IMG/VR virus record: IMGVR_UViG_3300002101_000014 | Coordinates: 1 to 49,422 of that record | DNA length: 49,422 bases | Origin: a virus | Taxonomy: Duplodnaviria > Caudoviricetes | Direction: 5' to 3' (one strand) | In this document: in pieces, positions 1-49,422 of the stretch | Position numbering within the stretch: position 1 is the stretch's first letter | Layout: every line of letters starts with the position of its first letter | Notes under the pieces: generated by a model | What the model was told of the DNA's origin: nothing | What the model saw: only the letters and a program-made list of their open reading frames with translations | The model's database searches: none | Made by a program: the position numbers and the translations under genes

Positions 1-36
1 TGAATAAGTTATAACTATCTGGACAAAATACTGTAT

Positions 37-104
37 GTGTAATTCTCCAGATATTTATATAAACCTTATAAGCACCTATATTGCGATAGGTGCTTATTAA
101 TTTC
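37..104 (+). ncRNA. Candidate small RNA, unit A
   Basis: SigG-like TGAATA-17-CAAAATA at 1-30, no ORF, 12-bp hairpin ATAAGCACCTAT/ATAGGTGCTTAT; homologous to unit B. Confidence 0.4.
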
Positions 105-176
105 TTGTAATAAAAAAGAAACTAAATGATAGCTTCCAATGATTAAACTATAAATTTATGGCTATAATACTAATGT

Positions 177-251
177 ATTAAATATCCCCCGATATTTTTA
201 TAACCCCTTTATAGGCGCTTATGTTAGAGATAGGCGCCTATTATTTTTTTG
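177..251 (+). ncRNA. Candidate small RNA, unit B
   Basis: TATAAT at 165-170, C-rich leader, hairpin ATAGGCGCTTAT/ATAGGCGCCTAT followed by T-run. Confidence 0.4.
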
Positions 252-280
252 TAATAAATAAGAAGCTATCGGCTAGCTCC
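252..280 (-). terminator. Intrinsic terminator after tail fibre chaperone
   Basis: Minus strand GGAGCTA-gccga-TAGCTTC then TTATTTATTAC; similar copy at about 107-137. Confidence 0.55.
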
Positions 281-669
281 TAAGTTGATATTATTTTAAG
301 TTCATTTCTTAATTCAATTTTTCTAGCAAGCCTATCTTGCATTATTTGAGGAAGTTTTGTTATATCCAATCCAATAGCATTTATCAAATCCTCAGTTGCT
401 CTTGGAAGAACCATATCCAAGGAGAATAATTCCTCCATTATTAATTGCTTATCAGACTTTGGTATCACCTCAGGAATTACTTCATCAGGTATTTCTTCTA
501 CACCCCATTTATTATTTGCAAACCTTACTACCTGGGCTGTTAAACAAATGGGAGGTTCAATGTCAGTAGCAAGGGCAGGTATGTGAAATATCCCAGGTTC
601 TAAGGGACTTTCTCTTGCTTCTGATACCCCCATAAATAAACCTTCTTGGTCATAATTGTATATCTTCAT
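280..669 (-). CDS. Tail fibre assembly (Tfa-like) chaperone
   Basis: Start moved to MKIYNYDQ (GGGGG RBS); IYNYD..G.F.G...A..SPLEPG.F.IPA.AT..EPP pattern; directly after fibre gene. Confidence 0.75.
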   Translation of the reverse strand: MKIYNYDQEGLFMGVSEARESPLEPGIFHIPALATDIEPPICLTAQVVRFANNKWGVEEIPDEVIPEVIPKSDKQLIMEELFSLDMVLPRATEDLINAIGLDITKLPQIMQDRLARKIELRNELKIIST

Positions 670-679
670 ATTAAACCCC

Positions 680-3600
680 CTAATATTTGATGCAAGCAAG
701 CAAAGCAATATTTTCTGGTCTTGACTCTGTTCCTCCAGTATTGTCAGTAGCAAATTGGTTGCCTACAGTAGCTGATGTGTTATATCCTAAATAAGTATGA
801 ACTGTTCCCCCTCCACTATAAGCATTCCATATATGTGTAATACTGTGTTGATGGGATACGTTTTGACTTCCTTGATAACTAGAAAATACTCTACCAGTAT
901 CATGTGGTGAGCCATCACTAAGTCCTCTAATAAATTCGCCTCTTAAATCTGGTACATTAAAAGTTGTACTCCCATTACCTGTCCCCCATAGGGTTCCTAT
1001 TGCGGCAAACAGATTAGCATATGAAGTTCTACTTACAGGTGCACCATCTGCTCTTAACCATCCAACTGGAGGAGTATTCATTGCCATATAAGAAATCATT
1101 CCTGCAAAACATTTTGAGTTTATACTACCATCATCCCCAATATCAAAGGCAGATACTCCAGTAGACCGTTTCTTGAAATGTATCCCCGTATCAAAAGTCA
1201 CATCGGTAAATCCATCGCTAATTAGAGGATAACCAATTTTAATATAATATGGATTTGCCCCAATACCTCCAGCACTTGTAAGTATTAACCCCTGTATGGA
1301 ATCAAGTGTTGCATCAAAGGTTCCATTAGCTCCTGAAGATACATAATGAGCTAACAACTGACTACTTTTAAGTGTAACTCTACTTTCTCCTGGTACTTGG
1401 CCATATTGTGATAAATCAGGGTAAGTGGATACTATTTGTATTATTCCATCCTTAGCTAACATGCCATCTTTACTTAGCACTATTAAGTTGTTTCCAGAAC
1501 CATCTTTTATATATTCAATACCACTTACATTACTAGCCCCACCAAGAGTAAGAGTTCCGCCTTTAATATTTCCGCCATCAATAACCACGCTTCCTGGAGT
1601 TAATAAATTTGTAATTGTTACAAGCCCATTTAAGTTCAAATTTGAAGCATCTATTGTGATTGTTTCAGGGCTTGCATTAATAGAAGCAATTACACCATTG
1701 GCACTAACTTTAAGTGATATCTGTCCTGCTTGAGTGGTAATACTTCCCTCTGCTGTTGTCATCCTGGTGGTTACACCTGTGACATTACTATTTGTGGTAT
1801 CTAAGCTTGTCTGCGTAGCTTTTAGGGTAATTTGACCAGCTTGAGTTACAATTGTTGCTTCTGCGGTAGTTACTCTAGTGGTTAAAGCTGTTGCGTTCGT
1901 ATTAGCAAGGTTAGCAGCAGTTTGAGCAGTTAAGGCATTAGTAACCCCAGTATTTGCCGTTCCTTGAGCACTAGCAGCATTTGTAACACCGAGATTAGCC
2001 TGAGTTTGAGCGGTCGTTACATTAGTATTAGTTGTACTAAAATTACCACTTACGGTTGATTGATAAGTTGTAAAATCAGTTTGTGTGGCCTTTAACACTA
2101 TACTATTGTTAAGTAAAGTTATTGAACCCTCATTGGTGGAAATTCTTGTTGTAGCACTATCTATCTGACTTTGAACATCCTCTGGCGCAGGTGTCCAGTC
2201 TGTTGCTTTGTTGCCTATTTCAAGCTTTATATTTTTGAAACTTATAACATCGCCGGCTACAAAGCTTACACTTAATACAAATGCGTCTGATGCAGGTACT
2301 GTTGCTATATTTATTACAAGAGATATACGTTGCCATGCACCATTCGTATTAGGAATATTCGCAGTGACAACTTGACCGGGTGCTGCTAGTTTATCAAACA
2401 CTAACCCATTAGTATATGATTTTGTGGTTCTAACATCTAAACTTATTACATAATTTTGATTAGCAACTAAAGGAATACTTAATAAATTATCTACAAATTT
2501 ATACATATCATAATTGCCAGATTGTGTTGCTGTTAACCGTATTAATGGTTCACCACTTTCTATTAATGCTTCTACAGTAACTGTTGTAGACCAATCATAA
2601 CCCCAACCCACGGCACTAATAAAGGTAGTATTAGATGTTTTTAATAAATTCCTTCCACCAACCTGAATAGCACCAATACTATTATTAATATCTGTTTGAG
2701 TTACTTTTAAAGTGATTTGTCCTTGTAATACTGAAATACTACTACTCTGTGTACTCAAAGAAGTATTAATTGTACTTATAGCACTATTATTTGTAGTTAC
2801 ATAGCTGTTGTAAGTAGTGGTATCAACTTTTAGGGCTATAGTTGAAGCATTAGCCGTTATTGAAGCCCCTTGGGTTGTTATGGTTGAACCTTGACTTGCC
2901 TGTGTACTGAGAATACTACTTATCTGTACATCAAGCGTACTACTATTTATAGTAATTCTATTTGCCTGGATATTAGTTGTACCACCATTAACCGCCGTAA
3001 CCACAGAAGAAATATTGAGCTTGCTCCCATCAATGTTAGCTGTACCAGATACTTTGCTATTATCTATTGCACCAGCAGCTATTCTTTGACCATTTATAGT
3101 CCCTGCTGTAATGTTATCTGCTGTTAGATTTTTAACCGTAATAATTGCAGCATCTATAATCCCAGCAGTTATCTTTGAGGCCGATAAGTCACTTATTTGA
3201 GCACTTCCTATAGCTCCAACTGCAATTATTCCGCTGCCTGCTATAATTGCTCCTGCTGCTATATTACCAGCACCTAGGTTCCCAGCTAATAAAGTATTAA
3301 TAGAAGCTATATTGGAGGTTAAGCTGGTGATATTACCGTTGGTTGCTGTTAGATTTACTATTGTGGCATAGGTAGCACTAAGGTTATTAACCTTGCCTAC
3401 ATCTATTGTGGCATTATCTATGATGCCATTAGTAATATGAGCTGTGGTGACTTCTAATGTTCCTATTCTTGCTGTAACTACACTTAAATCCTGTATGTCG
3501 GCTATAACGATATGAACATTTTGAAGCTGTGTCCAATCTATACCATCAACTTTAGTACCGTCTACCAATCCATCACTTGTTGTTACTGTATCCACTACAT

Positions 3601-4588
3601 CAGCGCTATTAATCAACCGAACTTGTAAAACCTCTAAACTTACTATTTTATTAGCAATTTCAACCGTATTTCGCTCTGGCTCTTCTGGATAATTCGTAAG
3701 TTTAATTATTCTCTGCCTTTCCTTGATATCCTTGCTCTTGGCTAACAAGGTGATTGTATCCCCTAAACTGTAATCTAAAATACCATAGGTACTATTACTA
3801 CTAAGGTCTAATATATCAGCCCTGTAGGACTTGTAAGGCACGCTTAAATAAGCAAGCCTATCTATGCCATCATCCATTAAAGATTGTGCATCAGTGTATC
3901 TGTTATCTTCCCAATACGCTGTTATTATTTTTCCACTGTACTGATAGTTTTCGATATAATTTAAACCACCATTTATACTTGCTATGCCTAACCCATCTTT
4001 CCCTAAAGGGATAAGTCTTGTAATATAATCATATGAGTTGCGTTGCACATCAAGCTTTTTAAGATTTAATTGTTCTGCAAAATAAGTGCCTTTATCTGAA
4101 CCCATAGCTTGATAGATATAAACTTTTTTATTTATGCCATCAAAATACATTTCGCAACCATAAGCAGATTGAATTTCTTGTAGCACTATGTAGGCACTAC
4201 AGTTATTTTTCCTTACCGTCCTGAGCTTTACTACATCACAAACTCCAATAGTCCATCCTGTACCTACTAATGCCAAATTTATTGAATTAGTACAAGTTTG
4301 CTCTACAGTCTCAAAGTGGCTTACTTCTTTCCCTTTGATTCCTTCGATGTTTATTTTACAAATGTACGCTGTCCAATCATCATCAGAATAGTTAACCTCT
4401 TTGACTATATATTCATTGTCCTTAGTTTGTATATAACACTCTTCAAGGATTGCATCATGTTTTGGATCTGAAATCGGGAAAAGAAAAGACAAAGTTTCAT
4501 CAATATTTATTTCTTTGACAATATTCAGTTCTTTATAATTCGTAAGGCCATCTATTTTATTATGAGCTAATCCATATAATTGAAGCAT
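680..4588 (-). CDS. Tal-like tail tip/fibre protein with central carbohydrate-binding-like module and C-terminal tail collar domain
   Basis: N-terminal prophage tail domain (YITRLIPLGKDG), GGRNLL...DWTPAPED bracketed module, ITLKxTQ repeats, collar motif PPVGWLRADG...VSRTSYANLFAAIG...VPDLRGEFIRG. Confidence 0.9.
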   Translation of the reverse strand: MLQLYGLAHNKIDGLTNYKELNIVKEINIDETLSFLFPISDPKHDAILEECYIQTKDNEYIVKEVNYSDDDWTAYICKINIEGIKGKEVSHFETVEQTCTNSINLALVGTGWTIGVCDVVKLRTVRKNNCSAYIVLQEIQSAYGCEMYFDGINKKVYIYQAMGSDKGTYFAEQLNLKKLDVQRNSYDYITRLIPLGKDGLGIASINGGLNYIENYQYSGKIITAYWEDNRYTDAQSLMDDGIDRLAYLSVPYKSYRADILDLSSNSTYGILDYSLGDTITLLAKSKDIKERQRIIKLTNYPEEPERNTVEIANKIVSLEVLQVRLINSADVVDTVTTSDGLVDGTKVDGIDWTQLQNVHIVIADIQDLSVVTARIGTLEVTTAHITNGIIDNATIDVGKVNNLSATYATIVNLTATNGNITSLTSNIASINTLLAGNLGAGNIAAGAIIAGSGIIAVGAIGSAQISDLSASKITAGIIDAAIITVKNLTADNITAGTINGQRIAAGAIDNSKVSGTANIDGSKLNISSVVTAVNGGTTNIQANRITINSSTLDVQISSILSTQASQGSTITTQGASITANASTIALKVDTTTYNSYVTTNNSAISTINTSLSTQSSSISVLQGQITLKVTQTDINNSIGAIQVGGRNLLKTSNTTFISAVGWGYDWSTTVTVEALIESGEPLIRLTATQSGNYDMYKFVDNLLSIPLVANQNYVISLDVRTTKSYTNGLVFDKLAAPGQVVTANIPNTNGAWQRISLVINIATVPASDAFVLSVSFVAGDVISFKNIKLEIGNKATDWTPAPEDVQSQIDSATTRISTNEGSITLLNNSIVLKATQTDFTTYQSTVSGNFSTTNTNVTTAQTQANLGVTNAASAQGTANTGVTNALTAQTAANLANTNATALTTRVTTAEATIVTQAGQITLKATQTSLDTTNSNVTGVTTRMTTAEGSITTQAGQISLKVSANGVIASINASPETITIDASNLNLNGLVTITNLLTPGSVVIDGGNIKGGTLTLGGASNVSGIEYIKDGSGNNLIVLSKDGMLAKDGIIQIVSTYPDLSQYGQVPGESRVTLKSSQLLAHYVSSGANGTFDATLDSIQGLILTSAGGIGANPYYIKIGYPLISDGFTDVTFDTGIHFKKRSTGVSAFDIGDDGSINSKCFAGMISYMAMNTPPVGWLRADGAPVSRTSYANLFAAIGTLWGTGNGSTTFNVPDLRGEFIRGLSDGSPHDTGRVFSSYQGSQNVSHQHSITHIWNAYSGGGTVHTYLGYNTSATVGNQFATDNTGGTESRPENIALLACIKY

Positions 4589-4620
4589 TAGGCACCTCCT
4601 CTCCTATGATAGAAAGGCTG

Positions 4621-5001
4621 TTACACTTCTATCATAAATTCTATTGCTGTAAGCTCTGATGGCGAGATATTAAATCCATTAAGTTCATCTATTTTAAACT
4701 TATGAATATCAACTTCATTTTCTATTGCTAGAAGTTCTATAAAATCTTTATTCCAATCTTCCAAATGTTCTGGCTGTATTTTAATTTGATTATTTTTGCC
4801 TACAATAGTTTTACCATTTTCATCTTTAACACTATATTTTTCTATAAGTTTTTCCCTTTCCGAATTATATATTTTTAATTCTGCCTCTAACTTTGCTATG
4901 TTTTTAGATATTGCATAGCTGACCTTTACAGGCAGTTGTTTCTGAGATACTTCTCCAAGTTTTGTGGAACTGTTTAATATTACTTCATTACTAATTTTCA
5001 T
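4621..5001 (-). CDS. DUF1617-like tail-associated protein
   Basis: LPVKVSYAISKN...EREKLIEKY pattern; RBS present. Confidence 0.65.
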   Translation of the reverse strand: MKISNEVILNSSTKLGEVSQKQLPVKVSYAISKNIAKLEAELKIYNSEREKLIEKYSVKDENGKTIVGKNNQIKIQPEHLEDWNKDFIELLAIENEVDIHKFKIDELNGFNISPSELTAIEFMIEV

Positions 5002-5021
5002 TTAATATTGCCCCTTTCAAA

Positions 5022-5264
5022 CTAAAATATAACGTACCCTAACTCTGTAGCTCTAGTTGTTACTGCTGTCATAAACTCCACATATTGGGCCTTTACTGCC
5101 TCGGCATTAGCTGCAACCAATTCCTTATTGGTAACACTCATTGCTATATTAAAGTTTTGATTATTGGTATCCAGAGTAGCATTTAGGTAAGCCACTTGAA
5201 CATCTGCGTTATTTGTATCCTTTACCATTACTACGGCTGAAAAATTTGTTGTTTCATTGACCAT
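5022..5264 (-). CDS. Hypothetical tail-region protein
   Basis: 80-aa ORF with GAAGG RBS, in operon with neighbour. Confidence 0.7.
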   Translation of the reverse strand: MVNETTNFSAVVMVKDTNNADVQVAYLNATLDTNNQNFNIAMSVTNKELVAANAEAVKAQYVEFMTAVTTRATELGYVIF

Positions 5265-5312
5265 TGTTAATACCTTCTTTCATTTAATTTTTGTAATAAA
5301 ATACCTCCAATT

Positions 5313-5340
5313 AAAGGTTATTGTATATTTTTGTAGAAAT
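5313..5340 (+). promoter_or_regulatory. SigH-like promoter
   Basis: AAAGGT-17 nt-GAAAT. Confidence 0.55.
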
Positions 5341-5363
5341 ACCTTTTAAAGGAGGTGATAATT

Positions 5364-5621
5364 ATGAGTAAAATTGAACAATATTTAAACTATGTTTATC
5401 TTAAAGATGACAACATTAATCCTGGCTCCATAAGTTTAAAGACAAATGGAGAATTTAAGAGGGAAGAAAATATTGTCATCAGTATACCAGAAAGATTTCA
5501 GAGAATTTCAACTTACGAAAATGGATTAATTGTATGTGAAGAAATGCTTCCTGGTCAACATATTTTTCGATTTAATAAACCTTACAATGAAACTGAAACA
5601 GGAGTGCTTTTCTTTGAGTAA
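5364..5621 (+). CDS. Moron, hypothetical protein
   Basis: AAAGGAGGTG RBS, ATG at 5364, opposite strand to tail operon, own promoter. Confidence 0.75.
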   Translation: MSKIEQYLNYVYLKDDNINPGSISLKTNGEFKREENIVISIPERFQRISTYENGLIVCEEMLPGQHIFRFNKPYNETETGVLFFE

Positions 5622-5785
5622 GGCCCTAAATCAAATTTCCTCATTTCTTCATCTGTCAATTTGCCAACTTGAATATTAGCAAATGATGTAGCACAATTAA
5701 AGCTAGGGATTGCAATAGGCATAGATTTTTTTATGCCTATTCTTTTTAATATCCGATTTAAAATAAATTTCACTCTATTCACCAC
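5582..5785 (-). CDS. Small hypothetical protein
   Basis: Follows Dit gene with AAAGGTGG RBS; overlaps moron convergently. Confidence 0.55.
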   Translation of the reverse strand: MVNRVKFILNRILKRIGIKKSMPIAIPSFNCATSFANIQVGKLTDEEMRKFDLGPYSKKSTPVSVSL

Positions 5786-5790
5786 CTTTT

Positions 5791-6486
5791 CTATATATAT
5801 TTTGGTTTATACTGAATTTGTATTACACAATTAGAACTGCTTGTAGTAATTATATTCGCTCCTGGTTGCAATACAGGGAAGCTCCACATATCAGTGTCAG
5901 AAAACTTATTAAGTCCATTAGACATTACTGTACAAGCTTCTCCATCAATAACTACTGGTATATTTGCTTTTAGATTTTTAATAGTTATAGAATCATCTCC
6001 AAAGCCTGTTAAAGTTAAAGAAATTGTATCTATTGGAGCTGTTACGGTTACTATTGCAGGTGTTGGGAGATTACCTGGTACATTTATTGTTTTGGTGGCT
6101 ACATGGTCTAGGGTTTCAGTTATTGCAAGCTTATAAGCATAGCCTGATTTAAGCTCAACATCTAAAGTGTAATGTCCATTTGCTATTTTAGTATTTAAAC
6201 TGCTTACTATAGTACAATCATAATAAAATGATACATCAACAAATTTTAGAGTGCATTTTTCAAGCTGCTTAACTAAATTACTTATGTCGTTTAATACGCT
6301 ATCATTGTCAATGTCCTCTACTAATAATTGTATTTTTATTTTTTTATATTTCTCCTGCTTCCCCATATAAAGAGGGTTGTTTGATTGTCTTAACCAATCA
6401 TCATATATAGTTACTTCTGAGGACTGAATATCTTTTGAAAGGAGTATAGCTTTAAATGTTGTTATATCCAAATTATTTACAAGCAT
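5791..6486 (-). CDS. Distal tail protein (Dit)
   Basis: Immediately after tape measure gene; GNLPTP...FPVLQPGAN.I...YKPKYI pattern. Confidence 0.85.
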   Translation of the reverse strand: MLVNNLDITTFKAILLSKDIQSSEVTIYDDWLRQSNNPLYMGKQEKYKKIKIQLLVEDIDNDSVLNDISNLVKQLEKCTLKFVDVSFYYDCTIVSSLNTKIANGHYTLDVELKSGYAYKLAITETLDHVATKTINVPGNLPTPAIVTVTAPIDTISLTLTGFGDDSITIKNLKANIPVVIDGEACTVMSNGLNKFSDTDMWSFPVLQPGANIITTSSSNCVIQIQYKPKYI

Positions 6487-9350
6487 TAGCCTTGCCTCCT
6501 TTGCACAAGTTGCCCTGCTTTATTCATAAAATAATCTATATCTTTTTTGTCTGCAAATGAATAAGAGCCATTGAAATTTATATTTGTATCGCCTTGTTTT
6601 GAAGTATTTTGACTTGAACTTCCGATGCTTCCCATTCCAGCCATAGCCGGAGTTAATTGCATTCCTAGATTAACATTTGCAGCTAAACCTTTTACTGCAT
6701 TTGTAACTAGACTTTTGCTGTTTTCTATTCCTTTTGCTAGCCCACCCATAAAGTCCGGCATCCATGATTCATAATCTTTTAATGGCCCTTCGTCTGGTGT
6801 ACTAAAGTGTAATAGTCTTCTTATCTTATCTGCAACATTTGTAACAGTATCAACTACACCTCTTATTTTGTCATTTATACCATTGATTAAGCCTTGTATA
6901 AAGTCAATACCCCAACTATATGCCTTGCCTGGAAGAGAAGTTATAAATGAAGTCGCAGCATTGAAGCCGCTTGATATAAACCCACCTAATCCATTCAATA
7001 TTGAGCCTATACCATTTTTTAAACCATTGAACATATTTACACCTAAGTTATACAGGTTGCCTGGAAGATTTGCAAAGAATGTAACAACACCATTAAAAAT
7101 ATTAATTGCTCCATTTACAATGCCAGTTATTAAATTATGGATTATGGCTTTAAAACCATTCCAAGCTGCTACAGCGGTGTTAGTTATTGCATTCCATAAG
7201 CCAGATATGAAACTTGTAAATCCATTCCATGCTGCTACAGCACTATTTATAGTTCCGACAATTAAATTATATACTGTAGTTTTAACAGCAGTCCATGTAT
7301 TTGAAGCAGTAGTCAATATCGCTTGCCATAATGAACTCATAAAATTATTGAATCCATTAAATGCATCTATAGCTACATTCACAATTAAACTCCATGCTTG
7401 GGATAATGTAGTTGTTATAATCTGAACCGCATATTTGAAAATATTTTTAATGTTGTCCCATATGTTGCTAAACAAATTAGATAAATTTGAGAAAATATGA
7501 CTTGCATCATCTTTTAATCTAGTAAAGTTTCCAGTTACTAAATCTATAATTAAAAGGATAGCCCCAAGGAATATGTTTTTAATTACATCCCATACATTTT
7601 CGAAAATAATTTGTAAGCTTGCAAATATAATTTTAACATCTTCTATTTGATTAGAAAAGGTAGTGGTTACAAATGTAACAATTCCATTAATAGTATTTGT
7701 AAAAATAGTTTTAATCCCAATCCAAACACTTGAAACTACATTTTTAATTCCGTTCCATGTATTTGAAAAGAAATTTTCTATCCCGTTAAAAACATTTGTT
7801 GCAGCAATAGAGATGCTATTCCAAGTATTCGAAAAGAAATCTTTAATTCCATTCCAAGCATTTTCCGTAGTGGTTTTTATTCCTGCCCAAAGATTAGTAA
7901 AGAAAGTGCCTATACCATTCCAAATATTAGTTACAGTAGTTGTTATGCTATTCCATGTGTTTTTAAAGAAGTCTACAATTCCGTTGAAAACATTTACCGT
8001 AGTGTCAGCTATACTCTTAAATATTTTGCCGAGGAAAGTGCTTACTACATCCCAGTTTTTATAAAGCAAAACTCCTATTGCTATTAATGCACCAATCGCT
8101 AAAATTACCAATCCTATAGGGCCCATTAAAAATGTGAATGCAACGGTGAGTGCTCCAATAGCTGTTGCAATACCACTTATTATAAAAGCCAACGGTGCTA
8201 TTGCTGCCACTATAGCTAACACAATTAAAATAGTTTTTTTTGTGCCATCGCTTAATCCGCTAAAATTCTTTGCTAACCCTGCAACATATTGTGCTGCTTT
8301 TGCGAGTATAGGTGCTAACATAACTCCAATACTTTCGCCTGCTTCTTTAATACTTTCTGTTGCTACCCGTGTACTATTAGCAGCTCCATCACTGGTTCTT
8401 GCAAAATCCCCTTGTGCACTCGTAGTTTTCGCCATAACATAATTATATCTAAGTTGTACCTGCTCTTGTTGTGTCATATCTGCTATTTTAGTTTTAATAC
8501 CCTTTGATGCTGCAAACTCTTGCAAATTCTGTTGTGTCATCACTATACCTAATTTTTTTAAACTTTCCGTTTCACCTGTAAACACACTATCTAATGCAGT
8601 ATTAGCTTCATCAATTGAAATATTTTTAAAAGAAGCAAGATCACCACCTAATCCAACTAATTTTTCAGACATTAATGCAGCAGCAGCTTGAGGTAATCCC
8701 ATACTTGTTGCCATATCGCCAAAATTACTTGCCATATCTAAAGCTGTTCCTGATGCAATTCCAAAGCTATCTAATGTTGTTTTGCTGAAATTTTCAACAC
8801 TTTTTGCAGAACTCCCAAAAGCAACGTCTACTTTATTTAAACTTTCAATGTAATCGCTACCCATTTTTACAGCCGCTCCACCTAATGCCGCAACTGCAAT
8901 TGTAGCTGGCATCATTGCTTGACCTACTTTAGTGGAACCTTTTGCAATTTTATCTGACGTTTCTGCTATTTTACTTAATGCTACATTGCTATTCTTTGCT
9001 TGCTTTTCTAAAAGTTTCAATTGATCTGCTGTTTTAATTACTTCTCTTTGCAATGCTCTATATTGTTCTTCGCTAACCTTCCCCTGCTCAAACTGTAGTT
9101 GTACTTGTTTTTGAGCTTCCTTTAAAGCATCAAGTTTAACTTTAGTATTCGTTATGCTTTCAGTCAAAAGCTGTTGTTTTTGAGTTAAAAGTACAGTGCT
9201 ATTAGGTTCAAATTTTAACTGATAATTTACCTGTTTTAGTTCTGTTGTTAAATCACTACTTGTTTTGTTCACACCTTTTAGTGCTTTATCTAAGGGAGAA
9301 GTGTCCCCATTTATCATTACGGTAATTCCTTTTATATTGTTACCAGCCAT
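6486..9350 (-). CDS. Tape measure protein
   Basis: IKGITV.I.GDT N-terminus, 11-residue W/F periodic repeats, LHFSTPDEGPL C-terminal motif. Confidence 0.95.
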   Translation of the reverse strand: MAGNNIKGITVMINGDTSPLDKALKGVNKTSSDLTTELKQVNYQLKFEPNSTVLLTQKQQLLTESITNTKVKLDALKEAQKQVQLQFEQGKVSEEQYRALQREVIKTADQLKLLEKQAKNSNVALSKIAETSDKIAKGSTKVGQAMMPATIAVAALGGAAVKMGSDYIESLNKVDVAFGSSAKSVENFSKTTLDSFGIASGTALDMASNFGDMATSMGLPQAAAALMSEKLVGLGGDLASFKNISIDEANTALDSVFTGETESLKKLGIVMTQQNLQEFAASKGIKTKIADMTQQEQVQLRYNYVMAKTTSAQGDFARTSDGAANSTRVATESIKEAGESIGVMLAPILAKAAQYVAGLAKNFSGLSDGTKKTILIVLAIVAAIAPLAFIISGIATAIGALTVAFTFLMGPIGLVILAIGALIAIGVLLYKNWDVVSTFLGKIFKSIADTTVNVFNGIVDFFKNTWNSITTTVTNIWNGIGTFFTNLWAGIKTTTENAWNGIKDFFSNTWNSISIAATNVFNGIENFFSNTWNGIKNVVSSVWIGIKTIFTNTINGIVTFVTTTFSNQIEDVKIIFASLQIIFENVWDVIKNIFLGAILLIIDLVTGNFTRLKDDASHIFSNLSNLFSNIWDNIKNIFKYAVQIITTTLSQAWSLIVNVAIDAFNGFNNFMSSLWQAILTTASNTWTAVKTTVYNLIVGTINSAVAAWNGFTSFISGLWNAITNTAVAAWNGFKAIIHNLITGIVNGAINIFNGVVTFFANLPGNLYNLGVNMFNGLKNGIGSILNGLGGFISSGFNAATSFITSLPGKAYSWGIDFIQGLINGINDKIRGVVDTVTNVADKIRRLLHFSTPDEGPLKDYESWMPDFMGGLAKGIENSKSLVTNAVKGLAANVNLGMQLTPAMAGMGSIGSSSQNTSKQGDTNINFNGSYSFADKKDIDYFMNKAGQLVQRRQG

Positions 9351-9370
9351 CTAATTTCACCTCATTTTTA

Positions 9371-9404
9371 GTAATAAAAAAATACGCCTATATTAAAGCG
9401 TATT
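9371..9404 (-). terminator. Intrinsic terminator after GIY-YIG gene
   Basis: Minus AATACGCTT-taatat-AGGCGTATT followed by T-run. Confidence 0.6.
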
Positions 9405-10431
9405 CCCATGCTAATCTAATGCCATTTTCTAATTTTCCGGCATGCTTTCTTTTCCCTGCACAAGTCATTGAAATTTTGCCTGTACATATATTATATTTTT
9501 TTTCTGCTTGGCTTTGGCATTCAAAATATTCACCAGTAGTAATACAAATAACTGCTCTTGACTTGTGGTTTCTATCGCCCTCATATTTCAATATTTTATA
9601 TTTTTTATTCTCATCATAATTTGATAAATATTCCCACAATAAAGGATTCCCATTAGCATCTTTGCCATAATATCTGCCCTCGCCTTTACAGCATCTAACT
9701 AAACTCCCCTGAGATAAATTGTAATGAATGGCTGCTTTATGTGTACTTTCAAATATTTCTTTAGTGGTAACGCATATAACTTTTACAGGCTCTTTTATAT
9801 TTTTATTATCTTTTAAGCTATATTGTTTATCTTTTTCATAAAATGAAAATTGTAAATATTTTTTAAGCTTTTTACAATAAATCGAAATTCTATCACCTGA
9901 TACAACCCTAGAAACTTGTGTTATGGGAACTTCATAATATATACTAGCCTCTGAAAGTGCTCCATATATAAGTCCATCATTTAGGCAAATCACACTTTTA
10001 GAACTAGGATTATTTGAGCCACTGTGATTATCACGATATATTTTCATCTTCGTTTTATACTCTGGCTTCATCTGAGCTAATCTAACACCTTTAGAAACTT
10101 TTAATTTTGTCTCATTTGAAGCATATTTGTTTTTATTGCCACCACTCTCTAAATTATATCCAAACTTTTCATCCATTGTATTTAATTCTTTAATCCAAAA
10201 CATTTCTCTTCCATCTATGTTTTCTTTATTGCAAAGTTCTATTATAGAAAATTTAAAATTATCTTCACCATATAAGCTCCATGCTCTTTGAAGGTGCTCG
10301 TTCTTATGCCTGTTGCTTTTCAACTCCCATTTGTGTGTTGCAATTCTTCTTTTAAATCCTACTATAGTTTGTCCAACATATACCATATTGTTTTGATTGT
10401 TAGTTATTTTATATATACAACTATTATCCAT
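9388..10431 (-). CDS. GIY-YIG homing endonuclease with NUMOD1-like repeats
   Basis: CIYKITN...VYVGQT; three VIC(L/V/I)..G..(Y/F) DNA-binding repeats; AGGAGG RBS before MDNSC. Confidence 0.85.
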   Translation of the reverse strand: MDNSCIYKITNNQNNMVYVGQTIVGFKRRIATHKWELKSNRHKNEHLQRAWSLYGEDNFKFSIIELCNKENIDGREMFWIKELNTMDEKFGYNLESGGNKNKYASNETKLKVSKGVRLAQMKPEYKTKMKIYRDNHSGSNNPSSKSVICLNDGLIYGALSEASIYYEVPITQVSRVVSGDRISIYCKKLKKYLQFSFYEKDKQYSLKDNKNIKEPVKVICVTTKEIFESTHKAAIHYNLSQGSLVRCCKGEGRYYGKDANGNPLLWEYLSNYDENKKYKILKYEGDRNHKSRAVICITTGEYFECQSQAEKKYNICTGKISMTCAGKRKHAGKLENGIRLAWEYALI

Positions 10432-10467
10432 CCATAGTTCTCCTCCTTCCTGAAAAAAAAGTGCATT

Positions 10468-10497
10468 AAAAAAAAGAGCCTGTTCAAAGCTCTTTTG
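10468..10497 (-). terminator. Intrinsic terminator after SHOCT moron
   Basis: Minus AAAAGAGCTT-tgaac-AGGCTCTTTTTTTT. Confidence 0.7.
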
Positions 10498-10508
10498 ATT
10501 TATCATCA

Positions 10509-10970
10509 CTATATATTTAATAATTGCTTTTTCTTTACATTAAATTCAATATCGGTAATTACTCCAGTATCAAGTAATTCTTTATATTTTTTAATTTCAT
10601 CTGCTGAACTTAGCTGATTAACTATTTGGCCTACAGATGCTTGTTGCATTTCTTCAATCTTTTCTTTAATTTCGCTTACTAATACATTATACTTTTTAGC
10701 AAACATTACGGTATTCTCATCTTGAGTAGCATCGGCAATACCTTTTTTATTTTCTATCCCACCAGGTACTGTAAACTGTATATATCCATTTATGAAATTC
10801 CCACCTTGCCTAATTTGTATACCTGTTATTTGATTTATGTAGAGAGTTTTGTCACCCTTGAAAAATCCTTGTGTCATTTTTGCTAAAGTGCCTTTTCTCT
10901 TGATTATAATTTTATCTGTATATAGTTCCACTTGTCCATTAACACCTTTTAAGGTTAATATAGCTTCCAT
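10509..10970 (-). CDS. DUF4429/PH-like plus SHOCT domain moron protein
   Basis: LKGVNGQVELY...NGYIQF; C-terminal SSADEIKKYKELLDTGVITDIEFNVKKKQLL (SHOCT). Confidence 0.85.
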   Translation of the reverse strand: MEAILTLKGVNGQVELYTDKIIIKRKGTLAKMTQGFFKGDKTLYINQITGIQIRQGGNFINGYIQFTVPGGIENKKGIADATQDENTVMFAKKYNVLVSEIKEKIEEMQQASVGQIVNQLSSADEIKKYKELLDTGVITDIEFNVKKKQLLNI

Positions 10971-10997
10971 AATTAACACATCCCTTCATATATTTCT

Positions 10998-11026
10998 ATA
11001 TTAAAACTATAAAAGAAATATGTCAA
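10998..11026 (-). promoter_or_regulatory. SigA promoter of SHOCT moron
   Basis: TTGACA-17 nt-TAATAT. Confidence 0.6.
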
Positions 11027-11291
11027 CTTTTGCCTACTTTTCTTCTTAATCCTTCTCGATCAGGTTCTGTTTGCTCCATGCGCCAGCAATTATCTAAATA
11101 TTCTCGGCCTTCCTCACTCTGCGAATAGTTATAAATTACTGCATCCCTGAGCAATAACCAATATTCAAATACTTTCATACTTTCTAATCTATCAAAGTCA
11201 CATCCCGTGTATTTACAAACAATCTTTTCTTCCAATGTGTTTACCTCAAAGTGTCCCTTATCACCACCGTCATCATAATAAGGGATTTTTA
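11023..11291 (-). CDS. Tail assembly chaperone, frameshifted extension (gpGT-like C-terminal part)
   Basis: -1 frame is open from the slippery site: LKIPYYDDGGDKGHFEVNTLEEKIVCKY... Confidence 0.75.
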
Positions 11292-11585
11292 GTTTTTTGA
11301 GTTTTTCTCTTTACTTAACCATTCAAAATAAGCTGTTAGAATTTCATTCATCTGGTCAAGATCCAATTCATCAATCATTTCATCAGGTATTTTATATCCA
11401 GCTTTATTTTTACTCAATATTATCCCAATGGCTTGAGATAGTTCATCCATTGCATCTTCATTTTTCGCCTTGGACAATGCAGTAATTTTCTTTAGGGTCT
11501 TTACTTTTGGCGGTTCTACCTCAAGTATTAAATCCCCTATTTTTATAGCAAAATATCGTTTGTTAACTGTTGATATGTCAAACAT
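11289..11585 (-). CDS. Tail assembly chaperone (gpG-like)
   Basis: Between major tail and tape measure genes; ends at A AAA AAC TAA. Confidence 0.85.
   Translation of the reverse strand: MFDISTVNKRYFAIKIGDLILEVEPPKVKTLKKITALSKAKNEDAMDELSQAIGIILSKNKAGYKIPDEMIDELDLDQMNEILTAYFEWLSKEKNSKN
11292..11298 (-). other. Programmed -1 frameshift heptamer A-AAA-AAC
   Basis: X XXY YYZ heptamer immediately before the stop; -1 frame joins the downstream ORF. Confidence 0.75.
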
Positions 11586-11599
11586 TTATTTCCTCCTGG

Positions 11600-11622
11600 A
11601 AGGGGCTAGTAGCCCCTATTTT
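11600..11622. terminator. Hairpin after major tail gene
   Basis: AGGGGCTA-g-TAGCCCCT. Confidence 0.5.
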
Positions 11623-11623
11623 A

Positions 11624-12169
11624 TTAAATTGTAGGAATATCTTCCTCGTATATAATCTTGGTGCCTTCTGAATCCATAGGCATTGCCGTAAATACTGCAT
11701 CTATTATTGTTTCTTTGTCTTTTACAAAATTAAAAGCAAAGCCAGCTTGGTTGTTTCCCACAATGGTTACACGTATATCCCCATCCATAGCATCTTGATG
11801 AACAAATCTTATTACATATAATTTCCCATCTTGATTACCAATACCACCGATTTTTACGGTTCTTTTTCCTAATGCTTCTGTAACTCTAGCGGTTGCACAT
11901 AATTTTTCTAATGTTTTACCGCACCAAGTCATTATTCCAGATTTCATAGTTACAACTTCTTCTGTTAGAATTGTCTTGCTTACAAGTGCTAAATCATCGG
12001 TTGCCTCGTAAAATTTAGGCTTATAATCTAATGTTGCTCCACCTGAAATAAGACCTAATAAATTAGTCTCAACTTCCAATAATTCATCTGTAGGAATTGC
12101 TCCCGCGGTAAATACATCTATATATAGTTTTCCAGATCCTAGTACTATTTTTTCACCTTCTACTGACAT
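11624..12169 (-). CDS. Major tail protein
   Basis: IVLGSGKLY...LG.ISGGATLDYKP motif and position. Confidence 0.85.
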   Translation of the reverse strand: MSVEGEKIVLGSGKLYIDVFTAGAIPTDELLEVETNLLGLISGGATLDYKPKFYEATDDLALVSKTILTEEVVTMKSGIMTWCGKTLEKLCATARVTEALGKRTVKIGGIGNQDGKLYVIRFVHQDAMDGDIRVTIVGNNQAGFAFNFVKDKETIIDAVFTAMPMDSEGTKIIYEEDIPTI

Positions 12170-12180
12170 TTAATTACCTC

Positions 12181-12498
12181 CTAAAATTTTTCTACAAAAT
12201 TAAAATCGTATATGGTTTCAAACATCATTTCGGTGTCTATCCATATACGATCTCTTTTATACTTAATTGCCTTTTCATCCAATAGAGCTTCTATCAATGC
12301 TTCTGAGATATGATCCACCGCCAAAGAATATAACTCAATACTGATGATTCTATCTGCTATACAATTTTTGCTATCAGATCCGCCTATGCCGGTATTGTCT
12401 GTAAATATAATGTAAGGCAAAGGAGGAGGCTTTAGAAAACGCTCTTCCGATACTTTCAGTCCTGTAGTTTCCAACCACGTTTCAATATCACTTAGCAT
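12181..12498 (-). CDS. Tail terminator protein
   Basis: PPPLPYII...IELYS...WIDTEMMFET.Y; start moved to MLSDIE (GGGAGG RBS). Confidence 0.75.
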   Translation of the reverse strand: MLSDIETWLETTGLKVSEERFLKPPPLPYIIFTDNTGIGGSDSKNCIADRIISIELYSLAVDHISEALIEALLDEKAIKYKRDRIWIDTEMMFETIYDFNFVEKF

Positions 12499-12880
12499 TC
12501 TCGATAGCCTCCCTTGAAAGTTCTTCCATGCGTTTTTGAGCAAGGGATTCTCCAAAAATTATATGTGGAAAAGCATCTGTCCTTCCGCCGCCCTTTTTAG
12601 CATGTCCATTTTCTAATAGATGTGTTAGCCTATATTCTCCACCAGATACATACCAAATCTTTCCTTTATTGCATTTGTCTTCATATGATGTTTTAATCCT
12701 AAAAGCTTTTACGTAGTCGCCTGTTGGCTGTTTAAAAGTTATGTGTGCTTTTATTTCTGTATTTACTTCTTTTGCAACTATATCAACCGCAGCCTTAATT
12801 CTATCTGTAACATCTTGGGAGTAATTATTCATATACTTTGCGATCAGATCTGCAAGTCCATCAGCTTTAACATTGCTCAT
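12488..12880 (-). CDS. HK97 gp10-like tail component
   Basis: TGDY...YRLTHLLENGHAK..GGR...PHI. Confidence 0.85.
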   Translation of the reverse strand: MSNVKADGLADLIAKYMNNYSQDVTDRIKAAVDIVAKEVNTEIKAHITFKQPTGDYVKAFRIKTSYEDKCNKGKIWYVSGGEYRLTHLLENGHAKKGGGRTDAFPHIIFGESLAQKRMEELSREAIENAK

Positions 12881-12884
12881 GGTG

Positions 12885-13208
12885 TCACCTCGCTTTGTCT
12901 AGAGTTAAATCAATACTTTGTGGGTTAGTATCATATATTTCTTGGACCATCTTAACTCCATATTTTACAGAATCAATTTCTACAAAATCATAATTATCGA
13001 TACCAAGTAGTAACGGGATTCTTATAACTCTATTTATATCAATTTCTCTAGCCGATGCTTCAAAATATCTTTTAAAACCTAATATACGTTTGCTAAAACC
13101 TAGGTTACTGTACTTATTTTCCATTCTTATATTGTCTTCATCGGTGGTGTAAATATCGCATACACCATCACTAAAACTTATAAATTCAGTATCGGTTTTA
13201 ATTTTCAT
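12885..13208 (-). CDS. Head closure (head-tail joining) protein
   Basis: Position and size; F.DG...G.KRYF.A pattern. Confidence 0.7.
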   Translation of the reverse strand: MKIKTDTEFISFSDGVCDIYTTDEDNIRMENKYSNLGFSKRILGFKRYFEASAREIDINRVIRIPLLLGIDNYDFVEIDSVKYGVKMVQEIYDTNPQSIDLTLDKAR

Positions 13209-13501
13209 GGAATCACCACGTCCTCCACGGCATCTACTTGGGATTTAATGTGTAAACTCAGGAGTTCAGATATGAAGTTCTTTTCAAACATTTCTAGGGC
13301 CTGACTATTTGCATATCTACAATAATCAAATAATAGAGCCCTCGCTGAAGCTTCTACCTCAAAATCAAGAGGCACCCCTGCAATTTCTTGCAAGCGTGCC
13401 ATTCCTCGATTTATAAAGCCAGTAAGATTCTTATCCATTTCAGCATCTACCCAAGTAATATGGAGATAGCTTTTAACATCAATTAATAATTCTTCTGGCA
13501 A
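13205..13501 (-). CDS. Head-tail connector (gp6-like)
   Basis: VKSYLHITW.D...LLFDYCRY; follows capsid gene. Confidence 0.8.
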   Translation of the reverse strand: MPEELLIDVKSYLHITWVDAEMDKNLTGFINRGMARLQEIAGVPLDFEVEASARALLFDYCRYANSQALEMFEKNFISELLSLHIKSQVDAVEDVVIP

Positions 13502-13515
13502 TTAGATCACCTCAA

Positions 13516-14706
13516 TTAAATTTGTTCTTTAGTATTAACAATGCCGGAAACCGCCACTGAAGGAACCAATGGAGTAATTCCAGTGATGTCAAGAAGCATG
13601 AAGGCATTATTATCTAATGCTCTACCATTACCATAAAGTTTAATTAGATAAACTCTTTCATCATCTAAGAATTTAAAGTCATCTGAAAACTCTACTTTTC
13701 CACCAGTAGTACCAGCACCAATACCCATAAAGTATTTATTTGCGATTCCTACAACAGCCTTTCCTATTGGTGCACCTGAGCTCTGAACAACCGTAGTTGG
13801 GAATGGGAATATATCATTTGCATATGTTCCGTCGGGTCTTAATATAGTTGTAGCAGGCATTACCTTGGTAAAATAATCCCTTGGATTAACTATGAAAAGA
13901 AGATTATTTATAGCTCTTGCTTTCCCTGTTGGTGTAGTTGATAGCGTGTCCAATATTTCCCCATATGCTGCAGGCGAAAGATTGGTTATAACCTTAGCTG
14001 TTTTTAGAGGGTATACACCACCAGTTATAGTAACACCATCAGTTACATCACGGTCCATTCCTATAGGCATATTGTTACCAGTTCCATCGACGATAGCAGT
14101 TTCAAGAGCTAACGCAATAGCCTCAGCTAATATGCCTCTAACATATGCATCTATCCATACTGGGCCTACTGCTAGCATATCCTTTGATACTGGTATAAAA
14201 GCAGATAATTTACATTCAGTAAGATTGATTTTACCGATTGAGCCAGAAAGTTCAGCAGTAATTGCACTATTTAAAGCACCCCATACTGCAAGTTGAGCTC
14301 CTTCTTTATTGACAATTATTTTTGTTAAAGCAGTTGTGTTAGTAAAGTTAATTGCACTTAATAATGGATGTGCATCTTTGATGTCCTGAAGCACGTTGTC
14401 TATAACAGTTTCTGGGAATGCATTATCAAGACCTTCAAAAGCCTGTCTTGGATTTTCTGCATTCATGGCTGAAATTACACCTGTATAAAATTTAACCTCT
14501 TGAGAAGTTAACGGATGCATACCTCTCTTAGAGAGAATGCTATTGTCCTGGGTTTCCTGATAAGCTTTGAACTCATCCAACACACTTGTTTGAACTGTTT
14601 CTGCAAAACTTGTGAAAGCTTGTGCTATCTTATTTTCATCAGTACTTTTAAATGCTGCCACCAAGTTGTCCTTTAATTCTTGCATGATTAAGTCTTTTGA
14701 TTTCAT
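13516..14706 (-). CDS. Major capsid protein, HK97 fold
   Basis: PETVIDNV...HPLLS...KLSAFIPVSKDML..GP.WI...YGNGRALDNNAF. Confidence 0.95.
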   Translation of the reverse strand: MKSKDLIMQELKDNLVAAFKSTDENKIAQAFTSFAETVQTSVLDEFKAYQETQDNSILSKRGMHPLTSQEVKFYTGVISAMNAENPRQAFEGLDNAFPETVIDNVLQDIKDAHPLLSAINFTNTTALTKIIVNKEGAQLAVWGALNSAITAELSGSIGKINLTECKLSAFIPVSKDMLAVGPVWIDAYVRGILAEAIALALETAIVDGTGNNMPIGMDRDVTDGVTITGGVYPLKTAKVITNLSPAAYGEILDTLSTTPTGKARAINNLLFIVNPRDYFTKVMPATTILRPDGTYANDIFPFPTTVVQSSGAPIGKAVVGIANKYFMGIGAGTTGGKVEFSDDFKFLDDERVYLIKLYGNGRALDNNAFMLLDITGITPLVPSVAVSGIVNTKEQI

Positions 14707-14709
14707 TTT

Positions 14710-15450
14710 TTATACCTCCGTGAATTTTATTTTTAATGCTGCCATTAATTTTTCAGCATTGGTTTTCTGTATTTCTAATTCCTTTGGAACTTTTAAAGGA
14801 TCCTTATGTTGTTTTATTTCATCCTCTACGGACTGTTTAAGCCTTTGCTTTGCCACCGTTATAGTTTTATCTTCTACCCCAGCTATTTCATCAGCTAGTC
14901 CATATTCTAAACATTGGGTAGCGCTAAGCCATGTTTGTCCATTTAGTAAAGTTATTAAAGCTTCTTGCGTTAATTTGTTACCAGCCTTTGCAAGATAAGA
15001 TGAACAACTTGCACTGTCTATTACTTCAATGTCGTTGGCTGCTTTTCTAAGTTCTTCAGCATTACCATAAACACACATGGAAGCATGGTGTATCATCATT
15101 AGAGTATTCGTGCCCATAATAACCTTATCTCCTGCCATAGCTATAACAGATGCTATAGAGCAAGCAAATCCATCGACATAAACTGTCTTTTGAGCTGGAT
15201 GTCTTTTTAAAAGATTGTAGATTCCTAGTCCTTCTTTTACTTCGCCACCATAACTATTGATATAAATATTTATATTTTGGATCTCTCCAGCAGCTTCTAA
15301 TTGGTTTTTTATAAAGTTTGCAGATGTCTCACTTTCTGTTACAACACCGCTCCACCAATCTGTACTATCACCAGCAACATCATCGTAAATATATAAATCC
15401 ATCGAGCCTGGTACGGCTGCCTGCTTAATTATAAAGTTTGTTTTGCTCAT
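14710..15450 (-). CDS. ClpP-type prohead protease
   Basis: INSYGGEV, DGFACSIASVIAMAG, MMIHH, TWLSA...GLAD. Confidence 0.95.
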   Translation of the reverse strand: MSKTNFIIKQAAVPGSMDLYIYDDVAGDSTDWWSGVVTESETSANFIKNQLEAAGEIQNINIYINSYGGEVKEGLGIYNLLKRHPAQKTVYVDGFACSIASVIAMAGDKVIMGTNTLMMIHHASMCVYGNAEELRKAANDIEVIDSASCSSYLAKAGNKLTQEALITLLNGQTWLSATQCLEYGLADEIAGVEDKTITVAKQRLKQSVEDEIKQHKDPLKVPKELEIQKTNAEKLMAALKIKFTEV

Positions 15451-15454
15451 ATTT

Positions 15455-16612
15455 TTAACCTCCCTTCACTTCTTGCCCTAAGGCTTCTATTTTTTCATAG
15501 TTTTTAGTGATGTAATGTTGATCTGCCCAGCCCTCCTCTATTTTTGTATCGCCACATTTTACTCTTAAGTCGTTTATACTATAGCCACCTGAGGCAATCA
15601 GCTTATCAAATGCTACCGATATACTAAATAAATCAATGTGACGTATACATGTAGTATCAATTTTTAAATATGAGCCGCTCAGGTAAGGAACTTTGCCATA
15701 TCTTTTACGATTAGTTTCTTCGGACATCATATCTACTAGCGGATCTATACAGAAAGTTAATAGATTGTCTGTAAGGCTTCCAATATCGGAAATATCTCCT
15801 CTTAGTAAAGACGGAGGAATTTTAAAAGCTTGAGCTACTTTATCAAATATTTCTTTTGTTAAAGCGACTATATCGGTAATTTCACTAGATGATTTCTTAC
15901 CAGCTTCACCACCTTGCTCAGTGTATTTGTAGCCTTTATGTAATGGAAGTACAGCGTTTTCAGCCTCGAAATAGCTCTTAAATCTGACATTCATTAAATC
16001 ATCAAATTTAGTTTGAAAGTTTTTATCTCCAGTTGCGGTTGCGTCAATATCTAAAATTCCTTTTCTTCCACCACTGCGGTTATATTTACCCATGGCCATA
16101 TTTGTTAAATTACTATATCCTTTTATCACATTAGATAATAAAACTCTAATATCGTTATCACCTAATTTGAAGTAAAGTACTTCACTCATTTTGAATGAGC
16201 GGTTAAAACACATTGTTCCACTTGTTACACTAGTAAAATAGTTTTCTACGACAGCATACTCATTTTGATAAAAGCTATCTGCAATAATGAGTTGTCCACC
16301 AACATCAAGGACAAGGCATTCATTATTATAGAGTAATTTAGTTACAAGAGCCTGGAGAAATTGGCTTGAATTTTGATTCTTATTAGGTTCAATATTCCAA
16401 AGATAATATTCGTCTGCTTTACTTTCAGCGTATTTTAAATATGTCTTAAATTCACACTTAGAAATTGCACTGGCTATTAAATTAATTGCAGAGCTTATTG
16501 CAAAGACCTCTATAGCTAGCTTGGTCTCCTCACAGGATAATTCCTTTTGGTCTACAGGAATAGAATCTTGCCCTACACCGAAAAAACTAGATATCCATTC
16601 AGTAAATTTCAA
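15455..16612 (-). CDS. Portal protein, HK97 family
   Basis: WNIEPNKNQ, VAQAFKIPPSLL, SINDLR; between terL and protease. Confidence 0.93.
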   Translation of the reverse strand: MKFTEWISSFFGVGQDSIPVDQKELSCEETKLAIEVFAISSAINLIASAISKCEFKTYLKYAESKADEYYLWNIEPNKNQNSSQFLQALVTKLLYNNECLVLDVGGQLIIADSFYQNEYAVVENYFTSVTSGTMCFNRSFKMSEVLYFKLGDNDIRVLLSNVIKGYSNLTNMAMGKYNRSGGRKGILDIDATATGDKNFQTKFDDLMNVRFKSYFEAENAVLPLHKGYKYTEQGGEAGKKSSSEITDIVALTKEIFDKVAQAFKIPPSLLRGDISDIGSLTDNLLTFCIDPLVDMMSEETNRKRYGKVPYLSGSYLKIDTTCIRHIDLFSISVAFDKLIASGGYSINDLRVKCGDTKIEEGWADQHYITKNYEKIEALGQEVKGG

Positions 16613-16632
16613 TTTATCACCTCCCTTCAGGG

Positions 16633-16661
16633 CATAATAAAAAGCCTTGTTTCCAAAGCTT
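16633..16661 (-). terminator. Intrinsic terminator between terL and portal
   Basis: Minus AAGCTTTG-gaaa-CAAGGCTT then TTTATTATG. Confidence 0.6.
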
Positions 16662-16666
16662 AGTTT

Positions 16667-18316
16667 TTAATATGTATAAACTCCATAATCAATATCTACT
16701 GTTTCTCCAACATCTTCTAAATCTTCACTTACACACATTGCAGCTATAAAAGCCTTAAAGCCATCTGTCTTTCTGCTCTTTGGCTCTATCTTTCCGTAGG
16801 TTGTATTATCATGTGCTTCAGGCTTTTTGCATGTATTATTCGTATACCACCGCATTAATGGATTGTCACCCCATACTATACTGTGATTAGCAAATAAGCT
16901 TGTTACGGTAGGTGCTATGAGCATTTCATTACTAGGCCTTATGAGCCTTATATTATTAGATCCTGTTTTATCTGTGTCAAATCCAACCGCCTTAAGCGAT
17001 TTAGCTAACAATGTGTATCTATAATTATCCATACCCAGAATAGTTAGGTTATATTTTAATGCTTGTTCCTGTAGCCATTCAGCAGGAATGTCTGGAGATA
17101 CCTCAACTGCATCTACAAAATCTAGCAGACCTCGTTCTTCCCACTCTAATAATGGTGCTTTAATTCTTCCAAGGTCATTGCATTTTTTACATACCCACGT
17201 ATGAGACATCCAATAATATTTGCTTTTAAACTTAAAAAGAAGTCCGGCACATACAAAGTCAGTAGTCTTTGCATAGTCAATACCAACAACACAAGTGTTT
17301 CCTTCAAAGTCGGGCATTTCTTGATTTGTTGCAAGAATATTCTCCCAACTAGTTACTTCAACATCTTTATTCCCTTGAGGCATATTCATTCTTTTAGTTG
17401 CAAAGGACGAATTTGAAATAGGGTCTTGTATATAATCACCATATTCTATATCTAATTCATGTTGTAGTATTGGGAAGAAAGGTAAACTTGGATTAGCTTT
17501 AGGCCACGCAATCTTATTTTTAATTTCTTTTATGTCATCTAATTTACACATAAAGGGAAGTGTCCCATTATCAGATATTATTCCTTCTAAAATTGATTCG
17601 CTTCTTGCTATAATTTTATCTAATGGACCGTCTCTTACATCTCCATCTGTTGAAATAATTGTACGTCTTGGGTGTGCTTTTTTACCCAGTCCAGATGTCG
17701 TAGTATCAACAATCTTAGAGGATTCATAAGCATGGAATTCATCAAAATCAATTTTGCCTGGTCTTCCACCATCCTTTGTTTTAACCCCACTTGTACGAAA
17801 TTTTAACCTTGACTTAGTCTTTAAATTTACAATCTCTTCTTTAGTCCAATGAAAGTGATTTTTGAGTTTTAACTCATTTTCTTCCAGGACATTATAGACA
17901 TCTTCAAATGTAGTTTTTGCTTGATCCTCAGACATTGCAAATATATCAATAAAATAATATTTGATTCCATTAACAGGAGTTAATAAGCAAAAATCTTCAA
18001 AGGCAAGGTAACCATTCTTCCCTGCTCCACGACCTACTAAAATAAAAAGGACTGGCCACCTTAACTGCCCGTCCATCTTATAAACACAATTATGTAATGT
18101 AAAACAAAATATTTCCCAATCGAGAAGTTTAAACGGAAAGTACTTTTGCAAATCAAGATACTTTTCAAGCTGTTCCACATTAATATAAAGTTCCTCAGTT
18201 AGAAATATACGTTCTGTATAATCACACAATAATAATTGTTCTTTGCAAACCTCTATATTTCCGCTACGCACCCAATTGATATAATCCTGTATCTCAGGTA
18301 TTAGATTACAATTCAT
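16667..18316 (-). CDS. terL: Terminase large subunit
   Basis: Walker A GRGAGKN, Walker B IDFDEFH, WPKANPSL, VGIDYA, KTDGFKA; alternative start 18337. Confidence 0.95.
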   Translation of the reverse strand: MNCNLIPEIQDYINWVRSGNIEVCKEQLLLCDYTERIFLTEELYINVEQLEKYLDLQKYFPFKLLDWEIFCFTLHNCVYKMDGQLRWPVLFILVGRGAGKNGYLAFEDFCLLTPVNGIKYYFIDIFAMSEDQAKTTFEDVYNVLEENELKLKNHFHWTKEEIVNLKTKSRLKFRTSGVKTKDGGRPGKIDFDEFHAYESSKIVDTTTSGLGKKAHPRRTIISTDGDVRDGPLDKIIARSESILEGIISDNGTLPFMCKLDDIKEIKNKIAWPKANPSLPFFPILQHELDIEYGDYIQDPISNSSFATKRMNMPQGNKDVEVTSWENILATNQEMPDFEGNTCVVGIDYAKTTDFVCAGLLFKFKSKYYWMSHTWVCKKCNDLGRIKAPLLEWEERGLLDFVDAVEVSPDIPAEWLQEQALKYNLTILGMDNYRYTLLAKSLKAVGFDTDKTGSNNIRLIRPSNEMLIAPTVTSLFANHSIVWGDNPLMRWYTNNTCKKPEAHDNTTYGKIEPKSRKTDGFKAFIAAMCVSEDLEDVGETVDIDYGVYTY

Positions 18317-18614
18317 CACTCGTATTGCTCGAGGCATTCTTGGTTGTTAGCTCCAATTGTTTAAGGATTGCTAGTTTTTGCTTATTATACATTAAAGCAT
18401 TTTTTATGGAGGGGTTTTCTTTATCATACTCTTTACCAGCAGCGGAAGATGCTTTATAGGTTCTTCCATTATCAGAGACGTCATCTTGCATTTCCTTCTC
18501 TTGTTTCCAATACCAAATATAATCATCAACTAAACTTAGGAAATGTTCTACATCTGCATCCTTATTTTTTAACTGTTTTATTAAAGATTCCTTTATTTTA
18601 TCGACTGCTTCCAT
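18306..18614 (-). CDS. terS: Terminase small subunit (P27-like)
   Basis: LVDDY...KENPS.......NKQ.L.ILKQLELT; upstream of terL. Confidence 0.85.
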   Translation of the reverse strand: MEAVDKIKESLIKQLKNKDADVEHFLSLVDDYIWYWKQEKEMQDDVSDNGRTYKASSAAGKEYDKENPSIKNALMYNKQKLAILKQLELTTKNASSNTSDEL

Positions 18615-18639
18615 TTAGATTCCCTCCTCAGCTTTAATT

Positions 18640-18780
18640 TTTCCCTCGCACGCGAGATTTATCTCCTTTGTCTACCCTTCATACCGTTCTCCCTGTTTAC
18701 CATATAATTCCATTTCCTAAGACCGGGGGGGCAGCCTATAGCCCCATTCCTAATAGTCCCATTCTTTAATGGCCTGCATT
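18640..18780 (-). other. Putative cos/packaging region
   Basis: GC-rich non-coding stretch before terS: CCCCCCCGGTC, GGGAGAACGGTATGAAGGG, inverted repeat CTCGCGTGCGAG, about 15-bp-period repeats. Confidence 0.55.
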
Positions 18781-18786
18781 GTCATT

Positions 18787-19446
18787 TTATCCAATGCATC
18801 CGAACTTCCCATGATAAAATTCTGATGCTTTTGCGTAAGCTTCATGTGCTGCCTCCGCCGTTTCATATCTTCCTACGTTTATTGACTTCCCATCAACTAC
18901 TATCCTCACTCTCCATTTTGTATAATGATATCCAACGCCCTTATACCCACTCTTATTGTTGGATGCTAGCTTTACATTGCGCATGTTTTCTTTATGTGAA
19001 CAAACTCTCATATTACTTTTTCTGCAATCATTTGTTTTATGGTTTATATGATCTACTTCTTTACCAGGCTCAGTATCTAATAAGTATCTATGAAGCCATA
19101 TATCTTTTTCTCTCACCTTATGGCTTGCATGCGCATACCCATCATGTGCAACAAACCAATAGCGTTTAATTACTTTTGGCATATCTTCTTTATCAAAGTA
19201 AAATTCTCTACCTTTTGTATCAGTGCCAACAATATATCCATCTCTTTCCACAAATGTATTGTCATTTCTTCTACCTATTATTCCATGTCCATTGCCATTA
19301 TACCCGCCTAATTGATTATCGGTACACCATTTTCTTACCGTTCCATTCTTAATGTTTAATGCTACAGCTACCTTTTCATAACTTTGTTTCTCTTTCCTTA
19401 ATTCTCTGATAACCTTTTTCTGTTCTTCGGTAAGCATACTCAACAT
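18787..19446 (-). CDS. HNH homing endonuclease with N-terminal HTH and C-terminal AP2 domain
   Basis: LHRYLL...VDHINH...DCRKSNMR....EN; NKSGYKGV...W...I...G.Y.TAEAA..AY; real start may be 19443 or 19437. Confidence 0.9.
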   Translation of the reverse strand: MLSMLTEEQKKVIRELRKEKQSYEKVAVALNIKNGTVRKWCTDNQLGGYNGNGHGIIGRRNDNTFVERDGYIVGTDTKGREFYFDKEDMPKVIKRYWFVAHDGYAHASHKVREKDIWLHRYLLDTEPGKEVDHINHKTNDCRKSNMRVCSHKENMRNVKLASNNKSGYKGVGYHYTKWRVRIVVDGKSINVGRYETAEAAHEAYAKASEFYHGKFGCIG

Positions 19447-19447
19447 T

Positions 19448-19533
19448 CTCCCTATGTTTTATTCTCCATATTTGTATATAAGAAAAAGCACAGTGGAGTT
19501 CTGTGCTTATCGGGAGCTACCCTATTTTCTTAT
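19448..19533 (-). promoter_or_regulatory. Structured RNA leader (three-way junction) of HNH-AP2 gene
   Basis: ATAAGAAAA/TTTTCTTAT encloses GGG-tagct-CCC and AAGCACAG/CTGTGCTT hairpins. Confidence 0.5.
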
Positions 19534-19559
19534 GAAGTCTTTTGACTTTTCTTGATTTA

Positions 19560-19871
19560 TCACCACCGCTCAGCATTTAGTTGCTTCTTATACTTGATTG
19601 TGTGGTGAATCAAATAATGGCAGTTTGAGCAGAGCGCAATTAAATTGTTCTTAGTCAATGCTAATTCAGGATAATCTCTAACATACTTCAAATGGTGAAC
19701 CATTGTAGCCGCCTCAGCCATTCCCTTACCTTTGCATATCTGGCACTCGTTGTGTTGGTCATTTAGTGTCTCTGCTCTTAAAGCCCTCCATGTTGGGGAT
19801 TCGTAAAAGGCTTTGATATTGTGATGGCATATAAGTTTATTAATCCATATTGCTAATGTTGCTTCGTCCAT
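19560..19871 (-). CDS. Terminase-associated HNH (HK97 gp74-like)
   Basis: FYES..WR.LR...ECQIC...VHH......PELAL...NL..LCSNCH..IH...ERW. Confidence 0.9.
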   Translation of the reverse strand: MDEATLAIWINKLICHHNIKAFYESPTWRALRAETLNDQHNECQICKGKGMAEAATMVHHLKYVRDYPELALTKNNLIALCSNCHYLIHHTIKYKKQLNAERW

Positions 19872-20086
19872 TACCTTTGCCTTGTTGGCGGTTTAGGTGG
19901 TCCACTCTTAGATGCTGGAATCCAATATACTTGACTATTACTTACAGTACCTCTCAACATTTTATCTCTAAAGGCTTGGTTTTTCTTATTATCTTTATAC
20001 GTTTCTAAGAAGTTCTTTGTAGCAATAACTATTACTACAATGCTATATGTTATTGCTATATACTCAACATAACTACTTATATACAA
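19871..20086 (-). CDS. Small membrane protein
   Basis: N-terminal hydrophobic helix, GGGGG RBS, Pro-rich tail. Confidence 0.6.
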   Translation of the reverse strand: MYISSYVEYIAITYSIVVIVIATKNFLETYKDNKKNQAFRDKMLRGTVSNSQVYWIPASKSGPPKPPTRQR

Positions 20087-20100
20087 TTTCTAAACCCCCA

Positions 20101-20379
20101 TTACTTACACATCCATCTAACGCCATCAAAGTATGCTGTCATGTCATCACCTTTTGCTAAGTCCATTCCTATAATGTATCCTTCTTCTTTTCCATGTCCA
20201 CAACATGCAGATGTTGCACCCTCTATATGTCCTAGGCAGGCATCACTACCATCCTCGTTAGGCATCCTGCCACATCTCGTACATGGCCTTTCTTCTTTGT
20301 CTACTGACACACCATCTTCATAAACCCATATATTGTTTATATATTTAATTGGATTACCTCTACTATATCCTGTTACCAT
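20101..20379 (-). CDS. Cys-rich hypothetical protein
   Basis: CTRC...DACLGHI...SACCGHG; start moved to MVTGYS (GGGAG RBS). Confidence 0.7.
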   Translation of the reverse strand: MVTGYSRGNPIKYINNIWVYEDGVSVDKEERPCTRCGRMPNEDGSDACLGHIEGATSACCGHGKEEGYIIGMDLAKGDDMTAYFDGVRWMCK

Positions 20380-20402
20380 AAACAAATCTCCCTTAAATTT
20401 CA

Positions 20403-20603
20403 CTAAGATATTCTTACGCCATATTCATAAGCAACTAAAATAACTTTACCGCCACAATCTTTACAAATAGTATCTATTACCTTCCAGTTATCTGTACTTG
20501 TTTCTTTATTAGGTTCAGGCTCTTTATTACATTTCTCACATGTGGGTTTTACTTCATACTTTCTTTTTCTACCCAGATATCTCACCTCGATTATTTTAAG
20601 CAT
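20403..20603 (-). CDS. Small zinc-ribbon protein
   Basis: CEKC...CKDCGG. Confidence 0.55.
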   Translation of the reverse strand: MLKIIEVRYLGRKRKYEVKPTCEKCNKEPEPNKETSTDNWKVIDTICKDCGGKVILVAYEYGVRIS

Positions 20604-20605
20604 GG

Positions 20606-20634
20606 AAAAAGAGCCCTGTTAAGAGCTCTTTTTT
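20606..20634. terminator. Bidirectional intrinsic terminator
   Basis: AAAAAGAGCCCT-gtta-AGAGCTCTTTTTT. Confidence 0.65.
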
Positions 20635-20636
20635 AA

Positions 20637-20795
20637 CTAACCTTTATACCCATTTCTACTAGCATTATCGGTGCAATCGGATTTATTAGCATATCCACCT
20701 GCTGAGGCACCTACTATGTTGCCATTAGGTGATGTTCTTCTCCATCTCCACTGATCAGCAGCATCTTTGTAAAATTCCCATTTATCTTCATGCAT
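20637..20795 (-). CDS. YegP/DUF1508-like protein (52 aa, absent from ORF track)
   Basis: MHEDKWEFYKDAADQWRWRRTSPNGNIVGASAGGYANKSDCTDNASRNGYKG; GGGAGG RBS. Confidence 0.8.
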   Translation of the reverse strand: MHEDKWEFYKDAADQWRWRRTSPNGNIVGASAGGYANKSDCTDNASRNGYKG

Positions 20796-20820
20796 AAAAT
20801 CGCCTCCCTTCTTTCCTTAT

Positions 20821-20858
20821 ATTTCTACAAAAGGAGGCAGATACCTTTATATGTCGAA
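20821..20858 (-). promoter_or_regulatory. SigH-like promoter with adjacent Spo0A box
   Basis: Minus AAAGGT-17-GAAAT (20848-20821); TGTCGAA at 20852-20858. Confidence 0.55.
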
Positions 20859-20861
20859 CGA

Positions 20862-20990
20862 TTATCTCCAGAACATCAGCACTACACTTAATCCCCAAAC
20901 AACTATCAATCCTTTAGCAACTATCTTTCTAACATTATTATGTTTAATTTTATATTCCCTATAACCTCTTAGGATATATCTGCCACTCAT
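20862..20990 (-). CDS. Small membrane protein (42 aa, absent from ORF track)
   Basis: GAGGTG RBS, ATGA overlap, hydrophobic C-terminus GLIVVWGLSVVLMFW. Confidence 0.55.
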   Translation of the reverse strand: MSGRYILRGYREYKIKHNNVRKIVAKGLIVVWGLSVVLMFWR

Positions 20991-21187
20991 TTAGGCACCT
21001 CTACTTGATTCATAACACCTATGATATGTTTATTACATATAATGTCACCATCTAACCTATGCCAGTCTGTAGGAATAGGTGGGAAGAATGGCATCCCAAT
21101 CCCGACATAACTAAAGTTAATTGTTTCAGTTACCTCACTGTTACAACCTATACATGAGCATTTAGACTTTACAGTTATCTCTATCAT
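20987..21187 (-). CDS. Hypothetical protein
   Basis: GGAGG RBS; Cys/His motifs. Confidence 0.65.
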   Translation of the reverse strand: MIEITVKSKCSCIGCNSEVTETINFSYVGIGMPFFPPIPTDWHRLDGDIICNKHIIGVMNQVEVPK

Positions 21188-21389
21188 TTATGATTTCCTC
21201 CGCACCTAAGACTTGTCCCTTAAATTTAAATTCTCTTTTATATGACCTTGTCCTAGCTTTTAAAGGCTGGCATTTCTCTCTTTGTTCTTTTACTGTTTTA
21301 TATTTTTTACATGATATACAGCACCTAAGACAGCCTTCTCTAATTAACTGATCTTCTAATTCTCTTTCTATATATTTAGGTTCATTCAT
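21162..21389 (-). CDS. Hypothetical protein
   Basis: Translationally coupled; CCISC motif. Confidence 0.65.
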   Translation of the reverse strand: MNEPKYIERELEDQLIREGCLRCCISCKKYKTVKEQREKCQPLKARTRSYKREFKFKGQVLGAEEIINDRDNCKV

Positions 21390-21664
21390 AGCATTGACCC
21401 TACTATTCTAAAACTATAAAAAATCAATGGATGTTCTTCTGAACCTATATCTTTACTTTCAACAACAAACCTTAAATTTAATAATGTGGCAGCATCTATG
21501 TAAGGCTGCAAATCTTCCTGCTTTTCACGCATTATTTCTTTTACTTGTTTAACTGCTGGCATTGGAATTTTTATTTGTGTTGTTATGTATTTAAGTTCTT
21601 CATAACTCTTTTTCTTCCCAAAATGCTTATTAAGGTATTCACCCCAACTAAATTTTTTACTCAT
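21386..21664 (-). CDS. Hypothetical protein
   Basis: ATGA-coupled, GGGAG RBS. Confidence 0.65.
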   Translation of the reverse strand: MSKKFSWGEYLNKHFGKKKSYEELKYITTQIKIPMPAVKQVKEIMREKQEDLQPYIDAATLLNLRFVVESKDIGSEEHPLIFYSFRIVGSML

Positions 21665-21867
21665 TTATGATTTCTCCCTTTATCTATAATTACACCATGT
21701 CTTCTCTCAAAACTGTCATGATCCATACACTCATTTATTCCTTCATAAGGCTTGAGTGAGAATTCTAATACTTCACAGACCTTAAATCTATCGCAGCCTG
21801 GATTGCCAAATAGGCAGGCGCATTGTAACTCTTTTTCTTTCCATCTGGTATTAAATTTATATCTCAC
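21661..21867 (-). CDS. Hypothetical protein
   Basis: GAGGTG RBS, GTG start. Confidence 0.65.
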   Translation of the reverse strand: MRYKFNTRWKEKELQCACLFGNPGCDRFKVCEVLEFSLKPYEGINECMDHDSFERRHGVIIDKGRNHK

Positions 21868-21900
21868 ACTCTCACCTCTTATATAAAATAAAAAGAGTAG

Positions 21901-22098
21901 TTATTTGCTACTCCCAATTAATTCGTTGTATTCTTCTATCCATTCTCTAGGTACCGTCTTTTTAGCTACTGTATATCTTTCTATAGCTTTAGTTATATCT
22001 ATTATTCTTTGTTCTTGGTATACAAACTTAGGTATTAGTCCTAAAGGAGGTTTTTCACTTTTAATCGTTCCTTTGGTTATATCATCCAATTTACTCAC
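21901..22098 (-). CDS. Hypothetical phage protein
   Basis: KPPLGLIPK...RI..I..AIERY......PREWIEE; GAGGAG RBS. Confidence 0.75.
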   Translation of the reverse strand: MSKLDDITKGTIKSEKPPLGLIPKFVYQEQRIIDITKAIERYTVAKKTVPREWIEEYNELIGSSK

Positions 22099-22116
22099 TC
22101 CTCATAATTAAAGATA

Positions 22117-22151
22117 TAAAAATAAGGCGTCCGCGATTGGATGCCTTATTT
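22117..22151 (-). terminator. Terminator after late-promoter leader
   Basis: Minus AAATAAGGCATCC-aatcgc-GGACGCCTTATTTTT. Confidence 0.7.
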
Positions 22152-22205
22152 AAAAAAAGAGGGAAAAAGATAATGACTATCAAAGTATTAAAATTCTTAA
22201 CAATA

Positions 22206-22643
22206 TTATTGTATACCTTTCAATGTGGTATTAGGTGGTATACTTTTTATATATTTATCATGTTTTTTTCTAACCGTTTCAAAAGAATAATTCATGTTTG
22301 CCCCTATCTCTTGCCATGTCATTCCGTTTATATATCTATACATGAGTATTTGTCTTAAGTCGCTATCTGTTAGACTGCATATATACTCTGTTAGCATGTC
22401 TTTTTCTTCCATGAGCTCTTCCAGCTTGCGGTTTAATCTATTGTGTATTCTTTTAACCTTACGGTCGTATTCTCCTGTATCATAACCACCTATTTTTAAG
22501 TTATATTCCGTATATGGAAATTCTACAGTTGAAGCCTTTACTGAATCCTTTACATATTCGGGCTTTATATTTTCTAGTTCGTGTTTGATTTGTTCAACTT
22601 CGGCTGTTATTTTTTTAAGCTTGGACAATTCTTCTTTAGTCAT
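22206..22643 (-). CDS. ArpU/RinA-like late transcription activator
   Basis: MTKEELS...RQILMYRYINGMTWQEIG (sigma region-4-like HTH); last gene of early/middle operon. Confidence 0.8.
   Translation of the reverse strand: MTKEELSKLKKITAEVEQIKHELENIKPEYVKDSVKASTVEFPYTEYNLKIGGYDTGEYDRKVKRIHNRLNRKLEELMEEKDMLTEYICSLTDSDLRQILMYRYINGMTWQEIGANMNYSFETVRKKHDKYIKSIPPNTTLKGIQ
22208..22241 (-). promoter_or_regulatory. Putative late promoter with direct repeats
   Basis: ATACCAC twice, 10 bp apart, then TACAAT at the 3' end of the regulator gene. Confidence 0.45.
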
Positions 22644-22768
22644 CCTCTTTGCCCCTTTAATTTTTTAATTGGCTTTTCTTTCAACTCTTTCTTGGTAAAT
22701 TTTGAAGCTTTAAAGCATCTAGAGCATTCAGTCATTAATCTATTTTGGCAATCATTACATTTATTCAT
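22640..22768 (-). CDS. Small Cys-rich protein (42 aa, absent from ORF track)
   Basis: AGGAG RBS; MNKCNDC...CSRC; ATGA overlap. Confidence 0.55.
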   Translation of the reverse strand: MNKCNDCQNRLMTECSRCFKASKFTKKELKEKPIKKLKGQRG

Positions 22769-22778
22769 TTCTAACTCC

Positions 22779-23336
22779 TTATAAATCAATTTCTTCATTC
22801 CATCTATCTCCGAATTTTTCTCTGCCTATTCTCATGAGCTCCCAATACTTATTTCTATAGTCCTCCATTTGCCTTTCAAATTGTTTACTTTGTCTTGTTA
22901 TCTGCTCAATTAATGTTGGACTATTGCTTCTTATCTGTTTTTCAACTTCTCTGTATAACGATCTAATCATAGAATTTTTTAATGTTTGTTCATCCTCTTT
23001 TAGAGGTTGCCTTTTAGCTCTCTTTACACTAGATTGTCCAATATAAACCCCTATATGGCTAGGTATTTCACCTTTTACAAGTTCGTAAAGCTCTTTAGTC
23101 ATAACATAGTAATTAAAATGTCCTATAAAAGTATTTTTAGCTTTACTATGGAAATCTGACTTTGATATTTTAACTTCGTAGCATCTCCATACTCCATTAG
23201 TGTCATAGGTCATATAATTAACTCTTTCACGCCCAAACCATCCTATGGTCACCTCATAGCAACCAAATACACTTTGTTTATGGGTAGCTATCCAAATATC
23301 TTTTTCGAGTTGTAATGTCGTTTCGGTTTTAGCCAT
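22779..23336 (-). CDS. MmcB-like PD-(D/E)XK fold protein
   Basis: EVTIG...RV(N)YM.....RCYEVKISKSDF...GHFNYYV. Confidence 0.65.
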   Translation of the reverse strand: MAKTETTLQLEKDIWIATHKQSVFGCYEVTIGWFGRERVNYMTYDTNGVWRCYEVKISKSDFHSKAKNTFIGHFNYYVMTKELYELVKGEIPSHIGVYIGQSSVKRAKRQPLKEDEQTLKNSMIRSLYREVEKQIRSNSPTLIEQITRQSKQFERQMEDYRNKYWELMRIGREKFGDRWNEEIDL

Positions 23337-23340
23337 TCCC

Positions 23341-23499
23341 TCAACTCCTTAAAATTAATATCAATAAAGCAGTTAATATCCCATAAAGTATATTTGCTAT
23401 ACCCTTTAATTTTTTATTATCACTAGTAAATATTATCGACCTTATAATGAAAAATATTATTATCAGAAGGAATAATGTTTGTACTATTGGCTTAATCAT
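23341..23499 (-). CDS. Small two-TM membrane protein (52 aa, absent from ORF track)
   Basis: AGGAGG RBS, ATGA overlap, two hydrophobic segments. Confidence 0.6.
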   Translation of the reverse strand: MIKPIVQTLFLLIIIFFIIRSIIFTSDNKKLKGIANILYGILTALLILILRS

Positions 23500-23780
23500 A
23501 GCCTTTTCCCTCCTTGGGATCGGATTGGTGGTGGAATTGGTGGTGAGTTTGGCGGCCCATATCTTTCACTGCAATATTTCGTAATTGGAACCGTATACCC
23601 ACTATCATAAGTATTTAGTTCATTTATTTTATTAACATACTTATCATATAATTTATCTCTTATAGCACAGATATTAATATATTGTCTTCTAAGCTTAGGT
23701 GTGGATTCACCAGTTTTTTTATATTCGCACTCTATGTCATAAGCCCACTTGTCCATCTCTGTCCATATTGGTTGGCTCAT
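23496..23780 (-). CDS. Hypothetical protein with Pro-rich tail
   Basis: Coupled ORF. Confidence 0.65.
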   Translation of the reverse strand: MSQPIWTEMDKWAYDIECEYKKTGESTPKLRRQYINICAIRDKLYDKYVNKINELNTYDSGYTVPITKYCSERYGPPNSPPIPPPIRSQGGKRL

Positions 23781-24190
23781 GGTTTCACCAGCTCTGAATT
23801 TTCATAAATATTCCCAATAACTTCTAAATCTGTATCATACATAAATTGTTGTGTAGAATCATTATTTATAACAAAACAAGCTAGCTTTTCATCAAATGTA
23901 ACAATTCCTATCCAAAATCCTTCAAAACATATATTATTTTTAACCCTGCCGCCCTCATAAATTTCTTTATCATTCATATCTTTTCGCCCTGTATATTGAC
24001 CTACTGTTTCTGGGATAACCTCACATTCTTTAGAGTAGATACTATAAAATGGTTTTCCATTTATGTTGTGGGTAAATGTTCTTTCAGCTTCTGTGGTTAT
24101 CGTGTTCGTTCCATCTTTATAGACTAATAAATATCCATATACCCATTGACCGTTATCAACTCTTTTACCTCTGAATTTTATATCTCTCAT
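23777..24190 (-). CDS. YopX family protein
   Basis: MRDIKFRGK...WVYG...TVGQYTG.KD.N.KEIYEG...EVIGNIYEN. Confidence 0.92.
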   Translation of the reverse strand: MRDIKFRGKRVDNGQWVYGYLLVYKDGTNTITTEAERTFTHNINGKPFYSIYSKECEVIPETVGQYTGRKDMNDKEIYEGGRVKNNICFEGFWIGIVTFDEKLACFVINNDSTQQFMYDTDLEVIGNIYENSELVKP

Positions 24191-24388
24191 TTATTTTCCC
24201 TCCCAAAATTCTTTCATTTCTTCCTTACTTGCTGGCTCTAGCTTATATATATCTTCTAGTTCTTTTTCTTCTAGTTCTTCTTCTTCTATCCTCGACCATA
24301 TGCTGCTCATTTTCATTAAGCTCATTGCCACTACAAGCATATCAACAACTATTACTATTAAGCTTGTTATTATTAATGTTTTTAACAC
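24191..24388 (-). CDS. Small membrane protein with acidic tail
   Basis: GGAGG RBS, hydrophobic N-terminus. Confidence 0.6.
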   Translation of the reverse strand: MLKTLIITSLIVIVVDMLVVAMSLMKMSSIWSRIEEEELEEKELEDIYKLEPASKEEMKEFWEGK

Positions 24389-24390
24389 CT

Positions 24391-24690
24391 TTAAACCTCC
24401 TTAAATTCAATCAATTTTCCCCATATCTTTTTAAAGTTTTTAAATCCTAAACTACTCTCATATTCATTTCCTTTATTCTTTGATTCTATTGCGCCCCCAA
24501 TAAATATTTTATATGTTTGGTAGTTTGTAAGTGATGGATTTATCTTAGCTGACAAATCCTTATTTTTTTCAAACCAGCTTAGAAATTTCTCTGATTTAAA
24601 GAACTCAATTGCATCATCAATCTTTATAGTAGCGTAAACTATTTCTTTAAATCCCTTATATCTTGACTGCCTGTATAATTGGATAATCAT
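24391..24690 (-). CDS. Hypothetical protein
   Basis: GGAGG RBS. Confidence 0.7.
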   Translation of the reverse strand: MIIQLYRQSRYKGFKEIVYATIKIDDAIEFFKSEKFLSWFEKNKDLSAKINPSLTNYQTYKIFIGGAIESKNKGNEYESSLGFKNFKKIWGKLIEFKEV

Positions 24691-24692
24691 TT

Positions 24693-25127
24693 CTATTCCT
24701 CCTTAATCTCATTAATTTCTTTATACTTTTTAATTCTTGCATCTGCATACGGTTTGCCTGTCCAGTGTGCTATTTCCTCCAAATAAAATGGTTCATCGCA
24801 CCTCGGGCAATTAGGAATCATTTTATGTCCTCTGTAATGTTCCTCAAGCCTTTTGATTGTTATTAAATATGGTTTATAGGTTGCTATCTGCTTCCTTTGC
24901 TCTAACATAATTTCAAGTTGCGTATTTCTTCTTTCGTCTTGATATGCTAAATCATATAAGGCATCATATGGGTCAACTGCTGAGCCACAACTTGCACATG
25001 TTATTCTTTTATTGTCTGTGTCAATAATAAATTTTCTATCTTCGCACTTGCATATTTTGCCTAAGCCTCTTTTAATCCTCATTTGGTCAAGACCTATTAT
25101 TTTTTCAGGTAATTCGTCCACTTTCAT
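24693..25127 (-). CDS. Zinc-finger hypothetical phage protein
   Basis: CKC, CASCG, CPRC motifs. Confidence 0.75.
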   Translation of the reverse strand: MKVDELPEKIIGLDQMRIKRGLGKICKCEDRKFIIDTDNKRITCASCGSAVDPYDALYDLAYQDERRNTQLEIMLEQRKQIATYKPYLITIKRLEEHYRGHKMIPNCPRCDEPFYLEEIAHWTGKPYADARIKKYKEINEIKEE

Positions 25128-25143
25128 TCCTCCTTAACTTTAA

Positions 25144-25491
25144 TTAGTTTAGTATTTCTGTTTTTAAAACTGTTATCTTTCCACTGCTAATTCTGCATGT
25201 TGTTTTAACGCTATAATCCTTTTCATTTCCCATATCCATTCCTATAAAAATTTTATTATATAATTTTTTTATCTTTTTAAAAGGAGCGTACTGATTACTA
25301 AATAAGGCTTTTGTAATTTGCTTAAACGTATAAGTTTTACCATTTTTTCTACCACTCAAAATTATATGGCTATTTATAAACCTGTATCTTTCATCAATTA
25401 TTTTCTTCCTTTTCTTTTTTAATCGCTTATTAGTATTCTCACCCCTATTCCTTATCCATTTTAATTGGATAAATCTTATATAGCTTTTCAA
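25144..25491 (-). CDS. Hypothetical protein with terminase-like motifs; start uncertain, possibly a pseudogene
   Basis: SGRKNGKT and IGMDMG..KD; no good RBS at TTG 25491. Confidence 0.45.
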   Translation of the reverse strand: MKSYIRFIQLKWIRNRGENTNKRLKKKRKKIIDERYRFINSHIILSGRKNGKTYTFKQITKALFSNQYAPFKKIKKLYNKIFIGMDMGNEKDYSVKTTCRISSGKITVLKTEILN

Positions 25492-26041
25492 ATTCTTCTA
25501 ACCCCTTAAATTTGGCTATATCGTGGCATATATCGCATAGAGATAGCTTCATGTCCCTTACTGAGTAGATAATACTAGGCTTACCACATTGACTGCATAC
25601 TTCATTTTTTATACACATGTAAAGGTACCTATCGATATCGTCTGTCCTGTCTATCCCCCTGCCTGTTAGTGGTATGTCATGTTCTATCGCATACTCCATA
25701 ATGTAGTTTATAAGTCCTCTTGCAGTTTCCAGACTACAATCACTAAGAGAAAAGAACTCTATATCTTCAAAGTCTGCATAGGCTGATATCATGTCATACC
25801 TTATTAGTTCTCTGGGATCCCCTTGGAAGTCTGCTATATCTTTTACCGTGCTGAAAATCATTTTTCTTTGCTCGTTAGTTATTCTTCGAGAATCCCAGAA
25901 CTTAATTACTCCATATAGTCCTTCTTTGGTGCTGTATTTTAGTACCTCCTCCAAAGGAGTATTTAAGCCAACCAATAGAAAGGTATGTCCATTTTCTTCT
26001 TTTGATTTTAGTATTTGTACTGGCTGACTTAAGATTTTCAT
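25445..26041 (-). CDS. Putative HNHc/DUF968-like nuclease-related protein
   Basis: D.RRIT.EQRK.I...FSLSDCS...A...I...CSQCGK...LCDICH. Confidence 0.7.
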   Translation of the reverse strand: MKILSQPVQILKSKEENGHTFLLVGLNTPLEEVLKYSTKEGLYGVIKFWDSRRITNEQRKMIFSTVKDIADFQGDPRELIRYDMISAYADFEDIEFFSLSDCSLETARGLINYIMEYAIEHDIPLTGRGIDRTDDIDRYLYMCIKNEVCSQCGKPSIIYSVRDMKLSLCDICHDIAKFKGLEEFEKLYKIYPIKMDKE

Positions 26042-26069
26042 GGGTTCAACTCCCTTTTAATTAAACATC

Positions 26070-27416
26070 TTAACATGGCCCTCCATCACTTCCGTTAAAT
26101 GCCCCTATCGGATACTTCCAGTCACTCTTTAAAAATATATCCTCTGATTTATAGTCACCTGTTTTTATTTGTTGTATAGCTTCAATATCTGAGGTATCAA
26201 GGCAACTTTCAGCACCTTCTATATATTCTTCCATGGTCTTTTTATTATCTAAAGTAAACCCTAGTATCCTTTCATCCTTACAGACTTCGTTATAGCACTC
26301 TGGGAAGAGTTCTTTAATACCCTGCCAGTGCTTGGGTAAAGAAAAAATACACATCATGCAACTACACCTATTCCATCCAACCCTATAACAAGGGTGAGGA
26401 TTACAATTATTTCTCTTAAGCACTTCCCAAATATCTTTTTCACTATAATCTATAACAGGTCTCCACCAGTGGACCAATCTCTTTGCTCTAGCTAATGCAT
26501 TGGTTCTATGAATCTCCATTTCGTTATACTTTGAACGACCTGGACTCTCACCTCTTCTTTCACCTGATATAACTAATATTTTTGAGTTACTTTTAATTGA
26601 TTCAACATGTGAGGTTACACTGTCTTGAACACTAGCCTTTAATGATCCACTACACCACCTGCCACTATGACAACCGCCTTTAGCAGGGAACTTATGCCTT
26701 TCAGTTCCTAGCTGTTTTAGTTCTTTAAATTGTTCTAGATTTCTGATAACAGTATCACCCACTACTATTTTTAAATAAGCACTACACCACCTAACACTTA
26801 AATCTCCGCTCTTGGCAGGAAACTTCATCCTATATCCATATTCTCTTAATTCTTCTAAGTCTAAAAGATTTTCTCTAAGCTCTTGGCTTCTTTTTTGTCT
26901 TACTGAGAGGTTGCATGTTTTAATTTTTCCTTTATCCATGTATTGGATTGGATAACTGGATCCCACCCTATAAACTTCACCCCAAAAGCCATTAACTCTC
27001 CAAGATAGTCTTAACTCTGTTCCTGTAGCTTCTGCAAATGCTTTTATATAATTCTTAGTTACAGGCCAGTCCATCTTCCTTGTGGGGTGTCCTCCGTCAA
27101 TGTCATGATGCCATAGCTCTATCTTTTCTTTAGGCACTCCCATTTCAATGAGTTTAAAATAGGCAGCTGTAGAATCTTTTCCCCCAGAAAATAAAATTAT
27201 TATTTTGTCATATTCTTCAAGGGGTAGCAACTCTGGAAGATAAAACTTCTCTTGGTAAGGGGTTAAACATTTCCCTTTGATTCTTGGACTTATTTTTATT
27301 CCTGCCCCGTAAGTTACTTTATCTTTTAATCCAACAGTCACAGGTGTATTTATATTACATTCAGAATCTTTTAAAATTCTAATATCGTCAGGGAATAAAC
27401 TTATTTGACCTTCCAA
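26070..27416 (-). CDS. PAPS reductase family (PP-loop) protein
   Basis: FSGGKDS, RWCS..LK, GERRGES..R, HPCY..GW.RCSCMMC. Confidence 0.9.
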   Translation of the reverse strand: MEGQISLFPDDIRILKDSECNINTPVTVGLKDKVTYGAGIKISPRIKGKCLTPYQEKFYLPELLPLEEYDKIIILFSGGKDSTAAYFKLIEMGVPKEKIELWHHDIDGGHPTRKMDWPVTKNYIKAFAEATGTELRLSWRVNGFWGEVYRVGSSYPIQYMDKGKIKTCNLSVRQKRSQELRENLLDLEELREYGYRMKFPAKSGDLSVRWCSAYLKIVVGDTVIRNLEQFKELKQLGTERHKFPAKGGCHSGRWCSGSLKASVQDSVTSHVESIKSNSKILVISGERRGESPGRSKYNEMEIHRTNALARAKRLVHWWRPVIDYSEKDIWEVLKRNNCNPHPCYRVGWNRCSCMMCIFSLPKHWQGIKELFPECYNEVCKDERILGFTLDNKKTMEEYIEGAESCLDTSDIEAIQQIKTGDYKSEDIFLKSDWKYPIGAFNGSDGGPC

Positions 27417-27450
27417 TTTTTCAACCCTCCTCTTGCTTTTTATTTTTACT

Positions 27451-28470
27451 CTAAAACATACTTATTTGTTTAAATTGTGTTTGGGCATTTATCCATGGTG
27501 TATATTCTTCAAAGCTACAGCAAGTATGTTTTCTACTATTAATCCACCCTGCTAATTGATTAAGCCTTATATCATCTTTTCTTTTGTTGTATTTCATTAC
27601 ATAAGGTTTTATATCTAATTCTTCAAGCCTTTTTATTCTGTACATGTCCTCCTCAAAGGTAGTATTAAAACCAGTAAGCAGATAACACATGTGTCTATAT
27701 GGCTTTACAAATTGCTTAAGTAGTTTTATTCCTTCAATAATTTTGGTTTCACTCTCCATTAAGTCCCATGCATAATGCAAGCTTCTAAGATGGTTTACTT
27801 CCCCTAATGCTTTTGCTTTTTCTTCGTTTAGCAATCTAACATCTATCCCTTGTGATATATTAACCTTAAGCTTCCTATCTCGAATTTCTTTAAGCTTTTC
27901 TATACAATCAGGATCCGCAGTTAAATTGTTATCATAAAGGGTTATAACATTTGATCTAGGATTAATAATATCTTTAATTTCTGCTACAGAATGAAGACAG
28001 CCTTCCTTTTGGTTCACTATGCAAAACCCACATTTTCTTATACATCCCCTTGAAGTAAAACCAACACCCATGTCTACTATGATTTGAGATTTTTTAAGCT
28101 TTGATTTTCTTGAAGCAATTCCACCTTTACAAGCATTTTCATAAACCATATTCACTGTGTATAAATCATAATCAGGCTTAAAGGCTTCTATCTCTGGAGG
28201 AAGCTCTGTATGCGTTATTTCTGTAAGTTTTCTATTAATTTCTATAAAATCCCATCCAGTACCACCAAGAATAAGTTTGTCGCCATACTCTTTCTGAAGT
28301 TCTAAGCAATGCTTACGGTTCCAAGTAAATAGGCAACTTGCATATATTTTTTCATATACCTCACCAGATCTAACAAAATCGACTATATAACCTAATGATT
28401 TAAAGAAAGCTGATATCTTCATTAGAGCTAAGTTTGGTAGTTTCCCATCTATGTCTATTAAACCTATCAA
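27451..28470 (-). CDS. Radical SAM protein
   Basis: TSRGCIRKCGFC (CxxxCxxC); N-terminal IDID..LPNLALMKIS. Confidence 0.9.
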   Translation of the reverse strand: MIGLIDIDGKLPNLALMKISAFFKSLGYIVDFVRSGEVYEKIYASCLFTWNRKHCLELQKEYGDKLILGGTGWDFIEINRKLTEITHTELPPEIEAFKPDYDLYTVNMVYENACKGGIASRKSKLKKSQIIVDMGVGFTSRGCIRKCGFCIVNQKEGCLHSVAEIKDIINPRSNVITLYDNNLTADPDCIEKLKEIRDRKLKVNISQGIDVRLLNEEKAKALGEVNHLRSLHYAWDLMESETKIIEGIKLLKQFVKPYRHMCYLLTGFNTTFEEDMYRIKRLEELDIKPYVMKYNKRKDDIRLNQLAGWINSRKHTCCSFEEYTPWINAQTQFKQISMF

Positions 28471-28481
28471 TTCATTCCTCC

Positions 28482-29366
28482 TTACACTGCTTGTCTGTTT
28501 TGATTAAAATATCTTATGGCTTGTTGTCCTATCCATCTAGCCATTGGTACAGCGACCGCATTACCTATTTGCCTATAAGATTTACTATCGGAGCCTGAAA
28601 ACTTAAATGTGTCTGGGAATCCTTGCAATCTAGCAAACTCCTTTACTGTATATGACCTTAAGTTATTGCCGTCTTGAACTAATCTAGTCGAACGGTCTGT
28701 GCCATAATGTGCCACCGCACATGGTGCTATATCTCCCATATCTGGGTTACTTATAATAGGCTTGTCTCTATAGTTACCAATCTTATTTATCCTGTTATAG
28801 GCGTACTGTGGTAGTTCGAACTCAATACCCTTTTCTATAATGTCTTTAAGCTTTATAGGGTTACAAACAGGATATTCGATATTGTCAAAAGGCTTTTTAG
28901 TTGCTATTAAAATCAATCTTTTTCTTTCCTGCGGGAGCCACATATTAGCATTTACAGGGCATTCAATCCTCACATAGTAATCTGGCAATTTTGTTAGTGC
29001 CTCCATGACTATTGGAAATTTCCTCATGCCTGGAACATTTTCCACAATGTACATTTCTGCTTGTTCTAGTGCTATGTGCCTAAAGAAATGTAAAAACAAA
29101 TCATCTCCGGTTCTTGAATTATGTATGTCTGCTGCGGATGAATATTTAGTGCACGGAAATGTACCAACTATTATATCTGTCTTTTCTTGGTCTAAAACTG
29201 TTATCTTACTAATATCTTCTTGATGTATTTCATGGGTAAAGTTATTTCTAAGTGTTTCACAGCATGTTGAATCTATCTCGTAACTATGCAATATATTTAT
29301 TCCTGATTGGGATAAACCTAAGTCCATCCCACCAGCTCCACTAAAATAACTTTTAGCTGTAATCAT
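28482..29366 (-). CDS. DNA cytosine-5 methyltransferase
   Basis: FSGAGG, PC, ENV, PQ.R.R, RLQGFP, QIGNAV. Confidence 0.95.
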   Translation of the reverse strand: MITAKSYFSGAGGMDLGLSQSGINILHSYEIDSTCCETLRNNFTHEIHQEDISKITVLDQEKTDIIVGTFPCTKYSSAADIHNSRTGDDLFLHFFRHIALEQAEMYIVENVPGMRKFPIVMEALTKLPDYYVRIECPVNANMWLPQERKRLILIATKKPFDNIEYPVCNPIKLKDIIEKGIEFELPQYAYNRINKIGNYRDKPIISNPDMGDIAPCAVAHYGTDRSTRLVQDGNNLRSYTVKEFARLQGFPDTFKFSGSDSKSYRQIGNAVAVPMARWIGQQAIRYFNQNRQAV

Positions 29367-29581
29367 TTCTTATCACCTAGTTTCTTGCCACATATAGGGC
29401 AATAGTTGATTTCTATATCTTTAATACCAAATACGTCCGCTATTACTATGTGGCCTTTTTCTATGGATATTTGGGTAAAAGTCTTACTAGTTTCTGCTAT
29501 CGTTTTTATGGTTTTATTCCTAAGGCAATAATTACAACCTTTTCTTTTGCTTACTGAGCAATCATAGCCATCATCTTTCAT
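29363..29581 (-). CDS. Small zinc-ribbon protein
   Basis: CNYC...INYCPICGKKL. Confidence 0.75.
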   Translation of the reverse strand: MKDDGYDCSVSKRKGCNYCLRNKTIKTIAETSKTFTQISIEKGHIVIADVFGIKDIEINYCPICGKKLGDKK

Positions 29582-29997
29582 ATTTCACCTTCTTGAAAAC
29601 CTGATATTACAACTTCTACTTTTGGATTTTCATCATAGAATTTTTCAATCCTTAAAGAAACAATTTGAGAATCATCATCATAAGCAAGTTTATTTAAACT
29701 ATCTAAAATAATCTTTGCTATATTGTCAGCATCAGGCTTTTTAACAGGTCTTGTTGTGTTATCTAGCTTATCTTGCCTAACTTTCTTTGAGCCTGATTTA
29801 GGCACTGAATAGTAAGCACAAATAATGCACTGTAATTGACCCTCGAGCTTTTCTTGCTTGCTTATGATAAATAATTCTTTAACTAAGGTCTCATAATTTA
29901 CTGTTTTAGTTGGGGTATATGTTCCAAACTTGCCTAGTCTCGGTCTACCTTTAGCACATGGTTCACCTGGAATAGCTAGATTTATATATTTATTCAA
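29578..29997 (-). CDS. rusA: RusA family Holliday junction resolvase
   Basis: KGRPR...KKPDADNIAK..LDSLN...YDDDSQI. Confidence 0.92.
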   Translation of the reverse strand: MNKYINLAIPGEPCAKGRPRLGKFGTYTPTKTVNYETLVKELFIISKQEKLEGQLQCIICAYYSVPKSGSKKVRQDKLDNTTRPVKKPDADNIAKIILDSLNKLAYDDDSQIVSLRIEKFYDENPKVEVVISGFQEGEI

Positions 29998-30418
29998 TTA
30001 GCTTTCCTCCTAGTAAAAATCTGATGGCATCAAGCCCCTCAACCCTGTTATTAACTACTTTTAAAAATCCTTTATTCTGTGCTATTACCAGATCCTTTAA
30101 AGGCATGTCCACCATGGATTTAATTTCATCCAACGTATAATAGATATCTAGCTGGAATTTTCCATAATAGTAATCTTGCAATTGCTTTTGTAGTTTACGG
30201 TTGAAGCCTGGTTCACATTCCGTCCTTATATGGCAGTTTCTTTGATGTACCCACCAGATGTTAGTTTTGCAATTCCTTAGTAATGGCTCCTCTGAAAGTT
30301 TTATAACATGGTGTGGTGCTCCTCTACCTACATATACATTTCTCCCGCAAATTTTACATAAATCTTCTGATTCTCGAATTATTTTAGCTTTTAGTTTTGG
30401 GTCTAATTTATCTTTCAT
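29990..30418 (-). CDS. HNH-like hypothetical protein
   Basis: CKICGR...HHVI...N...CH. Confidence 0.6.
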   Translation of the reverse strand: MKDKLDPKLKAKIIRESEDLCKICGRNVYVGRGAPHHVIKLSEEPLLRNCKTNIWWVHQRNCHIRTECEPGFNRKLQKQLQDYYYGKFQLDIYYTLDEIKSMVDMPLKDLVIAQNKGFLKVVNNRVEGLDAIRFLLGGKLIE

Positions 30419-30693
30419 AGCTCCTCCCTCTTAAATATTTTCTTAAATACCCTTAGAAAAAAATATCTTAAGTTATTCTGTTGTTTAGACAATTTATAAG
30501 ATTCAACTTCACATTCCGTAAATCCAGCTTCTAGCATACATTTATCACAAACATCTTTAGTTTCATGTATTTCTTGCTGGCATCCACCATCTTTGCTTCT
30601 AAAAGTAATTTTCATAAAAACTTTACTAAATTCTTCATCTTGTATTTCTTCTCTGCAACAATCACAATAATATTTTGTAAATTCATGTTTCAA
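30415..30693 (-). CDS. Cys-rich hypothetical protein
   Basis: YCDCC...DVCDKC; start moved to TTG after GGAG. Confidence 0.65.
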   Translation of the reverse strand: MKHEFTKYYCDCCREEIQDEEFSKVFMKITFRSKDGGCQQEIHETKDVCDKCMLEAGFTECEVESYKLSKQQNNLRYFFLRVFKKIFKREEL

Positions 30694-30785
30694 ATTTATT
30701 CCATCTCCTTTCAAATGAGTGTCACCTAATAATGACAATACACAGAAATACTCGGGTTTAAGCCTATGTTTAGCTTATTTGTATC

Positions 30786-31202
30786 CTATACATTATTTTT
30801 TGACTTATTAAACCTGTATCCATTTTCTCTGATAAATTTGCCTACTGATGCAGGATTAGAATTTAATCGTTTAGCTATTTTTTTATATGTTAATCCTTCA
30901 TTATGCCATTTGATTAGTTGTTTAATATCAAATCCCTTAGCTGTTTTAACATGTACAAAGTCATTTTTATCTCTAAGCATTACTTTACGTACCTCAGAGT
31001 TTTTTAAATCTTCTTTGCTCAATCCTTTTTTAGGTTGTTTCCTTGGAATACTTTCTCTATATTTTATTTTTCCCTCTTCATCAAGAATTCCAACTAGGAT
31101 ATGGTAAGTATGTATTTCAAGTATTTTGACTTTATTTGATACTGTTCCAACCTTGTTAATTTTTTTATTTAGGATGAATTCTTTTTCTATTGTTAATTCC
31201 AT
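30786..31202 (-). CDS. Hypothetical protein with C-terminal HTH
   Basis: GLTYKKIAKRLNSNPASVGKFI; GAGGAG RBS. Confidence 0.7.
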   Translation of the reverse strand: MELTIEKEFILNKKINKVGTVSNKVKILEIHTYHILVGILDEEGKIKYRESIPRKQPKKGLSKEDLKNSEVRKVMLRDKNDFVHVKTAKGFDIKQLIKWHNEGLTYKKIAKRLNSNPASVGKFIRENGYRFNKSKNNV

Positions 31203-31203
31203 T

Positions 31204-31395
31204 TCACTCCTCCTCAAACATATTTATTTGACCTTTTGTTATTTCAGCTTTTCTACGATTAATATCTGCCCTTACTTTCTTCTTGGCTTTATCTTGTTTT
31301 GTTAGTTTAACAAGACGTCCCCAACATGTCGGACCAATTTTACGAGTAATGCTTTCTTTATCCTTTAGGTTTCTGTGGCAGATAAGGCATTTCAT
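31204..31395 (-). CDS. DUF6011-like zinc finger protein
   Basis: CLICHR.LKD.ESI.R.IGPTC. Confidence 0.8.
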   Translation of the reverse strand: MKCLICHRNLKDKESITRKIGPTCWGRLVKLTKQDKAKKKVRADINRRKAEITKGQINMFEEE

Positions 31396-32279
31396 GATTC
31401 AAACAAAGAGCTTTGTTGTACCTCTTTATCCTTTTCTACAGCCTCAAGGTTCCTAACAGATAGATTAAAATAGCTTTCCTTAAGCTCTATACCTATATAT
31501 TTTCTATCTAGCTGAAGAGCTTTATATCCGCATGAGCCGATACCAGAAAATGGATCTATTACTATGTCACCTTTCGCACTCCATAAATTAATGCAATTTT
31601 CAATAGTATCTAACTGTAAAGGAACTATATGTTTTTCATCCTTTTCTTCCCTTGCAGATTCCCTTTGCAATGTATTGCTTTGGTTAATATCCATCCATAC
31701 AGGCTCGGCTATTTTCTGCCATAAACCTACTGGATAAGATTCCATAGTGTGAGTAATAGGTTTACTATTAACACCCGGCTTTCTGAATGTTAAAACATAA
31801 TCAGGTAATCCTTGCCTACTCATTGCACTATCTTTTCTCAGCTGCTTATGTAATAATCCAAGTGCATTTGTTCTGACCATTTCAACTACAGGAGATTTAT
31901 AAATTGTTACTCTTGAGTGATAAATAAACCCTGCCCTTTGAAATATTCTTATTATCATCCCTGGGAAGTCCTTTAATCCTATTGCTCCATCCCTTTCTTT
32001 CATCATAGGAACATCTACACAATGAATTGATACATTTCTTCCCTCCATCATTATTCTGAATATTTCTCTAACCATGAAATTAAAGTGCCTATAAAACTGT
32101 CTATCATTCTTTGAATTACCCATATCTAAAAAACTACTAGAATATGTGTACAAAGATAAGAAAGGTGGAGATGTTACCAAGTACCCTATTGAATTGCTTG
32201 GAAGTCCTTTTAATACTTGGGTGCTATCTCCGTTATAAAGTGTAAAATTCTTACCTTCAAATTGATTTAATACTTTCAC
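31392..32279 (-). CDS. N4/N6 DNA methyltransferase (beta order)
   Basis: TSPPF before DPFSGIGS; GTG start overlapping helicase stop (TAGTG). Confidence 0.92.
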   Translation of the reverse strand: MKVLNQFEGKNFTLYNGDSTQVLKGLPSNSIGYLVTSPPFLSLYTYSSSFLDMGNSKNDRQFYRHFNFMVREIFRIMMEGRNVSIHCVDVPMMKERDGAIGLKDFPGMIIRIFQRAGFIYHSRVTIYKSPVVEMVRTNALGLLHKQLRKDSAMSRQGLPDYVLTFRKPGVNSKPITHTMESYPVGLWQKIAEPVWMDINQSNTLQRESAREEKDEKHIVPLQLDTIENCINLWSAKGDIVIDPFSGIGSCGYKALQLDRKYIGIELKESYFNLSVRNLEAVEKDKEVQQSSLFES

Positions 32280-33667
32280 TAAGCTACCTCCTTCAGCCAT
32301 TTTGGTAATTTCATTTCTGTTTGTGGGTTATACCCCAACTTTTCATTTACGGTTCCATGCACTTCCTTGGTTAATATTTCTTGAGTATGTTTAACCATTT
32401 CCTCAATCATCTTTTCAGATTCTATTTCTTTTCTCTCAATGTTGGCTTTGACTGCTCCCTCGGCTTCGCTTGTTATAATCCAAACATTAACCTCTTCCTT
32501 TTGTCCAAATCTCCAACACCTTCTAATAGCTTGATATAGTTGCTCGTAACTGTCGGATAAACCAACAAATATCATGTTGTGGCAACTCTGAAAATTTAAA
32601 CCAAATCCAAATATTTCACATTTGCTGACTAGTATTTTTATATCTCCGTTACTAAATCCAATAGCTGCTTTAACTTTATGTTCTGGTTTATTACTACCTG
32701 TTACTTCAACAGCTCCTTTGATTTTTCTTGCAAGCATTTCAGATTCTATATTTAATCCAGTCCATATGAGCCATTGCTCGCCATCTATTAAGCTAATAGC
32801 TTCTTGTACCCTATTAACTAAGCTGTCTCTCCTGGCTTGTCTACGTTCTTGCAATGTTTGAGCCATAACAGGTAACAAACTTATCTGTCCTTGATCTTGA
32901 AATATAGGGCTTTTAACAATAATTTCATTCATATTTAATTTTGGCAGTTCAAATCCTTTGTCGCTGTATCCTAAATCGCTAGGTTTAGTTATTACTAATC
33001 CCCAACTACTAACCCATTCCCAAAATTTATCCTCCGCATGTCCTTTTAATCTCCATTTAGCGGTATCTCCCCCATCGTGTACAAAGTAGGTTGCTAACAT
33101 CTCTACCCTGGAAAGAACATTTAAAAACTCTGCATGATTTCCTAATTCCACATAATCGTTGGGAGCTGGGGTTGCGGTACACGCCAACTTATAAGGGGTA
33201 TCTTTAAAGGTATCTATAATTAATTGTTTATATTTACTATCAAAGGATTTTAAAATACTACTTTCATCAAGGATTATTGCTATAAACTCACTAGAATTAA
33301 AATGAACTAGCATTTCATAGTTGGTGATATTTAAACCTTCTTTTACATCTTCTTGTTTTCTACAACTATTAACTTCAATACCAAACTTTTTACCCTCTCT
33401 TACTGTCTGCTGACTTACTGCTAAAGGAGCTAATAGAAGAATCTTTCCTCCAGTATGTTTATTTATTAATCTTCCCCATTCAAGCTGCATGATTGTTTTA
33501 CCAAGTCCTGTCCCGGCAAATAGAGCAGCCTTTCCTTTTTTCAAGGCCCATTTAACTATGTCTGCTTGATGTTCAAATAGAAGAGGACTTATTTCAGATT
33601 TATTTATATCTAAGCCGCTTGAAATTAACTTTACTTTTTTACTTTCTATAAACTCTCCATAGTCCAT
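32279..33667 (-). CDS. SNF2-like superfamily 2 helicase
   Basis: GTGLGKT, ILDESS, TATP, GFGLN, QAIRRCWRFGQ. Confidence 0.93.
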   Translation of the reverse strand: MDYGEFIESKKVKLISSGLDINKSEISPLLFEHQADIVKWALKKGKAALFAGTGLGKTIMQLEWGRLINKHTGGKILLLAPLAVSQQTVREGKKFGIEVNSCRKQEDVKEGLNITNYEMLVHFNSSEFIAIILDESSILKSFDSKYKQLIIDTFKDTPYKLACTATPAPNDYVELGNHAEFLNVLSRVEMLATYFVHDGGDTAKWRLKGHAEDKFWEWVSSWGLVITKPSDLGYSDKGFELPKLNMNEIIVKSPIFQDQGQISLLPVMAQTLQERRQARRDSLVNRVQEAISLIDGEQWLIWTGLNIESEMLARKIKGAVEVTGSNKPEHKVKAAIGFSNGDIKILVSKCEIFGFGLNFQSCHNMIFVGLSDSYEQLYQAIRRCWRFGQKEEVNVWIITSEAEGAVKANIERKEIESEKMIEEMVKHTQEILTKEVHGTVNEKLGYNPQTEMKLPKWLKEVA

Positions 33668-33849
33668 TATTCTATCTCCTCAAGTAAGTTCACATTTCTA
33701 AAATTAACTATTGCAACACTTCCATGCTCATTTGTTATTTTCATTAAGTTTTCTTGTAAATCAATTTCAGTTACTCCATATATATTTCTACTAGTTGAAA
33801 GGCCTTGGAACCATATTTTAACTGTCTTTTTCTCTAAGATTGTTTTCAT
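33667..33849 (-). CDS. Small hypothetical protein
   Basis: GAGGGG RBS, coupled to helicase. Confidence 0.7.
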   Translation of the reverse strand: MKTILEKKTVKIWFQGLSTSRNIYGVTEIDLQENLMKITNEHGSVAIVNFRNVNLLEEIE

Positions 33850-33861
33850 TTAATCCCCTCT

Positions 33862-33890
33862 TTGTTTTTATTGGAGGAATATGTTAATAT
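33862..33890 (+). promoter_or_regulatory. SigA promoter antisense to early operon
   Basis: TTGTTT-17-TAATAT with TG extension. Confidence 0.5.
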
Positions 33891-33896
33891 GATTAC

Positions 33897-33956
33897 ATAC
33901 TCCTTTGTGGGTTAAAGAGTTGCTATGTTTGTGAGACTGGCGCAGCTCTTTTTTTT
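33897..33956 (+). ncRNA. Candidate about 60-nt small RNA
   Basis: Promoter directly upstream; AAAGAGTTGC/GCAGCTCTTT stem plus T8; no ORF. Confidence 0.45.
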
Positions 33957-33993
33957 ATTATAATAATTTGTGTCTATGCAGCTTATTATTGTA

Positions 33994-34227
33994 TTACGAA
34001 TTATCTAAAGTGATATTTTCTTCTTCTATTACCTTAACTAACTCCATTAAAGCCTTTCTAACCTTATATGAATATCTAGTACCCTCACTAGCAACTCTTA
34101 GGTTTCTCTCACTATCATTGAGTTTGACGTACCTCATATGATAATCTCCTTGGTCATCTTGGATTATTTCAAGATAATTAGGCTTGTCTATTGGTGTATA
34201 ATCGCTAATTAAAATTACCTTTTTCAA
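33994..34227 (-). CDS. Hypothetical protein
   Basis: AAGGAAGTG RBS, TTG start. Confidence 0.65.
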   Translation of the reverse strand: MKKVILISDYTPIDKPNYLEIIQDDQGDYHMRYVKLNDSERNLRVASEGTRYSYKVRKALMELVKVIEEENITLDNS

Positions 34228-34267
34228 TATCTCACTTCCTTCACCTTTTAATCAGATTGTTCACTAC

Positions 34268-34630
34268 TTAAAATCCCTCCAATATCTCTTTTCCAGTAAG
34301 TTCTCTTCCTATCTCTGCCCCAATAGTTATAATCAATTTGCTTAAGCTTTTGGTTGCTTTGTCACTTTCAATAAGTAGCTCTTCACAATTTGTATCATCC
34401 TCAAGTTCTTTTTCTATTTCATAAATTCTTTTCAGTGAACGGTTGTAATTTATTTGATTTACTGAAAGGGTAACAATCGTCATCTGTCCAAGTTCTAAAT
34501 AAAATAGTACGGCTCCTTTTGGGTGCCTTTTCTGCCTGAGCACATTGTGATTTTCCATGAATTTATTGATTTGGTTTGTTAGGTCTGCTTCAGTTTCAGC
34601 AACCAGTATCTTTATACTTTCACCTTCCAT
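34268..34630 (-). CDS. Hypothetical protein
   Basis: GAGG RBS, follows loader gene. Confidence 0.7.
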   Translation of the reverse strand: MEGESIKILVAETEADLTNQINKFMENHNVLRQKRHPKGAVLFYLELGQMTIVTLSVNQINYNRSLKRIYEIEKELEDDTNCEELLIESDKATKSLSKLIITIGAEIGRELTGKEILEGF

Positions 34631-35437
34631 TTATTTAACCTCTTTGAGCCTGTAGTTATTATCTTTGCCTTTTACAATTACCAAATAGTTCTTACACATT
34701 TGTATTATTCGGCTTCCTAGCGCCTCATCTATTTCAATTAAATCATCAGAACTTAACTCACTACTTACTATTATTGGTAGATGGTTAATATATCTATAAT
34801 TGATTATTTCAAACATTGCTCTTATGTCTGCCCCTGCTACTGGTTCCTCCCTTTTCCCTTTTTTAAATAAATCATCAATCAACAGTACAGGTATTTTTTT
34901 ATATTTATCCATCATGTTTTGATATACATTTTCATTTGTTATATTTTGTTTTAGTTTGGTTATTGCATCTCTGAATTGAAAATATATAACATTGATACCT
35001 TTATCAATAAATCTTGTAGCTATAGCAACTGTTAGATGTGTCTTACCTGCCCCAGGTTGTCCCAAAAATGCTAGAGAGTTATTTCTTTCCTTTTTTATAG
35101 TTTCAAAATTTTTAAAATATTCAATTGCTTTTAATTTCATAAGCTTTGCCATTTCGTTATGGATATTATAATTTTCAAACACCATGTCTCTATTTTCTAA
35201 ACTTATTCCTGATTTCTCCCAAAGGCTCATTATTTTACTTTTCTTATGACATTCACATTCAACCATAATATCAGCGGTATCTTCCTGCCTTTGAGGCACA
35301 AAACCTAAATCTCTGCACTTGGTACATTTATACTTCTCCAAACTCTCCTTTGAGGTCTCCGAGGTCTGGGATTTCTGTATTGCCTTTGATTTTAAGTTCT
35401 CTATTATCTGATTTACTATCTGCTCTGCTGCCTCCAC
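34631..35437 (-). CDS. DnaC/IstB-like helicase loader ATPase
   Basis: CTKCRD...CEC zinc site, GQPGAGKTHL, LLIDDL, IINYRY, SRI; start moved to GTG after AAGGAGG. Confidence 0.9.
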   Translation of the reverse strand: MEAAEQIVNQIIENLKSKAIQKSQTSETSKESLEKYKCTKCRDLGFVPQRQEDTADIMVECECHKKSKIMSLWEKSGISLENRDMVFENYNIHNEMAKLMKLKAIEYFKNFETIKKERNNSLAFLGQPGAGKTHLTVAIATRFIDKGINVIYFQFRDAITKLKQNITNENVYQNMMDKYKKIPVLLIDDLFKKGKREEPVAGADIRAMFEIINYRYINHLPIIVSSELSSDDLIEIDEALGSRIIQMCKNYLVIVKGKDNNYRLKEVK

Positions 35438-36158
35438 TAGCTGCCTCCTTCCCCTCTGTGATCCAATTCTGTAATATTCCTTTTGCATAATCTAAAGCAC
35501 TTTTATTTTTTATGCCCTTATCCAAGGCCTTTTGAATTGCTTCCTGAATATCTTCCATGGGATAAAGCTCTACTAAACTATAGATAAATTGATAATGTGC
35601 TATTATGCTTACTGTTGTTTTGGTTTCATAAAATTTTAATATCTCAAAGGTTTTTTCAGAAAGAGAGTTCTCCATCTCCTTATCTCTCTCTTTCTCTATA
35701 TCTATATCTAACTCTTTCTCTATATCTATCTCTCTCTCTTTCTCTTGGTTGGACACATTGGACATAGGTAGGACATTTTTAGGACATTGTCCAATACTTC
35801 TATGTTTTCTCTTTTGTTCTGCCCAGTATGTTTCAGTACCTAGCATCCTTTCCATTTCAAGCATATAGATAGTTTTATCCTCTAAAACCTCCATCATATT
35901 TAACTCAATAAATACCTTCATAGCACTTCTTACGATATCTACATTTGTATTAGATATCGTTGCTATCATCGATTCATTGTATGGTACCGTATCGCTAAAT
36001 CTTAAGTTCCCATCATGGTCCACACTCTCCACTAACATCTTGAGATAAAATAAAATATAGTCTTTACCATTTGGCATAGCCTCGATTATTTGTATATCAT
36101 GCCTTTTAAAGAAATCTTTTTTAAGCTTTAGCCAGTAGTATTTTTTAGTATCACTCAA
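35328..36158 (-). CDS. Replisome organizer / replication initiator
   Basis: KKYYWLKLKKDFF...MPNGKDY..FYLK; C-terminal YAKGILQNW (DnaD-like). Confidence 0.92.
   Translation of the reverse strand: MSDTKKYYWLKLKKDFFKRHDIQIIEAMPNGKDYILFYLKMLVESVDHDGNLRFSDTVPYNESMIATISNTNVDIVRSAMKVFIELNMMEVLEDKTIYMLEMERMLGTETYWAEQKRKHRSIGQCPKNVLPMSNVSNQEKEREIDIEKELDIDIEKERDKEMENSLSEKTFEILKFYETKTTVSIIAHYQFIYSLVELYPMEDIQEAIQKALDKGIKNKSALDYAKGILQNWITEGKEAASGGSRADSKSDNRELKIKGNTEIPDLGDLKGEFGEV
35680..35795. repeat. Putative replication origin iterons inside initiator gene
   Basis: Four (T/A)GGACA copies plus inverted TGTCCA (35750-35793) next to a TC/TA-rich tract. Confidence 0.65.
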
Positions 36159-36170
36159 GTTGCCACCTCC

Positions 36171-36281
36171 CTAATATCTTATGATGTGTAAATATGCTAT
36201 GAGCATTAAAGTTCCTACTACAATTTCAAACACTACCGCCCTTACCCATTTACCTTTTTGTGTTATTCTGTATGTTTTCAT
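36171..36281 (-). CDS. Small membrane protein (36 aa, absent from ORF track)
   Basis: AAAGGTG RBS; MKTYRITQKGKWVRAVVFEIVVGTLMLIAYLHIIRY. Confidence 0.55.
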   Translation of the reverse strand: MKTYRITQKGKWVRAVVFEIVVGTLMLIAYLHIIRY

Positions 36282-36292
36282 AAGTTCACCTT

Positions 36293-36712
36293 TTATGCTA
36301 TTTCAAAGTATTCCGTTAATATTTCTCTAACTTTGAAATACTCGTGATGTTCTGAAATAGCATGAAGAACATCTTTTCTTTTAAACCCTACCGATTCTCT
36401 TTGGCTATCTTCTTTGTACTTAAAAGCCTCTAACATACAGCTGTTAGCACATCCATAATTCATAAAGTAAATATCTCCTGCATCGTTTATGTTATAGCGG
36501 CTTCTCATTTCTGTTTTGGAATTGCTATACGTTGGACCTAAATCCCCCAGATAAGTTCCCTTTGTACTTTCGCTTCTTTTATATTCCATTAATTCAACTG
36601 CAAACTCTCTAGCATTTTCTAAAAAATTATCTTCAATTTTTACAATAAACATATGCCTCGAATGATAATACTGGCTTACTATAAGACAATATTTATAACC
36701 GTTACTATTCAT
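36293..36712 (-). CDS. Hypothetical protein
   Basis: GGGAG RBS before MNSNGY. Confidence 0.7.
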   Translation of the reverse strand: MNSNGYKYCLIVSQYYHSRHMFIVKIEDNFLENAREFAVELMEYKRSESTKGTYLGDLGPTYSNSKTEMRSRYNINDAGDIYFMNYGCANSCMLEAFKYKEDSQRESVGFKRKDVLHAISEHHEYFKVREILTEYFEIA

Positions 36713-36745
36713 TAATTTGTCTCCCTTCACAATATATAAAGTTGT

Positions 36746-37474
36746 TTATAAGAATCTTAATTGTTGACTTATTTCATTCTTATATCCTAAAAATGTAAGT
36801 ATAGATTTCTCTCTTTCTTTGTTATAAAATTCATAGTTAGGATACCAATCGAAGAAATTTTTTATACTTTTTGAGCTATTACAACTTTGACATACAGGGA
36901 TTATATTATTTATTGTGTATTCCCCGCCTTCACTAAGTGCTTTAAAGTGATCTTGTGTTAGTGGCAACTCCTTTCCACAATAAGCACATTTATTATTGAA
37001 ATATATCTTAATTTGTTTCCATTGATCCACAGTAAAGGTAGCCGGTAAACCATGTTTCAATGACAATTGTTTTGCAGAGTTTATTCTTGCTTTGTCTGGA
37101 TTTTTTAAATTCCATAGCTTTATAGTTATAGCTATTTTTTCTTTGTTGATGTCCCTGTATTTTTTTGAATATGCTAAATATTTAACTTTGTTTTTTTCAT
37201 GGTATTGCCTATGTATTATGCCTATTTTTACTTTATTTTTTATATAATGCTGTCTTGATTTTTCGTTTATCATTTCTTTATTCTCTGCATAATATATTTC
37301 GTGCCTTTTGCGTGATCTAGCTCCTTTATCTTTTATATTCCTTTGACTTGCATATTCAGTTCTGCAGCTTTTACAATCATTTCGGTATCCAGTCGGAGTA
37401 TCTTTTCTTGGTTGGAAATATTCGCTTGTCAATGGTAATTCTTTTTTACACTTATTGCATATTTTAAATTCCAA
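36746..37474 (-). CDS. HNH endonuclease
   Basis: N-terminal CNKC...CKSC; CAYCG...DH...GG.....N....CQSCNSSK. Confidence 0.9.
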   Translation of the reverse strand: MEFKICNKCKKELPLTSEYFQPRKDTPTGYRNDCKSCRTEYASQRNIKDKGARSRKRHEIYYAENKEMINEKSRQHYIKNKVKIGIIHRQYHEKNKVKYLAYSKKYRDINKEKIAITIKLWNLKNPDKARINSAKQLSLKHGLPATFTVDQWKQIKIYFNNKCAYCGKELPLTQDHFKALSEGGEYTINNIIPVCQSCNSSKSIKNFFDWYPNYEFYNKEREKSILTFLGYKNEISQQLRFL

Positions 37475-37478
37475 TATA

Positions 37479-37916
37479 CTAACCTTCTCGCTTCATAATC
37501 TCGGCTGGTGACCATACTTCTTTTAACTCGCCAACCGGCAATGTCTTTTGGCTATATAAGCTATCTAATAAAGACTTATTTATTTCCTCCAATTCCTCGT
37601 TGTGCTTAATTAAAGCCTTTACGGTGTCCTTTAGCTTGTTTACTTCCTTGACTTCCTTAAAATCGCTATTAAGGCTTTCTACGAGTACCTCCCTTTCTAG
37701 TATGTTTAGATTTTCAACAATCATCTTTTTAATGAAAGCTATACTAATATGGCCAAACTTTATTTCATGATCCAGCTGAAGGAGCTCCAAACTAGTCCTT
37801 AATTGTCCGTCTAAGTCCCTGTGAGCTATAGAATTATGATGTTCTATACGTTTTTCTTTGAATTTATTTTGTAGATCAATTAGGTATTGTGGCTCGGTTC
37901 TATATTTAATGTTCAT
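37479..37916 (-). CDS. Hypothetical coiled-coil protein
   Basis: Open frame in operon. Confidence 0.65.
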   Translation of the reverse strand: MNIKYRTEPQYLIDLQNKFKEKRIEHHNSIAHRDLDGQLRTSLELLQLDHEIKFGHISIAFIKKMIVENLNILEREVLVESLNSDFKEVKEVNKLKDTVKALIKHNEELEEINKSLLDSLYSQKTLPVGELKEVWSPAEIMKREG

Positions 37917-38493
37917 TTTCTATATACCATTTAGCTTTTAAAATTGCATCAGTAGTTAGCGACATAAATCTAGAACTTGTTGGAGTGAACAGTACCCCAG
38001 TTTCTTTATACTCACACCTTACGTTTTTACCTTCGCTAAATGCGTATGCTGCTTCCATAAATGTTACTGGTTGTTCTACTAAAGTCCATTTGCTAATATA
38101 AGGAATACCATAAGGAACTGCTGCTATAAAATCGCCTTGAATTTGCAGTGTAGTTGTACATTCACTTTCAATAAAAGCACTATCATGTAGTAATAAAGCA
38201 GTTTCAAACTTTAACTTAGGGTTTACGGCAAGCATTTTAATTGCTTCTTCCAATTCGTAAGTTTTTATAGGATTTATTATGTCTTCATTCCATTCATAAA
38301 CCTTGATAACACCGTCTGATATAGAACCACATCTGCAAGCAAACATTTTTTTATTTTCATTTTCAAGCCATCCAATATTTGATTTTACATATAATCCACT
38401 TGGAATAATTTCATTTTTAGATTCTACAAAGTATTTTTTATCAGATAGTTTAAGCTCTGAAATTTCTTTTACCGTTAATAATTTTCCTTTCAT
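37906..38493 (-). CDS. Hypothetical phage protein
   Basis: W.LVEQPVTFMEA..A..EGK C-terminal pattern; GGGAGG RBS. Confidence 0.75.
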   Translation of the reverse strand: MKGKLLTVKEISELKLSDKKYFVESKNEIIPSGLYVKSNIGWLENENKKMFACRCGSISDGVIKVYEWNEDIINPIKTYELEEAIKMLAVNPKLKFETALLLHDSAFIESECTTTLQIQGDFIAAVPYGIPYISKWTLVEQPVTFMEAAYAFSEGKNVRCEYKETGVLFTPTSSRFMSLTTDAILKAKWYIENEH

Positions 38494-38504
38494 AATTTCC
38501 CTCC

Positions 38505-38756
38505 CTATTTTTTTAATCTTTTATGCCATTTCTTATCAGTTATTTCTTTCATTTGGCCATCTTTTCTTAGTTTATAAGCTTGTTTCATTACTGTTTTAAT
38601 TGTCCTTTCTAATGCAAATGACATTTCTTCAGGGCCTGTGATGTCATACCATGTTGCTAAATATTTCAAGTCCTCTTTAACCCAAGGCTTACCATTGTTT
38701 GCGTGATATTCAGGGTTATAATTCATCCGCCCATATTTGTCATATTTGATATCCAT
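38505..38756 (-). CDS. Myb-like small DNA-binding protein
   Basis: YDKYGRMNYNPEYH.N.GKPW..EDL.YL...MSFALERT. Confidence 0.7.
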   Translation of the reverse strand: MDIKYDKYGRMNYNPEYHANNGKPWVKEDLKYLATWYDITGPEEMSFALERTIKTVMKQAYKLRKDGQMKEITDKKWHKRLKK

Positions 38757-38764
38757 AGCAAGCT

Positions 38765-39514
38765 TTAAACCCCTCCCAAGTCAATCGTTAGGCCCTTTTC
38801 TGCAATATATACAGGCTTTCCAGTAAGCCTTTCTATCTCGTCCTTAAATTTTTTTGTATTACTATTTCCGTCTGAAAGATGGATAAGTGTTATATCTCTA
38901 ACTTGGCTTAAATCATTGGCCATAAGAAATTGTTTTACATTCTCTAGGCTAAAATGTGACTTTAATAACCTGTTTCTTAAGCTCCATGGTATAAGTCCTA
39001 AATCTATGTTTTCTTGAAGAATATCGTTGGCATAATTCGCTTCGATTAATATGTGATTTAAGCCATTAAACTTGTATTGGCAATAATAGCTGTCTGTAAT
39101 AAATAAGAGCTTACCTATGTCACTATGTTGCACTAAGAAGCCTAGACTACCTTCACAATCATGCTCCGTTTCAAATGGAAGGACCGTGAAACCACATACT
39201 GCAAATTGCCTTTCAGATTCTATTAATTTAAGCCTGTGATGGGTTTCTATAACCTCGCTTTCTTTTACATATCCCCTTACGGTTCCAATGCTTGTATAAA
39301 CATCTATTCCAGCTTCTAGAAAGTCTTGTGAGGCCTTGCTATGGTCTTTGTGACAATGACTTACTAGACACCCTACGACGTTGCTAAGATTGAAATTTAA
39401 GCCTTTAAGAATTTCCTTGTAGGGTATGCCACATTCTATTATTAAAGTTTCCTCCTTACTTTGGAGGAGATAACAATTCCCTTTGCTCCCTGATGCCAAC
39501 ACTTTGAGTTCCAT
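38765..39514 (-). CDS. Metallo-beta-lactamase fold hydrolase (exonuclease partner of Bet)
   Basis: LASGSKGN, SHCHKDH, EHD, TD, EANY, SH, IHLS. Confidence 0.92.
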   Translation of the reverse strand: MELKVLASGSKGNCYLLQSKEETLIIECGIPYKEILKGLNFNLSNVVGCLVSHCHKDHSKASQDFLEAGIDVYTSIGTVRGYVKESEVIETHHRLKLIESERQFAVCGFTVLPFETEHDCEGSLGFLVQHSDIGKLLFITDSYYCQYKFNGLNHILIEANYANDILQENIDLGLIPWSLRNRLLKSHFSLENVKQFLMANDLSQVRDITLIHLSDGNSNTKKFKDEIERLTGKPVYIAEKGLTIDLGGV

Positions 39515-40248
39515 TAGTACGGAGTATCTTCCATTTTTATTTGTTCGGCTTCAACCTTTGGTGTTGAGTTAGTTTTCTCTTTGACATCTTTAGATTGGAC
39601 ATCAATAACCTTTTCTTGCTTAATATCAATTACCTTTGAGTTACCCTTTTGCTTTATTTCCTCTTTTAATAGTGTGTCCGTGTTTACTGGCAGTACTTCC
39701 TCTTCAGTGTATAAAGCTCCTAAGTCTTCTGGGAATGCTTCTCTAAGGGCCTGCACTATTGCAACTTTTCTTATCATTGTTTTAGGAAATTTGTTCCAAG
39801 TACTTTGTCCTTTGTTATATTCTTCTAGATTGACCTTAGCGATATAAGGAAACTTCCTATTCTTTTTATAAACTTCTGCCCATCCACCGAGTACAATGTC
39901 AGCCTTTAATGCGAAGGAACCTTCCGATTCTATAACTTGGTTGTCTCTCTGTATAATCAACCCTGCCTTAAGTCCTTCGTAGGAATCGTTTCTTTCAGCT
40001 TTCTTCATGTAAGCTTCCTTACCAACAACAATCTGTGCTGGCGAACCTTTGAATTTTACCAAATAAGCTTCGTTCAGGAACGGATTAAGCTTTTGATATT
40101 TACATAGATTGATAAACATCACAACTTCTTGATCGCTCACATCTTCATTTCCATGGGTTAAATAGTTTTTAACTATATTGCCTGTTAATTTTATTTCTTC
40201 ACCATTTACCACGAATTTATTTTCAATGGTCATTAAATCATTTGCCAT
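39514..40248 (-). CDS. bet: Bet/RecT single-strand annealing protein
   Basis: FINLCKYQKLNPF.NEAYLVKF...STW...PKTMIRKVA.VQALREAFP. Confidence 0.9.
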   Translation of the reverse strand: MANDLMTIENKFVVNGEEIKLTGNIVKNYLTHGNEDVSDQEVVMFINLCKYQKLNPFLNEAYLVKFKGSPAQIVVGKEAYMKKAERNDSYEGLKAGLIIQRDNQVIESEGSFALKADIVLGGWAEVYKKNRKFPYIAKVNLEEYNKGQSTWNKFPKTMIRKVAIVQALREAFPEDLGALYTEEEVLPVNTDTLLKEEIKQKGNSKVIDIKQEKVIDVQSKDVKEKTNSTPKVEAEQIKMEDTPY

Positions 40249-40513
40249 TTAATAGTTCCTCCTCAATTTCTTTTATTTCATCCATGTCATACATAAAAGG
40301 TTTTCCCTCTTCCATACAATTATGAAACAGATTCCCCAGTGCATTTGCACAATCCTCACAAAATGCTCGAGTATCATATTTCTTCCCCTTGCTATCACAA
40401 AAGCTATAAACTAAGACAAAAGGAACTACTCTATTACAATTATCACAACTACATGTTCTTATTTTCCTAGGTATCTGCTTAATCTTTATCAAATTAAACA
40501 ACCTCACTTTCAT
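40238..40513 (-). CDS. Cys-rich hypothetical protein
   Basis: CDNC...FCEDC; coupled ORF. Confidence 0.6.
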   Translation of the reverse strand: MKVRLFNLIKIKQIPRKIRTCSCDNCNRVVPFVLVYSFCDSKGKKYDTRAFCEDCANALGNLFHNCMEEGKPFMYDMDEIKEIEEELLNGK

Positions 40514-42455
40514 TATTTTCTATTCTTAAGGTCCTGTCTTTTTTAGATACTATTAGGTTTATAATTTGGCTATTGGTATCTATCAGATCATCCACCGATT
40601 CCCTGTTATCAAAGAAGATTGGAGCTGAGATATTGTAGTGTTGACTAAGGGTATTAATAATATCTAATCCAGCCTTAAACTTAGCACCAGTATTTAAGTT
40701 AGTACTAAACGGAACACCGTTCACCATTACCTCGCAACATTCTTCGATGCCTCCATTTTGAAGTGGCCTAAATAACATTATCTTTGCAAATTTAAATCTG
40801 CTATTTATTGAATCCTCAAGCAATTCAACTTTGGATTTTACAAATTGCTCATATAAGAACTCTTGACCCTCTAATGAGGAGATCAAAACACCCAACCTTT
40901 TTTCCTCTTTATTAAGTTCATCTATTCTAACCAAAGATTCTCCATTGGCTGCTTTATATGCTAATTGACTATCAACTATTTTGAGGTCTATTTGAAGCTT
41001 ATTTTTTCTATCTTTAAGGTCATTTAAAGTATCAATTGCACTAATGGGTTGGTTTACTTTAGTTTCTAAATCTGCTATACGTTGTTTTAACTCTTCGTAC
41101 TCTGGGCCATACACGGGTTGAGCTTTGAAGTTTAATATGGAACTTTCTAACTCAGGTTCTTTTTTCATTAAAGGATTTAAGATAACAGCAATAGTTTCAA
41201 TCTCTTCAAGATAAGTATTTTTTTGATTTTGGAGCACCTCAATTTGTTCCTTCTCGGAAGTCCCTTTGCTCATATTATTCTTTAAATCTTCTGCATTTCT
41301 AAGGTTAAAGTTTTCAGTTAAATTCTGTTTGGTGGTTTCAATATCAGAAATATCAAGATCTCTTTTGCAAGTTGGACAAACAAACTTAGATTCATCAAAT
41401 ATTAAAACACGGGACTTTATAGCATGGTACTCTTCTAGTAAGGACGCTTTTTCTTTTTCTAAAGTGCATATTTTTTCGGTACAATTTTTAGCCTGATTAT
41501 TAAAATTATTCTGTTTAGATTCTAGTGTTTGAATTTCTGATTTAATGTTATAAAGATCACTTCCCATTGCTTGTAGCGGCTTATCCATCTCCTGTTTAAC
41601 TTTATAATCCATTCCTTGAAGTTGATTTTTAAGTTCATAAATCTTACTCTTTTCCTTTAAGATTTCGTCTCCAACCTTGGATCTATCAGCAATCTGTTCA
41701 TCTATACTATTGATTCCAGATACAATGCCTCTTCTTTGCATTTCTAAAGCTTCAAACTCAATATTTTCCTTTATAGAGCTCCTTCTTTCATCGACCCTAG
41801 CAGGGATGCCCTCCTGGTCTTTTTTAAGTTTAGATATCTGAGCTTTAATTCTTTTAGCAAAGCTCTCCATATCTTCATTGGGATTAAGCAAAGTAGACAG
41901 TTCTGAGAGTTTATCATTATAATTAATTACCTGATCTATGCTGACATCACCGTTGATATCAAATATCATTTTTCTTTTTTCTTTCCATGGGAGAACTGCC
42001 CCAAAATACATTGGGTTGGTAAGAAGCTTAAATATATTTTCTGGGATTATACTAGCAATATAAGCCTTAAATTCTCCTTCTTTGTAAGGAACCTCATTGA
42101 CATAATATTCTTTGGTGTTGGTATCGTAAGTAGCTCTTTCAGTGCCTTTTTTCCTAACCCATTTTTGTTTTAAAACTTTTCTTAATGTTGTCTTTAACCC
42201 ATCAATTTCAAAAACCCCAATAACCTCGGTTTCAAGATTATCTATGACCTTCCCATTTGAATCTAGGGGCTGGACATCAAATTTGCTTATATCACTACTA
42301 TCTTTGTCAAAAAGTAACCACGTGAATGAATCGTTGATTGAACTTTTACCAGTGCCATTCTTTCCGTAGATATTTGTGATATCATCAAAATCTATGATTG
42401 GGAATAAATTCCCTTTGAAATTCTTTTGTTCTAGTCTTAATAATTTGATAATCAT
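40494..42455 (-). CDS. SMC/SbcC-like AAA ATPase
   Basis: GKNGTGKSS, long coiled coil with CPTC hook, LNTG, PIFFDNRES. Confidence 0.9.
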   Translation of the reverse strand: MIIKLLRLEQKNFKGNLFPIIDFDDITNIYGKNGTGKSSINDSFTWLLFDKDSSDISKFDVQPLDSNGKVIDNLETEVIGVFEIDGLKTTLRKVLKQKWVRKKGTERATYDTNTKEYYVNEVPYKEGEFKAYIASIIPENIFKLLTNPMYFGAVLPWKEKRKMIFDINGDVSIDQVINYNDKLSELSTLLNPNEDMESFAKRIKAQISKLKKDQEGIPARVDERRSSIKENIEFEALEMQRRGIVSGINSIDEQIADRSKVGDEILKEKSKIYELKNQLQGMDYKVKQEMDKPLQAMGSDLYNIKSEIQTLESKQNNFNNQAKNCTEKICTLEKEKASLLEEYHAIKSRVLIFDESKFVCPTCKRDLDISDIETTKQNLTENFNLRNAEDLKNNMSKGTSEKEQIEVLQNQKNTYLEEIETIAVILNPLMKKEPELESSILNFKAQPVYGPEYEELKQRIADLETKVNQPISAIDTLNDLKDRKNKLQIDLKIVDSQLAYKAANGESLVRIDELNKEEKRLGVLISSLEGQEFLYEQFVKSKVELLEDSINSRFKFAKIMLFRPLQNGGIEECCEVMVNGVPFSTNLNTGAKFKAGLDIINTLSQHYNISAPIFFDNRESVDDLIDTNSQIINLIVSKKDRTLRIENNESEVV

Positions 42456-42476
42456 TTTCTTATCCTCCTTTTTAAA

Positions 42477-42505
42477 TTGTTATATTCCCCCATAAGATAT
42501 ATAAT
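42477..42505 (+). promoter_or_regulatory. SigA promoter of moron
   Basis: TTGTTA-17-TATAAT. Confidence 0.65.
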
Positions 42506-42528
42506 TTTGTTGAAAGGGGGTGATTTTT

Positions 42529-42753
42529 ATGGAAAATAGTGTTGATATAATTTTAAAGTCTGGGAAAAGTATTGTTATTGAAGACTTTAAGCACATTGCC
42601 TATCCATCTGATGATGAAAGTATTATTGTTAAAAAATTTGACAATTTCTATTTGTATAATAGGCTTTTAACATTTGTTGGAGATTCTACGATAGTTACTT
42701 TAAATTCAGAAGATATCGAGTTTGTTAGATTCTCAGGAAACTTTAGTGAGTAA
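42529..42753 (+). CDS. Moron, hypothetical protein
   Basis: GGGGGTG RBS, ATG 42529, own promoter and terminator. Confidence 0.75.
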   Translation: MENSVDIILKSGKSIVIEDFKHIAYPSDDESIIVKKFDNFYLYNRLLTFVGDSTIVTLNSEDIEFVRFSGNFSE

Positions 42754-42871
42754 CAGTTACGTCTAAAAGAGTGCAATTACAGTTGTGCTCTTTTTCTATT
42801 TTTTTGATTACTTTAATTCTTTCTTCTAGTTCTTGCATTGTGTTTACTGAAATTTTTATTATTAATTCCAT
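42743..42871 (-). CDS. Small hypothetical protein (42 aa, absent from ORF track)
   Basis: GGAGGTG RBS; MELIIKISVNTMQELEERIKVIKKIEKEHNCNCTLLDVTVTH. Confidence 0.55.
   Translation of the reverse strand: MELIIKISVNTMQELEERIKVIKKIEKEHNCNCTLLDVTVTH
42765..42795 (+). terminator. Intrinsic terminator
   Basis: AAAAGAGTGCAATT-ac-AGTTGTGCTCTTTTT. Confidence 0.65.
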
Positions 42872-42920
42872 CAGCCCTCACCTCCCCTAAATATTTTTAA
42901 ATTATGTAATGCTTGTCCTC

Positions 42921-43637
42921 CTAAGCTACCTGATATTTTTTTAGAATCTCGTCAATCCTAACTTCATTGTTTTTGCATAAAGCTACAGCTGTACTGACGC
43001 AAGCTTGGATTTCTGTATCATGGACCATATCTAAAGTCTTTGGTTTAGTCTTTTTGCCTGATTCATTTAGATAATTTGTTATTCTAAGATTTAGGTTAAT
43101 TCCATGTGCATAAAGGAGTTCTTTCTTAAAATCTCTCCATGCGGTTTCATAGCCAACTTTACTACCGTACTTTTTAACAATTGCTTCAATAATTTTTCTA
43201 TCAGCCCATTCTAAGGTTTGTTTTGTAAGAAGCTTATTTTCGGTCTCCAACACATAGACATTATTTTGCAAAGAAAGCAATTGCGTATCTGCCATCTTTA
43301 AAGCCCTTGACATTACAGATTCAGGGCTATTCCATTTTTTCTCTAAGTCTATGAAATATAATCTTGCTTGTTTGCCTTTATCGGTTTTCTGCAACATAGC
43401 TAATTCCTTAGCCATATCTACAGTTATTTCAAAGTCTTGAGCTGGTCTACCACCTAATGAGTTTTCGAGTGATTGCTCGATAACCCTATAATCTTCATTT
43501 TCAGTAAATCCAAATGATTTAAACTGATTAAACCATTTTAAAAACTCACCCCAAGGCTTGTCCAAAAACTCCCACAAATCCCTCGCGCTTGTTGTTTGGT
43601 TATTTTCTTTGTAATTGATTTTCATTAATTCGTTCAA
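42921..43637 (-). CDS. AntA/AntB antirepressor
   Basis: SARDLWEFL...YGF/FGFTENEDY...GGRP..D....DMAKE.AM.Q.T.KG.QAR.YFI.LEK.WNSPE. Confidence 0.9.
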   Translation of the reverse strand: MNELMKINYKENNQTTSARDLWEFLDKPWGEFLKWFNQFKSFGFTENEDYRVIEQSLENSLGGRPAQDFEITVDMAKELAMLQKTDKGKQARLYFIDLEKKWNSPESVMSRALKMADTQLLSLQNNVYVLETENKLLTKQTLEWADRKIIEAIVKKYGSKVGYETAWRDFKKELLYAHGINLNLRITNYLNESGKKTKPKTLDMVHDTEIQACVSTAVALCKNNEVRIDEILKKYQVA

Positions 43638-43701
43638 ATTGTTTCCTCCTTTTTATTTTTATCCCCTTGTGGTAAAATTTCGGTTGAGAGGGGGTGTTGT
43701 T

Positions 43702-43863
43702 ATGGATCTATCAAAAGAAATAAATGATACGATACTTGGTTCAGAGATAGAAGTTGCTTGCCCTAATTGCGGTAAAGAATTTACTATCTTACTAAATCAA
43801 GTAGGCCACGTTGTTCAATGTCCATTCTGCAAAACGAGCATTGAGCTAAAAGACAATTCTTAA
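43702..43863 (+). CDS. Moron, zinc-ribbon protein
   Basis: CPNCG...CPFC; GAGGGGGTG RBS; TGgTAAAAT extended -10. Confidence 0.7.
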   Translation: MDLSKEINDTILGSEIEVACPNCGKEFTILLNQVGHVVQCPFCKTSIELKDNS

Positions 43864-43994
43864 AGTTGCTTAGAATTAAGCGAATCTATTAGTTCTTTTA
43901 CTCTTTTTAGGGTAGTTTCTAATTCGTTCGCTTTTTCTTTCGCCGCATCTATTTGAGTAGTGTCAATTTTTATAACTATTGCTGTTGCCTCCAT
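43860..43994 (-). CDS. Small hypothetical protein (44 aa, absent from ORF track)
   Basis: GGAGGTG RBS; MEATAIVIKIDTTQIDAAKEKANELETTLKRVKELIDSLNSKQL. Confidence 0.6.
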   Translation of the reverse strand: MEATAIVIKIDTTQIDAAKEKANELETTLKRVKELIDSLNSKQL

Positions 43995-44056
43995 CCTTTC
44001 TCACCTCCTCCAAAAAACTAATTCGTTCAATGCTTGTCTTCCTTTTTAAATTATTT

Positions 44057-44084
44057 AAAGGTATTTGTAAATTTTTGTAGAATT
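44057..44084 (+). promoter_or_regulatory. SigH-like promoter
   Basis: AAAGGT-17-GAATT. Confidence 0.6.
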
Positions 44085-44109
44085 ACCACCTAGGAAAGAA
44101 GGTGATATT

Positions 44110-44373
44110 ATGAATAAAGCTTTAATAAAATTTTCTAATGGTGATTCGTTAGAATTATTTGATGAACAATTAATTATTACTATATCTAAACTTGTTATTA
44201 ATGATGATATAAGTGTTTCTCAAGGGCCAACATATAAACTGTGGTATCATTCAAGTGCCGGCTTAATACCATCAATTTGTGAAATGCTTTGTCAATGTGA
44301 CTTTTTTCAATTAGTGGATAATACAGATAAGGCTTATAGTTCAACTGCTGTTGTCACTGTGGAAAATTTATAG
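44110..44373 (+). CDS. Moron, hypothetical protein
   Basis: AAGGTG RBS, own promoter. Confidence 0.75.
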   Translation: MNKALIKFSNGDSLELFDEQLIITISKLVINDDISVSQGPTYKLWYHSSAGLIPSICEMLCQCDFFQLVDNTDKAYSSTAVVTVENL

Positions 44374-44375
44374 TT

Positions 44376-44645
44376 TTATTCTGAACGGTTTGTTAGTGGC
44401 AAATCGTTCTTTTCTTTGTCTAACAATTCTTTGATATAACCAAGGAAAAAACAAATCAAGAGTTTATGGCCTTGTGATTTTGAATTATTGTATACAATTC
44501 CTTTTTCAAACAAACTTAATTTTTTATAAATATCTCCGTATGTTTTGGAATCATTCTTTAGCTCGTCAATAAATTCTTTTGAAACTTGATCAGTAGCTTT
44601 ATCATATTTATCAAATATTTCTTTTAATTTTTCATTGTTACTCAC
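44376..44645 (-). CDS. Hypothetical protein
   Basis: AGGAGG RBS, GTG start. Confidence 0.65.
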   Translation of the reverse strand: MSNNEKLKEIFDKYDKATDQVSKEFIDELKNDSKTYGDIYKKLSLFEKGIVYNNSKSQGHKLLICFFLGYIKELLDKEKNDLPLTNRSE

Positions 44646-44718
44646 TGCTTGTCCTCCTTTTTCTTAGTTAAACTGTTAAATGATTGTTATGTTAATCGCG
44701 TTTTAATCCTACCAATGG

Positions 44719-44856
44719 CTAATTTTTTAAAGTTACTTTGGTATTAACTCCGTATTCCTTTAATATAATTCTCTCCATTACTTCTGCTATATTTTGCAGA
44801 ACCTTATCTTTTTGATCGTTTGAAATTTCAGGACCAATGATAATAACCTTGGGCAA
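44719..44856 (-). CDS. Small hypothetical protein (45 aa, absent from ORF track)
   Basis: GAGGTGG RBS; MPKVIIIGPEISNDQKDKVLQNIAEVMERIILKEYGVNTKVTLKN. Confidence 0.6.
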   Translation of the reverse strand: MPKVIIIGPEISNDQKDKVLQNIAEVMERIILKEYGVNTKVTLKN

Positions 44857-44869
44857 ATTCACCACCTCA

Positions 44870-45151
44870 TTAAATTATATTTTCATCATTGGTTGTCCTA
44901 TTCTTTTTAGTCTCGATTTCTGTTATAATTTCTTCAAATACGTCTGTTGGCACCTGCTTCATAAAAAAACTAACATCCTCACCATATAAATCAGCTAGCT
45001 TTTTAATTGTTTCGGCTCTAGGATTTTTAGATATGCCATTCTCAAGTCTGTAAATTGTTGCCCTTGAAACATTCAACTTCGCAATAACCGTGTTAATACT
45101 TAGCCCTCTGTTTAGTCGAGCCAAGCTAATCTGTTGTGAATTAACTTTCAT
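44870..45151 (-). CDS. Cro-like XRE regulator with acidic C-terminal extension
   Basis: HTH ...LNVSRATIYRLENG...P....IKKLADLYG; first gene of lytic operon. Confidence 0.9.
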   Translation of the reverse strand: MKVNSQQISLARLNRGLSINTVIAKLNVSRATIYRLENGISKNPRAETIKKLADLYGEDVSFFMKQVPTDVFEEIITEIETKKNRTTNDENII

Positions 45152-45174
45152 GCGCTACACCTCCCATGTGAATT

Positions 45175-45332
45175 ATTATGTAACATTATGTTACATAAAA
45201 CAAACCCATTTGAACACCGTTATGGCAGATTATCTCTGTATTGCGCCAGTATTCGACTATTTGCTAAATGAAACGTATTGTTTCAATAAATTAATAAAAG
45301 TACTTGTAATGTTGCATTATGTTTCATATAAT
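45175..45332. promoter_or_regulatory. Lysis-lysogeny switch: divergent promoters and three operators
   Basis: ATGTAACATTATGTTACAT (45178-96), ATGAAACGTATTGTTTCAA (45268-86), ATGTTGCATTATGTTTCAT (45309-27); minus TTGTTT-17-CATAAT; plus TTGTAA-17-TATAAT. Confidence 0.8.
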
Positions 45333-45351
45333 ATATTAAGAGGTGATATAA

Positions 45352-45699
45352 TTGTTTGGTGATAAACTGAAAGAATATAGAAATAGCATAGGATTGACAC
45401 AGGAAGAACTAGCAAATAAAACAAAAATCAATAGGGCTTTAATAGGCATGATTGAAGCAGGTAATAGGCCTCCTTCACAAAGTGTTATTTTAAAATTAGC
45501 TGATTTTAGCAATAAGAGTATTGACTGGTGGTATGGAAAAGAAGATATAGAAAAGAAATGGCAAAGTCTAAATAATTTAGATATGTTAATTGATTATTTA
45601 ATAGAGCAAAATCTAATAAATAAAGATGGCACTATGGATAATAAGACTAAAAACTATTTATGGAAGATGTTGAATGCTGAAATTTTAAAGAAATTGTAG
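45352..45699 (+). CDS. CI-like XRE repressor
   Basis: LKEYR...GLTQEELA....INRALIGMIEAGNR.PS; no S24 peptidase domain. Confidence 0.9.
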   Translation: MFGDKLKEYRNSIGLTQEELANKTKINRALIGMIEAGNRPPSQSVILKLADFSNKSIDWWYGKEDIEKKWQSLNNLDMLIDYLIEQNLINKDGTMDNKTKNYLWKMLNAEILKKL

Positions 45700-45711
45700 A
45701 GGAATGATTAA

Positions 45712-47199
45712 ATGGACAAGATATGTATTTACTTGAGAAAGTCCAGAGCAGACGAAGAAATGGAGAAAACATTAGGACAAGGAGAAACCCTGTCAAAGCA
45801 TAGAAAAGCTTTATTGAAATTTGCAAAGGAAAAGCAATTAAATATAGTTGAGATAAAAGAAGAGATAGTATCTGGTGAAAGCTTATTTTTTAGACCAAAA
45901 ATGTTAGAGCTTTTAAAAGAAGTTGAGGAAAAGCTATATGAAGGTGTCCTTGTAATGGATATGCAGCGTTTAGGACGTGGAGACATGCAAGACCAAGGAA
46001 TGATATTAAAGACCTTTAAAAACTCTCATACGGCAATTATAACCCCACAGAAGACTTATGATCTGTCTAATGACTTTGATGAAGAATATAGTGAGTTTGA
46101 AGCCTTTATGAGTAGAAAAGAATTTAAAATGATTAATCGGAGGATGCAGGGTGGACGAGTAAGAAGTATAGAAGATGGTAACTACCTTTCTCCAATTCCT
46201 CCATTTGGGTATGATATAAATCAAATAGGTAGGAGCCGAACACTAAAGTTTAATGAAATAGAATCAAATATAGTTAAAATTATATTTAAGATGTATGTAG
46301 AAGGCTCTGGAGCTGGGAACATTAGCAAGTATCTAAATTCATTAGGGTATAAAAGTAAAACAGGAATATCCTTTGAAGGCAGCAGTATATTAAATATTCT
46401 GAAGAATCCAGTTTATATCGGGAAAGTGACATGGAAGAAGAAAGAAATAAAGAAATCTATTTCTCCAAACAAAATTAAAGATGCTAGAACTAGAGACATA
46501 TCAGAATGGATTATTGCAAAGGGAAAGCATGAAGCTTTAATCGATGAGGATACCTATTATAGAGCGCAAGAGATTTTAAAGGGCAGATATCATGTACCTT
46601 ATCAGATTATTAATGGAGCCGCTAACCCTTTGGCAGGTATTTTAATATGTTCCCTATGTGGAAATAAAATGGTACTGAGAAAATATAAGGTTGGGCTGCC
46701 CCATTTAATGTGCACGAAATGCGACAATAAAAGCAGTAGATTTGATTATGTTGAAGGTGCTATAATAAAAGCTTTAGAATCCTATCTAAAGACATCAGTT
46801 AATATTAAGCATGAAACACTTGATACTGGAAGCAATAAAAAGCAAATAGAAACACTCAATAGAGAATTAGTAACTTTGAATACTCAAAAAATTAAATTGT
46901 TTGATTTACTCGAGCAAGGAGTATATAGCAATGAGGTGTTTATTGAGAGATCAAATAACATCACCGATAGAATTGAAAGTATCGAAATTGAAGTTGGAAA
47001 GCAGAAAACTATAATTGAAATGCAAACCAAGAAATACCCTAACATTAATATAAAAAAAATAATAGATACCTATAAAATATCAAGTGATATAGTCCAGAAG
47101 AATGAACTATTGAAGAGTATATTATATAAAATAGAATATAAAAAATTAAAGACCCAAAAGGATAATGACTTTGAAATAAGGCTATTCCCCAAATTGTGA
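45712..47199 (+). CDS. Large serine recombinase (integrase)
   Basis: YLRKS catalytic Ser, D..RLGR, PFGY, ILKNPVYIG, HEALI, zinc ribbon CSLCG...CTKC, coiled coil. Confidence 0.95.
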   Translation: MDKICIYLRKSRADEEMEKTLGQGETLSKHRKALLKFAKEKQLNIVEIKEEIVSGESLFFRPKMLELLKEVEEKLYEGVLVMDMQRLGRGDMQDQGMILKTFKNSHTAIITPQKTYDLSNDFDEEYSEFEAFMSRKEFKMINRRMQGGRVRSIEDGNYLSPIPPFGYDINQIGRSRTLKFNEIESNIVKIIFKMYVEGSGAGNISKYLNSLGYKSKTGISFEGSSILNILKNPVYIGKVTWKKKEIKKSISPNKIKDARTRDISEWIIAKGKHEALIDEDTYYRAQEILKGRYHVPYQIINGAANPLAGILICSLCGNKMVLRKYKVGLPHLMCTKCDNKSSRFDYVEGAIIKALESYLKTSVNIKHETLDTGSNKKQIETLNRELVTLNTQKIKLFDLLEQGVYSNEVFIERSNNITDRIESIEIEVGKQKTIIEMQTKKYPNINIKKIIDTYKISSDIVQKNELLKSILYKIEYKKLKTQKDNDFEIRLFPKL

Positions 47200-47200
47200 T

Positions 47201-47252
47201 ATACGTATAACATGCAGAGGGCTATTCATTACCTTCATGGTGTTAGACATAT
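47201..47252. other. Putative att site (imperfect 52-bp inverted repeat)
   Basis: ATAcGTaTAACA....GAgGG-ctattcatta-CCtTC....TGTTAgACaTAT immediately after the integrase stop. Confidence 0.6.
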
Positions 47253-47359
47253 GCTAAGCGTATGCGGGCATTATCATTTATTTCATTCTCTATCTCGGCA
47301 ATAATTTCTTCAAATACTAATTCGGCATTAATAGAAACCTTATTTACTTCCTCGTCCAC
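47243..47359 (-). CDS. 38-aa acidic peptide (absent from ORF track)
   Basis: GGAAGGGAG RBS, GTG start; MDEEVNKVSINAELVFEEIIAEIENEINDNARIRLAYV. Confidence 0.55.
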   Translation of the reverse strand: MDEEVNKVSINAELVFEEIIAEIENEINDNARIRLAYV

Positions 47360-47407
47360 AATAATAATACTCCCTTCCATAATTTTATAATTATTATTCA
47401 TAATATA

Positions 47408-47471
47408 ATTATAATCCTAAATTGGTTCGAGGGGCTTCAACATTTCGACAAAACAACACTAAATATCGACA
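47408..47471 (-). promoter_or_regulatory. Spo0A-box promoter
   Basis: Minus TGTCGAT, TGTCGAA, TGTTGAA boxes; TTGAAG-21-TATAAT. Confidence 0.55.
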
Positions 47472-47483
47472 AACCATTAAATA

Positions 47484-47633
47484 TTATTTAGTTTTGTATT
47501 TAATAATTAAATCTTCTATAGCCTCATCAATTAACCTACTCATAGGAATCTTTGTTTTATCTGCAAGTTTCCTAAATTTTTTATCTAATTTTTTATCAAT
47601 AGAACTGCCTAACCTGACTCTATGTATAAGCAC
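47484..47633 (-). CDS. Ribbon-helix-helix protein (49 aa, absent from ORF track)
   Basis: RVRLGSSIDKKL...LADKTKIPMSRLIDEAIEDL..KY; GGGGTG RBS. Confidence 0.85.
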   Translation of the reverse strand: MLIHRVRLGSSIDKKLDKKFRKLADKTKIPMSRLIDEAIEDLIIKYKTK

Positions 47634-47653
47634 TATATCACCCCAATAAAATA

Positions 47654-47694
47654 ATTATATAAGTCACACAAGGTGCAGACAAGTCACATAAGGT
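47654..47694 (-). promoter_or_regulatory. RHH promoter with direct-repeat operators
   Basis: Minus TTGTCT-17-TATAAT; AAGTCACAyAAGGT at 47661 and 47681. Confidence 0.65.
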
Positions 47695-47764
47695 TATGAT
47701 ACCTACCAAGTGTCGCCTATGTACAGTTTGTAGGCTGTTTTAGTATAATTAGTTAGGTGATAGT

Positions 47765-47965
47765 ATGTATAAGCTTAAGATAAAAGAAATAAGACTATCA
47801 AGGGGATTGAAGCAATATGAGTTAGCTGAAATTTTAGGAATTAGCAAAAGTTTTTTATCTTATATTGAAAATGGTAAAAGTAACATTAAATTATCTCTGC
47901 TTTTAGATATTGCTTTAATCCTAGAAGTCCCTTTCCAAGAATTAGTTGAAACAGACAAAAAATAA
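47765..47965 (+). CDS. XRE family HTH regulator
   Basis: IKEIR...GLKQYELA..LGISKSFLSYIENGK. Confidence 0.9.
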   Translation: MYKLKIKEIRLSRGLKQYELAEILGISKSFLSYIENGKSNIKLSLLLDIALILEVPFQELVETDKK

Positions 47966-47998
47966 GCCCTAGAGATTTCTCCAAGGCTTATTTTTATT
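47957..47998. terminator. Bidirectional terminator
   Basis: AAAAATAAGCC...GGCTTATTTTT. Confidence 0.7.
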
Positions 47999-48007
47999 TA
48001 AGGTTAA

Positions 48008-48205
48008 TTATATAATCTTTACTATAACTACTGTTCCTATAATTGCTACCACTGGAAAGAAAAATAAAATACAGCATCCCATAGCTGCTCCAGCTTTTCC
48101 TTGTCTACCTGATCTAGACCAAGGGATCCCAGTAGCTTTAGATACTCTTCTTTTAGCTTTAGTTATTCCTAAAAACCTATTCCAACTAAATCCGCCTCTA
48201 TTCGT
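48008..48205 (-). pseudogene. 65-codon basic membrane protein gene with ACG in place of start codon
   Basis: AAGGTGG RBS then ACG; (M)NRGGFSWNRFLGITKAKRRVSKATGIPWSRSGRQ...hydrophobic tail; in-frame stop 7 codons upstream. Confidence 0.55.
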
Positions 48206-48375
48206 GATTTTACCACCTTGATTTTATTTTTTTACTTTTATAAATTTTATTCTATAAAATTTGCCAATTCCCTTTATTATTAGTACACTAAAGTAAAGGT
48301 TTACTGTTTATTAATCCACCGTCGAATTATTTATCGCTTTAAGATGAGATATATGAACTAAGGGGGAACGAATAT

Positions 48376-49197
48376 ATGGGTATTAATAAAATTAATGTAA
48401 TTATCGTAGACGACAATAGAGAGTTTTGTAATATTCTTAATGATTTTTTGTTAAATAAGGATGATATCAATGTAACTGGAATAGCAAAAGATGGAATCGA
48501 AGCTTTAAAATTAATTCAAGAGAATAAACCTGATTTAGTAATATTAGATATTATTATGCCTCATTTAGATGGATTAGGAGTTCTTGAAGAATTAGCTCAT
48601 ATAAACTTTCAGCCTATGCCAAGAATCATTATATTATCAGCAATAGGACAAGACAAAACTACTCAAAGAGCACTAGCATTAGGAGCGGATTATTATGTAA
48701 TTAAGCCTTTTGATTTAGATATCTTTATTAAAAGGGTTAGGGATATGTTTAATGACATTTTATCAAGCAATGAAGTTGAAAATGAAATTTTGCTCGATGA
48801 AATAAAAGAGCTTAAGCATGTACGTAAAACTATAAATCCACATGACCTAGAGATAGATATAACTAATATTATGCATGCAATTGGGATACCTGCTCATATA
48901 AGGGGTTATGCGTTTATAAGAGCGGCGATAATCTTGGTAGTTAATGATGTTAAGATTTTATCAGCAATTACAAAGGAGCTTTACCCTAATATAGCAAAAA
49001 AATATAATACCACTCCTAGCAGAGTCGAACGAGCTATCGGGCATGCCGTAGAAGTGGCTTGGGGAAGAGGACAAGTGGATACTATTAATAAGATTTTTGG
49101 TTATACGATTAACAATGGAAAGGCAAAGCCTACAAATAGCGAGTTCATTGCTATGGTTTCCGATAAAATAAGACTTAGTTATAAGATGGCTAATTAA
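48376..49197 (+). CDS. spo0A: Spo0A paralog (full length)
   Basis: Receiver [19 protein letters not shown]; effector [40 protein letters not shown]. Confidence 0.93.
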
Positions 49198-49422
49198 GCT
49201 TCTTCTAAAAAATTTATAATTGGAGAATTAAACCCTTTTTATTTATTTTAATATTATGCTTTATATAAGGTCCATCTTAATGATATTATTTCAAACTTAA
49301 TCTCAAAGGTTTTAACAGCTCCATCAGTTAAGCTTTGGCACCGAAGGATCATTATATCTTTACTCTCAAGCTTATATCTTTATTTCTATTCTTATTGGCT
49401 ATTGTCAAAAATCGTTTTTCGT

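Follow-up and report, generated by a model that had tools for sequence, protein, structure and literature searches.

Introduction

The closest described counterpart of the switch considered here is AimX-AimC-AimL, in which a 29-aa peptide, AimX, is described as blocking the short non-cleavable repressor AimC via its C-terminal domain (10.1101/2025.11.23.689978; structure 9SF2). Going by that account, the two systems share an 80-140 aa, non-cleavable helix-turn-helix (HTH) repressor divergent from a cro-like gene, and a tiny (29-80 aa) divergent peptide encoded outside the lytic operon whose type tracks that of the repressor. They differ in that phi106 has a LexA site where the present phage has 0A boxes, and in that the present phage is clostridial, splits sigK and carries a second peptide copy inside the cro operon. 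Likened by description, GfoA/GfhA of the Gifsy prophages (PMC3121763) also combine an uncleaved repressor, a small antirepressor gene outside the immunity region and control by a host regulator, but they are enterobacterial and LexA-controlled, and the available text mentions no twin copy. On the chromosome of Bacillus subtilis, SinI/SlrA-SinR (PMC3917956) is described as a biofilm switch in which two separately controlled small antagonists act on one short HTH repressor, and a published abstract has Spo0A~P acting via the SinI-SinR network. Host Spo0A sites on phage promoters are known from phi29 and Nf (PMC2731898), which, unlike the phage studied here, are lytic; there Spo0A is described as repressing early, lytic promoters, with no antirepressor in the account given. 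Phage-borne copies of Spo0A that lack the receiver domain have been reported from gut viromes (PMC10294663).

The nearest described element by integration site is phiS63, a UV-inducible phage that integrates in sigK (PMC3442830). Directionality factors have been described for other elements, namely Skr and CD1234, both under sigmaE control (PMC5025042, PMC6957869); for phiS63-type sigK elements, no named factor was found in the literature as far as its accessible text goes.

Here we describe a phage that has the same three small unannotated genes as phiS63, namely two copies of a peptide and a 45-aa candidate directionality factor. The arrangement belongs to a known kind, the small-antirepressor switch, here in a twin-copy layout and with a likely change of input from LexA to Spo0A.

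Results

Layout of the switch region

The DNA analysed, hereafter the window, covers all 49,422 bases of one virus record. It comes from a clostridial siphophage whose minus strand encodes the tail, head, packaging and replication genes; the left end of the window stops before any lysin gene. The switch region runs from cro through a 115-aa CI to a 495-aa large serine integrase, and the att site and the 38-aa peptide gene follow (Table 1). A second assembly, L056, is identical to the window across 10,071 bases and extends into an HD-domain gene.

Several further features were seen in passing. PAPS-reductase-like, radical-SAM-like and two DNA methylase genes lie near each other at 26070-32300 and possibly form a DNA modification cluster. 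The tail module includes GIY-YIG and DUF4429-SHOCT genes (9388-10979), the early operon an AntA-type antirepressor gene (42921-43637), and an exact 19-nt repeat occurs at 15839, in the portal gene, and at 44607, in ORF 44376-44645. Two 14-nt direct repeats (47661-47694) lie across the promoter of the ribbon-helix-helix gene and may be its own operator.

Table 1. Features of the switch region and its surroundings, in window positions.
Feature	Position	Strand	Basis
45-aa candidate recombination directionality factor	44719..44856	-	
Cro-like protein carrying an in-frame fusion to the first peptide copy (motif 44912-44941), which relatives have as a separate 25-aa gene	44870..45151	-	
Conserved SpoIIID/sigmaE-like motif upstream of the 45-aa gene, inside the cro tail	44874..44902	-	consensus partly as given in PMC5025042
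Short CI-like repressor, 115 aa, HTH plus helix-hairpin-helix C-terminal domain, without protease domain; likely target	45352..45699	+	
Large serine integrase, skin/phiS63 class	45712..47199	+	domain and sequence comparison
attP of a serine integrase that targets sigK; core 47224-47233 matches the G-N-E codons of sigK; phage-type arms on both sides	47204..47249	.	
Acidic 38-aa peptide (net -7), a likely CI antirepressor and second copy of the post-cro peptide	47243..47359	-	
Ribosome-binding site GGAAGGGAG	47370..47378	-	sequence
TATAAT and weak -35 (TTGAAG) 21 nt apart, without LexA-type box	47408..47440	-	sequence scan
Three 0A-like boxes TGTTGAA, TGTCGAA, TGTCGAT, one perfect (47444-50)	47436..47471	-	read on the sense strand of the peptide gene
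Ribbon-helix-helix gene preceding the peptide gene	47484..47633	-	
Full-length Spo0A paralogue, G for R in the recognition helix; link to peptide putative	48376..49197	+	

Integration site

Judged by its sequence, the att site is the attP of a sigK-splitting prophage of the skin type, like phiS63. The integrase carries resolvase, recombinase and zinc-ribbon domains, is 58% identical to that of phiS63 and shares its sigK site and orientation; the att core has GTAATGAA in common with the published phiS63 core. Among 13 close integrase relatives from species genomes (17 loci were returned), 10 are closely followed by 5'-half sequence of sigK, which lies on the other strand and breaks off at the G-N-E codons, the exceptions being L032, L033 and L036. 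The right arm shares 8-12 of 16 bases with the phage arms of all 8 other cases but one (L138, 5/16), as against 6/16 for the sigK arms in all 7. Contigs of runs X1 and X2, from which this DNA may stem, cross the site unbranched, and no sigK junction was seen in them, contigs being a record of presence and not of absence. A scan of viral contigs with the att-core pattern returned 23 stretches, of which only L019 (on the same contig as L003) has a related site. A host origin of the DNA to the right of att (47243-47965) was considered and rejected, given the phage-type arm and the ribbon-helix-helix and HTH genes at the far ends of L051, L133, L138 and L141.

Since the site is an attP, the 38-aa gene is a far-end gene of the prophage and would face the 3' part of sigK once integrated. 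The preliminary description had the stop of this unannotated ORF inside the att arm, as is the case; the stop lies outside the core, so the ORF is intact in both the integrated and the excised state. That description had passed over three points, namely that the att core is the sigK site, that the site is an attP and that the tail of Cro is a fused separate gene.

Two observations concern sigK in other genomes. Clostridium akagii (G002) has three copies of the sigK 3'-half (L049 4158-4448 and 15772-16062; L050 1-250), two of them with a visible phage-type arm, and these copies are traces of repeated integration. In G001, a second sigK (L052 3883-4583) is phage-free but lies in two frames, through mutation or assembly error.

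The 38-aa peptide gene and its twin at cro

The 38-aa ORF is open, starts at GTG 10 nt downstream of an intact ribosome-binding site and was recorded by a gene caller too, on two contigs; it is presumably translated. Its core, VFEEIIAEIE (47288-47317), and VFEEIITEIE in the tail of Cro agree at 9/10 residues, as first reported, and the shared repeat is likewise where it had been placed, an exact 17-nt match at 47301 and 44925, after which the 10 motif codons show three synonymous changes and one replacement. Repeats of 17 nt are uncommon rather than unique, with three such loci in the window. The residues at either end of the 38-aa peptide are extra and unconserved. No full-length homologue was found in collections of 5.8 and 1.84 billion proteins, which returned the ORF itself or nothing; there was no Pfam family and a single weak PHROG match (E 0.087), and the matches in the Atlas were without names and of low recognition. 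PDB profile searches with the peptide and with the 45-aa family gave chance-level rows only. No sequence match of the peptide to SinI, whose gene is under Spo0A control, was found.

The placement of the motif in a C-terminal extension of Cro is true of the window but does not carry over to its relatives. In all three that share its CI type (L039 from C. akagii, L057 and L058, with CI 67-71% identical to that of the window), the motif is a separate 25-aa ORF at the cro stop with a ribosome site of its own; L057 reads DVFEEIITEIEND. The Cro-peptide fusion was seen only in the window, where one low-depth contig of run X3 covers it without difference.

Twin copies and repressor types among relatives

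A CI profile search matched 43 of 386 scored Clostridiaceae genomes, and 20 of 48 places were examined. Elements with a second CI type have a different post-cro peptide and, at the far att end, a copy of like type (L003, G003, G256, G028, G344 and G363). The earlier suggestion of one motif delivered two ways is supported, the twin copies recurring across the family. No far-end second copy was found in G309 despite its short CI, nor any second copy in C. akagii, the only close relative with a genome; among other far ends inspected, the contig of G402 stops at the site, and no short CI is present in the covered DNA of G232, G244 and G060. The 18 short-CI loci without a sigK-type integrase include 11 with a post-cro peptide, L164 with a cI-facing copy only, and six (L157, L159, L161, L163, L165 and L166) with no clear post-cro peptide, all three groups being judged by eye. 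The second copy faces cI in L148, L151, L152, L156, L160 and L164, as it does in phiS63. Twin copies occur beside tyrosine integrases (L156, L160) or without a nearby integrase (L151, L152).

The second copy resembles the first copy of its own element across 11 two-copy elements (permutation p 4e-5); the own first copy is the top match in 5/11 only, with near ties staying within one type. Compared with 23 post-cro peptides, the att peptide reached a shuffle p <= 0.003 only for the four from elements with the window's CI type, its own included. Across 12 sigK-type elements, the peptide covaries with the CI C-terminus (rho 0.53, p 0.0008) and not with the integrase (rho 0.08, p 0.29). Since the post-cro copy is linked to both cI and cro, linkage would itself make it covary, and Cro would fit the pattern as well as CI does; linkage accounts for part of the covariation and not for the match of distant copies. 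Among 28 sigK-type elements (de-duplicated by hand, with near-identical ones merged and loci with hardly any upstream sequence excluded), 13 have both short CI and peptide, one has CI only, none the peptide only and 14 neither, a table that is partly circular because the peptide and CI profiles were built from the same loci.

Upstream of the second copy, a LexA-type core with at most one mismatch to the consensus occurs in 8/12 cases, two of the eight being near-twins. In phiS63, a held-out case, both peptide copies are unannotated, and the copy facing cI sits behind a perfect LexA-type box, CGAACAAATGTTCG; its orientation and this box set it apart from the second copy of the window. The three unannotated phiS63 ORFs (L179), the candidate directionality factor and the two peptide copies, lie at 3249-3380, 3423-3500 and 4323-4406. 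Two other loci are of interest in their own right. L164 (G046, 2810-3299) pairs a short repressor with a convergent LexA-boxed peptide; neither cro nor an integrase is nearby, and the locus may be a domesticated switch. In L138 (G232), an ImmA-type element, a LexA-boxed far-end slot, some 130-380 nt ahead of the sigK 3' part, carries a different ORF of 65-73 aa.

The CI repressor as likely target

The model of CI (pLDDT 87, 31 sequences) has an HTH followed by two C-terminal helices joined by a short hairpin, a predicted arrangement like that described for AimC (10.1101/2025.11.23.689978). 9SF2, the phi106 repressor with AimX, ranked among the best matches of CI, with E 1e-7 by profile and 2e-3 by Foldseek, mostly via the HTH. 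The 51 window ORFs scanned held no protease domain on CI, no ImmA-type gene and no TPR-type Pfam match (the lysis end falls outside the window), and no aimR or aimP adjoins cI; since neither gene was found, the switch is not a member of the arbitrium family.

The target had been left between integrase, CI and Cro. Of these, the integrase finds no support in the covariation and CI is the likely one. It is quite probable that the peptide is an antirepressor that would bind CI. By analogy, it is likely of the AimX/Gifsy kind and not a directionality factor, because it tracks the repressor rather than the integrase and occurs beside tyrosine integrases or none.

A promoter with 0A boxes

The promoter of the 38-aa gene has all the elements first attributed to it, a TATAAT at 47408-13, a TTGAAG 21 nt upstream at 47435-40, and three 0A-like boxes, one of them perfect; two further 0A boxes lie inside the ORF (47294-300 and 47321-27). 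Such a cluster arose in 3 of 5000 dinucleotide shuffles (0.0006), and an equal score was obtained only for 130-nt windows starting at 47201-47431 (20/4930), so that this is the sole such cluster in the window. Spo0A-activated promoters of the spoIIG type have a TATAAT, a long spacer and 0A boxes over the -35, a layout that the peptide promoter matches. The sense-strand reading TGTCGAA, on the other hand, is what we take to be the abrB (repressed) orientation; no confirmation of this orientation rule was found in the literature, and the four clostridial spoIIGA promoters compared are without a perfect box. The best LexA match at the peptide promoter has two mismatches to the consensus, which is chance level, and no LexA core was found near the switch of the window. 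A sigmaH reading was rejected by eye, its spacing being too short against the consensus, and no sigmaE/SpoIIID promoter was evident by eye upstream of the peptide. A sigma70-type promoter with a 17-nt spacer (47682-47654) is directed toward the peptide gene, and no terminator was found between the ribbon-helix-helix gene and the peptide gene. In a related element from an independent run, X5, the TATAAT, the spacing and the perfect box are kept and the upstream box is changed; the same promoter runs into a different-looking ORF start, the sequence departing just after the ribosome site.

Of the proposed Spo0A control, the non-random cluster stands; it is known from one phage only, the relatives use LexA-type boxes, and the choice between activation and repression is unsettled. 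From the sequence, 0A control of the peptide gene probably works, by a modest margin of belief. There is a slight lean toward Spo0A~P as activator rather than repressor here, because of the weak, unusually spaced -35 and because no other inducing input was found. The 0A boxes likely replace the LexA box in this phage, and this version is a single case since no second copy was found in C. akagii or at the G309 far end.

A candidate directionality factor

The preliminary description had likened the 38-aa peptide to SprB and to Cox-like excisionases. This is not supported, given its failure to track the integrase, its presence with tyrosine integrases or none and its absence from three reduced skins. 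The 45-aa ORF downstream of cro is probably the directionality factor instead, a role suggested by its distribution. It has a match in 24/28 sigK-type elements and in 0/18 other short-CI loci, occurs in phiS63 and THSA-485A and tracks the integrase weakly (rho 0.27, p 0.001, n 19). It is retained in L042 (8 kb), G060 (under 3 kb) and G282 (where the DNA after the integrase is not sigK), all without this cI, cro and peptide; in the reduced skins L042, L121 and L129, it is kept and a peptide match is absent. The family is PHROG 15837, of unknown function. A sigmaE-like pattern lies upstream of 13/20 copies, 11 at the same offset, versus 8/137 background starts, the pattern having been fitted on these copies. 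By description, the 45-aa gene may be set beside Skr and CD1234 (PMC5025042, PMC6957869).

A Spo0A paralogue near the far end

An arginine of the Spo0A recognition helix contacts DNA, and no published role for it was found in the literature. It is present in both solved effector domains and in all 11 readable homologues among 12 loci; the window paralogue has glycine. The nearest relatives of the paralogue (83% DNA identity) are two orphan copies in the bacterial genome G039, one beside a sigG-like gene, and the paralogue itself may belong to the phage or to host DNA.

Discussion

The reading we favor, and hold to be somewhat more probable than not, is a twin-antirepressor switch whose far-end copy is likely under Spo0A~P in this phage and likely under LexA in its relatives. 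The copy outside the operon would be the trigger and sensor. Release of CI would then allow the cro operon to produce the fused copy as an amplifier, a positive feedback locking in lysis, along with the separate 45-aa candidate directionality factor, with which the integrase would excise the prophage. In a sporulating mother cell, the 45-aa factor may instead be made alone from its own sigmaE-type promoter, thereby restoring sigK without lysis. It speaks against the proposal that a Spo0A trigger would be lethal to cells on the verge of sporulation. A more elaborate version is doubtful, namely that the LexA trigger was swapped for Spo0A~P as a means of sensing starvation, with the DNA-binding-defective paralogue of the phage setting the threshold and with lysis at the onset of sporulation set apart from a later, silent, sigmaE-timed excision. 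On that version, a low pulse of Spo0A~P might also repair sigK at an early stage, and clostridia are stated to need sigmaK early (PMC10747680).

The alternative that stays closest to the twin-antirepressor switch keeps the peptide as an antirepressor but makes it Spo0A-repressed, a veto holding the prophage quiet in sporulating cells, with transcription from the ribbon-helix-helix promoter. The 0A boxes within the ORF would suit it, as would the sigma70-type promoter that reaches the peptide gene with no terminator found between, the phi29 precedent as described (PMC2731898), and the sense-strand orientation. That orientation rule found no confirmation in the literature, however, the near promoter is counted against it for want of a normally spaced -35, and a veto leaves no known inducing signal. 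We consider it unlikely; its confidence overlaps that of the favored reading because it is a sub-case of it. Lower still, and about equal to each other, are two further alternatives. One is that the 38-aa ORF is a decaying, unregulated copy and that the boxes serve something else, for which speak the missing full-length homologue, the extra, unconserved termini and the departure of X5 just after the ribosome site; yet the ribosome site and frame are intact, the core has three synonymous changes against one replacement, and the only 0A cluster of the window sits at this gene.

In the other, the target of the peptide is Cro, or CI and Cro in complex, and not CI by itself. The peptide always adjoins cro and in the window is fused to it, and cro types vary with CI types, but L164 pairs CI with a LexA-boxed peptide with no cro nearby, and second copies often converge on cI (L148, L151, L152, L156, L160 and phiS63). 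Highly improbable, finally, is the first proposal, a sporulation-induced, SprB-like directionality factor for the integrase. A small gene at the far att end, acidic as CD1234 is reported to be (pI 5.5; PMC5025042), would fit such a role. Nevertheless the peptide does not covary with the integrase, it is present with tyrosine integrases or none, and L042, L121 and L129 lack a peptide match yet keep the 45-aa gene, which is found in 24/28 sigK-type elements and none of the 18 others and itself covaries with the integrase (rho 0.27).

The twin-antirepressor switch offers a testable answer to the question of what induces clostridial prophages whose repressor is uncleavable, UV-inducible phiS63 among them, namely an overlooked peptide (about 20-45 aa) that they encode both as sensor and as amplifier. 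The analysis also puts forward a directionality factor candidate for sigK elements of the phiS63 type. By title and abstract, no case of temperate phage induction through a Spo0A-wired antirepressor was found in the literature searched, most subscription journals being outside its scope. Should the 0A boxes prove functional, the phage described here would be a temperate one with its induction coupled to Spo0A via an antirepressor.
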